Assembly: GCA_977020255.1 (NCBI GenBank) | Contig: CDROCS010000253.1 | Span: forward strand, 3,720,001 to 3,784,000 | Length of the DNA: 64,000 nt | From: Obrimoposthia wandeli | Taxonomy: Eukaryota | Direction of reading: 5' to 3' | Shown here: piece after piece, positions 1 to 64,000 of the stretch | Numbering within the stretch: the stretch's first letter is position 1 | Layout: each line of letters begins with the position of its first letter | Translations under genes and position numbers: made by a program | The notes under the pieces: generated by a model | Database searches by the model: none | The model's input: only the letters and a program-made list of their open reading frames with translations | Told to the model about the DNA's origin: nothing

Positions 1-98
1 TGTATGAATCGAATGTTCTTGTTGACCATATTGCTAATTTCACTTCTCAACGTGATAAAGAAGTATTAGCTTTTAGTCTTTTAAAAAGTGTTAACAGT

Positions 99-1034
99 AT
101 GATGTCTTGCTCAAACACTAAAATAATTTCTCTTAGCAAACAAGGGGATATACTATTACACATCTCTTTTGAAAATAATCATTGTATTGTTAATGAGCCT
201 ACTGTTGTGATAGATGATGCCTTAATAAGTACTTTTTACCGAATGAATGAATCCTCTCTGGATGAGTACACTTTAAAAAATAAAACCGATTATTCAATAA
301 TACGTTTACTTAATCATGATAGAAAAGGTGAGCAGTTTTTAGTCATCAATTTACGAGATAATATAAGTAAAGCTCATTCGTATATTCTTTCTGGTATTCT
401 TAGTATATACAACAATTTCATTACCTTATTAAATGAATCTCAAACTGATGAATTAACAGGACTTTCCAACAGAAAAACATTTGATTCTGCTATATTAAAA
501 GTTTTTGACAGCCTACCTGAAGAATACGAAACAGTAGAGAATGAAAGAAGATTGTTGAAAAATAAAATAGAGCCTGGTAAAGATAAATATTGGTTAGCAA
601 TCATCGACATTGATGACTTCAAGCGTGTTAATGATGAATATGGTCACTTATATGGTGATGAAATATTAATCCATTTAGCCCAGATTATTCGTTCCAGCTT
701 TAGGCAAAGTGATCTACAATTTCGTTTTGGGGGCGAAGAGTTTGTTATTCTATTAAGAGCAAAAGATAAACAGAAATGTATTCAAGTTTTAGAACGTTTT
801 AGGCGAACAGTAGAAGAATACCATTTTCCAAGTGTCGATAAGATAACGGTTAGTGTTGGCGTAGTCGAATTTAAGCGAGGAACATTCCATGTCACTTTAA
901 TAGATTATGCAGATCAAGCCTTATATAAAAGTAAAAAACAGGGTAAAAATCAAATTACTTTTTTTGAAGATATGTTGAGTGAAGGGCTAGCTAAAAAAAC
1001 TGATATTAAAGGTGGGGATATAGATTTATTTTAA
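99..1034 (+). CDS. diguanylate cyclase (GGDEF domain, uncharacterised N-terminal region)
   Basis: IIDIDDFKRVNDEYGHLYGD and FRFGGEEF motifs; RQSD (RxxD I-site) just before GGEEF. Confidence 0.9.
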   Translation: MMSCSNTKIISLSKQGDILLHISFENNHCIVNEPTVVIDDALISTFYRMNESSLDEYTLKNKTDYSIIRLLNHDRKGEQFLVINLRDNISKAHSYILSGILSIYNNFITLLNESQTDELTGLSNRKTFDSAILKVFDSLPEEYETVENERRLLKNKIEPGKDKYWLAIIDIDDFKRVNDEYGHLYGDEILIHLAQIIRSSFRQSDLQFRFGGEEFVILLRAKDKQKCIQVLERFRRTVEEYHFPSVDKITVSVGVVEFKRGTFHVTLIDYADQALYKSKKQGKNQITFFEDMLSEGLAKKTDIKGGDIDLF

Positions 1035-1375
1035 CTTAATGTTTGAAATACACATAGAAAAGCCGAAGGATTTATTTCAGGGTTACCTAATAAATGGTCA
1101 AATCCATTCAAAATGGATGATGAATATACTACATAAAACCAATCTCACTATGTGATATTATCGACACTCCTCTTCATTGGCGTTAAATGAGGCATACTCA
1201 AACTGATTAAATTCAATGTAAAGTTGAGTCATCATTCATATCAAAGTTGTTAGTATTAAAAGGGGATCCGCGCCCCCTATAACACGACTAAACAGCATCA
1301 CATTATGTTCATTTAGCATAATTTATTGATGATTTAATCTCATTTCATGGCAAAGCAACGTATGGCATGCGTAAT

Positions 1376-1795
1376 TTATTTTGCCTGCCACAATGACTCA
1401 TCGTTATATAACTTATACAAACCATCGGCACGACTAATTAATAAATGAGCAAATTCATTTTGCGTTTCATTCTTTGCTTGTAATAAGTTTTCTGCTTGCA
1501 TTTGCCACTTTAAAGAAAAGTGTCTTAATGCTTCACGGGCATTAGGAGCCACATCAACACTGCTATGATCACTAGGTAAGTCGCCACATAAAACCCAAAA
1601 TTTATTGCCATCTATTGATGTTAATTTCCATAACGCCAATAGCGGTACTAAATAACGGCTTTCTTCTACTTGCACACTCTGTGTAACAACACCTTTTTCG
1701 GCTAAGTATTTTGTAGCAAGCTGATATTGCTTTTTTATCCAATGCTGATGTTGCTCTTTTGTCATCTGTACTGCTTCGGTCATTTTAATTCTCAA
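1376..1795 (-). CDS. DUF4826-like conserved hypothetical protein
   Basis: 139-aa ORF; WVLCGDLPSDH...AREALRHFSLKWQ resembles this Alteromonadales family (recalled, not searched). Confidence 0.6.
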   Translation of the reverse strand: MRIKMTEAVQMTKEQHQHWIKKQYQLATKYLAEKGVVTQSVQVEESRYLVPLLALWKLTSIDGNKFWVLCGDLPSDHSSVDVAPNAREALRHFSLKWQMQAENLLQAKNETQNEFAHLLISRADGLYKLYNDESLWQAK

Positions 1796-2012
1796 TTATT
1801 CGAATGTATCTTGGATTAGTTATTTATAGCAAAGCTCTGTTTGTCATGATTAATTTGCAGATTGTAGCTTTTCGCTTACAGCTAGCATCTTAATATTAAA
1901 TTGTTAATTTTATCAGTGGCTAGCTTGGCTATTTTCTAGGTGCTATCGTGCATTAACAACATTACAACACATTTAAATTGCCTTTTCTAGCAAGAAAAAA
2001 TGGAGAAACACA

Positions 2013-3050
2013 ATGGCTTTATTTGATTTACCTGATTTTGATGACCACGAGCAAGTAGTTTATTGCAGTGATGATGCAAGTGGACTTAAGGCTATTATTG
2101 CCGTACATAGTACCAAACTTGGTGCCGCAGTGGGCGGCTGTAGAATGTGGGATTATGCTAGTGATGAGGAGGCCCTCGTTGATGTTTTACGCTTATCTAA
2201 AGGCATGACGTATAAAAATGCGATGGCTGGTCTTAGCATGGGAGGCGGAAAATCCGTCATTATTGGCGATGCAAAAAAACTTAAATCTGAAGCGTTATTT
2301 AAGGCCTTTGGTGAAGCCTTAAACGGGCTTAATGGACGCTATTTAAGTGCAGAGGATGTTAATATTACTACCAGTGATATTGCTATCGCAAACAGTGTGA
2401 CACCGTTCGTAACAGGCACAGAAGGTAAAAGTGGTAACCCTGCCCCCTTTACTGCCCTTGGAACGTTCCTAGGTATCAAAGCTTCGGTAAAACATAAACT
2501 TAATCGTGATGACCTAACCGGCCTTAAAGTTGCTATTCAAGGCTTAGGTAGCGTAGGTTATTTATTATGTGAGCACCTTCACAAAGCTGGAGCAGAACTT
2601 GTTATTACTGATATCAATCAAACTGCTTTAGACAATGCCGCTACTGAGTTTAACGCGACGGTTGTTGGTTTGGATGAAATATACGATCAAGACGTTGATA
2701 TCTATGCCCCTTGTGCGCTAGGAGCCACTATCAATGATGAAACCCTAAGTCGTTTGAAAGCGAGTATTATTGCTGGCTGTGCCAATAACCAACTAGCAGA
2801 GCCTCGCCATGACCAAGCCTTAGTTGAGCAGGGAATATTATACGCACCCGATTATGTTATTAATGCTGGTGGTATCATCAATGTTTCATTTGAAGATAAT
2901 TATGATAGTGAAAAATCAACTGAAAAGGTTGGCGAGATTTATCACACCTTATTAGATATTTACGCTAAAGCTGATGCTCAAAGTAGACCGACAGGTATTA
3001 TTGCTGATGAAATGGCACGTGAAATTATTAAAAACGGTGGTAAAATATAA
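2013..3050 (+). CDS. ldh: leucine dehydrogenase (Glu/Leu/Phe/Val dehydrogenase family)
   Basis: GGCRM, LSKGMTYKNA, GGGKSVI, GLGSVG NAD-binding and APDYVINAGG motifs; SD GGAGA upstream. Confidence 0.9.
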   Translation: MALFDLPDFDDHEQVVYCSDDASGLKAIIAVHSTKLGAAVGGCRMWDYASDEEALVDVLRLSKGMTYKNAMAGLSMGGGKSVIIGDAKKLKSEALFKAFGEALNGLNGRYLSAEDVNITTSDIAIANSVTPFVTGTEGKSGNPAPFTALGTFLGIKASVKHKLNRDDLTGLKVAIQGLGSVGYLLCEHLHKAGAELVITDINQTALDNAATEFNATVVGLDEIYDQDVDIYAPCALGATINDETLSRLKASIIAGCANNQLAEPRHDQALVEQGILYAPDYVINAGGIINVSFEDNYDSEKSTEKVGEIYHTLLDIYAKADAQSRPTGIIADEMAREIIKNGGKI

Positions 3051-3082
3051 CAGCGTCCACTAAGACTTAACTAGTAGATAAC

Positions 3083-3110
3083 AAAAACCCAGCAATCAGC
3101 TGGGTTTTTT
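3083..3110. terminator. bidirectional intrinsic terminator between ldh and purC
   Basis: AAAAACCCAGC-aatca-GCTGGGTTTTTT between convergent genes. Confidence 0.8.
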
Positions 3111-3131
3111 ATTGAAAATATATTTTATAGC

Positions 3132-4235
3132 TTAATCAATTAACTGATACTGCTCACGCAAAATTTCAATAATTTCGGCTTTAGGATTATCAGATAAAAC
3201 AATTTTTTCACCCGTAATTTTTTCAGCAATATCGGTATAAGTTTTTGAAACATCCATCAGTACTGACAACGGAAGTTTATTATCTCGGGCTAATGCTGCA
3301 CGCTCAGCCATACGATCTTTATTTAATAAAATATCAGCATCTGGAAAGTGATTTAACAATAGCTGTCGGAAACCTTCTTTTGAATTCTCAACGACCTTAC
3401 CTGCTCTATATTGCTCGCCATCCCATATACGTGAAGAATCAGGTGTACCTACTTCATCCATATAAATCAGTTTGTCATCACCATTGATGTCTTTGACATA
3501 ACCAAACTCAAACTTAGTATCAACAAAGACTTGATCTATTTTCGATAAAGCGGCAGAAATAACATCAAAACCTTCGGTAAGTAGTTTTTCATAGCGTGCA
3601 ATATCATCGACTGATTTAAAGTTAAACGCTTCAAAATTATCTTCAATATTTTTACGGGTAATATTAACATCATCAACGGCAGGAACGCCGGGAATGCCTG
3701 TTAATATACCTTTGGTAGAAGGGGTTTGTAGTAACGAAGTTAATTTACTATCCTTTGCTAGTCCTTCAGGTAATTCAATACCACAAAAGTCTCTTTCACC
3801 CTTAGTGTATGAACGCCACATTGAACCGGTGATGTATTGACGACAAATAGCTTCAATCATTACTGGTTTAGCTTTTTGTACAATCCATACAAAGGGGTGT
3901 GGAATATCTAGAATATGGCTATCGGCAAGTCCTTGTTCTTTGAACATTTTAAACCAATGGTTTGATATTGCATTAAGTGCAGCGCCTTTACCAGGCACAC
4001 CACGCATATCATTCTCACCTGACCAGATACAATCAAAAGCTGAAATTCGATCGCTTATCACCATAATAGCTAATGAAGTATCACTGGGAACATCATAGCC
4101 CTTCTCTTCGATAAGACGCTTGCTATCTGTTGCTGTTAACCAATAAACAGAACGTACTTTACCACTGTGTACCGGTGCATCAGTACGGATAGGAAGGTCG
4201 TTATTAACGGCTAAAACTTTATCAGCTAGGTTCAT
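3132..4235 (-). CDS. purC: SAICAR synthase (long Vibrio/Alteromonadales type)
   Basis: [36 protein letters not shown] motifs. Confidence 0.92.
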
Positions 4236-4254
4236 AATTATTTCTCTTGATTAT

Positions 4255-4299
4255 TTATTTTGGTTAATTATTTTGGTTAATTATTTTGGGTAATTATTT
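4255..4299. repeat. 13-bp tandem repeat (about 3.5 copies) just upstream of purC
   Basis: TTATTTTGGTTAA at 4255 and 4268, TTATTTTGGGTAA at 4281, partial TTATTT at 4294. Confidence 0.85.
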
Positions 4300-4423
4300 C
4301 AGCATGGATAAAAATTGCTGCTTAACTAACGTTACTTACGGTTTATATCACAAAGGTAAGAAGTGATAGATATAAACTGACTGTAATGAAATAATTTTAG
4401 TTAAACAGTATTCGCTTAAAAAT

Positions 4424-4453
4424 AAAAAGGACGCTATAAAGCGTCCTTTTTTT
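4424..4453 (-). terminator. intrinsic terminator after rplT
   Basis: AAAAAGGACGCT-ataa-AGCGTCCTTTTTT. Confidence 0.8.
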
Positions 4454-4494
4454 CAAGCTTAACTAATATTTTAGTCAAACTTACATTACTATTC

Positions 4495-4854
4495 TTATGC
4501 TGCTAAAGAAGCTTGCGCTTTTTCAACTAAGAAAGTGAATGCTGCTTTATCGTATACTGCGATGTCAGCTAGGATCTTACGATCTATTTCAATAGAAGCC
4601 TTTTTAAGACCATTAATGAATTTACTGTAAGATAAACCATTTTGACGAGCTGCTGCGTTAATACGCGTGATCCAAAGCTGACGGAATTGACGTTTACGTT
4701 GACGACGATCGCGGTAAGCGTACTGACCTGCTTTAGTTACTGCTTGATAAGCAACACGATAAACACGGCTACGTGCTCCGTAATAACCTTTAGCTTGCTT
4801 TAGAACTTTCTTGTGACGTGCACGAGCTTGTACACCACGTTTTACTCTAGCCAT
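4495..4854 (-). CDS. rplT: 50S ribosomal protein L20
   Basis: [30 protein letters not shown]; position after rpmI. Confidence 0.99.
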
Positions 4855-4870
4855 TTTCTATCTCTCCTAA

Positions 4871-5065
4871 TTAACCGTGACGTAAAAGTTTTTTAACTGA
4901 CTTAATGTCAGATGCGGCGATCATGCATTTAGCACGAAGATGACGCTTAACTTTAGTACGACGCTTAGTCAAGATATGACGAAGGCCAGCTTGTTTGAAC
5001 TTGTAGCCATTGGCTGTTTTTTTAAAGCGCTTTGCAGCACCTTTATTGGTTTTCATTTTAGGCAT
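4871..5065 (-). CDS. rpmI: 50S ribosomal protein L35
   Basis: [18 protein letters not shown]; start moved from ORF-track 5107 to the ATG at 5065. Confidence 0.97.
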
Positions 5066-5232
5066 GTGAATAACTCCGCATTTATACCCGTAGGTATTGC
5101 CAAACATTAAGTAGATAGGGCGAAAGTAACCAAGAAAACTTGAATACCTTACTTGTAAGCCTTAACTACAGCGTAAAGATAAAGTTGGTGAATAGGAAAT
5201 ATAAAATTTCCTATTCCTTATAAAACCAAGTT
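5066..5232 (-). promoter_or_regulatory. infC-rpmI spacer, probable L20 autoregulatory region; contains an 11-bp hairpin
   Basis: GAATAGGAAAT/ATTTCCTATTC inverted repeat at about 5190-5216; position matches the L20-controlled rpmI leader known in gammaproteobacteria; pseudoknot not verified. Confidence 0.4.
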
Positions 5233-5790
5233 TTATCTATTTTTAGGGGCTAAGACCATCACCATTTGACGTCCTTCCGCACGACGCGGGAAGAACTCGA
5301 GCACTGTAAGCTCTTCTAAATCGTTTTTAACACGAGTAAGAAGCGCTAAACCAAGCTCTTGGTGGGCCATTTCACGGCCACGGAAACGTAAAGTTACCTT
5401 GACCTTATCGCCGCCTTCTAAAAAGCGTTTCAGGTTGCGTAGTTTTACCTGATAATCGCCTTCATCTGTACCAGGACGGAATTTAATTTCCTTAACCTGT
5501 ATTTGTTTCTGGTTTTTACGTTGTTCTTTCTGCTCTTTCGCTTTTTCGTAGATAAACTTACCGTAATCCATCACACGACAAACCGGGGGCTTAGCAGTAG
5601 GGCTAATTTCAACCAGATCAACACCAGCATCTTCAGCTTGGTCCATTGCTTCATCTAATGTAACGATGCCACCAGGCTCTCCGTCAAACTTAATTAAACG
5701 AACTTCGTTGTCTAGGATATCTGTAATTAACTCATTCAAACGATGAGCTGGCTCTTTACGGCCGCCTCGTTGTCCACCTTTAATAGCCAT
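5233..5790 (-). CDS. infC: translation initiation factor IF-3 (start either ATG 5790 or conserved ATT 5784)
   Basis: [47 protein letters not shown]. Confidence 0.98.
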
Positions 5791-5914
5791 GTTCCTCCAA
5801 AGAACTCTTTTATCTGTTTATTTAATCTCTGCCTTTACGCTATACAATTATAGAAAGGCAGACTATTTTACTTTTATAATGTTATCCGTTGCTAGCTTTA
5901 TTATTAATTAACTA

Positions 5915-7825
5915 TTACTGACGTGTTTTAACTTCATCAGATAATTTAGCAATAAAATCATCAACAGACATTTTTCCTAAGTCTTCACCACTTCGAGTTC
6001 GAACGGATATTTCACCGGATTCCATTTCTTTATCACCAACAACTAATAAATAAGGAACTCGCTTCAAAGTGTGCTCGCGGATTTTAAAGCCTATCTTCTC
6101 ATTTCTCAAGTCTATTTTTGCTCTAAAGCCATTTTCTTTTAGTTTTTTAACAACTTTCTCACAATATGGCGCTTGTTTATCGGTAATATTCATAATTGTG
6201 GTCTGAATAGGCGATAACCATGTTGGAAACTTGCCAGAGAATTCTTCGATTAAAATACCAATAAAACGTTCTAATGAACCTAAAATTGCTCGGTGAATCA
6301 TTACCGGAATATATCTTTCGTTATCTTCACCAACATAAGTTGCACCTAAACGCTCTGGTAAGGCAAAATCAAGTTGTACTGTTCCACATTGCCAAGCACG
6401 ACCTAAACAATCCATTAAAGTGAATTCTATTTTAGGGCCATAAAAAGCGCCTTCACCTGGTAAGTATTCAAAAGCAATATTACTGTCTGTTAATGCTTGT
6501 GCTAAACCAGCTTCTGCTTTATCCCAAATCTCATCACTACCAATACGATTTTCAGGACGGGTAGAAAGCTTAACAACCACATCTTCAAAGCCAAATGAGC
6601 CATAGACGTCATATACCATTTCGATACATTTTTTCACTTCAGCTTGAACTTGTGATTCCATACAGAAAATATGAGCATCATCTTGAGTAAAGCCACGAAC
6701 GCGCATTAAGCCATGTAAAGAGCCTGACGGTTCATTACGGTGACAACAGCCAAATTCAGCAATACGCAATGGTAAATCGCGGTAAGACTTCAAACCTTGG
6801 TTGAAAATTTGAACATGACCAGGACAGTTCATTGGTTTAATGGCGTATTCACGCTTTTCAGAGGTAGTAGTAAACATGCCATCGGCATATTTGTCCCAAT
6901 GTCCTGATTTTTCCCAAAGACTTCTATCCATCATCATTGGCGCTTTAACTTCGTCGTAATCATATTCGTGTAACTTTTCACGAATAAATTTCTCTAACTC
7001 AGTATATATAGTCCAACCATCGTTATGCCAAAACACCATACCTGGCGCTTCTTCTTGCCAATGGAATAAATCTAATGTTTTACCAATTTTACGATGATCA
7101 CGTTTTTCAGCTTCAGCTAAACGTACTATATACGCTTTAAGTTGCTTTTTATCCGCCCATGCTGTGCCATAAATACGTTGCAACATTTTATTATCTGAAT
7201 CGCCACGCCAATAAGCGCCAGCAACTTTCATTAATTTGAAATGATGACAATGACGCATGCTTGGTACATGAGGACCACGACACATATCGATGTATTCTTG
7301 ATGATGATATAAAGCCGGTGTATCTGTTTTCTCGATGTTGTCATCAAGAATAGCTAATTTGTACGTTTCACCACGTTCGGTAAAGGCGTCATAAGCATCT
7401 TGCCAAGAACCCGTTTTCTTAACAACTTCATAACCCGTACGTGCTAATTCAGTCATACGTTTTTCGAGCTTAACTAAATCATCTTCAGTAATTGATTCAT
7501 CAAGGTCAATGTCATAATAAAAGCCATTTTCAATCGTTGGACCGATAGCCATTTTAACATTTGGGTATAACTGCTTTATTGCATGCCCCAATAAATGTGC
7601 ACATGAGTGACGAATGATCTCAAGTCCTTCACTATCTTTACTCGTGATAAGTTGTAAAGAGGCGTCTTGAGTAATTAATTCACAAGCATCAACAAGATTT
7701 CCGTCGATACGGCCAGCAATGGTTGCTTTAGCAAGACCAGGGCCAATATCAAGGGCTACATCCATTATAGATACAGCATTTTCAAAAGAGCGTTGTGAAC
7801 CATCAGGGAGAGTAATTACAGGCAT
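5915..7825 (-). CDS. thrS: threonine--tRNA ligase
   Basis: [59 protein letters not shown]. Confidence 0.99.
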
Positions 7826-7844
7826 GTTTTTTCCTTATTCAGTG

Positions 7845-7865
7845 GCGGCGCACACGAAGCGTCGC
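7845..7865 (-). promoter_or_regulatory. thrS translational operator, tRNA-Thr anticodon-arm mimic
   Basis: minus strand GCGACGC-UUCGUGU-GCGCCGC: 7-nt loop with CGU at the anticodon position, followed by CACUG and the SD, as in the E. coli thrS operator domain 2. Confidence 0.8.
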
Positions 7866-8211
7866 TTGAGTTTTAATAGTTAAAAATAAATAGTATTAGC
7901 CGTTGCGTCCTGCAATAGCTTAATCATGTTCATCCTGAACATAAAAAAGAGCACATAGCTCTTTGTTTAGAATTCGGTTTTTCTGCGGACGATTGTAAAA
8001 GCCTTACCCTTTTTAAACAAGGGTTTTCAACAAGGTTTGAATAATTAACACGGCTTATAGGCGCTTTAAATTCTACTCTGGTCAAAACTATCCTTTAACA
8101 AAGTTATGTCTATACAATAAATGACAACACTATTAGCGCCGAATCTGCATAGCACTTTAGCGTAAAATCAGTAATACTATTGTTCAATAATTTAATAACC
8201 AGCTGAATTTA

Positions 8212-8934
8212 GTGAACAAAACGTCCCTTCTTATCATACTACTACTTTTTAGTTGTCTACATTTAGCATATGCCGCACAAGTCCCATGGAAGTTATGGAA
8301 AAAAAGCAGCGCTCAAAGTGTTAGTTATCGTCCCGCTATAATAGATAACCAAACTGACGACAAACTCATTGAAATTAAAGCGACAGCGACAGTCCATTCA
8401 AGTATTTCTGGATTTTTATGTTTTTTACAAGATGTTGATAACACGAAAAATTGGTTAGTTAATACCAGTGAAAGTAAAATAATAAAGCAACACTCAACGA
8501 AAGAAAGTAGCTTCTATATAAAATTAACTAAAATCTGGCCATTACAAGCCAGAATTTTAATACTCAATTCTACTTATTGGCAAAACGATGACCTAAGTGT
8601 TGAAATCAAATTAACCGATGCAAATGCAGTAAGCGTTAAAAACTACATGCTTTCGGCTGCGGACAATGTAGACGATTATTTACAAGTGAAAGTCCATAAT
8701 GCCCATTGGAAAATAATACCTAAGCTCTCCGCAGGTGAAGGTACTGAGATTACTATTGAATATATTTTTATCGCTGATGGCCGAGGAGACACACCAAAGT
8801 GGTTGGCTGATCATTTAGCACTTAAATCTATTTGGAAAAGTATACGTAATATTAGGCGTCAATTACCTGAAGAAGAATGGCAACAACAAACCGTTAAAGG
8901 TATTACTGAGTTATCTGTAATACCTTTAACATAA
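8212..8934 (+). CDS. START/SRPBCC-like lipid-binding protein with signal peptide
   Basis: hydrophobic N-terminus; KNWLVNT, IWPLQAR, EYIFIADGRGDTPKWL resemble bacterial START domains. Confidence 0.6.
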   Translation: MNKTSLLIILLLFSCLHLAYAAQVPWKLWKKSSAQSVSYRPAIIDNQTDDKLIEIKATATVHSSISGFLCFLQDVDNTKNWLVNTSESKIIKQHSTKESSFYIKLTKIWPLQARILILNSTYWQNDDLSVEIKLTDANAVSVKNYMLSAADNVDDYLQVKVHNAHWKIIPKLSAGEGTEITIEYIFIADGRGDTPKWLADHLALKSIWKSIRNIRRQLPEEEWQQQTVKGITELSVIPLT

Positions 8935-8983
8935 TCAGCTAATTAATGTGCTTGCGCTAATGTACTTGCTCTATTACTTTCAG

Positions 8984-10663
8984 CTACTGTTCAGCGATTA
9001 TGGCTAATGCCATTGCCTCTGCGATTTTAATACCGTCAATACCGGCAGACAAAATTCCACCCGCGTAACCCGCACCCTCGCCAGCAGGATACAAACCTTG
9101 CGTATTAAGACTTTGTAAGGTCTCTTTATCACGCGTAATTTGAATAGGTGACGAAGTTCTAGTTTCTACTGCGGTTAATGTTGCTTCCGCCATTGAAAAA
9201 CCTTTAATTTTCTTATCAAAAGCAGGCAATGCTTCTCGAATAGCGGCTATTGCATAATCAGGTAAGGTTTCACTTAAATCGCAGTAAGTAACACCAGGTT
9301 TATATGATGGAGCAACACTACCGTGATCGCCACTTTTACGTCCTGCTAGGAAATCTCCTACAAGCTGTACCGGTGCATCATAATTTTCGCCACCCACTTT
9401 AAACGCTTTTTCTTCTAATTTACGTTGGAATTCCATACCGGCAAGCACATAATCTCTATCTGAAGCAAATTCACTGGTGATGAAATCTTCCGGTTCAATA
9501 CCAACAACAATAGCACTATTCGCATTACGTTCAAGACGAGAGTATTGACTCATACCATTGGTCACTAAACGGCCCTCTTCCGAAGCGGCGGCAACAACCG
9601 TTCCTCCTGGACACATACAAAAACTATAAACCGAACGACCATTACTACAATGGTGAACTAACTTGTAATCTGCAGAGCCTAAGATTTCATTACCAGCATT
9701 ATTGCCAAAGCGTGCTTCATCAATAACTGCTTGCTCGTGTTCAATACGAAAGCCAACAGAGAAGGGTTTTGCTTTCATGTAAACACCTTCATCGAATAAC
9801 ATACTAAAGGTATCACGAGCACTATGACCAATGGCTAAAGCAATATGATTAGTCTCAATATGATCACCATTAGAGAGCGTTAAACCCGTCACTTTTTTGT
9901 TTTGATAACCTTCAATACCTTCTGCTGTACACTCAGTACCGTCAACATCAGTAAAGTGAATTTTATCGACTCGCTGGTTAAATCGAACTTCACCGCCTAA
10001 TTCAAAAATTTTGGCGCGCATTTTTTCAACCATAGTGACTAATTTAAACGTACCAATATGCGGCTTACTTACATAAAGAATTTCTTCAGGCGCACCCGCC
10101 GCAACAAATTCATGGAGAACTTTACGACTGTAATGCTTAGGATCTTTAACTTGGCTATAAAGCTTACCGTCTGAAAATGTACCTGCACCACCTTCACCAA
10201 ACTGCACATTAGATTCAGTATTTAATATTTTTTTCCGCCAAAAACCAAAAGTGTCTTTGGTACGTTGTCTCACTTCTTGACCGCGTTCTAACACAATAGG
10301 ATTAAAGCCCATTTGTGCCAACACTAAACCTACAAATAAACCACAGGGTCCCATACCAATAACAACAGGACGATTTTTAAGGTTCTTTGGTGCTTGGCTA
10401 ACAAATTTATAAGCCATATCTGGCGTTGCTTTTACTTGAGTATCATCACTAAAGGTTGCCAGCAGCGTTTCGTTAACATTTGTTTCAACATCAAGGGTAT
10501 AAATCAGGAAAATACTATTTTTCTTACGTGCATCATAACCACGTTTAAACACGGTGAAATTAATTAACTGAACGTCTTTAATCGATAGTTTAGATAAAAT
10601 AGCTTGTTCAAGTTCGTGCTCTTGATGGTCAAGCGCGAGTTTAATATTGGTTAAACGAATCAT
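8984..10663 (-). CDS. uncharacterised FAD-dependent oxidoreductase
   Basis: VIGMGPCG dinucleotide motif; QFGEGGAGTFSDGKL, FCMCPGG, GEGAGYAGGILSAG. Confidence 0.85.
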   Translation of the reverse strand: MIRLTNIKLALDHQEHELEQAILSKLSIKDVQLINFTVFKRGYDARKKNSIFLIYTLDVETNVNETLLATFSDDTQVKATPDMAYKFVSQAPKNLKNRPVVIGMGPCGLFVGLVLAQMGFNPIVLERGQEVRQRTKDTFGFWRKKILNTESNVQFGEGGAGTFSDGKLYSQVKDPKHYSRKVLHEFVAAGAPEEILYVSKPHIGTFKLVTMVEKMRAKIFELGGEVRFNQRVDKIHFTDVDGTECTAEGIEGYQNKKVTGLTLSNGDHIETNHIALAIGHSARDTFSMLFDEGVYMKAKPFSVGFRIEHEQAVIDEARFGNNAGNEILGSADYKLVHHCSNGRSVYSFCMCPGGTVVAAASEEGRLVTNGMSQYSRLERNANSAIVVGIEPEDFITSEFASDRDYVLAGMEFQRKLEEKAFKVGGENYDAPVQLVGDFLAGRKSGDHGSVAPSYKPGVTYCDLSETLPDYAIAAIREALPAFDKKIKGFSMAEATLTAVETRTSSPIQITRDKETLQSLNTQGLYPAGEGAGYAGGILSAGIDGIKIAEAMALAIIAEQ

Positions 10664-10810
10664 TCTTTGAGATCCAGCATAGGAAGAGTAATATTTTTCA
10701 CTATTTTACCTGTACGCCATCATTTTAGAAACAAGAGATTGAATTTGCTCTCAACAAAGGTATGATCCACACCACTATTAAGACAAAAATTAACAGATTT
10801 AGATAAAGCC

Positions 10811-11146
10811 ATGACATTTGTAGTAACTGATAACTGTATATTATGTAAATACACTGACTGTGTCGCAGTGTGCCCAGCCGATGCCTTTTATGAAGGACCT
10901 AATTTTCTCGTTATTAGCCCGGATGATTGTATTGATTGTGATCTATGCCCCGTTGAGTGTCCTGCAGGTGCTATTTACCAAGAAGATGACGTACCCGCAG
11001 ACCAACAAGAATTTATTGAACTTAATGCCGAACTATCAAAGCTCTGGCCTAGGATCACCGAAGTTAAAGCACCACTAAAAGAGGCAAAAAAATGGGATGG
11101 CGTCACTGATAAAATACAGTATTTAGAGACTCAATCAGATGATTAA
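10811..11146 (+). CDS. fdxA: FdxA-type (7Fe) ferredoxin
   Basis: [22 protein letters not shown] and [12 protein letters not shown] cysteine patterns. Confidence 0.9.
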
Positions 11147-11233
11147 CATTACCAGGTAAATATTCCGTGTCCAGACAACACTCTGTGGGAAAACAGCTAT
11201 ACTAAAAACATATAATTACCCTTGGAGATAACT

Positions 11234-12154
11234 ATGTGGCATTGCATTGAACAAGCCATTAGCGTTGAAACCGGGAAACCATTTTATATTTCGGACAAAC
11301 AACAAATATCAACAAGGGGCGCCAGTACCACCTCATTCACTGGTTTATATGATAATAAAGAGCCACCAGCCAATTTATCGTTCAAAATTACTGATGGCCA
11401 TCGCAGTTATTTTTTAAAAATTAATAGCAAAAACTACCTAGATAACTTCCAAGCGGAAGCATATTCATTAAAGCAACTTAACAGCTTAGCTAATATTGCC
11501 AGTCCAAAAGTGATGGGCATAGGCACTAGCTTAGACAAAAGCTTCTTAATACTCGATTATGTTGATTTTAGTAAAGCAAAACCTATTCTTTGGTATCAAC
11601 TGGGTCAACAACTCGCTCAAATGCATTATGACACTCGCCATGGACAATTCGGTTGGCAACATGATAATTTCATTGGTAGTACCATTCAGCCTAATCATTG
11701 GAGCAGTAACTGGACCACCTTTTTTTCTGACCAACGCATCGCTTGGCAATTACAATTACTATCAGAGCGTTCAATTATGCTAGGTAGTATTGAACATATC
11801 ACCCAAGTTTGTCACGACGCACTACTTCATCATCAAGTAACACCTTGTTTAGTACATGGTGATTTATGGCAAGGTAATACTGGATTTAGCAATGAGCAAG
11901 CGATGATTTTTGACCCTGCTTGCTATTATGGTGATCGAGAGGTTGATATTGCCATGACTGAACTATTTGGCCACTTTCCTGATGATTTTTATCATGGCTA
12001 CCAAGCAGAGTACCCTTTAGATGATGGTTATGAGCAAAGGAAGTTAGTCTATAATTTTTACCATATTTTAAATCACGCTAATATTTTTGGCGGCATTTAT
12101 ATTGATCAAGCCAAAGCAACGTTATCGAGAATTATGTCATTGCCATTACACTAA
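11234..12154 (+). CDS. fructosamine kinase family protein
   Basis: FGWQHDNFIGST, LVHGDLWQGN, FDPACYYGDREVDIAMTELFG; ATG 11234 preferred over TTG 11222. Confidence 0.88.
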   Translation: MWHCIEQAISVETGKPFYISDKQQISTRGASTTSFTGLYDNKEPPANLSFKITDGHRSYFLKINSKNYLDNFQAEAYSLKQLNSLANIASPKVMGIGTSLDKSFLILDYVDFSKAKPILWYQLGQQLAQMHYDTRHGQFGWQHDNFIGSTIQPNHWSSNWTTFFSDQRIAWQLQLLSERSIMLGSIEHITQVCHDALLHHQVTPCLVHGDLWQGNTGFSNEQAMIFDPACYYGDREVDIAMTELFGHFPDDFYHGYQAEYPLDDGYEQRKLVYNFYHILNHANIFGGIYIDQAKATLSRIMSLPLH

Positions 12155-12288
12155 TCATTTAGATACGCGGCCAACTAGTCAATAATCATTAAACCGCTGG
12201 CTATTTTGGTAATTTAGCTAAAAGTAGCCATACTCAATAAATAATGTATAACTACTTAAAACTATTTTTCTTTCCTTACGGAGGCTAT

Positions 12289-12495
12289 ATGACCATTAAA
12301 CTCACTGAAAAGCGCATTACTTGTCCTCATTGTGGTCACCATTTACACGCAACACTAGATGCCTCGGCTGGTGATCAAGATTATTATGATGAATGCCCTG
12401 CTTGTTGTATGGAAATTCACTACAATTTGCATGTTGATGAATATAGAAAAAAGATTCAATTAACCGTAGATAGTGATGATGAACAAGTCTTCTAG
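12289..12495 (+). CDS. CPXCG-motif cysteine-rich small protein
   Basis: CPHCG and DECPACC motifs; GGAGG SD before ATG 12289. Confidence 0.8.
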   Translation: MTIKLTEKRITCPHCGHHLHATLDASAGDQDYYDECPACCMEIHYNLHVDEYRKKIQLTVDSDDEQVF

Positions 12496-12649
12496 ATTTC
12501 CTCATTCATGTCCAAGTAAACTGTACTCATAGAAACCTCTTTATAAGACACTTTTTGCCTTGTTTGCTCAAGCTATCTCCTCTATGATGCTTGAAATTTA
12601 GCAATACCCAATAATCTTCCCCCTCTTCCTTATTAAAGTAACCAACGAC

Positions 12650-14047
12650 ATGAATTTAGCTGACTTCTTCACCCACAGTAAAAGCTTATTAAAGCTCACT
12701 TACCCTATTTTAATCGCGCAATTAATTCAAAATTTAATGGGCTTTGTTGATATTGTTATGGCAGGACGTGTGAGCGCTACTGACTTAGCCGCGGTAGCTG
12801 TTGCAAATAGCATTTGGCTCCCCTTGATATTGACCATTTACGGCTTAATCATGGCGCTTTCAGCGATTGTTTCTCAGCTTGCAGGTGGTAAAAAGTATAA
12901 CGACATAGTAGAGCAAACGTATCAAACAGCTTGGATAGCCTTAGTGCTCGGTTTATCGTTAATCGGTCTTTATTACCTACTCACCCCAATAGTTGCACCA
13001 ATGGTTACCTTAGACGGTAATCTTGAAGCATTAATGTTTGATTATTTAGGTTTTATTGTCTGGGGCGCTCCAGGGTATTGTTTATACCTTGTGCTAAGAA
13101 ACTACTCTGAAGGCCTTTCATATACTAAACCAACCATGATCATTAGCATCATTGGTTTACTGGTAAATATTCCAGCAAACTATATATTTATCTATGGTAA
13201 ATTTGGTATGCCTGCTCTTGGTGGTGCCGGTTGTGGCATAGCCACAGCATTGGTTTACTGGTCAATGTTTGTCAGTATGCTTATTTATTGCTTTTATTCA
13301 AAGGTGCTTAAACAAGCAAATTTATTTAGTGCTTTTTATTGGCCTGTATTGACTGAAATAAAAGCAATCCTTGCCCTAGGTATTCCTATCGCTTTGTCTT
13401 TACTTTTTGAAGTCAGTCTTTTTGCCATTGTTGCTATCATTTTAGTGCCCTTTGGCTCGCAAGTGGTCGCAAGTCACCAAGTAGCCTTAAACTTTACCGG
13501 CTTAGTGTTTATGGTCCCCTTAAGTATAGCCATGGCGACAACAATTAAAGTCGGCTTTGCTATTGGTAATAAAAATTTCAAACAAGCCAGGGACTATACT
13601 ATGTACTCAATTGTACTTGGCCTAGCGCTCGCGTGTATCACAGCTATGATAACTGTGCTGTTCAGAACAGAAATTGCTGGCATTTATAGTACAGAAGCCC
13701 CCGTTATTGAATTAGCAGCTAGCCTAATGTTACTGGCCACTATTTATCAATTTTCAGATACCATTCAGGTTGTCTCAGCGGGCGCATTACGTGGTTACAA
13801 AGACACTAAATCTATATTATATATAACCTTCGTATCTTATTGGCTGGTCGGTTTATCGGTTGGTTTAATTTTAGGTATAACAGATTGGGTTGTTCCTAAA
13901 ATGGGCCCCTATGGTTTTTGGATAGGTTTTATCGTTGGTTTAACCACAGCAGCAGTATTACTTGCTTGGCGCTTACAAGTAATTCAACAGCGCATTAAAA
14001 ATGGTGAATTATTACAGGAAGATAATAAGCAGGAAGCACAAGCGTAA
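12650..14047 (+). CDS. norM: MATE family efflux transporter (NorM-like)
   Basis: multi-TM pattern; GRVSATDLAAVAVA, GMPALGGAGCGIAT, GALRGYKDT. Confidence 0.88.
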   Translation: MNLADFFTHSKSLLKLTYPILIAQLIQNLMGFVDIVMAGRVSATDLAAVAVANSIWLPLILTIYGLIMALSAIVSQLAGGKKYNDIVEQTYQTAWIALVLGLSLIGLYYLLTPIVAPMVTLDGNLEALMFDYLGFIVWGAPGYCLYLVLRNYSEGLSYTKPTMIISIIGLLVNIPANYIFIYGKFGMPALGGAGCGIATALVYWSMFVSMLIYCFYSKVLKQANLFSAFYWPVLTEIKAILALGIPIALSLLFEVSLFAIVAIILVPFGSQVVASHQVALNFTGLVFMVPLSIAMATTIKVGFAIGNKNFKQARDYTMYSIVLGLALACITAMITVLFRTEIAGIYSTEAPVIELAASLMLLATIYQFSDTIQVVSAGALRGYKDTKSILYITFVSYWLVGLSVGLILGITDWVVPKMGPYGFWIGFIVGLTTAAVLLAWRLQVIQQRIKNGELLQEDNKQEAQA

Positions 14048-14192
14048 CTATTTACGAGATGACTAGCTCCATATTCAACCACTTTGTTTATTTAGCAAGC
14101 ATGTAGCACTTATTTATCAATGAATTAAACAAAATCGCTTGCAAGGCGATTAAGCAGAAGCTAACATAGCCCTCGTTGAGTTATCAACATGT

Positions 14193-14269
14193 GCTCGCTT
14201 AGCTCAGTTGGTTAGAGTACTTGCATGACATGCAAGGTGTCACAGGTTCGAGTCCCGTAGCGAGCACCA
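14193..14269 (+). tRNA. tRNA-Val(GAC)
   Basis: 77-nt cloverleaf: acceptor GCTCGCT/AGCGAGC, anticodon arm CTTGC-ATGACAT-GCAAG, T-loop TTCGAGT, encoded CCA. Confidence 0.96.
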
Positions 14270-14294
14270 AATTAGGGTTTAATAACCCTCTAAG

Positions 14295-14337
14295 AAAACC
14301 CGTAAAGCCCATAACCAAAGGTTTTACGGGTTTTTTT
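14295..14337 (+). terminator. hairpin/terminator after tRNA-Val
   Basis: AAAACCCGTAAAGCC...GGTTTTACGGGTTTTTTT. Confidence 0.65.
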
Positions 14338-14435
14338 ATGTCTAAAGCTATTTCATAGCGTTCTTTGAAATCCACGCTTTTTAGTAGTACTGTAGGTAGT
14401 ACCAGTTGAAAATACAACAAAGCGGTACTACTAAA

Positions 14436-15677
14436 ATGGCTAGAAGCGTTACTCCACTTACTAACACTGAAGTAAAACAAGCAAAACCAAAAGATAAGCT
14501 TTATAAGCTTGTCGATGGTGGTGGTTTACAATAAAGAGTTAAGCCGACTGGCTCGAAGTCTTGGTTATTTGATTACTTTAAGCCTATTACTAAAAAACGA
14601 AGTTCAATGGGCTTTGGTACATACCCTGAAGTTTCATTAGCTGAAGCTAGAAAAAAACGGGTAGCCGCAAGAGAGCTTTTAGCCAAAGACATTGACCCCA
14701 AAGAATTCAAAGACGATAAACATCGCGAACAAATACTTGCTGCTAGTCATACGTTAAAAAGTGTGGCTATTGATTGGTTTGCTGTTAAAAAAACAACCAT
14801 TGCAGAAAATACCGCTAAAAGCTTATGGCGTAAGTTTGAAAACCACGTATTTCCCAAATTAGGCCACAGGCCAATAGATAAAATATTAGCGCCTGAAGCT
14901 ATTGAAGCATTAAAACCATTAGCAGCTAAAGGTAATTTAGAAACTACAGGCAAAATAATAGGTCACTTAAACAACATAATGACTCATGCGGTTAATACGG
15001 GGATATTACATCATAACCCTTTGTCGGGTATTCGCAGCGCATTTCAAACAGCCAAAGCTACCAATATGGCAACCATTAGACCCAATGAACTTGGTAAGCT
15101 AATGAGTGATATAAGTTACGCCAGCATTAAGTTAGTTACTCGATGTTTAATTGAATGGCAATTGCATACCATGACCCGCCCTAGTGAAAGTGCAAAAGCA
15201 AAATGGTCAGAAATTGATTTAGAAAATCAGCTTTGGACTATACCTGCCGAACGAATGAAAATGAGGTTAGAGCATAAAGTCCCTTTAACGCCACAAACCA
15301 TTGAAATATTAACGCGTTTAAAACCACTAAGTGGTGACAGAAAGCACCTATTCCCTTCTTACATTGATCATAATAAACACTGTAATGTTGAATCAGCAAA
15401 TAAAGCACTAGGTCGCATGGGTTATAAAAATAAGTTGGTTGCTCATGGTTTACGCGCTTTAGCCAGCACTACACTGAATGAACAAGGGCATGATCCTGAC
15501 GTTATTGAAGCAGCTCTATCACATGTAGATAAAAATGAAGTAAGACGTGCTTATAATCGTGCTGAATACCTTGAACGTAGACGTGTGTTAATGTGCTGGT
15601 GGTCACAGCACATTGATAACGCTGCAAATGGAAAGACTAGTGTAGAAGATAACCTTAAGCATTTAAAAGTTGTTTAG
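14436..15677 (+). pseudogene. P4-like tyrosine integrase with in-frame stop at codon 33
   Basis: MARSVTPLTNTEVKQAKPKDKLYKLVDGGGLQ-TAA(14532-14534)-RVKPTGSKSW continues in frame into ORF 14607-15677; catalytic TRPSE, AHGLR, LSH, RAY intact. Confidence 0.9.
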
Positions 15678-15752
15678 ATTATAAATGCTTTAAGTCCTTA
15701 TTCTTTTAACATTGAACAGCCTACATAGTGCCGCCCAGACAGAAAATAAGCT

Positions 15753-15789
15753 ACTGTTATTATGTGATTTAAAATAACATAATAACAGT
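15753..15789. repeat. perfect 13-bp inverted repeat downstream of the integrase
   Basis: ACTGTTATTATGT-11 nt-ACATAATAACAGT between convergent genes. Confidence 0.75.
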
Positions 15790-15895
15790 GATAGCCCGTT
15801 CTATAGCCCACAAGTAATTATCTATAATTGTAATGAATAATAGTCATTTTATTGTTTATTACTCACCATCGTAGGTTTCAATCTAGCTGATGATT

Positions 15896-16516
15896 TTACA
15901 AATTAAGTTTTGGCAAAATATCTCTATATGAATCTCTAATGCGAGTTATATCACCCAGAACAAGTACATTACCTGACATGCTTGCCAGATGAACTGCTGA
16001 TAACATAACTAATCCATTGGAGTTAGTGATAATTTGTTTGAGTAATTGTATTGGATAACCTTCACCATGACGTTTCATTGCATGAATGCCACCGTGAACA
16101 TAAGAACTCGAAGCTTTCCAAGTCACATCTCTAAATTCACTTAGCATGCGGGTCGCTTCCGCTGGAGCCTTTCCATCAATTTGTTTAATCATTTCAACAT
16201 GGGAAGGCAAGCCGTTGTCGGCATTCGCTGTATCAATCGATAGCTCTTGCATGATTCGTTCAACCTTTTTATCTGTAGCTCCCCACAACATCCAGACAGC
16301 CCTTGTCAGTGCATCAAATTGAAGCCTTAACAAAGATATTGCAGAGGTACAGTTCCCAATTCTTATTAGGTTTTGAAGTGAATGAGCATGCTCTATTGCG
16401 ACATCACACATAACCCAACTTCCTGACCATCGTTTATTGATTTGATTTGGGCCAAGCGAAATAATAGGGTTAATTTCATTTAAAAGAGCAGAAGAATCTG
16501 TAAGTAGTTTTTCCAT
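15896..16516 (-). CDS. DUF6988-like helical protein, possibly HEPN-related
   Basis: SAISLLRLQFDALTRAVW and SSYVHGGIH resemble that family (recalled, not searched). Confidence 0.5.
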   Translation of the reverse strand: MEKLLTDSSALLNEINPIISLGPNQINKRWSGSWVMCDVAIEHAHSLQNLIRIGNCTSAISLLRLQFDALTRAVWMLWGATDKKVERIMQELSIDTANADNGLPSHVEMIKQIDGKAPAEATRMLSEFRDVTWKASSSYVHGGIHAMKRHGEGYPIQLLKQIITNSNGLVMLSAVHLASMSGNVLVLGDITRIRDSYRDILPKLNL

Positions 16517-16521
16517 ACGTG

Positions 16522-17361
16522 CTAACTACCCACTTTTACTAAAAATATTTTTCGTAGTTCATCTGAGGTTTCACTAAAATGAGCTTCCCTATGATGGTTA
16601 GGACACAGAGCTATGACATTGCTAATATGGTCTATCCCTTTTTCAGATAAAGGAATTATGTGATGACTCTCTAGATATAAAGAGCCAGCTTTGGTTCTAA
16701 AACCTTCTTCACCACAGTGTTCACAATTACCCTTAGCACGTAATAAAGCCTTATCTCTCACAGCTTTGCTTCTTGGGTAAGCAAGAGAAGTCGATTCTTG
16801 CTTTTCAGGATCACTAATTACTTGTTCACGTAATATAAATTGATCAATATAAGGTGATGCAATTGTTCCTCGTTGCAGAACACAATTACCATCACCATCG
16901 TATTCTTTAATATACCAATCCACTGAATCCAAATTTCGCTTATCAGCAGTAGATTTACCTTCTTTAAGCTTTTCCTTCGGATTCTCATCACACATAATTA
17001 CACGAACAGGACATTTTAACCGCGCAGCTCTTTGTAAAGAAAAATCCATGTTAATAGCTCTTCTTATTCGAATGCCCTTAAAATCTTCAGCCTCAGCCCT
17101 CATGTTTAACGCTTGAATTATTGAACCATTTACTATTTCACAATTATCAAACCAAAGGTTTAATACGATGATATTTTTATCTCTATTTTCAAAAGACCAC
17201 TCATAGCAATATTTGGGATTAGATGCAGATTTTTCAGCTCCACCTTTAAAATTTTTCCAATCACTTACATTAATGCCAGCATCTTCTACTAGCTCGATGA
17301 TTTTTCTATGTAAGGTAGGTTTTAAATCGATTAATTCTTGTTCTACTTTAGAAACACTCAT
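16522..17361 (-). CDS. HNH endonuclease with uncharacterised N-terminal domain
   Basis: CEHC...YLESHHIIPLSEKGIDHISNVIALCPNHHREAH (McrA-like Zn-binding HNH). Confidence 0.88.
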   Translation of the reverse strand: MSVSKVEQELIDLKPTLHRKIIELVEDAGINVSDWKNFKGGAEKSASNPKYCYEWSFENRDKNIIVLNLWFDNCEIVNGSIIQALNMRAEAEDFKGIRIRRAINMDFSLQRAARLKCPVRVIMCDENPKEKLKEGKSTADKRNLDSVDWYIKEYDGDGNCVLQRGTIASPYIDQFILREQVISDPEKQESTSLAYPRSKAVRDKALLRAKGNCEHCGEEGFRTKAGSLYLESHHIIPLSEKGIDHISNVIALCPNHHREAHFSETSDELRKIFLVKVGS

Positions 17362-17636
17362 TGATTACCCATAAATATAAGTTTTATGCAGAAATTAAGA
17401 AATCTTGGGATTCACTTAACACAATATACAACACCTTCTTGCAGTGATTACAAAAAAAACTATTAACCATTAAAGATGTGAAGGTTACATCATGCCGCCC
17501 ATATCACCATAAGCGTTTGAATAACAATAGGTATATTAAAAAGTAAAAACAAATACCCCTGAACGTACCCTGTGTCTTATGATGCTTGGTAAAGTCTGTA
17601 ACACGATCTTTCAGATTAAGTCACCTCAAAGGAATT

Positions 17637-19226
17637 TCACCCAAGTCGCCCCAATGTTATCTGCAAAAAGTTATTTGCTTCAACCTGTGACCGATAAACT
17701 CCATTTTTCAATAACTCATATCTTTCTCGAAGCTTACCAATTACTTCACCATCAGAACTAAGTACCTTAGTCACATAGTCATCTTCATTATGCAGCTTAA
17801 TAAGTTGACCTACCTGTGCATTAACGCCAGGCTCCCAATTTACAGGGAGATTAGCACTGGTTCCTTTCCAAACAGTATCTGATTTTGGTTTGTATTCGCT
17901 AATGAATGCTTTCCACAGTTTTGCAGTGTTTGCACCCATAAAATCTAGTACAGAGATATATGCTGTTAATCTTTCTGACGATAGCCACTCTTTAAACTCA
18001 ATACTATTCAAAAAAGAGGCATCTGTAGATTTAATTGAATTGATTGCCTCTAAACGTGAACTAAAGCCAGCTTGCATCAACATTGCAGCTCTTCTATTCA
18101 AGCTGCCATTTTCAACTGCTGGAACAATTAATCCTACTTCAAAATCATCAATAGTCATCCCATCAGAAATAACATCACCATTAGCTTGAGCACGAACTCG
18201 TAGAGCTTCTAATCCCCATGGAAGACGATAAACTAAACCATCTTCAACAAATCGTAATGTATCATCAATTGAATTAAAATCTTGATCACGAAGTGATTCA
18301 CCCTTTAGCCAGGCAGAGATAATTTCACGCCAATCATCTGGTAATATATTAGGCGTAAAAGGAGGTATTACAAACAGTAGTTCGGCTAATTTAGTTATTG
18401 CCGTTATAGCTTTCAGTACCTCAGCACCATCAAGATAGGCGTTAGCTCCAGTCAGTAACTGATTTCCTTCGGGGGCTGATTCATCTAACATTTTCCCCGT
18501 AGCTAAACCAACGCCTGCAAGATAGTAACCTTTCCTTTGATCAACAGTAGTTAAATTCCATATATGACGACCTCTCTGAACTAAAACGTTTTTAAAAATA
18601 ATTTGGATTTCTTCTTGCCGACGATTCAACCTACGCTGTAATAAAGATGACTGAAGTAGCTCATCAAGAACATTTGGAATATCATCAATTGAGATATTTT
18701 CTTCGCCCAACATACTTAAGAGTGCAGTATCTAAACTGACTAAATGGTTATCCCATGCATTTCTATTTTCTTCATTCTGCTGATTCAGCTCATGCGGTAC
18801 AGTTGGGAAAGTCCAAATAGCCGTATTGTTCATCACATATTCAAGCACTTGCTCAGAAGATTGAGTCTGTAAACTGGTAGCAATTCTTTGTATGAATGAA
18901 GCGATTAACCTAAACAAACCACTTTCCATATTGCGAGCGTTAGTATTATTAACTAATGCTCGCCATTGATTTCTACGCCAAGTTACCTTGTCGTAGATAG
19001 GATGTAGCACTAAGCCATGAGTATCTACAAACGCTCGTCCAGCTCGTCCAACAACATTCTTGAATTCTGATATATCGATTACCTTGCCACTTCTACGAAC
19101 AGAATAAACAATTAAAGCCGTTGCAGCTAAATTCAAGCCTTGCGCTAATGTTGGAGACGATATAGTGATTTTTAATATCCCATCTCTTAAAAGCTTTTCC
19201 ATTTCCTTTCTAAAAGGTGTAGGCAA
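17637..19226 (-). pseudogene. C-terminal half of a Ski2-like SF2 helicase (5' truncated)
   Basis: starts abruptly at LPTPFRKEMEKLL; retains SPTLAQGLNL (motif V) and VGRAGRAF (motif VI) but lacks Walker A and DExH; in-frame TAA at 19245-19247. Confidence 0.8.
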
Positions 19227-19227
19227 A

Positions 19228-20639
19228 TTAACTAGGACACTCGCTTATAAATAACCTGAAATAAAACAATAACACATGTGAAATATTCACTCAAAAGAAG
19301 CTAGAGAATCTCTAATAACTAAAATAGATATTAAGTCGTGTTAAATTTACAGTGAAACATGATGTTTAGTGTTTGTTATGATTTTTTTAGGCAGAGAAAT
19401 ACACATCAGAGTTGATGTTGGTCGATATAGAGTAAATTCAGAGGTTACGCTTCGATTATTACGCTAACAATTTATCACAGCAATTTACATTCGTTCGTCG
19501 CTTTAAACCTTTATGCTCACAGTAATCAGTCAATACATCGCTATGACCTACAGCGCCATGAAAGAGTTTTCTAAAGTCTTTACTTAACGTTAGCCAGTTC
19601 TCAGGGTTTATATTAAGTCGCGTTAATAACACAGGTTGCTTTGCTTCAATGTGACCTGCTTTATCTTCACGAAGACAACGTCCTGTCAGTTCAATTAATT
19701 CAAGATAATCGATTAACTCAAACGGTAAACCTTTTGGCATCGTTTTTCGTGGATCACCCACAAAAGGAAGTAGCCTTGATGGTTGTTTCGCTTTTTTAGC
19801 TGCCATTATCCGTTGCTTTACGCTCGTATAATCTGAGCTTTCAGGCGTTTGAGCTATATTCGCTCTTACGGGGTTTAAATCAACATAAGCCATACAAGCT
19901 GCAAGTGCTGCTTCATCTAATAAGGCTTGCGATTTAAACCGGCCTTCCCAAAAATGACCGGTGCAGTTATCTTCTTGGTTCGCTTGTCTAGCAATACTTT
20001 GGTTTAGTAAGCGCATAAACCAGCTAATATCCATCAAGCGATTACGATAGACCTCAACCGTTTCAAGTAAAGAAACCAGTAAATAGTCAGGAATTTCTTC
20101 ACCACGAGAAAACTGCTGCGTTATTAACGTGCCTTTAAATAGTTGATGCCAGCGCTCAAGTACTTCACTTGTTGTCCAGGCTTTCGCTGTCGCTTCATCG
20201 ACAAAAAGTACCATATGAGTATGGTTACTCATAATAGCGTAAGCGCATACGTCGATAGCAAAGACCTGACTTAAAGCGAGTAATTTATCTTCTACCCAAC
20301 CTCGTCTGTGGTCAAAATTCTGGCCTGTAGTTTTATCCTCACCACAAAGGTAAGCGCGGCGAACACAACGAGAAATACAATGGTAATAAGCCGTGTCGGC
20401 TAAGCTAATTAATTGTTTTCTAGCTGTTGTCATGTAGAGACCTTTCACATCCAAGTTATTTATTAACCCTAGTTGCGCTGTTCATATAATTCAACTTTGA
20501 GCGACTGTCCTTGTTAAACCTTGTTAAACATCAATTGTTTTCTAGCGGTTGTCATGTAGAGACCTTTCACATCCAAGTTATTTATTAACCCTAGTTGCGC
20601 TGTTCATATAATTCAACTTTGAGCGACTGTCCTTGTTAA
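19228..20639 (-). mobile_element. HUH/Y1 transposase element bounded by 18-bp imperfect inverted repeats, right end duplicated
   Basis: 19228-19245 reverse complement AGCGAGTGTCCTAGTTAA vs AGCGACTGTCCTTGTTAA at 20500-20517 and 20622-20639 (16/18). Confidence 0.7.
19459..20433 (-). CDS. Y1/HUH transposase (RAYT/IS200-related family)
   Basis: YYHCISRCVRR, MSNHTHMVL (HUH), FWEGRFKSQ, YVDLNPVRA; start set at MTTARK (20433). Confidence 0.85.
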   Translation of the reverse strand: MTTARKQLISLADTAYYHCISRCVRRAYLCGEDKTTGQNFDHRRGWVEDKLLALSQVFAIDVCAYAIMSNHTHMVLFVDEATAKAWTTSEVLERWHQLFKGTLITQQFSRGEEIPDYLLVSLLETVEVYRNRLMDISWFMRLLNQSIARQANQEDNCTGHFWEGRFKSQALLDEAALAACMAYVDLNPVRANIAQTPESSDYTSVKQRIMAAKKAKQPSRLLPFVGDPRKTMPKGLPFELIDYLELIELTGRCLREDKAGHIEAKQPVLLTRLNINPENWLTLSKDFRKLFHGAVGHSDVLTDYCEHKGLKRRTNVNCCDKLLA

Positions 20640-20641
20640 AC
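20411..20641. repeat. tandem duplication, period 122 bp (109-bp copies, 1 mismatch)
   Basis: 20411-20519 and 20533-20641 differ only at 20425/20547; covers the first transposase codons, its upstream region and the element end. Confidence 0.92.
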
Positions 20642-20744
20642 TTTTGTTAAACTTACAGACCTATATCATCTCTTTGCATTACTACATAAATACATTAAGG
20701 AGCTGAATAACAAAAATGAAAAAGTTTATATTAGTGATAAGCCA

Positions 20745-21035
20745 ATGACAGAAAATCAGATACTAGATGCTGCAGCGGAAATACTAGCCTGTAAATACGT
20801 ACGTAAAGATGCTTTTACCAGTAGTCAAGCAACTAAGGATTTCCTTCGGTTTAAGCTAGCCAACAAAGAACATGAAATTTTTGCGGTCATGTTGTTAGAT
20901 AACCAACACCAGGTGATTAATTTTGTTGAGCTATTCAGGAGGATTAAAGATGCAAGTGCGGTATATCCACGAGAAGTAGTTAACCTTAAGGCCAGGGTTG
21001 GTAATTATCAATTAACAATGGATGTCATAGTGTAG
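20745..21035 (+). pseudogene. radC: truncated RadC/JAB-domain gene
   Basis: EHEIFAVMLLDNQHQVI...VYPREVV then unrelated sequence from about 20982; HNHPSG JAB motif missing. Confidence 0.8.
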
Positions 21036-21171
21036 TGGCATAGTTATCTCTATTCTCTCTCTAGTTATTTTTTTGGGGATTCGTCAGAAACAGCAACCTT
21101 GAATACATCTTAAATATGTTAAAGCATTCTGTTAGAATAATGGGCTATTGATTAAAGAATACCGAGTCAGC

Positions 21172-22380
21172 ATGTCAGAATTTAAAGAATTTTCACTTTT
21201 AGAGTCAATTATTGACCGCGTTAGTCTTAAAGGCTATAAACAACCCACACCGATCCAAAAAGAGTGTATCCCAGTTCTTATTAATGGGAATGACCTTCTT
21301 GGTATAGCGCAAACGGGAACAGGAAAAACTGCGGCCTTTTCATTGCCTATTATCAATAATTTTGGGCGAAATAAAATTGATATCGAAACTAAGAGCACGC
21401 GTTCGCTCATACTAACGCCCACGCGAGAGCTTGCCTCACAAATAATGCAAAACATTGATGACTACTCTGATGGTTTAGAACTTAAAACTAAGGTTGTTTA
21501 TGGTGGTGTAGGAAGACAAGCTCAAGTTGATTCTATCGCACTTGGACTTGATATTTTAGTGGCCACCCCTGGAAGGTTATTGGATTTAATTGAAACAGGT
21601 GATATAAATTTTAAAGCGTTAGAAGTATTTGTGTTAGATGAAGCAGATACAATGCTTGATATGGGATTTTTTAACGATGTTCAAACCATCATATCTAAAC
21701 TGCCAAAGAACCGACAAACACTATTATTTTCAGCAACTATGCCTGCTGAAATAGAGATACTTGCAGAAGCAATATTAACGGATCCAACAAAAATTCAAAT
21801 TACGGCTGAAACGGTTACTATCGACTTGGTTAATCAAAGCGTATACCACCTTGATAAATCGAATAAACTACCTTTACTATTTAATATCCTGATAAAACCT
21901 GACTATGAAAAAGTACTCATCTTTTGTAAAACAAAGTATGGCGCTGACATCATTGTTAAAGCACTAGAAAAGGCATCAATAACTGCCGCTAGTCTGCACA
22001 GTGGTAAAACACAAGCAGTTAGAGAGGAAGCGTTACAAAACTTTAAAGATTCTAATCTAAGAGTATTAGTTGCCACTGATGTTGCTGCTCGTGGAATTGA
22101 TGTTGATAATATTACGTTAGTTATTAACTATAACCTTCCTGAAGATCCAAGAAACTACATACACCGTATAGGACGAACTGCTCGTGCCGGGAAAAGTGGC
22201 ATGGCTATTTCATTTGCGGTAGAAAATGATATAAGGCAATTAACTAATATTGAAAATAGCATAGGGCAAGTCATTCCTGTTGTTACAGAGCATCCTTTCC
22301 ATAAAGAGTTTTCAAAAGTGCCTAAAGAAGTTAAAAAGAAGGTTAAAAAAACAAATAAACCGAGAACAAAAAGAAAATAA
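21172..22380 (+). CDS. DEAD-box RNA helicase (RhlE-like) with basic tail
   Basis: AQTGTGKT, PTRELA, DEAD, SAT, ARGID, HRIGRTAR; start set at MSEFKEF. Confidence 0.93.
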   Translation: MSEFKEFSLLESIIDRVSLKGYKQPTPIQKECIPVLINGNDLLGIAQTGTGKTAAFSLPIINNFGRNKIDIETKSTRSLILTPTRELASQIMQNIDDYSDGLELKTKVVYGGVGRQAQVDSIALGLDILVATPGRLLDLIETGDINFKALEVFVLDEADTMLDMGFFNDVQTIISKLPKNRQTLLFSATMPAEIEILAEAILTDPTKIQITAETVTIDLVNQSVYHLDKSNKLPLLFNILIKPDYEKVLIFCKTKYGADIIVKALEKASITAASLHSGKTQAVREEALQNFKDSNLRVLVATDVAARGIDVDNITLVINYNLPEDPRNYIHRIGRTARAGKSGMAISFAVENDIRQLTNIENSIGQVIPVVTEHPFHKEFSKVPKEVKKKVKKTNKPRTKRK

Positions 22381-22496
22381 GGACAGCCATAAATTAGGCA
22401 GCTAAAAGGTAAGCACACCTTATTACCCCAAAAACAACCAACCAGCATCTACTCTTTCATAGAAATAAAAGATCTATTTTACGCCCTTTCTTGAAA

Positions 22497-22525
22497 TCAT
22501 CGGGGAATTGAACTTTCCCCGATGA
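22497..22525. terminator. hairpin between convergent helicase and S4 genes
   Basis: TCATCGGGGAA...TTCCCCGATGA. Confidence 0.6.
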
Positions 22526-22576
22526 AAGATTTAGATTTAGATATATTTTAAATTACTGTAATAATTTAACAAATAA

Positions 22577-22951
22577 TTAAACTGAAGTAGGCTTTCTTTT
22601 CGGGCGTTCTTTCGATGAGTCACTGGTAGTGACTGCTGCAATAGCACGCGCCTTACTTTTAGCTCTTTTTTTAATTTTTGATTTATTATTCGCTGAAACA
22701 ACGGTACTAATAAACTCTGCTGTTTTTTTAGTCGGAGTATAAGCAACTTCAATCGTTTTACCGTCAAAATCGATAACATCGCCACGGCGAATTTTTTTAC
22801 GCTTTTGCACTTCTACTTTTTTATTTACTAAAATTTTACCTTCGCTTATCAGGGTTTTAGCTTCGCCATCGCCAACTAAATTGGAAATATTGAGTAATTT
22901 ATAAAGTTCTATCGGTTCAACACATATGTCGAAAATTGAGTGTTCAGACAT
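22577..22951 (-). CDS. S4-domain RNA-binding protein (YbcJ-like) with Lys-rich C-terminal extension
   Basis: ELYKLL...GEAKTLISEGKILVNKKVEVQKRKKIRRGDVI. Confidence 0.8.
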   Translation of the reverse strand: MSEHSIFDICVEPIELYKLLNISNLVGDGEAKTLISEGKILVNKKVEVQKRKKIRRGDVIDFDGKTIEVAYTPTKKTAEFISTVVSANNKSKIKKRAKSKARAIAAVTTSDSSKERPKRKPTSV

Positions 22952-23322
22952 GAAATACGCCTAATAATTTTAAATAATAATATTGTGTAATTCTAACATA
23001 TATAACGGTTATTAAATAAAACTTATATTAGGATACTTTATAATACTGAGCCAACATAAGCGGTAAATATGTGTGTCGTATCCAAGTAAAACTGGCTACT
23101 GATTTGTATTCAAGGGAGTATCTTTCCTATGGCTCTTTCTCTACTAGTTAATTAGTGCACTTACATAAAATCTTTGGCGGAGTAATCGCTGGCTATTGGG
23201 ATTGAAAGTAACAATATTATTGCATGTTTAGGCCATCTAAAAATGATCACTTCATTAGTGCAATTGGTATTATCAAACTGCTATAATTCCCGCCGTTAAT
23301 TTCAATCAATAAAGTAAGCCAC

Positions 23323-24267
23323 ATGACTGTAGAACAACTAACGTTACCAACGACAAAACTGACATCGATCCAAAAAACGCAATTTGTAAAATTAGAAAAG
23401 AAAATCAGGCGTCATGTTGGCCAAGCCATTGCACAATATAATATGATTGAAGATGGCGATAAGGTGATGGTGTGCTTGTCTGGCGGTAAAGACAGCTATG
23501 CCATGTTAAGCATTTTAATGCTATTAAAAGAATCAGCCCCTATTCACTTCGATATAGTTGCCGTTAATTTAGATCAAAAGCAACCTGGTTTTCCTGAGCA
23601 TATTTTACCGGAATATCTCGATAAACTCGGCATTGAATATCATATTGTTGAAGAAAACACTTACGATATTGTTAAAGAAAAAGTACCTGAAGGTAAAACG
23701 ACTTGTAGCTTATGCTCTCGACTACGTCGCGCTGTTTTATACAAAGCAGCTAAAAAGATTGGTGCCACTAAGATAGCGCTAGGACATCATCGTGATGACA
23801 TGATTGAAACCTTAATGTTGAATATGTTTTATGGCGGTAAGATGAAGGCAATGCCAGCAAAGCTTGTCTCTGATAATGGCGAACATGTCGTTATACGTCC
23901 TTTAGCTTTTTGTAAAGAAAGCGAACTTATTCAATACAGCGAATTAAAACAATTCCCGATTATCCCCTGTAACTTGTGCGGCTCTCAGCCAAATATGCAA
24001 AGACAAAATATAAAACGCATGTTAAATGATTGGCATGAGCAATTTCCAGGCCGTATTGAATCTATGTTTACGGCAATGCAAAACGTTGTTCCTTCTCATT
24101 TGTGTGACAGTAACTTGTTTGATTTTAAAAGTATTAACAGTACTTCTGGTATTATTAACGGTGGTGATACCGCCTTTGATGAAGTAACCATTGAAACACC
24201 ACGTGACTTATCAACTAAAAATCACTTAAATGATGGTCAACAACTCAATGTGGTTGAAGTTAAATAA
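23323..24267 (+). CDS. ttcA: tRNA 2-thiocytidine(32) synthetase
   Basis: SGGKDS PP-loop, [24 protein letters not shown]. Confidence 0.95.
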
Positions 24268-24308
24268 TGCATAACTGATGATATATCGGCAGAATTAAAT
24301 AAGCAGAC

Positions 24309-24346
24309 AAAAAAACGGCCAATGTTTATGACATTGGCCGTTTTTT
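24309..24346. terminator. bidirectional terminator after ttcA
   Basis: AAAAAAACGGCCAATGT-ttatg-ACATTGGCCGTTTTTT. Confidence 0.85.
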
Positions 24347-24412
24347 ATCTGCTCGCTTTAACTCATAAAATTGCGTAATGCTTATCACTCTTTAGCTAGC
24401 AAACTTGAGTAG

Positions 24413-25297
24413 TTAATCCGCTAAAGCAGTCTGTTGATTATTTGCCTTAACAAAGTAACTTTGGTTATGACGTAACATGTCTGTGATATCTAACACATAT
24501 TGAATTCCACGCTCGGAGTAAGGTAACAAACCCGTTGCTAGGATTTCTGCTTCGAGCGGTTGATCTTGTGCCCTTAATTCTGCACGGATTGTTCTAAAAA
24601 CATGATAGGCATTATGCTTATTTATATTATTAAAATATCCAGAAACGGCAGCATCGAGACTTTGAAAAGCGGCAACTTCATGTTTGGCTCCCGTATTTCG
24701 TCCCCCTGGCACCATGCCACAGCCCGTTCTATAACACCAAATACCGAAGAAGTTTAAACCTATACGAGCAAAACGTGATGTGCCCCAGGCAGACTCATTA
24801 GCCGCCTGCACCAAAACGAGTGAAGTAGGGATAATATCAACACGGACCAACAAGTCATTAATTTGCTGTAAGGTTGACGCTTCTTTATTAATACGATAAG
24901 CCTTGATAAGCGTTTGCAGTGACGTTTGTTCTTCTATTGTAAGCCCTAAACCAAGTGATATCTGCTCATGCCAATGCTCAAGTTTCGTTCTATCTTCAGC
25001 TAAGCTATTATTTTTAGCTTCAATTGCTGGACGGACAAAACTAAAGAATAGACGTTTTTTTGTTGGTATATCATAAATAGCACCAAAATCAGGTAAATTC
25101 ACTTGATGTAATGGCTTTTCTATTCGTTTTTCTTTTTGTTTTTCAACAGCCTGAGCGACAATTTCATCAGCCACAGGTTCAACAATAATCTCTGCAACAA
25201 TGATTAAGGGCTTAGGCACTAAAAAAGTGAAAGGTGCTACTAACGCAATAACTAGCGCAAGACATAATATAAAGCGAACGAATAACATTATTTTCAT
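24413..25297 (-). CDS. glucosaminidase-domain protein (Bax-like)
   Basis: N-terminal TM; QAANESAWGTSRFA, NFFGIWC, YSERG. Confidence 0.85.
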   Translation of the reverse strand: MKIMLFVRFILCLALVIALVAPFTFLVPKPLIIVAEIIVEPVADEIVAQAVEKQKEKRIEKPLHQVNLPDFGAIYDIPTKKRLFFSFVRPAIEAKNNSLAEDRTKLEHWHEQISLGLGLTIEEQTSLQTLIKAYRINKEASTLQQINDLLVRVDIIPTSLVLVQAANESAWGTSRFARIGLNFFGIWCYRTGCGMVPGGRNTGAKHEVAAFQSLDAAVSGYFNNINKHNAYHVFRTIRAELRAQDQPLEAEILATGLLPYSERGIQYVLDITDMLRHNQSYFVKANNQQTALAD

Positions 25298-25321
25298 AAA
25301 AGTCCTTTATTTATAAACAAA

Positions 25322-26149
25322 TTAAGCAGAAAAAGTATCATCTGAGCCATTGTGATCAGAGTCTTTATTGACAGAGTCATTTAGGTCTATCTCAGTAATT
25401 TTGTCCTTAGAATAGACACCAAATATTTCACGGTACAAAATGCCTTTCACATTGTAATACCACGGTGCTAAATAAGAGAAACCAAATAAAAACACCATAA
25501 TGCCAAGAGGTGCGAAGCTCGAATCGACTAATAAAACAATAGGTAATACTAAGAGGATTAATGCCAAAAACAATACTAAATAAATAGCTAACAAAGACAT
25601 TAGCTTAAAGCGTAGTGCTTTGACTGATAGAACAATGGCTTGTAATGGGGTTAGTTTTTTTTCTACCACTAAAGGTATCGTTAGTGACAACAATACTGCC
25701 AATAGGACACCAGGGATAATGAACAATTGAAAACCAATGCTTATCAGTAAAGATGTTAACAACGCACAAAGGGCAACCCAACTTCCACGATGTAAGAATG
25801 ACAGCACCATTTTGCTTTGTGTAGGCTTGTTAACTGCATGGAACACTCCCATCATTTCAATGCCAGCCATAAAAGGCCAGACAGCAATAGTAACAATGAC
25901 ATTAATTATCTGCAGTAATTCTGGATCTTTGATAACAAGCTCTATACCACCAAAAAAACTACTGGCAATAAAGGACACCAGCATACCAAAAATTAAAACT
26001 AAAAATAGAGCTAGATTGATCGACATTCTGGACTTTAACGTGTGCTGCCACGCTTCACTTAAAACAGCTTTCACATCAATTGAGTATTCGCCTTTCACAG
26101 CACGCTCAACACTACCACCAATGGACACAATTATATTTTCTTCTGGCAA
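25322..26149 (-). CDS. conserved integral membrane protein
   Basis: about six hydrophobic segments; no catalytic motif recognised. Confidence 0.7.
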   Translation of the reverse strand: MPEENIIVSIGGSVERAVKGEYSIDVKAVLSEAWQHTLKSRMSINLALFLVLIFGMLVSFIASSFFGGIELVIKDPELLQIINVIVTIAVWPFMAGIEMMGVFHAVNKPTQSKMVLSFLHRGSWVALCALLTSLLISIGFQLFIIPGVLLAVLLSLTIPLVVEKKLTPLQAIVLSVKALRFKLMSLLAIYLVLFLALILLVLPIVLLVDSSFAPLGIMVFLFGFSYLAPWYYNVKGILYREIFGVYSKDKITEIDLNDSVNKDSDHNGSDDTFSA

Positions 26150-26194
26150 AGCTAACCCTTTTTAATTTATTAATACTACATTTGCTGCCTATTA

Positions 26195-26385
26195 TACCCA
26201 AACCACCTCAAGATGCGAGTTTCAGGACATCTGAGTGAAACAAGATTAAGATGCATTTTTTATTAAGGGTTATTATCTTAGAAATAGAGGGAACAACGAT
26301 AATTTTTAGTCAAATGTCACCAAGATACTAGTTTAGAAACATTTTTAATGGCCGCTGAAACCTGCATCTTGATGTGACTTGGCTA
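26195..26385. mobile_element. ERIC-like MITE, divergent 191-bp copy, flanked by TA
   Basis: ends TACCCAAACCACCTCAAGATGCGAGTTTCAG and CTGAAACCTGCATCTTGATGTGACTTGGCTA; TA at 26193-94 and 26386-87. Confidence 0.75.
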
Positions 26386-26395
26386 TAAGTAGCGT

Positions 26396-27082
26396 TTAAT
26401 TAAGATCACTTAACACGATTTGAATAGCTAATAGCAATAAAATTAATCCCATGACACGATCGAGAATATAGCCTTTACGTTGTAAAACGTAACGTACTCT
26501 CTCTTGCGTTAGCATATAAGAAAGAAAGCAGAACCATGCCGCAGTGGCTGTGACTAAATAGGCACCATAAGCAATTTTAATACTCAATAGTGTTTCGGGT
26601 GCTATCACCACAGAGAATAAGCTCACGAAGAACAATGTTGCTTTAACATTTAAGGCGTTGATTAAAAAACCACTAAAAAATGCTTTTTTAGCCGATGGGT
26701 TATCGACTGTCGTATCAGCTTTAGGTATATCACTCTGCGCTAACGAATTATTATCAGAACCTTCGCTGCCAAGAGTTGATGTGTCACTATCAGGTTTTTT
26801 AGACTTAAAGCAGTGCCACGCTATATAACAAAAATAGCTAGCAGCAATATATTTTAATGCCATAAATAAACGCTCATCACTGGCAATTAGTAGGCCGATA
26901 CCAACCAAGGAATAAGTAACGTGTACAATAATGCCAGCCGCGATGCCGAAGCTAGTATAAATAGCAATGCGTCTGTTATATCGGATACTTTGTTTTAAGA
27001 TAAGTGCAAAGTCAGGACCAGGACTTGCGACAGCAAAAAAGTGGACCATAGCGATAAGTAAGAATTGTTCTAAAACGGGCAT
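26396..27082 (-). CDS. LysE family translocator
   Basis: SPGPDF motif, GFLINALNVKA, hydrophobic segments. Confidence 0.88.
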   Translation of the reverse strand: MPVLEQFLLIAMVHFFAVASPGPDFALILKQSIRYNRRIAIYTSFGIAAGIIVHVTYSLVGIGLLIASDERLFMALKYIAASYFCYIAWHCFKSKKPDSDTSTLGSEGSDNNSLAQSDIPKADTTVDNPSAKKAFFSGFLINALNVKATLFFVSLFSVVIAPETLLSIKIAYGAYLVTATAAWFCFLSYMLTQERVRYVLQRKGYILDRVMGLILLLLAIQIVLSDLN

Positions 27083-27195
27083 AGTTCAATATGAGTATTT
27101 ATGAAAAGTGCGTCATTTTACCTCAGAATTTAAATAAAGCGACCTTAGTCAGCTAAAACGCTATGCCTACAGTGTAATCAATTAGCTACTGATCG

Positions 27196-27783
27196 CTATT
27201 TTTGTGGGTGATTTTGATGTATGCGTTTTAAAACGTCTTGAAAATAGTTACTACCTTTTTGCTCCGCTAATGCTACATTTTGTTCAGGTATTTTTTCAGG
27301 ATCTTTATACACAGCCAATACTCTGGCCATACTTGCTTCGCGGATAATATGCAGCATTGGATAAGGAGAGCGATTGGTAAAATTACTAGCATCATCAAAA
27401 TCATCATCGGAAAAACAGTATTCAGGATGCATAGTTGCTAACTGGAATATGCCTTCAAACCCTGACTCAATCAGCAAGTCATTGGCATAATCTACTAAAT
27501 CGAGATAGCGGTCAAAACATCGAAATCCTTCTGCAAAGATGATCAGAATCGTCTCAATCTCAGCGTGTTCTTGTAGATAATGGCATTGTTTTATCAAGGT
27601 TTGTAAAGCAGGTTTAACTTGCTCAGCGTCAGATTTATGATAATAAATGGTGTTATTAACAAATTCTTTTTTCGCAAAAGGACAAAAATTCAATCCTATT
27701 ATAATTTCATCTAACCATTGTTTGGTTGCATCAACTTCCACTGATGATTGTTGGTCTGTTGATTGCTCTGTGTCTTTATTCAT
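27196..27783 (-). CDS. DUF1415 family protein
   Basis: IIGLNFCPFAK, FQLATMHPEY, NFTNRSPYPMLHIIRE. Confidence 0.85.
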   Translation of the reverse strand: MNKDTEQSTDQQSSVEVDATKQWLDEIIIGLNFCPFAKKEFVNNTIYYHKSDAEQVKPALQTLIKQCHYLQEHAEIETILIIFAEGFRCFDRYLDLVDYANDLLIESGFEGIFQLATMHPEYCFSDDDFDDASNFTNRSPYPMLHIIREASMARVLAVYKDPEKIPEQNVALAEQKGSNYFQDVLKRIHQNHPQK

Positions 27784-27840
27784 AACTTACTTACTCTAGG
27801 ATTGCTCTTTGTTGTGGTGTATTTTAATAACTTGCCAAAT

Positions 27841-29661
27841 CTAAGATTGTTGTAGCTGCCACATTTTACTATATTGCCCTTCAAGCGCGAGTAATTGCTG
27901 ATGATTGCCCTGCTCAACTATCTCACCATGACTCATCACAATAATATTATCACTATCTATTATGGTAGATAAACGATGCGCGATGACGAGGCTGGTTCTA
28001 CTTTTAGCCACTTCATTTATTGCCGTTAAGATAGCTTGCTCTGAGTGACTATCGAGCGAAGATGTCGCCTCATCAAACACTAATACTTGTGGGTTCTTTA
28101 AGATCGTTCGGGCAATGGCAACTCGTTGTTTTTCACCACCTGAAAGTTTTAATCCCCGCTCTCCAACAACAGTTTCTAAACCTTCAGGCAAACTGATAAT
28201 AAATTCAGACAAATGCGCGAGGTCAATGGCTTTTAATACTTCGGCTTTACTAGCCGTTGGACAACCGTACTGTACATTATTAAATAAAGTGTCGTTAAAG
28301 AGCACAGTATCTTGCGGCACAATACCAATATGGGTACGTAGTGATTGTTGGCTTACTTGACTGATATCTTGTCCGTTAATACTAATATGACCAGAGTCAA
28401 CATCGTAAAAACGAAATAACAATTTTACTAAGGTTGACTTACCCGAGCCACTTTGGCCAACCACAGCAACTTTTTCACCGGCTTTAACGTTAAAAGAAAT
28501 CCCCTTAATGATTGGCCTTTTTACATTGTAGGCAAAGGTAATATTATCAAAAGTAATGCTGGCTTGATTACTAGTTTGAGAAGTCGTACTGTCGTCCTGT
28601 TTTGCTATATTTAACACGGCGGCATCAGGAACATCTTGTACCTTAGGAGCTTTAGCTAGTAACCCAAATAAGTTTTCAATATTTGCCAGCGAGCCTTTTA
28701 TTTCTCGATAAACAAAACCTAAAAAGTTAAGCGGCATAAATAACTGCATCATAAAGGCATTTATCAAAACAAAGTCTCCTAGGGTCATAACATCTGCAGC
28801 GACGTCACTAGCGGCAAGCGCCAGCATAGCAGTCATAGCTGCGGCTATAATGAGTGCTTGGCCACCATTTAGGGCAAATAACGATAAACGGTTTTTAATT
28901 TTGGCCTGTTCCCACGTTGACAACTGTTGGTCATAAGCTTGCGCTTCAAATTCTTCATTGGTGAAATACTTAACAGTTTCGTAGTTGAGCAAACTATCAA
29001 TGGCGCGAGTATTACTTGATGAATCTGCTATGTTGGCTGCACGAACATAGCGAGTTCGTAACTCAGTGGCAAAAACTGAATAAGCAATATAGGCAATAAT
29101 TGAGGAAAGCGTTATAACCGCATACCATATGCCGTATTTCACAAATAAAATAGTCACTACCATCACTATTTCAAGCAAGGTGGGGACAATATTAAAGACC
29201 ATAAAACGCATTAAAAAGTTGATGCCCGAAGTGCCTCGGTCGATATCACGAGACAATCCTCCCGTTTGTCTATTCAGGTGAAAATCTAAATCAAGGGAAT
29301 GTAAATGACGAAAAACTTTTAACCCAATGCGCCTTATAGCCCTTTCAGTAACTCGACCAAAGAGCGTATCTCTTATTTCAGCAAAAACTACGATCGACAG
29401 ACGTACTAAACCATATGCAGCCACTAAACCTAATGGAACAATAATTAAAGCAGAGTCACTGCCTGTAGTGTTAGCGTCTAAGGTATCAACAATGTCTTTT
29501 AATATGAAAGGCAGGTAAACACTGGCTATTTTAGTAAAAACTAAACATGACATAGCAAACGCAATACGTTTTTTATACTCGAATAGGTAAGGTAAAATAA
29601 GTTTGAATGCTTGCCAGTTGATAGAACTGACTTCTTGGTCGGGATAACTAGAGCGGCGCAT
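27841..29661 (-). CDS. Atm1/ABCB-type ABC transporter (TMD+NBD)
   Basis: GQSGSGKS, LSGGEKQR, FDEATSSLD; DSLLNYETVKYF typical of Atm1 family. Confidence 0.92.
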   Translation of the reverse strand: MRRSSYPDQEVSSINWQAFKLILPYLFEYKKRIAFAMSCLVFTKIASVYLPFILKDIVDTLDANTTGSDSALIIVPLGLVAAYGLVRLSIVVFAEIRDTLFGRVTERAIRRIGLKVFRHLHSLDLDFHLNRQTGGLSRDIDRGTSGINFLMRFMVFNIVPTLLEIVMVVTILFVKYGIWYAVITLSSIIAYIAYSVFATELRTRYVRAANIADSSSNTRAIDSLLNYETVKYFTNEEFEAQAYDQQLSTWEQAKIKNRLSLFALNGGQALIIAAAMTAMLALAASDVAADVMTLGDFVLINAFMMQLFMPLNFLGFVYREIKGSLANIENLFGLLAKAPKVQDVPDAAVLNIAKQDDSTTSQTSNQASITFDNITFAYNVKRPIIKGISFNVKAGEKVAVVGQSGSGKSTLVKLLFRFYDVDSGHISINGQDISQVSQQSLRTHIGIVPQDTVLFNDTLFNNVQYGCPTASKAEVLKAIDLAHLSEFIISLPEGLETVVGERGLKLSGGEKQRVAIARTILKNPQVLVFDEATSSLDSHSEQAILTAINEVAKSRTSLVIAHRLSTIIDSDNIIVMSHGEIVEQGNHQQLLALEGQYSKMWQLQQS

Positions 29662-29866
29662 GGCATTTCTTTAGCGGTAAAAATTTAATTTTAAATTAGA
29701 AAGTGAATTTAGCCTAATCATTAAGATAATTAGTTTACTTTAAAACGTTAATTTTCCTTAAAATTCAATACGACCTCGTAATTACAATCAGTAAATTACT
29801 TTTTAGAATAAAAAAGCAGAATAACGGCCAAGTTATTCTACTTTTTTCTGACTGTGACATTGGGTA

Positions 29867-31582
29867 CTAATCCTTATCAAGTACTTTGTCAAGTATCTGC
29901 CCTTGGGCTCCTGATGGTGCTTTAATACCGAGTACTGCTGATAACGTTACTGCAATATCGGTGGTACTCACTCGTCTATAGACCTTATCATCATCAATAT
30001 TAAATCCTGCAAAAATCAGTGGCACAAAAGTATCGTAGCCCCAAGGTGAACCATGGGTCGCCGCAACAGTTAAGCCTTCCATATCAGCAACAAAACGATG
30101 GGCTTCGAGTACAACATAAACATCGCCAGAACGGTTTTCACTGTGGTTATTAACCACTAAAGTGTGCAGATAATCTTGCGGAGTATTACCAGTTTCTATA
30201 TCGCTACTCGTTACAGCAAGCGCAACACCATCAAATTTTGAAACTTCCATAGCAACAGCCTTTTGAACTTGCTTTAACGACAGCTTACGTTCAGCAATTA
30301 AATCTCGGTCAAGGTATATGTAAGGATGAAAGTAGCTTTTTATTAGCGCAGTATCGAAGCCAAACTGTTTCTTAAGGGCTTTCATACTCGGTGCTTTATC
30401 CCATTCTTTAGGAGCAACCACATCAGTTTTCATACCTAATGACGATAAATAAGCCGGTACTTCAGCAGCGCCATGATCGGCAGATAACACGATAAGGGTA
30501 TTTTCTAAACCCACTTTTTTATCAATAAAGGTGAGTAAATTGGCTAACGTGCGGTCTAATCTCAGCATATTATCTTCAGCTTCTAAACTTGAAGGTCCAA
30601 AAATATGACTCACATAATCTGTTGATGAGAAACTTACCGATAAATAGTCAGTAACTTCGTCCTGTCCTAGCTGTTCGTTATTAACCACTGCTTTAGCAAA
30701 ATCTAACGTCAGCTCATCCCCTGCAGGGCTTAAGGTTAGAAAAGTATTGAAATAAGCATTACTCATATCGCCGTATTGATGCGGAAAAGTTCGGCCAAAA
30801 CCGGGGAATTTAGTTTCCCATGCTTGATCATCTTGTTTTGCAAATACATACTTAGCTTGAGGTTGGCTTAATTGCCAAGTTTTATCATGATATTTTTTAG
30901 TTGGTTTTGCTTCATTCCAACTTGTTACCCACTCAGGATATTTGTCATAATAATATTCACTGGTAACAAATTCTCCTGATTTTTTAGAGAACCAAAAGGC
31001 TTTACCCATATGTCCTGCCATGGAGATAGCCCCTCGGTCTTTTACTGATACGCCAAAGACTTTCGCTTTACCATTTGAGGCAATCTTTAGCTCATCGCTA
31101 AAGGTAGAAACTTGGATATTATTCGGTGAACGACCTGACGATTTTGCAGTGCGCTGTGTGGGATCTATTTCTGTTTTTTGATTAACTCCTGCATCTGCTG
31201 ATAACAATGGGTAATTAGCATCTTCAACGTTATAGACTAAACGTTGTAATTTATCATCAAACCAGACATTACCTATCATGCCATGAACTGCTGGTAATGC
31301 TCCGGTAGCAAGCGTTGCATGACCAACGATAGTTTCTGTATTAGCATGATTATGATGAGCATCTTTATAAACTATGCCTTCATCGAGCAGATATCTAAAG
31401 CCGCCTTTTCCCATTTTATCTAGATAGGCGGTTGGCATATCCCCGCGGAGCTGATCAACGGTAATTTGCAAGATGAGTTTTGGTTTATCCGCTTGAGCTA
31501 ATGCAACATTACTGCCTAAAAGTGCTGCTGTGGACAATAAAAGTCCAAGATGAGTTTTATTTTTTGTCTTTACTGTTATCAT
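29867..31582 (-). CDS. secreted alkaline phosphatase/nucleotide pyrophosphatase (PafA-like)
   Basis: signal peptide; VDQLRGD, ETIVGHATLATG (Thr nucleophile by analogy to PafA), SADHG, HGSPWGYD. Confidence 0.85.
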   Translation of the reverse strand: MITVKTKNKTHLGLLLSTAALLGSNVALAQADKPKLILQITVDQLRGDMPTAYLDKMGKGGFRYLLDEGIVYKDAHHNHANTETIVGHATLATGALPAVHGMIGNVWFDDKLQRLVYNVEDANYPLLSADAGVNQKTEIDPTQRTAKSSGRSPNNIQVSTFSDELKIASNGKAKVFGVSVKDRGAISMAGHMGKAFWFSKKSGEFVTSEYYYDKYPEWVTSWNEAKPTKKYHDKTWQLSQPQAKYVFAKQDDQAWETKFPGFGRTFPHQYGDMSNAYFNTFLTLSPAGDELTLDFAKAVVNNEQLGQDEVTDYLSVSFSSTDYVSHIFGPSSLEAEDNMLRLDRTLANLLTFIDKKVGLENTLIVLSADHGAAEVPAYLSSLGMKTDVVAPKEWDKAPSMKALKKQFGFDTALIKSYFHPYIYLDRDLIAERKLSLKQVQKAVAMEVSKFDGVALAVTSSDIETGNTPQDYLHTLVVNNHSENRSGDVYVVLEAHRFVADMEGLTVAATHGSPWGYDTFVPLIFAGFNIDDDKVYRRVSTTDIAVTLSAVLGIKAPSGAQGQILDKVLDKD

Positions 31583-32292
31583 TTTTAATAATCCTTTATC
31601 GCCTATCAGTTAACAATTACAAAATGTGAGTGTAAATACTAATACGGTTAATAGCTGTCACAGTAACAGCCTCTCCCAGTGCAGTAGAACTTTCTCAATG
31701 TCAGCCTTTTGGGTAATGATAATATCAACCAAAAAGTTTCAATAAGTTATCACGTTGCCCTATTTAATAATATGCAGGTTCCAAACACATAGGGATTTCA
31801 GGACAACAATTAATGAAAGACAAGAAAAGTGTTACCCCTAAATACTCTTTAAATCCGCAGCGATAACATTTAAATGATATGTAAAGTTAACGTCTCAAAC
31901 ACCTCCTGTGGCTTGGGTAATGGTATTTTATCTTAAAGATTCATTGTTTATTAAAGTCTTTTTTCGACAAACCATCTAGTTTATTTATTATACTGAATAT
32001 AACAATATCTTTTCGGAAATTGCATACTTAAATGTTGGCCGAGTTAATATAATGTAAAGCGACACCACATTATTTCAGTTGCTGAACAACGCAATCAAAG
32101 TTCATATATCAACAGCTGAGTATTAATCTCAGCCAAAAAACAATAAAAAATATTAAGCAAAATAGTTTGGCTAAATGAGTTGTGTCGCTAAAGTTAAGAC
32201 TATACTCAGCGTACTTACAATGGATAAGTGTTCTACCGTTACTGAATTTTCAACCTAATAATTCAAATTTTACCGTAAATAAAGGAAATACT

Positions 32293-33861
32293 ATGGAAAT
32301 GAATAACCGGCTTAAGAAATTCGCATTCGGCATAGGTCTACTTGCCATTGCCACCAACGCAGCAGCGACAACCAATAAAGCTAAGCCTAATGTTTTAGCC
32401 ATTTGGGGTGATGATATTGGTTATTACAATATCAGTGCTTATAACCAAGGTATGATGGGCTATCAAACACCTAACATCGATCGTATTGCTGATGAAGGCG
32501 CTTTGTTTACTCATCATTATGCACAACAAAGCTGTACTGCAGGCCGTGCTTCCTTCATTTTAGGTCAAGAACCCTTTAGAACAGGTTTATTAACTATTGG
32601 TATGCCCGGTTCAACACATGGCATTCCCGATTGGACACCTACCATTGCCGATTTGTTAAAAGAACAAGGTTACATGACCGCGCAATTTGGTAAAAACCAT
32701 TTAGGCGATCAAGACAAGCATTTACCGACTAATCATGGCTTTGATGAATTTTTTGGTAACTTATACCATTTAAATGCTGAAGAAGAGCCTGAAACTTATT
32801 ATTATCCTAAAGATAAAGAATTTCATAAAAAATATGGTCCTCGTGGTGTTATCCATTCCTTTGCTGATGGAAAAATCGAAAATACAGGTTCTATGACGCG
32901 TAAGCGTATGGAAACAGCTGACGGCGAATTTTTAGCGGGTACATTGAAATTTATTGATAAAGCACATAAAGCCAAAAAACCTTTCTTCATATGGCACAGT
33001 TCAACCCGTATGCACGTATGGACTCGTCTACAAGAAAAATATCGCGGTAAGTCAGGCGTAAGTCTAACAGCAGATGGTATGTTAGAGCATGATGACCAAG
33101 TAGGTATTTTACTCGATAAATTAGACGACTTAAAAATTGCTGATAATACTATTGTTATCTATTCAACCGATAATGGTGCAGAAAAATTTACTTGGCCTGA
33201 TGGCGGTACATCACCTTTTAGAGGCGAAAAAGGAACGACAACAGAAGGCGGTATGCGTGTTCCTCAACTTGTTCGCTGGCCTGGCACCATCAAAGCCGGC
33301 AGTAAATTTAATAACCTAATGTCCCATGAAGATTGGATGCCAACATTGTTAGCTGCCGCAGGCGAGACAAACATAGTTAACAAGCTTAAAAAAGGTTACA
33401 AAGCTAACGGTAAAAAATGGAAAATTCATCCAGATGGTCATAATTTCTTACCTTTCTTTAAGGGCCAAGAAAAAGCATCTCCACGTACAAGTAAATTATA
33501 CTTCAATGCCGCCGGTGATTTAAATGCCGTACGTTGGAACGAATGGAAAATTGCCTTTGCAGAAGAAGAAGGTGGTATTAGCACTGCATATCGTAAAGTT
33601 CCTGCATGGCCAACTATTACTAACTTACATGCAGATCCCTTTGAAACGGCTGCAAAAGAGTCTGGAATGTACTTACGTTGGTATGCCGATAACATGTGGT
33701 TATTTGTCCCTGCTCAACAGCAAGTTGCAGAGTTTATGTCAACCATTGACAAATTCCCTTTCCAAGAAGGTAGTAGTTTAAGTGCGAGTAATATTGGTTA
33801 TAAAAGCATTAGAACGCAGGAAGCACTTAAAAAAATACAACAATTAAGTCCTAACCGATAA
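32293..33861 (+). CDS. secreted sulfatase, Cys-type CTAGR
   Basis: signal peptide from MEMNNR; GDDIG, QSCTAGR (32533-32547), GKNHLG, TDNG; AAGGA SD before 32293. Confidence 0.92.
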   Translation: MEMNNRLKKFAFGIGLLAIATNAAATTNKAKPNVLAIWGDDIGYYNISAYNQGMMGYQTPNIDRIADEGALFTHHYAQQSCTAGRASFILGQEPFRTGLLTIGMPGSTHGIPDWTPTIADLLKEQGYMTAQFGKNHLGDQDKHLPTNHGFDEFFGNLYHLNAEEEPETYYYPKDKEFHKKYGPRGVIHSFADGKIENTGSMTRKRMETADGEFLAGTLKFIDKAHKAKKPFFIWHSSTRMHVWTRLQEKYRGKSGVSLTADGMLEHDDQVGILLDKLDDLKIADNTIVIYSTDNGAEKFTWPDGGTSPFRGEKGTTTEGGMRVPQLVRWPGTIKAGSKFNNLMSHEDWMPTLLAAAGETNIVNKLKKGYKANGKKWKIHPDGHNFLPFFKGQEKASPRTSKLYFNAAGDLNAVRWNEWKIAFAEEEGGISTAYRKVPAWPTITNLHADPFETAAKESGMYLRWYADNMWLFVPAQQQVAEFMSTIDKFPFQEGSSLSASNIGYKSIRTQEALKKIQQLSPNR

Positions 33862-33991
33862 TTATTGTTACTTAACATTAAGTTAATCATGGCTAAAGCC
33901 CAATAATTATTGGGCTTTTTTATATATACATATAATGGTCATGGTAATTAAATAAAACGCCTATGTAGTTAGCTCAGAAGCTTACTGTAAA

Positions 33992-34071
33992 CGTTATCTT
34001 CGAAGTCTCTGATCGAAGATCCATTCCTTTTTAGAAACTGGCTCCCCGACTAAGCCACCACGGGGACGACG
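33992..34071. repeat. degenerate double-hairpin REP/REPIN-like element
   Basis: CGTTATCTTCGA...TCGAAGATCCA then CTGGCTCCCCGA...CGGGGACGACG; layout resembles paired REP-type palindromes. Confidence 0.4.
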
Positions 34072-34268
34072 TCCCTGAGTCATGTGCATAGGCACGTTAA
34101 ATAAAGTGAGCGAAAAAACTAAAAACTACGTATAAGTTACGGTTAAATTATTGCATTTATAATGAAATAACATAATATTAATAATGCACTGTTCGTAATT
34201 CATACGGCCCTTGCTATTTGTTACAGCAAAATAACTAAACGTTTTTTGGTGATTAAAGGATGATCATA

Positions 34269-35807
34269 ATGATTACAAATAAATTAAAGATGTTGATGAT
34301 GGGTGCAAGTTTAATAGCTACTGCATCGGCAACCGCAGCGGACAAACCCAATATTTTATTTTTCTGGGGTGATGATATAGGACGTACAAATATCAGCGCC
34401 TACAGCCATGGTATCATGGGTTTTAAAACACCTAACATTGACCGTATCGCTAAAGAAGGCATGATGTTCACCGATTATTATGCCGATCAAAGCTGTACCG
34501 CAGGTCGTTCAACCTTTATCACTGGGCAATCAGGTTTACGTACCGGCATGACAAAGGTTGGCTTACCTGGTGCGAAAGAAGGTATTCAAGATAGAGATAT
34601 CACTATCGCAGAAATGTTAAAAGAGAAAGGTTATACCACAGGTCAATTTGGTAAAAACCACTTAGGCGACAAAGATGAGCATTTGCCATCTAACCATGGT
34701 TTTGATGAGTTTTTTGGTAACCTTTACCACTTAAACGCAGAAGAAGAGCCTGAAGATCCAGATTACCCTAAAGATCCAGCTTTTAAGAAAAAATTTGGAC
34801 CACGCGGCGTTATTCACTCTTATGCTGATGGTAAAATTGAAGATACCGGCCCTTTGACTAAAAAGCGTATGGAAACGGCTGATGACGAGTTTGTTGCCGC
34901 AGCAATGAAATTTGTTGATAAAGCAGTAAAAGCTAAAAAACCTTTCTTTGTTTGGGTAAATACTGCTGGCATGCACTTTAGAACGCATATCAACCCAAAA
35001 CATGTTGGCCTTTCAGGTCAAGGGTTCTATAACGATGTGATGGTCGCTCACGATAATCATGTTGGCATGATGTTAGATCAACTGGATAAGTTGAAAATTA
35101 CTGACAATACCATTGTCATGTACTCTACCGATAATGGCGTACATTACAATACTTGGCCTGATGCGGGTATTACCCCGTTTGCAGGTGAAAAAAATAGCGA
35201 AAAAGAAGGTGCTTACCGTGTTCCTATGATGGTGCGCTGGCCTGGTAAAATTAAATCGGGTGAAGTTTCAAACGAAATGATGGCTCATTTGGATTGGATG
35301 CCCACCTTAGCCGCAGTTGCTGGTGACACTAAGCTGAAACAAGATATGCTTCAAGGCAAACGTCGTTTTGGTAATAAACAATCAAAAATTCATCTAGATG
35401 GCTATAACATGTTACCTCTCCTTACAGGTAAGTCAGAAAAGAGTCCACGTAACATTTATCATTATTTAAATGATGAAGGTTTCCCTGTTGCCATTCGTGT
35501 TGGTGATTGGAAAATGGTTTATGCCGAAAATCGTGGTAAAACGCTGGCATTATGGACTGAACCTTTCACCATGTTAAGAATGCCTAAAATCTTTAACTTA
35601 CGTCGTGATCCGTGGAGTAGAGCAGAAGAAAACTCTAATTCTTACTACGATTGGATGATTGATAAAGCACCCTATATCTATTTAGGTTTATCAGAAACGG
35701 CTAAGTTTTTATCAACCTTTAAAGACTATCCACCTAGCCAACCTACCGGCTCTTGGTCAGTTGAAGTGGTATATGATACGTTCTTGAAAAAGTCTGAAGG
35801 TAAATAA
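34269..35807 (+). CDS. second secreted sulfatase, Cys-type CTAGR (paralog of 32293)
   Basis: GDDIG, QSCTAGR (34494-34508), GKNHLG, EFFGNLYHLNAEEEPE shared with paralog; start 34269 fits AAGGA spacing. Confidence 0.92.
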   Translation: MITNKLKMLMMGASLIATASATAADKPNILFFWGDDIGRTNISAYSHGIMGFKTPNIDRIAKEGMMFTDYYADQSCTAGRSTFITGQSGLRTGMTKVGLPGAKEGIQDRDITIAEMLKEKGYTTGQFGKNHLGDKDEHLPSNHGFDEFFGNLYHLNAEEEPEDPDYPKDPAFKKKFGPRGVIHSYADGKIEDTGPLTKKRMETADDEFVAAAMKFVDKAVKAKKPFFVWVNTAGMHFRTHINPKHVGLSGQGFYNDVMVAHDNHVGMMLDQLDKLKITDNTIVMYSTDNGVHYNTWPDAGITPFAGEKNSEKEGAYRVPMMVRWPGKIKSGEVSNEMMAHLDWMPTLAAVAGDTKLKQDMLQGKRRFGNKQSKIHLDGYNMLPLLTGKSEKSPRNIYHYLNDEGFPVAIRVGDWKMVYAENRGKTLALWTEPFTMLRMPKIFNLRRDPWSRAEENSNSYYDWMIDKAPYIYLGLSETAKFLSTFKDYPPSQPTGSWSVEVVYDTFLKKSEGK

Positions 35808-35925
35808 CTTTAAACATGAATTAATTTAATAGCCCGATCACTTTCGTTTCGGGCTTTTTTAATTAGTAATATTCATAGGTATTAACTTCATTACTGAACT
35901 AAGCAATTTAATTTAGGTAAAAAAC

Positions 35926-38208
35926 ATTAAAACTCTACTTTTTATTTTCAGTTTATTGGTACTGTCTTTTAGCAGTGATGCTTTAGAATTTGTCGGTTCT
36001 AAAGCCTGTATCAGCTGCCATGAAGAAGCCTATCAAGCTTGGCAAGGCTCTCACCATGATATGTCGATGAAACATGCTAATAGTGAAAGTATTTTAGGCG
36101 ATTTTAATAACGCCACGTTAGCCTTTAAAGATAAACGCACAGTAAAACCAAATAAATTCTTTAAAAAAGGTCCGCAATTCTGGGTCAATATTCAAGGTGA
36201 TGATGGGCTGTTTCACAACTATCAAATTAAATATACTTTTGGCTACAAACCGCTACAACAATACATGGTCGAATTTGATGATGGTCGAGTTCAACTGATA
36301 CCATTCGCTTGGGATTCTCGCATAAAAGAAAAAGGCGGACAACGTTGGTTTAACCTCTACCCTGAGATGACTAAAAAGCATCAAGAGTTCTTTTGGACCA
36401 ATACTGGCCAAAACTGGAATTATATGTGCGCTGATTGTCATTCAACTAATGTAGATAAGAACTTTGATGTAAAAACAAATACCTACAATACGACTTTTAG
36501 TGAAATCAATGTTGCTTGTGAAAGTTGCCATGGTGCAGCCAGTGAACATTTAACTTGGGCTAAGCAATCTAAAAATAAATTTGAAAACACAAAAAACAAC
36601 ATGCCATTAGATGGCAAAGGCTTTAGCCGTGATTTATCAAAATCGGTACAGAAATGGCAAGCAAGCGACAATAAAAAAACCTTAACACCACAAAATATTG
36701 ATCATAGCCAACAAGTATTAGTGTGTGCTCAATGTCATAGCAGACGCACTCAGATAAGTAATAACAATCACGTCGAAGGTAATGCTTTCGGTGAACGCTA
36801 CTTACTCGATTTAATTTCAAGCACTAATTATCACCCTGATGGCCAAGTGTATAACGAAAACTTTGTTTATGGCTCATTTCTACAATCGAAAATGTACAAA
36901 AATGGTGTGGTCTGTACCGATTGTCATAACCCGCATACTGCAGAATTAAAACTTCCAGTAGAGACACTTTGTTTACAGTGTCATCTGGCCAATAACTACG
37001 CTTCAAAAGAACATCATAAACATCCAGAAAATTCTTCAGGTGCACAATGTGTTAATTGTCATATGCCCGAAACAACCTATATGGAAATTGACGCTAGACG
37101 CGATCATGGTTTTCATATCCCAACACCAAACTTAGCAAAACAGCTAGGCACGCCCGATACCTGTTTAAGTTGTCATGAAGATAACGATAGTCAATGGAGT
37201 ACCAATAAAGTTAAGTCGTGGTACCCAAATTCAACGGTCAAAGAAGAAAAAGATTTTACCGCTGTTTTCTCTGCTATTAACATACAGTTAAATGAGCAAC
37301 AACTGCAAGGCGTGGCTTCAGAGTTATCTCGTATATCTCAAACCATCAGTTATGCTGGCATTATCCGCGCTTCTGCATTAACCAAAATGGCGAGCGTATC
37401 CAATACCAATACTATTATTGCTATTGCCAGGGCGGTTAAAAACCCTGATGAGAATATACGATTAGGCGCAATTGAAGGCGCACAAAATATGGCAAGCGCT
37501 GAAAAGTGGCGCATTTTATCCCCCTTATTAAACGACAAAGTTCTAACGGTAAGAATTAATACCGCTTTTGCATTGACCAGTTTGTGGCAAAACTTGTCCG
37601 TACCACAAAGAGAACAATTAACACCTGCTCTGAATGAATATATAGCAAGTCAGAATTTTAATAGCGATCGTAGTTTTTCTCATTCTAATCGGGGGATTAT
37701 TGCTGCTTATCAAGGTCAATATGACCAAGCTATAAAAGCCTTTAAGCAAGGCATAGCAATAGAAAAAAACTTTTCTCGAACGTATCTCAATTTGAGTCAA
37801 GTGTATTATCAACGAGGCGAAAACCAAAAAAGTATTGAAACGTTACAACAAGGAAAGTTAGCAAACCCTGATGATGCTAGCCTGCCTTATAATCTGGGAC
37901 TCGCCTATATTAGGATTAAAGCTAAAGCTAAAGCGGCTGATGCGTTAGCCATTGCCACACAACTTGCACCACAAAATAGTCATTATTTTTATGTCTATGG
38001 CTTAAGTTTAGAGCAGCATAAGCCGAGTGCAGCTTATAAAGCCTTATATCAAGCATTTCAACTGAGTAATAACCCACAACATTTATATGCGTTATGTGAC
38101 ATGCAAGTCCGTCATAAAAGCCCATTAGCAAAACAATGTTTGGGGGAGTTGACACCTCTAGTACCTAGTAATGTGATTGAAGCACTTAGACAACAGCTAA
38201 AGAGTTAG
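35926..38208 (+). CDS. octaheme c-type cytochrome fused to HEAT/TPR-like repeats, exported (start uncertain: ATT 35926 or TTG 35956)
   Basis: eight CxxCH: CISCH, CADCH, CESCH, CAQCH, CTDCH, CLQCH, CVNCH, CLSCH; C-terminal TPR-like repeats. Confidence 0.88.
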   Translation: MKTLLFIFSLLVLSFSSDALEFVGSKACISCHEEAYQAWQGSHHDMSMKHANSESILGDFNNATLAFKDKRTVKPNKFFKKGPQFWVNIQGDDGLFHNYQIKYTFGYKPLQQYMVEFDDGRVQLIPFAWDSRIKEKGGQRWFNLYPEMTKKHQEFFWTNTGQNWNYMCADCHSTNVDKNFDVKTNTYNTTFSEINVACESCHGAASEHLTWAKQSKNKFENTKNNMPLDGKGFSRDLSKSVQKWQASDNKKTLTPQNIDHSQQVLVCAQCHSRRTQISNNNHVEGNAFGERYLLDLISSTNYHPDGQVYNENFVYGSFLQSKMYKNGVVCTDCHNPHTAELKLPVETLCLQCHLANNYASKEHHKHPENSSGAQCVNCHMPETTYMEIDARRDHGFHIPTPNLAKQLGTPDTCLSCHEDNDSQWSTNKVKSWYPNSTVKEEKDFTAVFSAINIQLNEQQLQGVASELSRISQTISYAGIIRASALTKMASVSNTNTIIAIARAVKNPDENIRLGAIEGAQNMASAEKWRILSPLLNDKVLTVRINTAFALTSLWQNLSVPQREQLTPALNEYIASQNFNSDRSFSHSNRGIIAAYQGQYDQAIKAFKQGIAIEKNFSRTYLNLSQVYYQRGENQKSIETLQQGKLANPDDASLPYNLGLAYIRIKAKAKAADALAIATQLAPQNSHYFYVYGLSLEQHKPSAAYKALYQAFQLSNNPQHLYALCDMQVRHKSPLAKQCLGELTPLVPSNVIEALRQQLKS

Positions 38209-38262
38209 CAACCAATGTAACTAAAACAACGAATATAACATTAAAAATAAAGGGATTATTTT

Positions 38263-39261
38263 ATGAGTGATCAAGAGAATGACTTATCCAATGGTGAGTC
38301 TACTGCTCTAGCGCAGTTGCAGTTATTAAAAGCACAAATTGAGCAATCAGTTATTGGTCAGTCGCATGTTGTTGACTCTCTGCTTATTGCTTTATTAACA
38401 AATGGTAATATTTTATTAGAAGGTTTACCTGGCACAGCAAAAACCCGTTCGATTAAAACCTTAGCGCGTTCCCTTGCTGTTGATCTAGGCCGCGTACAAT
38501 TCACACCAGACTTATTACCTTCTGATGTCACAGGTACAGAAGTTTACCAAGAAGTTAATGGCAAACCCGTGCTCACTTTTCAACAAGGTCCAATATTTAA
38601 TAATTTATTACTTGCCGATGAAATCAATAGATCGCCCGCCAAAGTACAAGCAGCTCTATTAGAGGCGATGGAAGAAAGACAAATCACTGTTGCCGGTAAG
38701 ACCTACAAATTACCTGAATTATTTATGGTATTAGCGACCCAAAATCCTATAGAGCAAGAAGGAACTTACCCGTTACCTGAAGCACAAATGGATCGATTCA
38801 TCATGAAAATTAATCTTGATTACCCTGATGATGCTGCTGAAGCTGTCATAATAAAACTAGTTCGTAGCGAAGAAAAGAACGTTCAATCGGTTGAAAACAT
38901 CAGTCCTGAACATATTTTTACCGCTCGAGATGAAATTCATAATATCCATTGTAGCCAAGCTATCATTGATTACATTGTTGCCATTGTTATGGCAACTAGA
39001 AAGCCAGAGCGTTATCCTGACTCACCTTTACAACAATGGTTAACGGTTGGCTCAAGTCCAAGAGCAAGTATCGCTATTGATAAATGTGCCCGCGCACAAG
39101 CATGGCTAAACGGAAAAAATTTTGTTGATCCTGATGATGTGCGCTCTGTTGCACACTCAGTACTACGCCATCGTTTAGTGCTGAGTTATGACGCTTTAGC
39201 TGACGGTATTACGGCTGATGCTGTAATAGATGAAATACTCAAACAGGTGGCTGTTGCCTAG
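38263..39261 (+). CDS. MoxR family AAA+ ATPase
   Basis: GLPGTAKT, QFTPDLLPSD, ADEINR, ATQNPIEQEGTYPLPEAQMDRF. Confidence 0.95.
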   Translation: MSDQENDLSNGESTALAQLQLLKAQIEQSVIGQSHVVDSLLIALLTNGNILLEGLPGTAKTRSIKTLARSLAVDLGRVQFTPDLLPSDVTGTEVYQEVNGKPVLTFQQGPIFNNLLLADEINRSPAKVQAALLEAMEERQITVAGKTYKLPELFMVLATQNPIEQEGTYPLPEAQMDRFIMKINLDYPDDAAEAVIIKLVRSEEKNVQSVENISPEHIFTARDEIHNIHCSQAIIDYIVAIVMATRKPERYPDSPLQQWLTVGSSPRASIAIDKCARAQAWLNGKNFVDPDDVRSVAHSVLRHRLVLSYDALADGITADAVIDEILKQVAVA

Positions 39262-39269
39262 GGGGTCTC

Positions 39270-40319
39270 ATGAGCGACAGCACTCCTGATAATAAAGATA
39301 ACACTAGCGGTTTGTCTAAAAACTTATCTAAAGACACGTCAGCAATTTACGCTGACTTAAATGAATTACGTCGATTAAAATATTTAGCAAAAGGTTTTTC
39401 ATTTAGCCCTAACCAACCAGCAAATAGTGCCTTAAGCGGTAAAAACGCTTCTAAACTTCGTGGTCGCGGACTGAATTTTGAAGAACTTCGCCATTATCGC
39501 CCTGGCGATGATATTCGTTCGATGGATTGGAAAGTCACGCAAAGAACCGGAAAACCCCATATTAAGGTGTTCACCGAGGAGCGAGAACGCAATGTTTTCT
39601 TAGCTATAGATCAACGGATGACAATGTTCTTTGGTAGCTCAAATAAAATGAAATCTGTGATTGCCGCTGAACTTGCTGCACTAATCGCTTGGCAAATAAG
39701 TGATAGTGGCGATCGCATTGGTGCGGTCATTTACAATGATCAACAAACTAAAGTTATTCCCGCTAAGCGTGGCAGACAACATGTTGTCAATTTGCTCGCT
39801 GAAGTATTGAAGAAAAACCACGAATTATCTTTAGACACATCGATTAAAAATAATGCTAACCAGCAAATTGATGATAGCGATTCCTATAATAAAATGTTGG
39901 CTACCTTACATAAAGTATCAAGTCATAATGGTTTAATTATTTTAATTGGTGATGGCCATGGTTTTAACGATAAAAGTACTGATTTTATTAAGCAGTTAAG
40001 ACAGCACAATGAAGTGATTGCTTGTCATATTTTTGATCCCTTAGAGCAGAAATTACCAAGAATGTCACAAATGATTGTGAGTGATGGTGTGCAACAAATT
40101 CAGTTTTCTTCTGAGAATAAACAGGTTCAAAAAAATTATGAAGCTGAAATAGCTCGCCAGCTAGAAAGTTACGTTAAAGCGGCTAAAAAATATCGTATCC
40201 CGTTAATTGAAATCGATACTATTGCCCCTGTTGAGCAGCAATTGCGCAAAGCCCTTGGTCACAGAACCCTTAGTAAAGGTGGAACTAAAACAGGATCTAC
40301 CGCAGGAGTAAGTAAATGA
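39270..40319 (+). CDS. DUF58 domain protein
   Basis: GLNFEELRHYRPGDDIRSMDWKVT, EERER. Confidence 0.92.
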   Translation: MSDSTPDNKDNTSGLSKNLSKDTSAIYADLNELRRLKYLAKGFSFSPNQPANSALSGKNASKLRGRGLNFEELRHYRPGDDIRSMDWKVTQRTGKPHIKVFTEERERNVFLAIDQRMTMFFGSSNKMKSVIAAELAALIAWQISDSGDRIGAVIYNDQQTKVIPAKRGRQHVVNLLAEVLKKNHELSLDTSIKNNANQQIDDSDSYNKMLATLHKVSSHNGLIILIGDGHGFNDKSTDFIKQLRQHNEVIACHIFDPLEQKLPRMSQMIVSDGVQQIQFSSENKQVQKNYEAEIARQLESYVKAAKKYRIPLIEIDTIAPVEQQLRKALGHRTLSKGGTKTGSTAGVSK

Positions 40320-40969
40320 GCTTTGAAAAACCTTGGGGAAATTATTTACTTGAAGCTATTGTTGAAACAAAAGTGCCTGATACGGTCAGCTTTTGGCCAC
40401 AAACAATAGCTTGGCAACTCCTTTTTATTTTAATGATAATGCTTATTATCAAGAAAAGTTATCACTCATGGAAAAATTACCAAGCTAACGCTTATCGCCG
40501 CGAAGCCCTTTTTTGGCTTGATCAATGTTCTCTTTCAAACGAAGAAGATGTTAGGCAGTTACCTGCGCTACTTAGAAAAACAGCGATTCTTGCCAACCAA
40601 GGTTTCATAAATGAGATCGGCCCACTTACTGACAAGGTAAATAGTAATAAAAGTGTGATAAAGCGTCGGCAAGAAATCACTAATCTCACTGGGCAAGCCT
40701 GGGTAGAATGGTTAGATAAATATTGTGGTAAAAGTAACTTTAATGAAAAAAAATCACAGACCACCGCTAATCCATATTCTTGTGCAAAGTTACTTGCCCA
40801 ACTTGCCTATGTCCCTAACGTAGATATTACTAACAATCAGCTTAATGAAGCATTAATACAACTCATGCAACAAATTGAATTATGGATTACTTACCATGAA
40901 CTAGGTCATGAATTGAGCACTGAGTCTGAGTCTGAGTCTGAACAAGTATCTTCGGGAGAAACGACATGA
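40316..40969 (+). CDS. DUF4381-like membrane protein of MoxR/Bat operons
   Basis: FWPQTIAW + TM + YRREAL; overlaps DUF58 stop. Confidence 0.8.
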   Translation: MSFEKPWGNYLLEAIVETKVPDTVSFWPQTIAWQLLFILMIMLIIKKSYHSWKNYQANAYRREALFWLDQCSLSNEEDVRQLPALLRKTAILANQGFINEIGPLTDKVNSNKSVIKRRQEITNLTGQAWVEWLDKYCGKSNFNEKKSQTTANPYSCAKLLAQLAYVPNVDITNNQLNEALIQLMQQIELWITYHELGHELSTESESESEQVSSGETT

Positions 40970-42057
40970 TCGAGTTTGTTTATCCCTGGGCATTTGTATT
41001 ACTTATAGTCCCTTTTGCGGTAACACTGTTTGCACCAGATTATAAAGAGAGCAAGTCATCGATCAAAGTGCCCTACTTTGCGAATCTTGTTGATGTCACC
41101 GGCGAAAAACCACAAAGAGGCGCCGTACTACTCAATCGTAATAATTTGCAACGACTCATTGTTGCTTTCTCATGGCTTTGCATTGTCACCGCCATAGCTA
41201 AGCCTGAAATGATTGGTGAACCGATTAGCCAAGAAAAATCTGCACGAGATTTAATGATAGCAGTCGATTTATCAGGTTCAATGTCGGTTGAAGACTTTAC
41301 CTTACCAGATGTTAAAGCTAGCTCAAAAAAGGGTACTAATGACAATGTCCAACATAACAACGGCACAACCAAAACTGAACAAGTTAATCGCTTGGTCGCT
41401 GTTAAGCATGTACTCAATACCTTTGTCAAAACTCGCGAACATGACAGATTAGGGCTTATCCTTTTTGGTGATGCTCCTTATCTGCAAGCACCTTTTACTG
41501 ATGACATAGTCACATGGCAAACTTTACTGAACGAAAGTGATATCGGTATGGCTGGTCAAAGTACTGCTTTTGGCGATGCTATTGGTTTAGCCATCAGTGT
41601 TTTTGAACAATCTGATACCAAAAACCGCGTGTTAATTGTGTTAACTGATGGCAATGATACTGGTTCAAAAGTTCCACCGGTAGAAGCTGCTAAAGTAGCG
41701 GCGGCACATGATATAAAAATATATACCATAGCGATTGGCGATCCAACGGCCGTAGGCGAAGAAAAAGTAGATCTTGAAGTATTAGCTGAAATGGCTGAAG
41801 TAACACAAGGCATGAGTTTCCAAGCACTTAACAGTGATGAATTGTTGGCCGTTTATGCAGAGATTGATCAACTTGAGCCGCAACAGTTTGACTCACTATC
41901 CTTCAGGCCAAGGGTTAGTATTCATCACTACCCTATCATATTATTTGTCAGTATTTACCTGTTGGCTTTATTTAGTGTCAATATTCGCATCCGTCTACAA
42001 TTAGCCAAGCAGCGTAATTTAAGTAGCTCAGTTACCAAGGAGGTACTTCATGATTGA
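40966..42057 (+). CDS. VWA domain protein (BatA-like)
   Basis: MIDAS DLSGSM, DRLGLILFG, TAFGDAIG, LTDG. Confidence 0.92.
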   Translation: MIEFVYPWAFVLLIVPFAVTLFAPDYKESKSSIKVPYFANLVDVTGEKPQRGAVLLNRNNLQRLIVAFSWLCIVTAIAKPEMIGEPISQEKSARDLMIAVDLSGSMSVEDFTLPDVKASSKKGTNDNVQHNNGTTKTEQVNRLVAVKHVLNTFVKTREHDRLGLILFGDAPYLQAPFTDDIVTWQTLLNESDIGMAGQSTAFGDAIGLAISVFEQSDTKNRVLIVLTDGNDTGSKVPPVEAAKVAAAHDIKIYTIAIGDPTAVGEEKVDLEVLAEMAEVTQGMSFQALNSDELLAVYAEIDQLEPQQFDSLSFRPRVSIHHYPIILFVSIYLLALFSVNIRIRLQLAKQRNLSSSVTKEVLHD

Positions 42058-43039
42058 TGATCTCTCGCTATTTTTTAATAGCATGCAACACTTTCATTTT
42101 CTACGCCCTTATTGGTTGCTAGCATTCATCATTATTGTTTACATCATTCGAACATTCTCACTACGCGATGATAGTTTAGCGCAATGGCGGTCTTTAATGT
42201 CAGCTCAAGTATTGTCGCATCTAACGGTGAACGGTAATAATAACAATTGGTTGTCACCACAAAAAATGTCAGTCATCTTAGCTATCCCGCTTTGCATTGT
42301 GCTCATGGGGCCTACTTGGCAACAGCAAGCCTCACCTTTTAGTGAGAATAATGCACCGCTTATTATTGCGCTTGATGTATCAAAAACGATGGAACAAAAT
42401 GATGTACAGCCATCAAGGTTATTACGTGCAAAACAAAAAATAATCGAATTACTTGCACTCAGGGGCGACAGTAAAACAGCGCTCATTGCCTTTGCTGGCA
42501 GTGCGCATGTCGTAATGCCGATAACCAATGACAGAGAGATGATCCGACACTTTCTTGATGCATTATCTGAAGAAATAATGCCTGTTTCCGGTAAGTTGCC
42601 TGAAACCATTATTCCTTTAGTTGATAATTTATTGGCTTCTTCTCCCGTTCCCGGCACTGTTTTATTAATTGGAGATGGCGCAACCAGTAATACAGTCGCT
42701 GCCTTTAAAATATTTTTTGACAAACAAGCCGCTCAGTTGCTTGTTTGGGGCATAGGAAAATCAACAGAGTCTGAAGAAAAGTCAGATGAATTGACTACTA
42801 ATATCATTCCATTACAACTTGAGCAGTTAAAAGCATTAAAAAATGAGAGTAATGGTCGCCTGATCTTGATGAGTAATGACAATAATGATGTTAATCGCGT
42901 GAATAACTACATTAAACACAACCTTGTTATTGTTGATGATAATAGTAGACCATGGCATGACTCTGGTTATCCTATGGTGCTTGTTGTAGCGGGTATTTTC
43001 TTATTCTGGTTTAGAAAAGGATGGACACTGCAATGGTAA
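42050..43039 (+). CDS. VWA domain protein (BatB-like)
   Basis: HFLRPYW, DVSKTM, PSRLLRAKQK, ALIAFAG. Confidence 0.9.
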   Translation: MIDDLSLFFNSMQHFHFLRPYWLLAFIIIVYIIRTFSLRDDSLAQWRSLMSAQVLSHLTVNGNNNNWLSPQKMSVILAIPLCIVLMGPTWQQQASPFSENNAPLIIALDVSKTMEQNDVQPSRLLRAKQKIIELLALRGDSKTALIAFAGSAHVVMPITNDREMIRHFLDALSEEIMPVSGKLPETIIPLVDNLLASSPVPGTVLLIGDGATSNTVAAFKIFFDKQAAQLLVWGIGKSTESEEKSDELTTNIIPLQLEQLKALKNESNGRLILMSNDNNDVNRVNNYIKHNLVIVDDNSRPWHDSGYPMVLVVAGIFLFWFRKGWTLQW

Positions 43040-43812
43040 AATCAAATCAAACACATTGGTTTAACTTTTCAGCACAAGTAAACCAACGGCCATATTTTAA
43101 TAAATATCGCCTTAATAAAAAATGGTTAATTATTACCTTCGTCATCGCAAGTTGCCTCTTTGCCTATGTAAAACCACAACAATTTGCCGACTTATGGCTT
43201 ACACGTGATCAACAAGGACAAGTACTGTTTAATTTGGGTGATTACCAACAAGCAAGCAACACATTTAAAAGCACACAATGGCAAGCTTATAGTAGCTATG
43301 GCGCTGAGCAGTATAAAAATGCAGCCACCCTTTATGGTCAATTTACAGATGTCGATAACCAAATAGCCAAAGCAAATGCCCTTGCCCATGGCCGCGAATA
43401 CATAAATGCACGCAATATATATCAACAGATACTAATAATAGATCCAGAAAATTTAGCCGCTAGCACCAACATCGTTATTGTTCAGACCATTATTGATGAA
43501 GTGAACCGAATGTCTGAAAGTCAGGCACCGGAAGATGGAGAGTCGATAAAAGAGTTGGGTGACGAACCACAAACAGGCGACGGCGCCGAACAGAATGAAG
43601 CACCAAAAGAGCAAGAAATAGAACAGCTCAGTGCTGAACAACTGCTACTTGACCCGAGTTTAAATGAAATGTGGTTAAGACAGGTACAGAAAAACCCTGC
43701 TAATTTTTTATCGCAAAAATTTTACATGCAACAAACTATTAAGAATAAAAAGGATAATCAAAAAATAAATAGCGATAAAAGTGGTAATAACAAAGGAGCT
43801 AATGATGAATAA
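43033..43812 (+). CDS. TPR protein (BatC-like)
   Basis: TM then TPR-like helices and acidic linker; ATG 43033 overlaps upstream stop. Confidence 0.8.
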   Translation: MVKSNQTHWFNFSAQVNQRPYFNKYRLNKKWLIITFVIASCLFAYVKPQQFADLWLTRDQQGQVLFNLGDYQQASNTFKSTQWQAYSSYGAEQYKNAATLYGQFTDVDNQIAKANALAHGREYINARNIYQQILIIDPENLAASTNIVIVQTIIDEVNRMSESQAPEDGESIKELGDEPQTGDGAEQNEAPKEQEIEQLSAEQLLLDPSLNEMWLRQVQKNPANFLSQKFYMQQTIKNKKDNQKINSDKSGNNKGANDE

Positions 43813-45202
43813 CAAACTTATTCAACTACTGACATTTATTGCCATTATATGCCAGCTAACGGTAATTCCAACCGTAACTGCGGCTCAAAACATCGAAGAT
43901 TTAGTCAATCAAGATAAGTTAACTATTAGTCTTGAGGTCAATCAAAAAGAACAACAAGTAGTGGGCCAAGCCCTCATACTGGCTATCGAAATTTCAACAG
44001 ACCGATGGTTTGCTACTGGTAGCAAAATTCAGCCTTTCACCTTGAAAAACGTTGTAATGCAAGCAAACAACACTACAACGATCAATGGCAACAAACGTAT
44101 CAATGGTCAAACATGGGCAACACAAACTCATGAAATCACCCTATACCCAACTGAATCAGGTGCTTATCAAGTTCCTCCAATAACGATGAATATATCCGTT
44201 AACACAAAAAACGATGGCATCGTTAGCGGCGTACTCAGTACTCAAGAAAGTAGTTTTAATATTGAATTACCTCAAGCACTTGAAGGTATTAAATATTTTA
44301 TCGTATCATCACAGGTAACTCTGAGTATTGATGGTTTATTTGATGAAGAAAAAGACTATGCTGTAGGTGAAGCAATCACGCAGACCATAACAATTACAGC
44401 CAGTGATACACCAGCAATGATGATAACGCCAATTAACTTGGTAGCGAATAATTTAGAGGTTACTGATCTAACACCGGATGATAAATCGACGGATAATAAG
44501 CTGGCGAGTAATAAAACCACGTTAGATGGGATCAGCATTTATCACAAACCTGCGCAAGTTTTTGATAAGTCTAATCGAGGTACCTTATTAGGTACTCGGG
44601 TAGAGTCTTTTACTTATATTTTTGAAAAGCCGGGACATTATGTAATCGATGAACAAGTTATCTACTGGTGGAATAGCCAAAGCAACACACTGGAGCGTTT
44701 GTTGATTCCATCATCCAAATGGACAGTTTCTGACGGAGGCTTAGGCCGAATTAGCTCATTTCATACTTTAACAGCGTTTAACATCACTATTGAAACAGTA
44801 ATACCTATTATTATCGTGATAGTGTTACTCATGCTTATTTCTATAGGGTTTATAAAGCGTTATTATTTATCTGCTCTATATAACAAATTCACTAAACGCG
44901 AACAAAGGTTACTGCGTAGTAAATTTTTAAATGCGGTAAACCAAAAGAGCTACTTAAGTGCAACGCAATACCTCTACCAATATGCCTTATTACAAAATAA
45001 AAAAACGTTCACCGCAAGCTGCCCGCAATCTGTCACATTAAATAAATTAGCTTTCAACGTAAACAATGTAGAAAAGGTACCGCTAAGCTTTACTGTTAAC
45101 GAAGCTGAGGCTCTAATTAGTGAAATTGATGCAAGTACATCTAAAAAAGAAGGAACAGCTAATTTCATTCCTAACGAGCGCATTAAGCTTAACAGAGACT
45201 AA
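43802..45202 (+). CDS. BatD-like membrane-anchored protein
   Basis: signal peptide, beta-rich region, C-terminal TM; last gene of the MoxR operon; start overlaps upstream stop. Confidence 0.75.
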   Translation: MMNNKLIQLLTFIAIICQLTVIPTVTAAQNIEDLVNQDKLTISLEVNQKEQQVVGQALILAIEISTDRWFATGSKIQPFTLKNVVMQANNTTTINGNKRINGQTWATQTHEITLYPTESGAYQVPPITMNISVNTKNDGIVSGVLSTQESSFNIELPQALEGIKYFIVSSQVTLSIDGLFDEEKDYAVGEAITQTITITASDTPAMMITPINLVANNLEVTDLTPDDKSTDNKLASNKTTLDGISIYHKPAQVFDKSNRGTLLGTRVESFTYIFEKPGHYVIDEQVIYWWNSQSNTLERLLIPSSKWTVSDGGLGRISSFHTLTAFNITIETVIPIIIVIVLLMLISIGFIKRYYLSALYNKFTKREQRLLRSKFLNAVNQKSYLSATQYLYQYALLQNKKTFTASCPQSVTLNKLAFNVNNVEKVPLSFTVNEAEALISEIDASTSKKEGTANFIPNERIKLNRD

Positions 45203-45294
45203 GTAGGCATGAATAGATGACAGTCATTAACTGTAATCAATTAATCCGTTTGGTATAAGTCAATATAGGACGACTTAAAACATTTTTTACCCAT

Positions 45295-45331
45295 AAAAAA
45301 CCCGTATTAGCTTTCACTAATACGGGTTTTA
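45295..45331. terminator. bidirectional terminator between batD-like and ihfA
   Basis: AAAAAACCCGTATTAG-ctttca-CTAATACGGGTTTTT. Confidence 0.85.
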
Positions 45332-45454
45332 TTATTTTACTTTATTTTAACAAGTACTGAGTCACCTACAGAATAAGGAACTATAACTGAATAATAAAAT
45401 TACTCAGTTTAATTTAGCGAAATGAACATTCCTTATTTTAGTCGCTATATTTAT

Positions 45455-45748
45455 TTAGTCACTATTTCCGTCTTCTACACGGCTTTTCAGTTTTTGGCCT
45501 GGTCTAAAGGTAACCACTTTACGGGCAGAGATTGGAATATCTTCACCCGTTTTAGGATTACGTCCAGGACGCTCGCTTTTTAAACGTAGGTCGAAATTAC
45601 CAAAACCTGAAAGCTTAACTTGATCACCACTTTCTAAGGTTTCGCGAATTTCTTCAAAGAAGATTTCAACCATGTCTTTTGCGTCGCGCTTGCTCAGCCC
45701 AACTTTTTCAAATAAATGTTCTGCTACTTCTGCTTTGGTAAGCGCCAT
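45455..45748 (-). CDS. ihfA: integration host factor alpha
   Basis: [25 protein letters not shown]. Confidence 0.98.
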
Positions 45749-45751
45749 TGC

Positions 45752-48190
45752 TTAGTCCCTCAGTGATGCATTTAATTCTGTTTTTAATGTTGCAACAACT
45801 CTATCAATAACATCTGTGATGTCTTTTTCTTCAAGAGTTTTACTGGTGTCTTGTAATACTAGGGCTATGGCTAGACTTTTGAAACCGTCATCAATGCCTT
45901 GACCTTTGTATACATCAAATAAGTTTAGATCAATTAAATAATTTCCGCCAACCTTTTCAATAAGTTGTAACACTTTTTTTGCATCAACGTCTTCTTTAAC
46001 GACTATTGCTAAGTCTCGACGATTAGCAGGAAAGCGAGAGATATCAGTGGCTTCAGGGATTTTTTGCACTAAGACCTCAGACAATAATAGCTCGAAAATT
46101 AATGTGCGGCCGTTTAAGCCTAATTTTCTTTCTAATTCAGGATGTAAGGTTCCAACACAACCGACAAAAACACCATTCTTAGTAATTTGTGCCGTTTGAC
46201 CCGGATGTAAAGCATCAACTTCAGCTTTTGAAAACTCATAACCCTGTGCATCACAAGTCAGTGCCAATAAAGCTTCAACATCACCTTTAATATCATAAAA
46301 ATCAGTTGCCGCTTTTTCCATACTCCAATGTTCATCAACACGAAGACCACTGATAACACCCGCGATCATATTTTGTTGACGAACACCATTTTCTGCATTC
46401 TCATCTGGCACAAAACGCAAGCCAGTTTCAAATAAGCGTATTCGGCCTTGCTGACGGTTTTGATTATAAACCATCGACTGTAATAAACCGGTCCATAAAC
46501 TTAGGCGCATTACCGACATTTCAGAAGAGATGGGGTGTGGTAACGTCATCACCTCTTGTCCTGGATGTAATAAGGCTTGTACTTTTGGGTCAACAAAACT
46601 GTAAGTGATCGCTTCTTGGTAATCACGATTTACTAAGGTTTGTTTTAAGTTTGATAAAGAAAGCTTAGCTTCTTTTTTCTCACACATTTTCAAGGTTGCT
46701 TTTGGCGCAATATTTGGAATATTGTTATAGCCAAAAATACGCGCCACTTCTTCAATTAAATCAACTTCGATTTTAATATCAAAACGATAAGCAGCCACAA
46801 TTACTTGCCATACTTTAGCTACGCCTTCGCCTGTTGTACTAACAGTAAAACCAAGACGGGTAAGAATTTCACTTACTTGTGCATCTTCAATATGATGACC
46901 AATACGACTATCTAACATTTTACGACGTAAATTTACGTCTTTTGTTTGCGGAATGTTAGCGTCAGATTTAGCTTCAACAACGGGACCTGCTTGACCACCA
47001 ACAATGGTTAGTAACAGTTCAGTCGCTCGCTCTATTGCATCATGCTGTAACGTTGGGTCTATACCTCGTTCATAACGATGTGAAGAGTCGGTATGTAAGC
47101 CGTATTGACGTGCTTTACCTAAGATAGCTAACGGTGCAAAAAATGCACTTTCTAAAAATATATCAGTAGTGTTATTGGTAACACCTGATTCAAGACCACC
47201 AAAGATACCAGCCATGGCTAATGCTTTGCCATTACCGTCAACACCAGTATCAGCAATAACTAAAGTACCTTCTTTCAACGTAACTTCATTTTCATCTAAT
47301 AACGTTAACTTTTCGTCTTTATTAGCGAAACGTACATTAATGCCACCCTCTAACTTAGCTAAATCGAAAGCATGCATTGGATGACCCAATTCAAGTAAGA
47401 TGTAGTTAGTTACATCAACAACAGGGTCTATTGAACGTGTACCACAACGACGAAGCTTTTCGACCATCCAAAGTGGTGTCGTTGCATTAGGGTTAATGCC
47501 CTTAATAACACGACCTAAGTAACGAGGACATGCTTCAACCGCATCAATATTGATAGCTAATGCATCATCAATCGTTGGCACTACAGCTGTAATGGTTGGC
47601 TCAGTAACTTCTAAAGAGTTTAATACACCTACTTCACGTGCTAAGCCTTTAAGACCTAAACAATCACCACGGTTAGCCGTTAAATCAACATCAATAGTCA
47701 CGTCATTTAAATCTAAATATTCACGTACACATTGACCTAATGGCGCGTCATTGGCTAACTCCATAATGCCATCTGAGTCATCGGCCAAACCAATTTCAGA
47801 TTCACTACACAACATACCAAAAGAAGGTACACCACGTAATTTTGCTTTTTTGATTTTAAAATCGCCAGGTAGTACCGCGCCCACAGTTGCAACCGCTACT
47901 TTTAAACCTAAACGACAGTTTTTAGCACCACAAACGATATCAACTAACTCGCCTTTTTCTACCGTAGTAGAACTGTAATCGCCTAAACTAATTTTTGTTA
48001 CTTGTAACTTATCAGCATCAGGGTGTGGTCCACATTCAACCACTTCACCAATAACAACACCGCTAAACTCGCCCGCTACGGGGTCAACACCGTCAACCTC
48101 TAAGCCAGCCATTGTTATTTGATGTGCTAAATCATCAGAAGAAAGTGCAGGATTAACCCACTCACGTAACCAAGATTCACTAAATTTCAT
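45752..48190 (-). CDS. pheT: phenylalanine--tRNA ligase beta subunit
   Basis: [32 protein letters not shown]-like RYERG. Confidence 0.98.
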
Positions 48191-48201
48191 TATGAGTTTT
48201 C

Positions 48202-49233
<1,032 letters not shown>

Positions 49234-49410
49234 TTAGCTTTTCTTATGAAAAAAGGCCAGCTGGGTAAGCCATTTAGCTATAGACTAATGTAAATAATAA
49301 AAATGCTGTTGATTTTACACGAAAACTTAGCTTTAGGTAGCAGTAATAGCGGCTTTTTTAATGATATATAGCCAAACTACATAAGGATTAAGGTTTCAAC
49401 AGGAGTTATA

Positions 49411-49510
49411 TACCCGTTCCACTTGAAGATGCAGGATTTAGCTGGAATTATAAACGCCTTTAGGCAAGGCCCTGATTGAAGAGAATAGTTATTCTATTGT
49501 CAAAATAGGC
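49411..49510. mobile_element. ERIC-like MITE, truncated (one end only; right limit approximate)
   Basis: TA-TACCCGTTCCACTTGAAGATGCAGGATTTAG...; no matching right end found. Confidence 0.7.
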
Positions 49511-49587
49511 ACACAAACACGTACCTTTAACAATGAATCTATTCATACAGAATAAATAAAGAGGAATTAAGTATCATTTTCTCCTTA

Positions 49588-49818
49588 TTAATCTTTTGCT
49601 TCGCTTTCTCGTTTAATTAAAAGAAAGGTCAGATACATTTTAGTCGGTAAAGAGAACACCAAGCCAAAGGCGATACACATAGCACTAATGATAATACCTG
49701 TGACACCAAGTGATTCCATATAATCACTAAATGAGTGTAAATAAATCCCTAACAGGATCAGAGATATGCCAATGCAAATAGAAATTTTCAATAAGAGAAC
49801 TAAACGTTTTTCTGTCAT
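49588..49818 (-). CDS. small two-TM hypothetical membrane protein
   Basis: 76-aa ORF with two hydrophobic helices filling the gap between ydiJ and pheS. Confidence 0.65.
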   Translation of the reverse strand: MTEKRLVLLLKISICIGISLILLGIYLHSFSDYMESLGVTGIIISAMCIAFGLVFSLPTKMYLTFLLIKRESEAKD

Positions 49819-49951
49819 AAATTACTCTGTAAAACTTAAAGATAATACAAATTTAATACAAAGATAATATACCAACATTATACATAAGTACTTATTGAGC
49901 AAGATCATTGTCTTGTCCAATAAGTACCTAATTTTACTTTTCCGCTTACTC

Positions 49952-52900
49952 TTAACTTAAAGAATCCAATATTGCTGCTACCGGATGTCTGGCTTTCAAA
50001 TCACTGAAACGCTTCACTTGTGAACGACAAGAAAAGCCAGTTGCTAATATTTGTTCACTGGCTAACGCTGCTACCTTAGGCTGCCAACTCAACTCAAATA
50101 AACCTTTAGAATTATCGAAGTTAGCTTTTTCATGCCCATAAGTACCTGCCATTCCGCAACAACCAACACTGACTTTTTCTAATGCTAAGCCAAAATACTC
50201 AAAAATTGACTGCCATTCATTTTCACTGTTTACTAACGCTGTTTTTTCTGTGCAATGAGAGAAAAGTTTGAAGACCTTTCCTTTTGATAGTTCTTTAGAA
50301 AGTTCTATCGACGCGTCCTTTGAAGCTAACGTTCCTTTAAAAACGGTATCTTTTTTGATAAAAGTCAATAACCATTCATGGGCAAGTAATACCGAAAAGT
50401 TACCACGATTCTCTTGCAAGGTTTTCGCGTATTCATCGCGATAACATAAGACCATTGAAGCATCCATTCCCAACATAGGAATATCAAGTTCCGCCAGTTG
50501 ATTTAAGAAATCACTACTTGATTTGGCTGTTTTAGCAAAACGCCCTAAGAATCCTTTAACATGTTGCGCTTTACCATTTGGCTTAAAGGGCAATAAAATC
50601 GGCTCTAAACCCAGTTTTTTAATCAAGCTCATCATACTTTCTACCGTAGTAGCATCATAAAATGAGGTAAAAGGGTCTTGTACTATCAGTACATAACCTT
50701 TGCGCTGATACGTAGTTAAATTTTGTAATTTACTCAAATCAAACCCTGAAAACCCTGCTTTTTTCACTTGTTTTTTCAAGGTCGGTACAGAAAGTAAAGG
50801 CGTATTAACATAACCAATCGTTTTGGCTGATAGCTTTTCATAAAGGGTAGTGTTAAGTACCGCATTAACGATTTTAGGCGCTTTTGCCATTAATGGCGCC
50901 AATATTTCAACATTAGCAACAAGGTGATCTTTTAATGGTCTGGCATAACGGGAGTAATAGATATTAATAAAGCGCGATCTAAAATCGGGCACATCTACTT
51001 TGATAGGACATTGGCTTGCGCACGCTTTACACGCTAAACAGCCTTGCATAGCCTCCATCACTTCGTGTGAGAAATCACCATTACCATTTTCATCTTGTTG
51101 AGGTTTGCTAATAAAATTAACACGAAGTTTTTCAGCGGCACTGCTTAGTATCTCTTTTACCGACCAAATACTTTTCGGTGTATTAATGTTGTCTTCTAGT
51201 TTAAGAATATCAACACCTTGTTTTTCTAATAAGCGTAGCCATTCACGCATCAAACCAGCACGCCCTTTTGGAGAATGACGTCTATCTCGCGTAATTTTGC
51301 TCGACGGACACATTGGGCTATCTGCATCATAATTGAAACATAAACCGTTACCGTTACAATCCAGTGCTGCAATAAACGACTCTTTAACCGTCACAGGAAT
51401 TTGTCTATCAAAGCTGCCACGTTTGGTATCATCAACGCTTACTAATTGCTCACTAGAATCAAAGGGGGTACAAATTTTGCCTGGATTCATTTTATTAAGT
51501 GGGTCAAATACCGTTTTTATTTTTCTAAGTTCGCTAAATAATTGCTCACCAAAAAATGCTGGACCATACTCACTGCGATAACCTCGACCATGTTCGCCCC
51601 ACATAAGGCCACCATATTTGGCGGTTAGCTTGACGACTTCATCGGAAATAGTGCGTAATAATTTTTCTTGCTCAGGATCACACATATCCAGTGCAGGACG
51701 TACATGTAAAACCCCTGCATCGACATGACCAAACATGCCATAATTTAATTCATAGCCGTCAAGTAGCGCGCGAAACTCTCCAATAAAATCGGCAAGATTC
51801 TCTGGTGGTACCGCGGTATCTTCTGCAAAGGCTAACGGTTTTTGACTGCCTTCTGTTTTACCCAGCAGTCCAACCGCCTTTTTACGCATCGCATAAAGTT
51901 TATTAATACTGGCAAGATCTGAAGTGACTTGATAACCAATAACGCCACAACTACCCGAAGATTCTCCTAATGAAAACTCTTGAGTAATCAACCCATCAAG
52001 CTTAGCCGTGAGCTCAGCTACTTGTGCTGCTAAGCCTTCAACACTATCGCCGTTATATTCAACAATATTAATACCGTCCATTGTTTTACCTGGCACATCA
52101 GTGATTAAATCACTGACGCTATGCCAAACAATATCTTGCTTAGCCAGATTTAATACGCGTGAATCAATCGTTTCTACTGACGTTGCCTTGGCTTCAACCA
52201 ATGCAGGTGAATGGCGAAGTGCGGAATCAAAACTATCATATTTTATATTAATCAGTGTTTTAGCGACGCGAATAGGATTAATGTTCAGCTTTGCTTCACA
52301 GACAAATGCTAATGAGCCTTCAGAGCCTGTGATCAAGCGAGATAAATCAACGCCAGTAATCTCACCATCATCGTTTGCTATTAATACATTCTCTAAATCG
52401 TAACCGGTTAAAAAGCGATTTAAGCGTGGAAAGGTCTTTAACACCAAATCACGATTTTCAATACATGACTCAAGTACCTGCGCCATTATATTTGCATGAG
52501 AGCTTGCATGGGAAGTTGAATGAGCGCTGGCATCAGTATCGCTTTGATTACTACTTTGCCCAGCTAAGTCTTGTGCTTGCGCTAAAGTCATTGGTTCAGT
52601 ATTGAAGATCTCACCATTAGCCAATACAGATTCAAGCGCCAACACATGGTTTGAGGTTTTTCCGTAAACTAACGAGCCTTGTCCAGATGCATCGGTATTG
52701 ATCATACCGCCAATAGTGGCGCGGTTTGAGGTAGATAAATCGGGGGCAAAGAAAAAACCATGGGGACGTAAGTAGTCATTGAGTTGGTCTTTAACCACAC
52801 CAGCTTCAACGCGAACCCATTTTTCATCTACATTGATTTCTAATACTTTATTCATGTATTTAGATAAATCAACCACAACACCTGGCGTTAAACTTTGCCC

Positions 52901-53173
52901 GTTAGTGCCAGTACCACCACCACGCGCGCTAAACTTTATACTCAGGTATTGCTCATTACTCGCGGTTTTGGCCAGTAAAGCGATATCGGCTTTACTGCGC
53001 GGATGAATAACTAATTGCGGCAACTGCTGATAAATACTGTTGTCGGTTGCAACGACAAGTCTCGCACTATAACTGGCATTAATATCACCAGTAAAGTTGT
53101 TGTCTTTTAATGAACTAATAAAATCGTCATATAAAGGAGGAAGATGATTTTTATGGCTAATATGGGGAAGCAT
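49952..53173 (-). CDS. ydiJ: FAD-binding, Fe-S-binding oxidoreductase (YdiJ, D-2-hydroxyglutarate dehydrogenase family)
   Basis: RGGGTGTNGQ, GEHGRG, CNGNGLC, CLACKACASQCP, CCGMAG; adjacent to ppsA as in enterobacteria. Confidence 0.88.
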   Translation of the reverse strand: MLPHISHKNHLPPLYDDFISSLKDNNFTGDINASYSARLVVATDNSIYQQLPQLVIHPRSKADIALLAKTASNEQYLSIKFSARGGGTGTNGQSLTPGVVVDLSKYMNKVLEINVDEKWVRVEAGVVKDQLNDYLRPHGFFFAPDLSTSNRATIGGMINTDASGQGSLVYGKTSNHVLALESVLANGEIFNTEPMTLAQAQDLAGQSSNQSDTDASAHSTSHASSHANIMAQVLESCIENRDLVLKTFPRLNRFLTGYDLENVLIANDDGEITGVDLSRLITGSEGSLAFVCEAKLNINPIRVAKTLINIKYDSFDSALRHSPALVEAKATSVETIDSRVLNLAKQDIVWHSVSDLITDVPGKTMDGINIVEYNGDSVEGLAAQVAELTAKLDGLITQEFSLGESSGSCGVIGYQVTSDLASINKLYAMRKKAVGLLGKTEGSQKPLAFAEDTAVPPENLADFIGEFRALLDGYELNYGMFGHVDAGVLHVRPALDMCDPEQEKLLRTISDEVVKLTAKYGGLMWGEHGRGYRSEYGPAFFGEQLFSELRKIKTVFDPLNKMNPGKICTPFDSSEQLVSVDDTKRGSFDRQIPVTVKESFIAALDCNGNGLCFNYDADSPMCPSSKITRDRRHSPKGRAGLMREWLRLLEKQGVDILKLEDNINTPKSIWSVKEILSSAAEKLRVNFISKPQQDENGNGDFSHEVMEAMQGCLACKACASQCPIKVDVPDFRSRFINIYYSRYARPLKDHLVANVEILAPLMAKAPKIVNAVLNTTLYEKLSAKTIGYVNTPLLSVPTLKKQVKKAGFSGFDLSKLQNLTTYQRKGYVLIVQDPFTSFYDATTVESMMSLIKKLGLEPILLPFKPNGKAQHVKGFLGRFAKTAKSSSDFLNQLAELDIPMLGMDASMVLCYRDEYAKTLQENRGNFSVLLAHEWLLTFIKKDTVFKGTLASKDASIELSKELSKGKVFKLFSHCTEKTALVNSENEWQSIFEYFGLALEKVSVGCCGMAGTYGHEKANFDNSKGLFELSWQPKVAALASEQILATGFSCRSQVKRFSDLKARHPVAAILDSLS

Positions 53174-53451
53174 AACGACTTAACTTTTTTATAAAACAGG
53201 ACAGTGTTTCGAGTATATCATGTTGAAAATGGATTTTTACGCAATTGAGAGCGAAATATTCAATAATTTAAGGGGGTAAATGAATATTTATTTAACAACT
53301 TATTTAGCTACTTATTTTTCAAGTCATTTCGTTTTTCTTAACCTTATTTTGAGGCATAAAAAAACACGTTAGCTCAGCTAAGAGACCAACGTGTTTTTAA
53401 TATAGCTATTTCACCTACATGATTTTAGCTACACTCTTCACCTAAATAATA

Positions 53452-55839
53452 TTAAGCTTTTTTCGCTAATTGCTCAGCAAGGTATAACCATGTTGGTAAT
53501 ACTGTATCTGGGTTTAACGAGACACTATCAATGCCCTGCTCTACTAACCAAGCAGCAAAGTCTTCATGATCTGAAGGTCCTTGACCACAAATACCCACAT
53601 ATTTACCACGCGCTTTACAGGCTTTTATCGCCATCGCTAATAATATTTTTATTGCCGGGTCACGCTCATCAAATAAATGTGCGATTAAACCTGAGTCTCT
53701 ATCTAAACCAAGCGTTAACTGAGTTAAATCGTTTGAACCAATAGAGAAACCATCAAAGTAATCAAGGAATTGATCGGCTAATAACGCATTTGATGGTAAC
53801 TCACACATCATAATAATACGTAAACCATTTTCGCCACGTTTCAAGCCATGCTCAGCTAAAATATCAATAACCGCTGCCGCTTCGCCTAAGGTACGTACAA
53901 ACGGGATCATTACTTCAACATTGGTTAAATCCATGTCGTTACGAACACGCTTTATCGCTTCACACTCAAGGGCAAAACAATCTCTGAAATCTTTAGAGAT
54001 ATAACGCGCTGCACCACGATAACCAATCATTGGGTTTTCTTCGTGCGGTTCATATGCTTCGCCGCCAACAAGGTTAGCGTACTCATTTGATTTAAAATCA
54101 GACATGCGCACAATCACTTTCTCTGGTGAGTATGCTGCCGCTAACGTTGAAATACCTTCCGTTAGCTTAGCAATATAAAACTCAACAGGGCTGTCGTAAC
54201 CCACGATAATATCATTAATTTCGTCTTGTAATTCAGCAGGCTGTGTATCGAAATTAAGTAGTGCTTTAGGGTGAATGCCAATCATTTTATTGATGATAAA
54301 TTCTAAGCGCGCTAAACCAATACCAGCATGCGGTAAACGGGCAAAAGCAAAAGCTCTGTCTGGGTTACCCACATTCATCATAATTTTAAGTGGCAACTCT
54401 GGCATATCATTAATTTCAGACGTTTTCACATCAAAATCTAACTTACCACGGTAAATAAAACCGGTATCACCTTCAGCGCACGAAACTGTTACGTTATCGC
54501 CTGCGTTAATAAGCTCAGTCGCATTACCACAACCAACAACCGCAGGAATACCCATTTCACGTGCAATAATAGCAGCATGACAAGTTCTTCCGCCGCGATT
54601 AGTAACAATCGCTGAAGCGCGTTTCATGATAGGCTCCCAATCAGGGTCTGTCATATCAGTAACTAATACATCACCTGGTAGGATCTTATCCATTTCAGAC
54701 AATGACGATAAAACCTTCGCTTCACCACTACCAATTTTGTGGCCAATTGAACGCCCTTCACAAACAACGGTTAAATTATCGTTAGTTTGTAGTTGGAACT
54801 GTTCCATTACATTGGCATTTTCACGACTTCTAACTGTTTCAGGACGTGCTTGAACAATATATAACTTGCCGTCTAAACCATCTTTTGCCCATTCAATATC
54901 CATTGGATGACCGTAATGGTTTTCAATAATTACCGCTTGTTTAGCCAGTTCTTCAACTTCGCTGTCGGTTAATGAAAAACGGTTAGAATCAGCTTTATCA
55001 ATATCAACAATTTCAACTTGCTTAGAATGCTCTTGGCTATCTGAATACACCATTTTAATAGCTTTGCTACCAATATTACGACGTACTACTGCAGGTTTGC
55101 CTTTAGCTAGTGTTGGTTTATGAACATAAAATTCATCAGGGTTTACCGCGCCCTGCACTACCATTTCACCTAAACCAAAACTTGAGGTGATGAAAACAAC
55201 TTGGTCAAAACCAGATTCGGTATCAATAGAGAACATAACGCCTGAGGCAGAAATATCACTACGTACCATTTGCTGAATACCCGCAGATAACGCAACACCA
55301 CGATGGTCATAGCCTTGATGAACACGGTATGAAATAGCTCGGTCATTAAAAAGCGATGCAAATACATGTTTGATAGCAACCATGACTGAATCAAAACCAC
55401 GCACGTTTAAAAAGGTTTCTTGTTGGCCGGCAAAAGAGGCATCAGGCATATCTTCTGCTGTGGCAGAAGAACGTACCGCAAAAGAAGCATCATCTGAGAA
55501 GTCACCGGCAAGTTTTGCGTAAGCAGCTTCAATATCAGTCTGCATTTGAGGAAGAAATGGCGTATCAATAATCCATTGACGGATAACAGCACCACATTTA
55601 CCTAGCGCACTAATATCGTCAACGTCTAAGTCATCGAGGAGTTGGTAAATTTTTTCATTAATACCGCTTTGCTCTAAAAATTCATTAAATGCAAATGACG
55701 TAGTAGCAAACCCCGTAGGGACTTGCACGCCAACATTAGCTAAGTTAGAAATCATTTCACCAAGTGATGCATTTTTTCCGCCAACGCGGTCTACATCATT
55801 CATGCCTAAGCTTTGATACCAAAGAACATTTTCTTGCAC
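53452..55839 (-). CDS. ppsA: phosphoenolpyruvate synthase
   Basis: [42 protein letters not shown]. Confidence 0.98.
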
Positions 55840-56006
55840 GTCACTTCTCCAATTAAAAAATAAATTTGTTTATTTATCTGAATACATTCTACACTGCCCG
55901 TTGTAAAAACTAAAAGACAAAATATAATATAAGTTAAAAGTTTTCATTATAACTTTCATAACAACATCATCACTAACAAATAACGATTCAATAAGAAGAA
56001 TTAACT

Positions 56007-56816
56007 ATGCGATCAGCTTTTTATATCTCAGATGGTACCGCCATAACTTCAGAAGTTTTTGGTCATGCGCTATTATCACTTTTCCCTACTGAATTTGAGC
56101 ACCATACCATTTCATTTATTGAAACCACCGAAAAAGCGCTCGCTGCCAAAGAGCGTATTAACAAAGCAACCAACCGCGGAGGTAAACCTGCGTTAGTGTT
56201 TCATACTTTTGTAAATAATGAGGTGCGTGAAATTATCGAAAGCTGTGATGCAGTACTTTATAACTTTTTAGAACCCTTTGTTGCCCCTCTTGAAAAAGAG
56301 TTAGCAATAAAAGCGAAACCTAAAAAGCATAGAACCCATAGCATTCATGAAAAAAGCTATGATTACCGAATAGAAGCAGTGAATTATGCCTTAGCCAATG
56401 ATGATGGTTCAAATGTCACTAACTATGAGGAAGCAGATGTTATCTTAGTGGGTGTTTCACGTTCAGGAAAAACACCCAGTGCACTCTATTTAGCCCTACA
56501 ATATGGCATTAAAGCGGCAAACTATCCCTTTACTGATGATGATATGGAAGAGCTTAAAATTCCTAGTTTCTTAAAACCTTTTCATAAAAAGATGTTCGGT
56601 TTAACGATAGATGCACAGCGCCTAATCGATATTCGAGATGGCCGAATGGCTAACAGTAAATACTCCTCAGCAAGACAATGCCGTATGGAAGTAAGAGAAG
56701 TAGAAAAACTCTATAAAAATGAGAAGATACCTTTCATCAATACTACCAAGCTTTCTGTTGAAGAGATTACCGCTAAAATACTGACTGAAACAGGGTTACA
56801 GCGTTACAAATATTAA
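56007..56816 (+). CDS. ppsR: PEP synthase regulatory protein (kinase/pyrophosphorylase)
   Basis: SDGTAITSE, GVSRSGKTP; divergent from ppsA. Confidence 0.95.
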   Translation: MRSAFYISDGTAITSEVFGHALLSLFPTEFEHHTISFIETTEKALAAKERINKATNRGGKPALVFHTFVNNEVREIIESCDAVLYNFLEPFVAPLEKELAIKAKPKKHRTHSIHEKSYDYRIEAVNYALANDDGSNVTNYEEADVILVGVSRSGKTPSALYLALQYGIKAANYPFTDDDMEELKIPSFLKPFHKKMFGLTIDAQRLIDIRDGRMANSKYSSARQCRMEVREVEKLYKNEKIPFINTTKLSVEEITAKILTETGLQRYKY

Positions 56817-56930
56817 ATTAAATGACGAATATCAATTTATTGGTAAATTATTCCATTTTTATTGCGTTATATTAATTTATTATGAGTTAACGGTTCACAT
56901 CAGCGACTAATTTAGCTATGTTATCGCGCA

Positions 56931-56976
56931 TATACCCGTTCCACTTGAAGATGCATCTTCAAGTGGAACGGGTATA
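56931..56976. repeat. perfect 46-bp palindrome = two fused MITE termini
   Basis: TATACCCGTTCCACTTGAAGATG|CATCTTCAAGTGGAACGGGTATA; the arm matches 49409-49431. Confidence 0.95.
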
Positions 56977-57073
56977 AATCACTGTATGGTATGCGTGATA
57001 TGTGCAGCTTGCTGCCTGCCCATAAAGAAGCCAAACCTAAACCAAACTTAAATAAAACAAGTATTAGAATTTC

Positions 57074-58126
57074 ATGACGATTAAAACTGATGAATTACGT
57101 ACCACACTCATTGAAAATTTAGCCTCACCTGCACAGCTTGCTGAGCAAATTCCTTTAAGTTCTGCGACTGCAGATTTTATAATGCAAAGCCGCAAAGATA
57201 TTGAAGCGGTCATTAGTGGTGAAGACAAGCGTTTATTAGTCATAATTGGCCCTTGCTCTATTCACGATACAACAGCTGCTATTGATTACGCTAAAAAACT
57301 GACCGTATTACGTGACAAGTATAAAAATGAATTACTCATTGTTATGCGCGTTTACTTTGAAAAACCACGTACTACCGTTGGTTGGAAAGGCTTAATTAGC
57401 GACCCTGATTTAGACAAGTCATTTCATGTTGCCAAAGGTTTAAAACTTGCGCGTAACTTATTAGTCGAAATTAATGACTTAGGGCTGCCTGCAGGTACTG
57501 AATTTTTAGATATGGTTACCGGTCAATATATTTCTGACTTAATCAGCTGGGGCGCTATTGGCGCACGTACCACTGAAAGCCAAGTTCACCGTGAATTAGC
57601 CTCGGCCCTGTCTTGCCCTGTTGGCTTTAAAAATGGTACTGACGGTAATGTTAAAATTGCCCTTGACGCTATTCAAGCTTCAAGCGTACCGCATGTCTTA
57701 TATTCACCGGATAAAAGTGGCCAAATGTGTATTTACCAAACGCATGGCAATCCATTTGCTCACGTAATTTTACGTGGCGGCAAAGTACCTAATTACCATG
57801 CTGAAGATATTAAAGATACTTGCCAGAGACTTGAAAAAGCGTCATTACCACAAAGTATTATGGTTGATTGTAGCCATGGTAATAGCTATAAAGATCACAA
57901 TAAACAAATTGATGTTGCACGCTCTATTGCTGATCAGATCAGCCAAGGTGAAGACAGTCTTTTTGGTGTAATGATTGAAAGCTTTATCGAAGAAGGTAAT
58001 CAAGCGGTTAAAGCTGGTACACCGTTAACCTACGGAAAAAGCATTACCGATGCTTGTATTGACTTAACCGTCAGTGACGATATTTTAGCGTTGTTGGCTG
58101 ATTCAGTGAAAACGCGTTTCGTTTAA
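57074..58126 (+). CDS. aroH: class I DAHP synthase (AroF/G/H family; position matches aroH)
   Basis: IGPCSIHD, YFEKPRTTVGWKG, IGARTTESQ, DCSHGNS, SITDAC; isoenzyme name from synteny only. Confidence 0.85.
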   Translation: MTIKTDELRTTLIENLASPAQLAEQIPLSSATADFIMQSRKDIEAVISGEDKRLLVIIGPCSIHDTTAAIDYAKKLTVLRDKYKNELLIVMRVYFEKPRTTVGWKGLISDPDLDKSFHVAKGLKLARNLLVEINDLGLPAGTEFLDMVTGQYISDLISWGAIGARTTESQVHRELASALSCPVGFKNGTDGNVKIALDAIQASSVPHVLYSPDKSGQMCIYQTHGNPFAHVILRGGKVPNYHAEDIKDTCQRLEKASLPQSIMVDCSHGNSYKDHNKQIDVARSIADQISQGEDSLFGVMIESFIEEGNQAVKAGTPLTYGKSITDACIDLTVSDDILALLADSVKTRFV

Positions 58127-58147
58127 ATAATCGATAGTTATTCAAAT

Positions 58148-58180
58148 AAAAAAACCTTAGTTTTTGACTAAGGTTTTTTT
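58148..58180. terminator. bidirectional terminator
   Basis: AAAAAAACCTTAG-tttttga-CTAAGGTTTTTTT. Confidence 0.8.
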
Positions 58181-58189
58181 CGCGCTGAT

Positions 58190-58669
58190 TTATATTTTTT
58201 CTAATAAACCATCACTTGCCGCTTCAACTAAATCGAGTACATAATCAAAACCTCTGGCGCCACCATAATAAGGATCAGGCACCTGTTCTTCTTCATGTCC
58301 GGTAGCAAAATCTAGCATTAGCTGTATTTTGTATTGCATCGCTGGTGGTGCTACTTTTTTTAACTCTTCAACGTTATCATGATCCATCGCTAAAATGAGG
58401 TCAAAGTCGTTAAAATCTTGCACTGTAACTTTACGTGCTTTCATGCCATCAAAAGAATAACCACGTGCAACACCTGCTTTTTGAGCACGGTGATCGGGTT
58501 TCTCTTTGGCATGTGCACCCACAGTACCGGCAGAGTCGACTTTCAATGCTAAACCTTTTGTTTTCATTTTATGTCTAAAAACAGCTTCCGCACTGGGCGA
58601 GCGACAGAGATTACCCATACAGACAAATAAAACTGAATTAATTCCCTTTACGTTTAAACTGTTAGACAT
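58190..58669 (-). CDS. low molecular weight protein-tyrosine phosphatase
   Basis: CMGNLCRS P-loop, DSAGT, DPYY. Confidence 0.93.
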   Translation of the reverse strand: MSNSLNVKGINSVLFVCMGNLCRSPSAEAVFRHKMKTKGLALKVDSAGTVGAHAKEKPDHRAQKAGVARGYSFDGMKARKVTVQDFNDFDLILAMDHDNVEELKKVAPPAMQYKIQLMLDFATGHEEEQVPDPYYGGARGFDYVLDLVEAASDGLLEKI

Positions 58670-58806
58670 TGCTTCACACCATTTCCAAATAGTAATTTTG
58701 TTAGTTCCATAACATTACAACAACAGGTGTTTTAATGTTAAGGCGTTTGTTTTGATACTTTATTGTCTATTTTTTTCAGCAACAAATAAAGTAAAATATT
58801 TATTAT

Positions 58807-61071
58807 TAACCAATTTTTTGATATTGAATTACCGTCGGTAAAACTTGCGCACATACAGGCTTACTATATATACCCGTTACCATTCAAGATGCAGGTTTCA
58901 GAGTGCTTGAGCAATTTCAATTCAAGGCGCTGTGATGAAATAATGGTTGTTCCATTATAAGTCGCAGCAACGATGAAGTGATGTTGCTCAAGCGCTTCTT
59001 TGATGGGTTTAAAATCACTTTATACAGCGTTAAATAATCAAACCATAGAATGACTATGCTTAAATTATTTACCTTGCCTAAAGTGGTTTTAATTCCCACT
59101 GAAATCCTGCACTTTGATTGGTAACGGGTATAAATACCCCTGCATTATTTGGCAACCTCGCTCTATCAAGAAGGTTTTCTGCGCTTCAGTCTCAACGCCT
59201 TCAGCAACAATATCTAAATCAAGGTTTTGCGCTAAAGTAATAATTGACGAGGTTATTTGGCTTTCTCTATAGTTATGCGGTAATTTGGCAATAAAACTTG
59301 CATCTATTTTAAGGGTATCAATAGGTAAACTGGTTAAGTAGCTTAAGGATGAAAAACCCGTACCAAAGTCATCTAGTGCAACTTTTACCCCCATACTTTT
59401 AAGCTGTCTTAAAATACCCGTAGCTTTGTCCATCTGCTTAATGAAGCAACCCTCTGTGACCTCAATCTCTAATAACTCCGCAGGTAATTGACTTTGTGCT
59501 AGCACCGACTCTACTGAAGCCACAAGGTTACCTTGATGAAAGTGTAATGCTGAAATATTTACCGCTATTCGGCCACAATCAAGTCCTTGATCTAACCATA
59601 ACTTTCGTTGTTTACAAGCATGTTCTAATACCCAATGGTCAACCTCAGCAATAAAACCAAGTTCCTCAACCATAGGAATAAACTGCGCTGGTGATACTTG
59701 CCCTAGAATAGGGTTAGACCAGCGTAACAGTGCCTCAACACCCATGACTTTACCAGTAACACCATTTATTTGCGCTTGGTAATTCAATACCAGTTCATTG
59801 TGATCCAGCGCTAAACGAAGGTGACTTTGTGTTAAGGAGCGCTCTAGTGAATGAGCATTCATTGCCGGCGTAAATAATTGAAATGAATTACGGCCAACAC
59901 CTTTGGCTCGATACATAGCAATATCGGCATTTTTCATCAACTCTTCTTCGTTTGTACCATCTTCAGGATAAACGGCGATACCAATAGAGGTTGTTATAGT
60001 AAGCGCATGACCTTCAATATTATAAGGCTGACGTAAATTTTCAACTATGCGGTTACAAGCTTTACAAATATCGTCGACTGCACGCATATCTGTTAGTAAT
60101 AAGGTAAATTCATCTCCGCCAATGCGGGCAATGGTATCCCCTTCTTTTGAGCTTTCAGTCAAACGCTTAGCAAAACTTTGTAATAGTTTATCGCCAATAC
60201 GATGACCAAAGTTGTCATTAACCTCTTTAAAATAATCTAAATCAATGAAGAACAAAGCTGTTGATAAAATTCACTAGAATGTCTGCCTGAACTTAATATA
60301 TTTGAATTATTTCCTAACACTTCAATTTCTTGATAACCTGTCACGCGAGTAAATGCAGGGTTAATTGAGATAATGCTGCCCAGTTCATCGGTGATCATAA
60401 TGCCATCTAAAGAGGCTTCTATAATTTTCTCAGCTACCAATAAGTGTTTTTTTAGTACATTCGCCCCTCGCTAACAGGCTAAGTAAATCTCGTTCGGTGA
60501 CAATACCATATTGCTTTAATTCACTATTGAAAATGAGTGTAGACGAACAATTATCTTGTTTCATCTGCTCTGCCACATTGTCTAAGCCACAATCATGTTG
60601 CAGTACGTGTTGGTTTTTTTTATAGCTGCTTGCTACTAACTTTGCTTGTAAGTAATGCTCTATACCTTGGTTTTTAATAACATCAGTTTAACTGACAATA
60701 CCCACAGGGAGGTTATTGGCATCAACGACAATAAAGTGTCTAACACCGTGATGTCTAAACTTCGTCGCTAACTTATTAACCGCAACCTCTTGATTAATCG
60801 TTAGTACCGGTGAGCTCATTAACTCACCAATACTTATATTAAAGTGCTCTTGATTGCTAAAATCAATTTTACGACAATCAGCTTCGGTCCATATACCAAG
60901 AGTAAGGTTACTTTCAATAATAATTGAGCTTATATTACGCGCTCTCATACGATTAGCGGCAATATTAATTTTTGTCTCAGGCGGACAAGTTAAAATAGTA
61001 GATTGCATAATATCTTTAACTATTAAGTTAAGCTCTGGTATTTTAGTATGGTGCAAGCTATCTCTTCCCAT
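58807..61071 (-). pseudogene. CBS-PAS-GGDEF-EAL c-di-GMP gene broken by a stop, two frameshifting lesions and a MITE
   Basis: TAA at 60688-60690 in GIVS*TD; frame change near 60465; PAS-to-GGDEF jump near 60260; GGDEF and EAL motifs intact in 59089-60255; original stop at 58807-58809. Confidence 0.85.
58871..59130. mobile_element. ERIC-like MITE, full 260-bp copy with TA duplication, inserted in the EAL gene 3' end
   Basis: ends TACCCGTTACCATTCAAGATGCAGG / CCTGCACTTTGATTGGTAACGGGTA; removal with one TA restores QGYLYSKP. Confidence 0.92.
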
Positions 61072-61312
61072 AAAATATATCGGCGTAACTGAATCAGCTA
61101 TTGCTGCTAAACATTAAGGCAATTGTATATTCTGAGCTTTAATAGGGATATTTTACTAAAGTTCTCACTGTGAAAAGATGATCTAGCGTAGTGATTTTTA
61201 ACCAAATTCAAGACCGATTTATGCGTGTAGTTAGAATATGTTCAATGTGATTAATATGACCCATAACATGACAAGTAAAATCCCACCTAATGTTTTAAAG
61301 TAGGAAGATGAC

Positions 61313-61780
61313 ATGACACCCGCAATTAATACCGCCAAGAAGAAGAAAGTGCTTTATCACGTTCATGAGTATACACATGATGCAGCAAGTGAGTCTTATG
61401 GTGATGAAGCGGCACAAAAATTAGGTATCTCAGCCGATAGAGTTTTTAAAACGTTAGTGGTGAGTATTGATAATAAGGCACTGGTGGTAGCAATAATACC
61501 GGTGTCGGCGATGTTAAGTATGAAGTTAATCGCTAAGGCATACGGTGGTAAAAAAGCCACTATGGCATTAAAAACCGATGTTGAACGTTCTACTGGTTAT
61601 GTACTGGGTGGCGTTAGTCCGCTGGGACAAAAGAAGCGCTTGAATACTTTTATTGATTCATCAGCAGTCCTATTCACTACGGTGTTTGTTAGCGCCGGTA
61701 AAAGAGGTTTGGAGATAGAATTAAACCCACAAGATTTACAAAAACTGACTCAAGCCAAATTAGCTGAGCTCTGTCAGTAA
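61313..61780 (+). CDS. ybaK: Cys-tRNA(Pro) deacylase
   Basis: MTPAIN, VFKTLV, TGYVLGGVSPLGQKK, SAGKRG. Confidence 0.93.
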   Translation: MTPAINTAKKKKVLYHVHEYTHDAASESYGDEAAQKLGISADRVFKTLVVSIDNKALVVAIIPVSAMLSMKLIAKAYGGKKATMALKTDVERSTGYVLGGVSPLGQKKRLNTFIDSSAVLFTTVFVSAGKRGLEIELNPQDLQKLTQAKLAELCQ

Positions 61781-61804
61781 ACTATAGAAGTATAAAACAG
61801 ACAC

Positions 61805-61838
61805 AAAAAAGCGGTAGTGCTTTACAGTACTACCGCTT
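61805..61838. terminator. terminator between ybaK and peptidase
   Basis: AAAAAAGCGGTAGT...ACTACCGCTT. Confidence 0.65.
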
Positions 61839-61879
61839 GACGTTAAACGCTGATCTTACCTTTGCTTGTAACGCTACTA

Positions 61880-63553
61880 TTATCTTTTAAACTCAGATGT
61901 TTTGCTCCATTGTGGCCAAACATCTGATTCAGATAACTCAACGCCAATTTCAAAAAACAATTGCATATCTTCAACAGCGCCGGTTAAATCCCAATCTTGG
62001 GTATATTCATCACAAAGACCGTGATAACACTTACTAAGAATTGGGTCTAACTTAACGCGTAAATCTGCCGTTGCTTGGTCAGCCGGAATAGAGCCACCTT
62101 TTGCATATAACGCAGGAATACCAACGTTAGCAAAAGCGAAATGATCAGAGCGATAGTAAATGCCTGCCGCTGGTCTTGGATCACCCGAAATTATACGGTT
62201 TTGTTTGACAGCCGCTTTCGTTAAAAAGTTATCAAGTTCAGATTGCCCTAAACCATATACCGCAACATCTTTACTCTTACCATTAGCATTTAGTGCATCC
62301 ATGTTAATGTTAGCAACGGTTTTAGCTGCAGGGATCACTGGATTTGCTGCATAAAACTTAGAACCAAGTAAGCCCTGCTCCTCTGCCGTTACCGCTAAGA
62401 ATGTTACTGAACGATCAGGTCGATTCGGTAATTTTGAAAAAGCTTCTGCTACTTCAATCAAAGCTGCCGTACCTGTCGCATTATCACGGGCACCATTATA
62501 AATTTGGTCGCCTGTTTTGGTTAAATCTGTACCTAAGTGATCCCAATGCGCTGAGTATAAAATATGCTCGCCCGCTTGTTTTTGACCAGGTAAAGTTGCA
62601 ATAAAGTTATATGAAATTGAATTTTTGATAGTATTTTTAACAGTAATAGAGGCATCTAAATTACCCATATCAATATTAAAACTGCCTTGTGCGGCGCGTT
62701 CTTTCATTTTATCAAAATCTAGACCTGCTTTTGCAAATAACTCAGCGGCAACAGTACTGTTAACCCAACCTTCCACTGCAACGCGATCTTTATTTAAATC
62801 GTCACGTTGAAAACTAAATTGCGGACCAGTCCAAGAATTTTTAACTACCGACCAGCCATATGAAGCCGGTGCAGTTTCATGAATGATAATTGCCCCTTCA
62901 GCACCTTGACGGCTCGCTTCTTCATATTTGTAAGTCCAACGACCATAATAGGTCATGGCATTACCATTAAAAACATCAGGGTCTTGTGTAGCGAAACCAG
63001 GGTCATTAACTAAAATAACAACCGTTTTACCCTTAACATCAAGATCTTTATAATCGTTCCAGTTGTATTCTGGCGCATTAACACCGTAACCCACAAAAAC
63101 AAGCTCAGAATTTTTAAGCTGTTCTAATTCACTGATTCGAGCACTACCCATGACCATATCAGTGCCGTGCTGGTAATTTTTACCACCAATGGACAATGTC
63201 ATATCGCTTGACGCTTCAATGGATACTAACGGTACTTCTTGTAAAAAGCTGTCACCATTACCTGGCTTAAAGCCAATAGCAGTAAACTGCTCAGTTAAAT
63301 ATTCAAGAGTTAGTCTTTCACCTTCGCTTGATGGCGCACGACCACCAAATTTATCAGAAGATAATACTTTTACATGGTCAATTAATTGCGCAGTATTAAT
63401 GCTGTCATAGCTAGCACTAATATCTTGGGCGCTATTCCCTTGTAAAGAGTTAACTTGCGAAGCACTAACTTGTGAAGAGTCATCAGATTTTGTGGCAACA
63501 CAACCTACCAATACTGCTGCCGATAAAATCGATAATCCAATTTTTTTTATCAT
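61880..63553 (-). CDS. M28 family metallopeptidase lipoprotein with PA domain
   Basis: lipobox LVGC; AHWDHLG, GARDNATG, TAEEQGLLGS, NMD, RSDH, YH. Confidence 0.9.
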   Translation of the reverse strand: MIKKIGLSILSAAVLVGCVATKSDDSSQVSASQVNSLQGNSAQDISASYDSINTAQLIDHVKVLSSDKFGGRAPSSEGERLTLEYLTEQFTAIGFKPGNGDSFLQEVPLVSIEASSDMTLSIGGKNYQHGTDMVMGSARISELEQLKNSELVFVGYGVNAPEYNWNDYKDLDVKGKTVVILVNDPGFATQDPDVFNGNAMTYYGRWTYKYEEASRQGAEGAIIIHETAPASYGWSVVKNSWTGPQFSFQRDDLNKDRVAVEGWVNSTVAAELFAKAGLDFDKMKERAAQGSFNIDMGNLDASITVKNTIKNSISYNFIATLPGQKQAGEHILYSAHWDHLGTDLTKTGDQIYNGARDNATGTAALIEVAEAFSKLPNRPDRSVTFLAVTAEEQGLLGSKFYAANPVIPAAKTVANINMDALNANGKSKDVAVYGLGQSELDNFLTKAAVKQNRIISGDPRPAAGIYYRSDHFAFANVGIPALYAKGGSIPADQATADLRVKLDPILSKCYHGLCDEYTQDWDLTGAVEDMQLFFEIGVELSESDVWPQWSKTSEFKR

Positions 63554-63595
63554 AATTATTATACTTATTCTGTGAAAAAAGATGGTCGGAGTATA

Positions 63596-63903
63596 TACCC
63601 ATTATCATTCAAAGTGCAGGATTTCAGTGGGAATTAAAATGACTTTAAGCAAGGAAAATAATTTAAGCATAGTCATTCTATGGTTTGATTATTTAACGCA
63701 GTATAAAGTGATTTTAAACCCATCAAAGAAGCGCTTGAGCAACATCACTTCATCGTTGCTGTGATTTATAATGACGCTACATGGATGTAGCCTATTAGAG
63801 AATGCAGGTGCATATTCTCCTGAATAACCCTTATTGCATCACAGCGCCTTAAATTGAAATTGCTCAAGTACTCTGAAACATGCATCTTGATTGGTAACGG
63901 GTA
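63596..63903. mobile_element. ERIC-like MITE, 308-bp copy (inverted relative to 58871) with nested 48-bp insert
   Basis: long identical stretches with 58871-59130; TA at 63594-95 and 63904-05; extra segment 63773-63820. Confidence 0.9.
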
Positions 63904-64000
63904 TAAAGGGTCTCAAAACAACTAACCAGTATCGAGATGTAAATCTCCGCAAGACAACAAACACAAACTGTCATGGTCAGTTTCCACAAGAGTAAATAAT

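Follow-up and report, generated by a model that had tools for sequence, protein, structure and literature searches.

A multi-copy Y1 HUH transposase element of marine bacteria with short inverted repeats on both sides of its gene

Our analysis identifies a mobile element that is present in multiple copies in marine bacteria and consists of a Y1 HUH transposase gene with short inverted repeats on both sides. It was found in a 64,000-nucleotide stretch of DNA (hereafter the window) of a 4.68-Mb bacterial contig (C253) that is part of a 1.35-Gb mixed assembly (GCA_977020255.1), where positions 19227-20519 (~1.29 kb) very probably represent a single copy of a TIRtron-type element. We are similarly confident in reading this copy as a Y1 HUH transposase of subclass 2.3 lying between two inverted cognate sites of ~20 nt. 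The arm at 19228-19245 (TTAACTAGGACACTCGCT) matches the reverse complement of 20500-20517 (TTAACAAGGACAGTCGCT) at 16/18 positions and GTTAA forms the outward end of both 18-nt arms, which confirms the repeats given in a preliminary description of this DNA, and the only real gene between the arms is that of the transposase at 19459-20433, as had also been claimed. The features of the element and its surroundings are listed below, with left (5') and right (3') used in the sense of the transposase gene (tnpA), which lies on the minus strand.

17637-19226, minus strand: superfamily-2 helicase fragment, C-terminal 529 residues, cut at the right end of the element
19227-19245, plus strand: right-end (3') inverted repeat, reading from outside to inside, outer edge at 19227 +/- 1
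19236-19244, plus strand: right-end core GACACTCGC, within the right-end repeat
19246-19458, minus strand: spacer of 213 nt from the tnpA stop codon to the right-end repeat, its length kept in the family (~185-215 nt)
19459-20433, minus strand: tnpA, Y1 HUH transposase, 324 aa from the ATG
20434-20499, minus strand: 5' leader of 66 nt from the left-end repeat to the ATG, with a TTGA box inside
20500-20519, minus strand: proximal left-end (5') inverted repeat, core plus outer 10-mer
20501-20509, minus strand: left-end core GACAGTCGC, within the proximal left-end repeat
20510-20519, minus strand: outer 10-mer GTTTAACAAG, outside the left-end core
20520-20529, minus strand: extra solo copy of the outer 10-mer GTTTAACAAG, between the complete left end and the partial copy
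20530-20641, minus strand: partial tandem copy of the left end (outer 10-mer, core, 66-nt leader, first 26 nt of tnpA)
20642-20652: degenerate further 11-mer beyond the partial left-end copy
20745-21035, plus strand: RadC-like gene fragment, homology ending at ~20980, on the opposite side of the element from the helicase
21009-21031, minus strand: probable solo end-repeat of a related subfamily, core GACATCCAT then TTGA box, oriented as the left ends

At the outer edge of the right end, homology to the helicase and homology to the orthologue in C. marinimaniae both stop at 19226, and the Logan contigs covering this point either start at 19229 or diverge before 19226. On the left edge the C. 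marinimaniae homology begins at 20515 and one Logan contig ends at 20519, with the partial extra left end of 112 nt stretching the element to ~20641. Positions 20408-20522 and 20530-20644 form a tandem duplication with 97% identity and 122-bp spacing, and a third repeat arm is present at 20622-20639 because the 5' end of the element has been duplicated in tandem. Read along the minus strand, the order is an outer unit (GTTTAACAAG, GACAGTCGC, the leader and 26 nt of the gene, from 20555 down to 20530), the solo 10-mer and then the complete left end. The 11-mer GGACASTCGCT with at most one mismatch occurs five times in the window in comparison with 0.69 expected, and 0 of 100 shuffles reached five. 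The TTGA box of the leader, 6-8 nt inside the core, recurs across the family, and the 3' spacer is conserved across the family in length and not in sequence or structure. A promoter scan of the window returned no confident tnpA promoter on the minus strand; an outward TTAACC-16-TATAAT pair was considered as a promoter and was discarded, being not above shuffles.

In order to place these repeats within the family we collected 16 paralogous loci from the assembly and the best 80 loci from other genomes, core counts being made on 86 homologous loci. When 250 nt of upstream sequence were compared with 450 nt of downstream sequence at each gene, the best inverted match scored 24.0 on average versus 18.7 for the reversed control, and common to these matches was a 9-nt core, G-[AC]-C-A-[CGT]-[CGT]-C-[AG]-[CT]. 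The core was present upstream in forward orientation in 75/86 loci, downstream in inverted orientation in 71/86 and on both sides in 64/86, with the wrong orientation seen in only 1/86 loci upstream and 7/86 downstream. Its position is similarly regular, as the upstream core starts ~74-80 nt before the ATG and the other core lies ~185-215 nt after the stop codon, giving a median core-to-core span of 1270 bp. From -8 to +13 around the core the paired arms of an element show higher identity to each other than arms of different elements do, so the repeat is ~20 nt long, and it is made up of a family-wide core with ~10 outer and ~5 inner element-specific bases. The variable core positions 1 and 5 match between the arms in 55/57 and 56/57 loci respectively, and position 4 is often C in one arm versus G in the other. 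The two mismatches between the arms of the window element are the same as in the C. marinimaniae orthologue, which indicates that the difference between left and right is itself conserved.

Copies of the element also end at these repeats. The window copy and that of C. marinimaniae are 79% identical over window positions 19226-20515 only and unrelated outside, and no synteny of the flanks was found with three related genomes. Copies within a genome share 89-95% identity over 1265-1323 bp, from ~-90 to ~+200 relative to the gene. On the C253 chromosome, which carries five full copies, two of them (L007 and L008) align from repeat to repeat and a further pair (L008 and L009) is 99.6% identical, beginning 5 nt outside the left repeat. 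Recent transposition is therefore rare, as identity within genomes, this last pair excepted, does not reach 99%. At least 18 matches found in three other Colwellia genomes begin at one left-edge nucleotide (L008 nt 1416-1419) and end variably. In an unrelated metagenome (X1) the Logan contigs part from the window ahead of 19226 on one side and past 20639 on the other, and two runs of another organism contain the gene with 0-1 differences without the flanks of the window. These comparisons support the inverted repeats as the true ends of a discrete unit. The preliminary description had proposed ends defined by the inverted repeats, a claim to be given up if the repeats were not conserved around homologous transposases or if copies had their boundaries elsewhere; among the homologous loci the repeats are conserved and the homology of copies stops at them, and the claim stands.

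The protein encoded between the ends shows separate matches to Pfam Y1_Tnp (residues 22-86) and NCBIfam REP_Tyr_transpos (residues 142-206), both below cutoff, which implies that the HUH core is split in two. In an AlphaFold model of the transposase (pLDDT 81.9, pTM 0.85) extra helices at residues 81-133 lie between strands of the core. The best solved structure for this model was 4er8_A (E. coli RAYT, E 9e-5) followed by the TnpA proteins of IS200, IS608 and ISDra2, whilst a sequence search of solved structures gave no match with the single protein and only a marginal match to IS200 with a profile. The motifs N-H-T-H, W-E and Y-V-D-L-N-P are conserved in 34 homologues. Within the HuH motif the N and both H are invariant with T as the consensus middle residue, and the protein reads A-Y-V-D-L-N-P and F-W-E-G-R-F, most positions of which are invariant and the others at least 90% conserved (n = 34). 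From the second HuH histidine to the Y of the catalytic motif there are 110 residues. Nothing in Pfam corresponds to the C-terminal domain, and its assignment as an AraC-type HTH was rejected as the domain folded alone (pLDDT 72) gave a best Z of no more than 3.0, which is not significant. The dN/dS of 0.06-0.09 versus two Colwellia orthologues shows that tnpA is maintained under purifying selection.

The duplicated left end of the window is one of many such arrays and is not peculiar to this copy. Two or more cores are present at the left end in 34 loci and at the right end in 31 loci, the right-end arrays mirroring the left-end ones on the other strand. Successive units of an array start with a common stretch of 10-13 nt outside the core, and their inner limits vary, lying in the leader, the gene or the 3' spacer. 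The shared outer (5') extension clusters at 9-13 nt in 23/49 left and 26/47 right pairs, and the inner (3') extent ranges from 3 to 226 nt. About a quarter of the array pairs share 0-3 nt instead of 9-13 nt, and these may be chance cores or decayed units. From this pattern we infer putative site-specific nicking at a fixed point ~10 nt outside the core.

Site-specific nicking followed by strand transfer through an enzyme linked to the 5' end is established Y1 HUH chemistry. In the mechanism that we propose, the transposase would recognize the core and cut one strand, the one bearing the core, at the fixed point ~10 nt outside it, so that opposite strands would be cut at the two ends of the element. 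The inward-reading strand would keep the enzyme bound at its 5' end, and this end could be linked to whichever 3'-OH is available; such joining would generate arrays of partial ends at both ends of the element, with a fixed start and variable internal stops. Since the ends are on opposite strands, unlike in the one-strand excision of IS200/IS605, the movement of the whole unit is left unexplained by this scheme. That each inverted end serves as an independent HUH nick site, and that transfer of 5' ends to arbitrary 3' ends is the normal movement of the family, is a tentative proposal which we regard as possible and on the doubtful side. If true it would constitute a pathway unlike both the peel-and-paste of IS200/IS605 and the spread of REPINs, and would leave behind nested arrays of ends, foreign genes trapped between ends (C253:2157907-2159375) and truncated neighbours such as the helicase.

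The helicase fragment aligns to residues 329-853 of an 864-aa homologue (P0002) with 82% identity starting from nt 19226, as expected from the earlier observation that its reading frame is cut directly beside the repeat. Between the start of homology and the outer edge of the right-end repeat there are 1-2 nt, and the helicase frame continues without a stop across the repeat until the TAA at 19245-19247. Missing at the locus are the N-terminal ~327 residues with the DEAD/ResIII domain, and on the other side of the element there is a RadC-like fragment and not the helicase N-terminus. Nothing in the assembly closely matches residues 1-327 of P0002, which argues that this DNA was deleted or lost rather than moved; a search of five related genomes with the helicase as query found no orthologue. 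A contig without mismatches spans 18891-19253 and the junction between helicase and element is therefore real. Under the proposed mechanism the helicase would abut the edge of the right end because an end of the element was joined inside the gene, the other half of which would then have been lost or never joined.

The preliminary description held that the element can delete or rearrange adjacent DNA, and this is no more than one possible reading, since recombination between copies or strain heterogeneity explains the loss as well as transposase action does. A break that is unrelated to the transposase, produced by recombination between direct copies of the element or by a mixture of strains that share it, has in our estimate close to an even chance of being correct, and it bears on the cause of the deletion only and not on the nature of the element. 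The absence of the N-terminal half from the assembly is what a deletion predicts, and the family is multi-copy. In addition, in run X15, the best match to the window among the runs, Logan depth is 3.7-4.3 to the left of 19229, 36-41 in the element and 34-37 in the right flank (window 17500-22000; rough figures, taken from assembled contigs), and hence in that run the same right end is mostly joined to another, more abundant left flank. The step at 19229 suggests either a polymorphic junction or a mixture of strains. Against this explanation the contig bridging 18891-19253 has no mismatch, and the assembly holds no second near-identical copy, the nearest other copy to the window tnpA having 65% identity at the protein level.

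The helicase fragment adjoins an HNH-nuclease gene (16522-17361) and a gene of 206 aa within window positions 15896-19226, and one distant homologue of the helicase carries a DUF1837 (HamA-type) domain; this helicase/HNH island may be a decayed defence locus. On the other flank, a RadC-like contig from run X19 ceases to match the window at 20980. The site at 21009-21031 lies 30-50 nt past the ~20980 loss of RadC homology and is identical at 22/23 positions to a C. marinimaniae site that has no tnpA within ~1 kb. Sequence likeness makes it a probable solo end belonging to a related subfamily, with weaker evidence than for the other parts, and if so the RadC fragment lies between two left-type ends.

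The family is carried by Colwellia, Thalassotalea, Pseudoalteromonas, Shewanella, Marinomonas and similar hosts among the best 80 loci from other genomes, where the nearest relatives of the window tnpA are in Colwellia species (87% protein identity). Matches, comprising copies and end fragments, run to dozens per other Colwellia genome. Carriage on plasmids was seen in 16 records, mostly chromids or megaplasmids of Pseudoalteromonas, of which only one was conjugative. No empty site was found in a collection of one genome per species, in which one flank was traced, that of the sister copy L008. In Colwellia sp. TT2012 the flanks of L008 are found on separate contigs, with the homology of the left flank ending at a repeat of a tRNA-Leu 3' end. 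A partial repeat of the tRNA-Leu(CAA) 3' end lies 5 nt ahead of the start of L008 (G000:C253:1662242-1666189; nt 881-965, 1345-1411), which places this copy at the edge of a tRNA-linked island; in Colwellia sp. TT2012 both this tRNA and the repeat are present, with no element at the corresponding position.

This distribution bears on the reading of tnpA as a domesticated, immobile RAYT-like gene whose repeats serve as operators or as binding sites in self-regulation or in a host function, and which has spread by duplication or by transfer of larger segments. Most class 2 TnpA-Y1 genes occur as a single copy and are passed on vertically (PMC5581495), and the 89-95% identity of copies within a genome, the strong purifying selection on tnpA and the overlap of the left repeat with the region in which the tnpA promoter must lie would all be in keeping with such a gene. 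However the homology of copies stops at the repeats and not at the borders of larger segments, orthologous units are found in unrelated flanks in different species, Colwellia genomes each hold dozens of copies and end fragments, and the L008/L009 pair is nearly identical. We therefore judge domestication unlikely and retain the reading of a mobile element bounded by inverted cognate sites.

Several features of known HUH systems were looked for at the element. Six end segments folded as DNA gave z-scores of -0.8 to +0.07, none of them significant, and an alignment of 29 sequences of the 3' spacer gave no consensus structure, Rfam returning only snoRNA rows at chance level, which were discarded. 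There is no TnpB gene at the element. The longest word shared by the two flanks averaged 4.05 nt versus 4.47 in shuffled pairs, giving no sign of a target-site duplication. The 18-mer does not form a dispersed family in the 1.35-Gb assembly, where it occurs as three local copies and one exact match elsewhere, and matches with two mismatches were not above the reversed-pattern control; both the lack of TnpB and the lack of a REP array agree with what had been noted from the window alone. The exact match is in C744, a non-bacterial contig of 31% G+C with no partner site, and was taken as chance. The 15-mer of a paralogue has 16 occurrences in the assembly, nearly all beside tnpA genes. With no hairpins, no TnpB and no dispersed repeat the element is neither an IS200/IS605 element nor a REPtron. 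A DDE-type insertion sequence was likewise rejected given the lack of a target duplication and a Y1 HUH enzyme as the only gene.

With IS200/IS605 elements (IS608, ISDra2) the element has in common the Y1 HUH catalytic core and the lack of target-site duplication, whereas the one-strand hairpin ends, ~150-aa transposase, Y-x3-Q motif and frequent TnpB of that family are all missing here, the Y motif of the window protein being Y-x3-NP and its ends being in inverted orientation. The E. coli RAYT (TnpA-REP, PDB 4ER8) is the nearest solved fold and similarly has its cognate sites inverted around the gene. In REP/BIME and REPIN-RAYT systems the REPs form GTAG-tagged hairpins and number tens to hundreds; the element here has no hairpins, and its sites are almost only next to the genes. 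That the ends would be subterminal or REP hairpins acting on single-stranded DNA, with the 18-nt repeat incidental, as in a classical IS200/IS605 element or REPtron, is highly improbable despite the catalytic fold common to the IS200, IS608 and ISDra2 TnpA and the E. coli RAYT, given that neither end has a significant hairpin on either strand, the 3' spacer has no consensus structure, TnpB and Y-x3-Q are absent and the repeat is not a dispersed high-copy sequence, the study defining subclass 2.3 having likewise found no REP-like sequences for it (PMC6006769).

The layout agrees best with RAYT-like Y1 genes with terminal inverted repeats, for which Di Nocera et al. 2013 (PMC3733652) gave the names TIRYT and TIRtron. 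Here as there a Y1 gene lies between two non-REP inverted repeats, at similar distances across members and with a short shared motif. The same article describes TIRYT repeats as sometimes forming dimers or clusters and many of them as sharing GGGGWSAS; the core here begins G-A/C-C-A-C/G/T and fits the last five positions (GWSAS) of this motif in most loci, the preceding G-run being mostly absent. As TIRYT/TIRtron elements have already been described, the element is not a new HUH class, and the suggestion of one in the preliminary description is not supported. The protein agrees with TnpA-Y1 subclass 2.3 as defined by Quentin et al. 2018 (BMC Genomics 19:475; PMC6006769). That article places 20/26 TIRYTs in subclass 2.1, which embeds subclass 2.3, and most published TIRYTs are proteins of ~240 aa with an HTH-like tail and ~2 copies per genome. 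The window element, in contrast, has 324 aa, two insertions in the core, a C-terminal domain of its own and many copies. Subclass 2.3 is described there with a median of 325 aa, WE and YVDLNP motifs, a HuH-Y distance of 110, an insertion of ~55 aa that splits the core, hosts in Alteromonadales and Chromatiales, several diverged copies in each genome and a lack of REP-like hairpins in the vicinity, all as here. The HuH consensus given there for the subclass is NHYH versus NHTH in all 34 sequences here. The article reports that no REP-like sequences were found for subclass 2.3, and its sections considered here contain no mention of inverted repeats or any flanking DNA feature, in comparison with the conserved pair of inverted repeats present here in about three quarters of loci. 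Full-text literature searches found no later work under the names TIRYT or TIRtron and no published description of ordered arrays of partial ends. The architecture is thus a known one, to which its occurrence in subclass 2.3, the core motif and the ordered arrays appear to add modestly.

The core, the fixed outer edge and the conserved difference between left and right arms provide concrete substrates and a predicted cut site for first in vitro tests of how a single-strand Y1 enzyme could act on inverted ends without hairpins. For annotation, such genes in Alteromonadales are at present labelled only "transposase" or "hypothetical protein", and the core motif can set the boundaries of the element, which helps to spot truncated neighbours and repeat pairs without tnpA.

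Other arrangements of whole elements and of ends were also seen. In Vibrio sp. WXL210, Shewanella metallivivens and Pseudoalteromonas rubra (L090, L100 and L077) whole elements are present as head-to-tail tandem pairs, along with a nearby inverted pair. At G000:C253:2157907-2159375 (L128 1508-2975) there is an inverted pair of end-repeats of a sister subfamily with no transposase gene inside, the left arm of which is identical over 21 nt to the left end of L007 and the right arm over 18 nt to the right end of L008. Its cargo consists of two ORFs, of 109 aa and 211 aa, that are separated by one more site resembling a left end.

Follow-up and report, generated by a model that had tools for sequence, protein, structure and literature searches.

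Three common things lack an explanation: the function of Bat operons, the role of octaheme-TPR cytochromes, and the activation of non-proline (CxAxR) sulfatases in marine bacteria. All three meet in the stretch of DNA analysed here (the window, 64 kb), and no paper on an association of sulfatase, octaheme cytochrome and MoxR was found in a literature search. The question is whether the genes beside the sulfatases act on them and, if so, at which step.

Gene content and transcription units

The features of the locus, with the phosphodiesterase gene that is divergent from Sulf1, are as follows.

29867..31582, minus strand: secreted type I phosphodiesterase/NPP of the alkaline-phosphatase superfamily (PF01663, E 5.5e-39; signal peptide)
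32293..33861, plus strand: Sulf1, predicted Sec-exported Cys-type S1 sulfatase (PF00884, E 6e-49; motif QQSCTAGRASF)
33895..33924, plus strand: intrinsic terminator after Sulf1 (10-bp stem, -12.7 kcal/mol, U6 tail, z -3.1)
34260..35807, plus strand: Sulf2, predicted Sec-exported Cys-type S1 sulfatase (PF00884, E 3e-47; motif DQSCTAGRSTF)
35831..35860, plus strand: intrinsic terminator after Sulf2 (-13.2 kcal/mol, U6 tail, z -4.0)
35926..38208, plus strand: octaheme c-type cytochrome, OcwA-like haem domain and C-terminal HEAT/TPR repeats (eight CxxCH; probable start ATT)
38263..39261, plus strand: MoxR-class AAA+ ATPase, cytoplasmic (AAA_3 PF07726, 4.4e-61; AAA_lid_2)
39270..40319, plus strand: DUF58 (VWA-like) protein, MxaS counterpart (PF01882, 4.2e-45; weak VWA matches)
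40316..40969, plus strand: DUF4381 single-pass membrane protein (PF14316, 1.6e-21; one TM-like segment)
40966..42057, plus strand: BatA-like membrane-anchored VWA protein (VWA_2, VWA; NCBIfam BatA-like 5.6e-46, below cut-off; TM segments)
42050..43039, plus strand: BatB-like membrane-anchored VWA protein (VWA_2, 2.3e-11; NCBIfam BatB-like, below cut-off; TM segments)
43021..43812, plus strand: short TPR protein, BatC-like (weak TPR_2 match only, E 4.8e-5; position kept in relatives)
43802..45202, plus strand: BatD-like protein (PF13584, 26.2 bits, cut-off 24.1; signal peptide, C-terminal TM segment)
45297..45330, plus strand: intrinsic terminator closing the cytochrome-MoxR-BatD unit (14-bp stem, -19 kcal/mol, z -6.5)

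The ten genes between 32293 and 45202 share one orientation, and the domain search recovered all of them with the domains named in a first-pass annotation made from the sequence alone. That annotation took them for one operon with a hairpin after each sulfatase. The hairpins are indeed intrinsic terminators (none of 200 shuffled sequences folded equally well), and the stepped expression read from them is better understood as monocistronic sulfatase units. Three transcription units are thus predicted instead of one operon: Sulf1 and Sulf2 separately, and an eight-gene unit in which the cytochrome gene appears to stand at the head of the MoxR operon, the 54-nt gap from its stop to MoxR being unstructured and free of terminators. 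MoxR and DUF58 are 8 nt apart, and the stop/start overlaps described earlier for the last six genes were found as five overlapping junctions from DUF58 through BatD. The BatD open reading frame opens at GTG 43781, and the ATG at 43802 is preceded by AGGAG.

Sulf1 and Sulf2 were described at first as exported sulfatases with the CxAxR motif, and this holds: a Sec-type signal peptide is predicted on both, and both carry SCTAGR, a form of the (C/S)-x-(P/A)-x-R motif. CxAxR is an already known minority sulfatase motif (PMC5066984). Metal and catalytic residues (DD, K/H, H, DN, K) align with those of PsFucS1 (7AJ0) and GALNS (4FDI), so that domain, motif and residues together point to formylglycine-dependent S1 enzymes. 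The closest solved structure to Sulf1 is PsFucS1 of Pseudoalteromonas, subfamily S1_13 (E 4.9e-55), from which the subfamily is taken; the two sulfatases are paralogous and probably S1_13-like. The PsFucS1 motif is CTSSR instead of CTAGR, both being non-proline. Ca2+ dependence, established for PsFucS1 (PMC8484680), is a trait of S1 sulfatases.

The cytochrome has exactly eight CxxCH motifs, all invariant among 92 homologues. The original description of an exported protein with eight such motifs and TPR-like repeats is borne out, export depending on an unusual start: a signal peptide appears only with translation from ATT 35926, and the first ATG, GTG or TTG (35956) lies within it. The ATT is also kept in another locus (L026). 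The best 50 fold matches to the AF2 model (pLDDT 82) include a single haem protein, OcwA of Thermincola potens (6I5B; TM 0.51 by target), which among solved structures is also the best sequence match, to the haem domain (E 1.7e-13). OcwA is a nonahaem surface cytochrome of the NrfA-type multihaem superfamily (PMC6703420). Multiple CxxCH motifs, the modelled 6I5B-like haem packing and export, from the ATT start only, would place the protein with the NrfA/OcwA type. It differs from OcwA in having eight haems instead of nine, at only about 16% identity, and in being gammaproteobacterial, predicted to be periplasmic, and fused to about 300 residues of HEAT/TPR repeats; its sequence gives no sign of an open-coordination haem. 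It has no CxxCK, and eight non-motif histidines are conserved for eight haems, which indirectly suggests that none of the haems is free for catalysis. The cytochrome belongs to a very large family, with over 7,000 matches by shared words and many Atlas clusters; its members bear automatic names only, and some are stand-alone genes.

The seven genes downstream of the cytochrome form a Bat-type operon, a tightly coupled unit with genes for MoxR (AAA_3), DUF58, BatD and a pair of membrane-anchored VWA proteins; homologues of the last protein carry the name BatD. Operons of the BatI type (Bacteroides aerotolerance) in Bacteroidota and Spirochaetes have the same set in the same order, MoxR-DUF58-BatA-BatB-BatC-BatD, with the weakly matching TPR gene as the candidate BatC here, and share the membrane-anchored VWA proteins, which here match the NCBIfam BatA and BatB models below cut-off. 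Unlike these, the window operon has no BatE-like (SH3) reading frame ahead of the last terminator, an octaheme cytochrome at its head and a tie to sulfatases. We know of no defined function for Bat-type MoxR/VWA operons since their description in 1999. A Leptospira study states that no specific function of Bat proteins was demonstrated (PMC3557215). As for an anti-phage MoxR-VWA conflict system, eight of the proteins gave no PADLOC match and the candidate was rejected.

The neighbourhood in marine Gammaproteobacteria

The locus is one Colwellia representative of a gene neighbourhood that is conserved in marine Gammaproteobacteria. Flanks of 4 kb or more on both sides were available for 68 cytochrome loci. 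Of these, 58 contained SCTAGR sulfatases, and in 52 the MoxR operon followed the cytochrome at a distance of no more than 600 bp. All three modules occurred together in 53, so that the linkage, which the first-pass annotation had proposed to check across genomes, is well borne out; eight loci had neither partner. At least seven families are covered, in several arrangements, the range taking in Colwelliaceae, Alteromonadaceae, Vibrionaceae, Shewanellaceae, Psychromonas, Cellvibrionales and one Oceanospirillaceae MAG. Sulfatase, an FGE-like gene and cytochrome occur without MoxR in L022, L029, L032 and L170; sulfatase and the FGE-like gene precede MoxR to BatD without cytochrome in L087 and L088, and the FGE-like gene does so without sulfatase in L089; cytochrome and MoxR to BatD have no sulfatase within 10 kb in L031. 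Such recombination of the modules argues for selection on the linkage and not for one inherited block. The cytochrome served as the bait for collecting the loci, so linkage of MoxR to sulfatases independently of it is seen in L087-L089 only. Sulf2 has an orthologue immediately 5' of the cytochrome gene in Vibrionaceae as well, and wherever the motif could be read, the linked members of this sulfatase family have SCTAGR, or SSTAGR where they adjoin anSME. An NPP gene accompanies the cluster in 10 of the 18 Colwellia loci and in many from Vibrionaceae. The recurrence of the neighbourhood in many marine bacteria may well reflect a system, so far undescribed, that assists periplasmic sulfatases.

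What the neighbouring genes may do for the sulfatases

A precedent is periplasmic methanol dehydrogenase, into which Ca2+ is inserted by the joint action of MxaR, S, A, C, K and L, a set made up of a MoxR ATPase and VWA proteins (PMC12276312). The likeness, drawn from composition and that paper and not from sequence alignment, lies in a MoxR AAA+ ATPase that is encoded together with three VWA-type proteins, one of them DUF58/VWA, and with small partners in the membrane or periplasm, next to genes for a c-type cytochrome and for a periplasmic enzyme with a known or putative need for Ca2+. The two also differ. Here the clients would be hydrolases, S1 sulfatases and possibly the NPP, for which no electron acceptor is needed, and an octaheme-TPR fusion stands in place of cytochrome cL. 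By this analogy we tentatively favour, at somewhat less than an even chance, an accessory system for periplasmic sulfatase biogenesis in which MoxR/Bat would act as MxaRSACKL does. It would comprise the cytochrome, with its HEAT/TPR part as a docking domain, and the seven-gene MoxR-DUF58-DUF4381-BatA-BatB-TPR-BatD machine of the inner membrane, joined in most relatives by a periplasmic FGE-fold protein. Using ATP hydrolysis in the cytoplasm, the MoxR/VWA machine would remodel the exported sulfatases or load them with Ca2+, and may do likewise for the NPP phosphodiesterase, while the cytochrome would serve as an electron-transfer protein tethered to the assembly by its TPR domain. Against this reading, Bat operons are widespread where there are no sulfatases, metal insertion gives no reason for a retained multihaem cytochrome, and there are the cytochrome loci that have neither partner.

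The cytochrome, MoxR and Bat proteins could instead form a general module of periplasmic redox or envelope homeostasis, beside which sulfatases lie as co-regulated or oxidation-sensitive neighbours and not as specific clients. This would fit the original aerotolerance idea of Bat proteins bringing reducing power to the periplasm, the widespread occurrence of Bat-type operons, which are common in the absence of sulfatases, and the position of the cytochrome at the operon head. The L031 arrangement and the size of the cytochrome family with its stand-alone members also speak for it. We nevertheless hold it to be rather unlikely, since it does not account for adjacent cargo that is always one sulfatase family, nor for the persistence of sulfatase, FGE-like gene and cytochrome without MoxR, or of sulfatase and FGE-like gene with MoxR but without cytochrome.

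Adjacency could also be devoid of function if the gap between phosphodiesterase and cytochrome were an insertion hotspot gathering mobile sulfatase cassettes. One to three sulfatases occupy this slot, varying among Colwellia, and the DNA of Sulf1 and Sulf2 is 88-91% identical to that of L010 while the flanks reach only 70-75%, which indicates horizontal exchange of terminator-bounded cassettes. However, a hotspot should collect diverse cargo, and the variable slot upstream of the cytochrome always holds SCTAGR sulfatases or sulfatase-related genes; the association also recurs in distant families with differing gene orders and orientations. As an explanation of the whole neighbourhood it is improbable.

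Formylglycine formation and the FGE-fold protein

The absence of an FGE or anSME gene from the window, reported at first, was confirmed over its 64 kb: the best E from tblastn was 0.3 when canonical FGE, the FGE-like protein and anSME served as queries, no reading frame of at least 200 aa contained CxxxCxxC, and Pfam on 40 reading frames found no maturase, neither canonical FGE (PF03781 fold with the GGSxxCxxxxC Cys pair) nor anSME (Radical_SAM and SPASM). The further claim that such clusters have no known maturase did not survive comparison. An anSME gene lies within the Vibrionaceae and Shewanella versions of the cluster, and in L085 a canonical cytoplasmic FGE adjoins an SCTAGR sulfatase. 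anSME is a published maturase for CxAxR sulfatases (PMC2459300). Neither enzyme was found within 10 kb in any Colwellia locus, and no Colwellia anSME was among the best 120 profile matches. Both points weigh against the accessory-system reading, which thereby lacks an account of formylglycine formation in this clade.

Most Colwellia relatives encode a predicted periplasmic FGE-fold protein, translationally coupled to the cytochrome, in which RGGGYEFSA replaces the catalytic Cys pair. The gene lies between sulfatase and cytochrome, with abutting or overlapping stop/start, in 17 genome loci and in two metagenomic contigs (L170 and the P0115 contig); it has been lost from the window. The subfamily of these loci has an invariant CxxC and occurs where no anSME is nearby, and the Vibrionaceae and Shewanella subfamily, which adjoins anSME, has no CxxC. 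Both anSME and the FGE-fold protein belong to the neighbourhood in relatives. Lacking the Cys pair, the latter resembles pFGE (SUMF2), the inactive paralogue of FGE (SUMF1). It differs from FGE, pFGE and anSME (AtsB/AslB) in its predicted periplasmic location, and its nearest solved relative is TvpA (2Y3C), which is ligand-binding and not an enzyme.

These genes bear on a third route to formylglycine, in which the octaheme cytochrome would perform or drive the oxidation of the SCTAGR Cys in the periplasm after export while MoxR/VWA remodels the client. In another form, a pathway with the cytochrome as its redox core is supposed, by which the Cys of the Sec-exported protein would be made, or kept, formylglycine, with MoxR/Bat loading Ca2+; in most relatives the cytochrome would act with the FGE-fold protein as a CxxC-bearing adaptor lacking the Cys pair. 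The conversion withdraws two electrons, for which a haem wire would be a chemically plausible acceptor. The placement of the FGE-fold gene, the distribution of its two subfamilies with respect to anSME and the profile matches without Colwellia anSME would all fit, as would PsFucS1, which remained unmodified when expressed in E. coli (PMC8484680). On the other side, the window itself has no FGE-like gene, Vibrionaceae retain the cytochrome despite having anSME, CxxC FGE-like genes lie directly 5' of MoxR where the cytochrome is absent (L087-L089), and neither the TvpA likeness nor the histidine count points to catalysis. To our knowledge E. coli, the source of the evidence for a third route, does not have the cluster genes. 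In either form we regard this route as quite improbable.

Returning to the accessory system, the cluster is not necessarily the missing formylglycine-forming enzyme that the first-pass annotation had made of it. The step would most likely be carried out by a conventional maturase, anSME where the cluster has it and an enzyme encoded elsewhere in the organism of the window. Should MoxR/Bat load metal into or mature the sulfatases, the poor heterologous expression of many marine sulfatases would be explained and the methanol dehydrogenase paradigm extended to hydrolases; should the third route hold, the widespread Bat operon would have its first defined client. By tying Bat operon, cytochrome and sulfatases together across at least seven families, the neighbourhood gives each a concrete, testable partner, and the full set is present in the genetically tractable Aliivibrio fischeri ES114.

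Gene content and transcription units of the cluster

The DNA can be assigned to a Colwellia, since the best matches of the cytochrome in a protein collection search were Colwellia proteins with 86-87% identity. ORF calls and Pfam recovered all ten co-oriented genes that the first-pass annotation had placed in the cluster, which opens with two sulfatase genes.

Sulfatase genes of the cluster
Sulf1, 32293-33861: PF00884 sulfatase with a Sec-type signal peptide and the motif QQSCTAGRASF
Sulf2, 34260-35807: PF00884 sulfatase with a Sec-type signal peptide and the motif DQSCTAGRSTF

Their description as exported Cys-type sulfatases of the CxAxR kind was borne out by the Pfam family, the signal peptides and the SCTAGR present in both, and in alignment their metal-binding and catalytic residues match those of solved sulfatases. 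The next protein, the cytochrome, contains CxxCH exactly eight times, with HEAT/TPR repeats after these motifs, in agreement with the TPR-like repeats noticed before. Located 3' of it are, in order, MoxR (AAA_3), DUF58, DUF4381, BatA-like, BatB-like, a short TPR protein and BatD, of which the BatA-like and BatB-like products are membrane-anchored VWA proteins. The reported stop/start overlaps were seen between all neighbouring genes from DUF58 through BatD, five junctions in total. The absence of any formylglycine-generating enzyme (FGE) or radical-SAM maturase (anSME) ORF from the window also held: FGE, FGE-like proteins (FGE fold, PF03781, lacking the catalytic Cys pair) and anSME were not found in the 64 kb by tblastn (best E 0.3) or by Pfam on 40 ORFs, and no ORF of 200 aa or more in the window contains CxxxCxxC. 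No equivalog-level NCBIfam name was obtained, and an Rfam scan of 31000-46000 gave no match. A reading of the MoxR set as an anti-phage defence system was rejected because no PADLOC model matched. Upstream in the window, a phage-type tyrosine integrase gene (14607-15677) adjoins two ORFs with no Pfam match (17637-19226 and 19459-20454).

The hairpins noticed after each sulfatase gene proved to be canonical intrinsic terminators, of -12.7 kcal/mol 3' of Sulf1 and -13.2 kcal/mol 3' of Sulf2, each with a U6 tail and neither equalled in folding by any of 200 shuffles (0/200). The two sulfatase genes are spaced about 400 bp apart. Since terminators end Sulf1, Sulf2 and batD (-19 kcal/mol for the last) and the 54 nt that separate moxR from the cytochrome stop codon are unstructured, three units are predicted, namely Sulf1, Sulf2 and cytochrome-to-BatD, and a single ten-gene operon with stepped expression, as proposed earlier, was rejected in their favour.

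In the cytochrome ORF, ATG/GTG/TTG first occurs at 35956, inside the signal peptide region of all homologues, and no such codon of this gene would yield a signal peptide (35914-35958). The frame is open from 35917, and an ATT at 35926, eight bases 3' of AGG, would give MKTLLFIFSLLVLSFSSDA. The sequence ATT-AAA-ACT and that upstream of it are shared with Candidatus Colwellia aromaticivorans (L026 9962-10000) although the two cytochromes are only 70% identical, and a natural ATT start codon is therefore probable.

Linkage across genomes and exchange of modules

Searching one-genome-per-species contigs with a cytochrome profile gave 502 relatives. Of the 80 top-ranked loci, taken with 10-kb flanks, the 68 that had 4 kb or more on each side were informative.

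Neighbours of the cytochrome gene in the informative loci
At least one sulfatase of the cluster family within 10 kb: 58/68
Co-oriented MoxR operon starting at most 600 bp from the cytochrome stop: 52/68
Both sulfatase and MoxR: 53/68
Sulfatase only: 5/68
MoxR only: 2/68
Neither: 8/68

The earlier proposal, that the cytochrome and the MoxR/VWA operon form a sulfatase maturation or assembly system, implied that the modules are linked phylogenetically, and such linkage is evident from these counts and from the motif shared by the linked sulfatases. It extends through Colwelliaceae, Alteromonadaceae, Vibrionaceae (Vibrio, Photobacterium and Aliivibrio, including A. fischeri ES114, with its cluster at about 1,568,000-1,590,200 of NC_006840.2, locus L047), Shewanella, Psychromonas, Cellvibrionales and an Oceanospirillaceae MAG, across which cytochrome identity drops to 47-50% and gene order and orientation vary between lineages. 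The same pattern was present on two metagenomic contigs reached independently. No description of the sulfatase-cytochrome-MoxR association was found in the literature. Wherever the motif could be read, linked sulfatases of the cluster family had SCTAGR, except for an extra Ser-type paralogue with SSTAGR in three Vibrio species (L049, L066 and L067, about 12200-16140). Between the cytochrome and moxR, these loci carry as an insertion a LysR regulator, the SSTAGR sulfatase and, directly 3' of it, a radical-SAM/SPASM (anSME) gene. In one Alteromonadaceae genome the cytochrome-TPR gene is present as two paralogues separated by about 15 kb (L021 and L027, both CANMXU010000006.1), one in a full sulfatase-FGElike-MoxR cluster and the other alone beside a two-component system and pheT.

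A fourth module was recognized in the closest relative, C. demingiae, and in 16 other genome loci, where Sulf2 and the cytochrome are separated by a third SCTAGR sulfatase gene and a PF03781 gene, the latter with its stop codon abutting the cytochrome start. Both genes are absent from the window and from loci L008, L009, L010, L017, L019 and L026. The FGE-like protein has a signal peptide, replaced by a lipobox in Vibrionaceae, and lacks the catalytic Cys pair (RGGGYEFSA versus KGGSFLCAPNYC in the canonical FGE of L085). Its nearest relative of known structure, TvpA (2Y3C, E 1e-25), is a ligand-binding protein and scores better than true FGEs. The cytochrome-coupled subfamily has an invariant CxxC just before a PVNNxSW motif; the Vibrionaceae/Shewanella subfamily is without this CxxC and adjoins an anSME gene. 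When the FGE-like protein served as the anchor of a metagenome scan, the genes retrieved were generic FGE-fold (TvpA/DGR-type) ones of 33-47% identity with no MoxR or sulfatase neighbours, apart from L090, where the FGE-like gene adjoins an anSME gene and a weaker match to the cytochrome profile; the scan was uninformative on the specific FGE-like subfamily of the cluster. On another metagenomic contig, ten paralogous FGE-fold genes stand in tandem (L111 1337-17137).

A search for BatD homologues gave 133 matches, all of them Colwellia-like proteins, of which two distant members provided extra arrangements. In the neighbourhoods of BatD homologues, Sulf-FGElike(CxxC)-MoxR...BatD occurs with no cytochrome (L087, L088) and FGElike-MoxR...BatD without either a sulfatase or a cytochrome (L089). 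Cellvibrionales and locus L170 have Sulf-FGElike-Cyt but no MoxR, and Thalassotalea has Cyt-MoxR...BatD but no sulfatase. The four modules associate repeatedly, and none of them is the hub. At L089 (13990-15300), a gene for the PhoX phosphatase, another periplasmic Ca-dependent hydrolase, lies 2.7 kb downstream of the sulfatase-free unit.

The DNA of Sulf1 and Sulf2 (32237-35810) is 88-91% identical to that of a Colwellia MAG (L010 5478-8722), with only 70-75% identity in the flanking cytochrome/MoxR and phosphodiesterase DNA, and the number of sulfatases in the slot varies from 1 to 3 among Colwellia. Terminator-bounded sulfatase cassettes seem, from these comparisons, to be exchanged horizontally within the genus. 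Within the spacer that separates Sulf1 from Sulf2, a segment of 150 bp (33948-34098) is 82% identical, inverted, to a region 3' of batD in Colwellia sp. 75C3 (L033 19141-19291) and may be a small dispersed repeat.

Known maturases and a possible role of the cluster

The premise that the cluster has no known maturase did not hold outside the window, as anSME is part of the cluster neighbourhood in Vibrionaceae and Shewanella and a canonical cytoplasmic FGE gene has another SCTAGR sulfatase directly 3' of it. CxAxR is a known minority motif in which the proline is mainly replaced by alanine (PMC5066984), and anSME is the maturase reported for sulfatases of the CxAxR and Ser types (PMC2459300). 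For these reasons the SCTAGR motif demands no new enzyme. Sulfatases with SCTAGR make up a large family, 88 of about 110 motif-bearing top representatives, and some are found in unrelated settings, beside DUF1254/DUF1214 genes. No Colwellia locus examined had anSME or canonical FGE within 10 kb of the cluster. The best 120 of 8,000 anSME profile candidates include Moritella, Psychromonas, Agarivorans and Klebsiella and none from Colwellia, which is a weak negative.

The closest solved structure to the window sulfatases is PsFucS1 (7AJ0), a Ca2+-dependent S1_13 enzyme with the motif CTSSR whose cysteine was unmodified when it was made in E. coli (PMC8484680). For the cytochrome, an AF2 model from 12 sequences was discarded (haem domain pLDDT <50) and superseded by one from 92 sequences (pLDDT 82, pTM 0.84). 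This model matches OcwA of Thermincola (6I5B; TM 0.51 by target); within the top 50 fold matches no other haem protein occurs, and the rest are TPR proteins. OcwA is also the top sequence match. The eight CxxCH show no variation, eight other histidines are fully or almost fully conserved, and CxxCK is absent from the cytochrome. With one extra conserved histidine available for each CxxCH and no CxxCK, a bis-His electron wire would fit better than a catalytic haem.

The best precedent for the MoxR/Bat machine, by analogy, would be the methanol-dehydrogenase (Mxa) system, in which MxaR (MoxR), MxaS/MxaC/MxaL (VWA), MxaA and MxaK are jointly required for Ca2+ insertion into a periplasmic enzyme and the genes adjoin their methanol dehydrogenase client and a cytochrome (PMC12276312). 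The MoxR/Bat machine could in the same way remodel or metal-load the exported Ca2+-dependent sulfatases, and it may likewise serve the neighbouring alkaline-phosphatase-superfamily phosphodiesterase, whose gene is a frequent companion of the cluster. The Mxa-like model does not account for the cytochrome, which possibly supplies or removes electrons for a reaction of the sulfatase cysteine in the periplasm. That the cluster provides a full third route of sulfatase maturation is, in our estimate, quite unlikely.

An SCTAGR sulfatase (584 aa) was also encountered on a 59-kb metagenomic contig (P0131), directly upstream of genes for the small and large terminase subunits and for a capsid protein, and looks, from these neighbours, to be carried by a phage.
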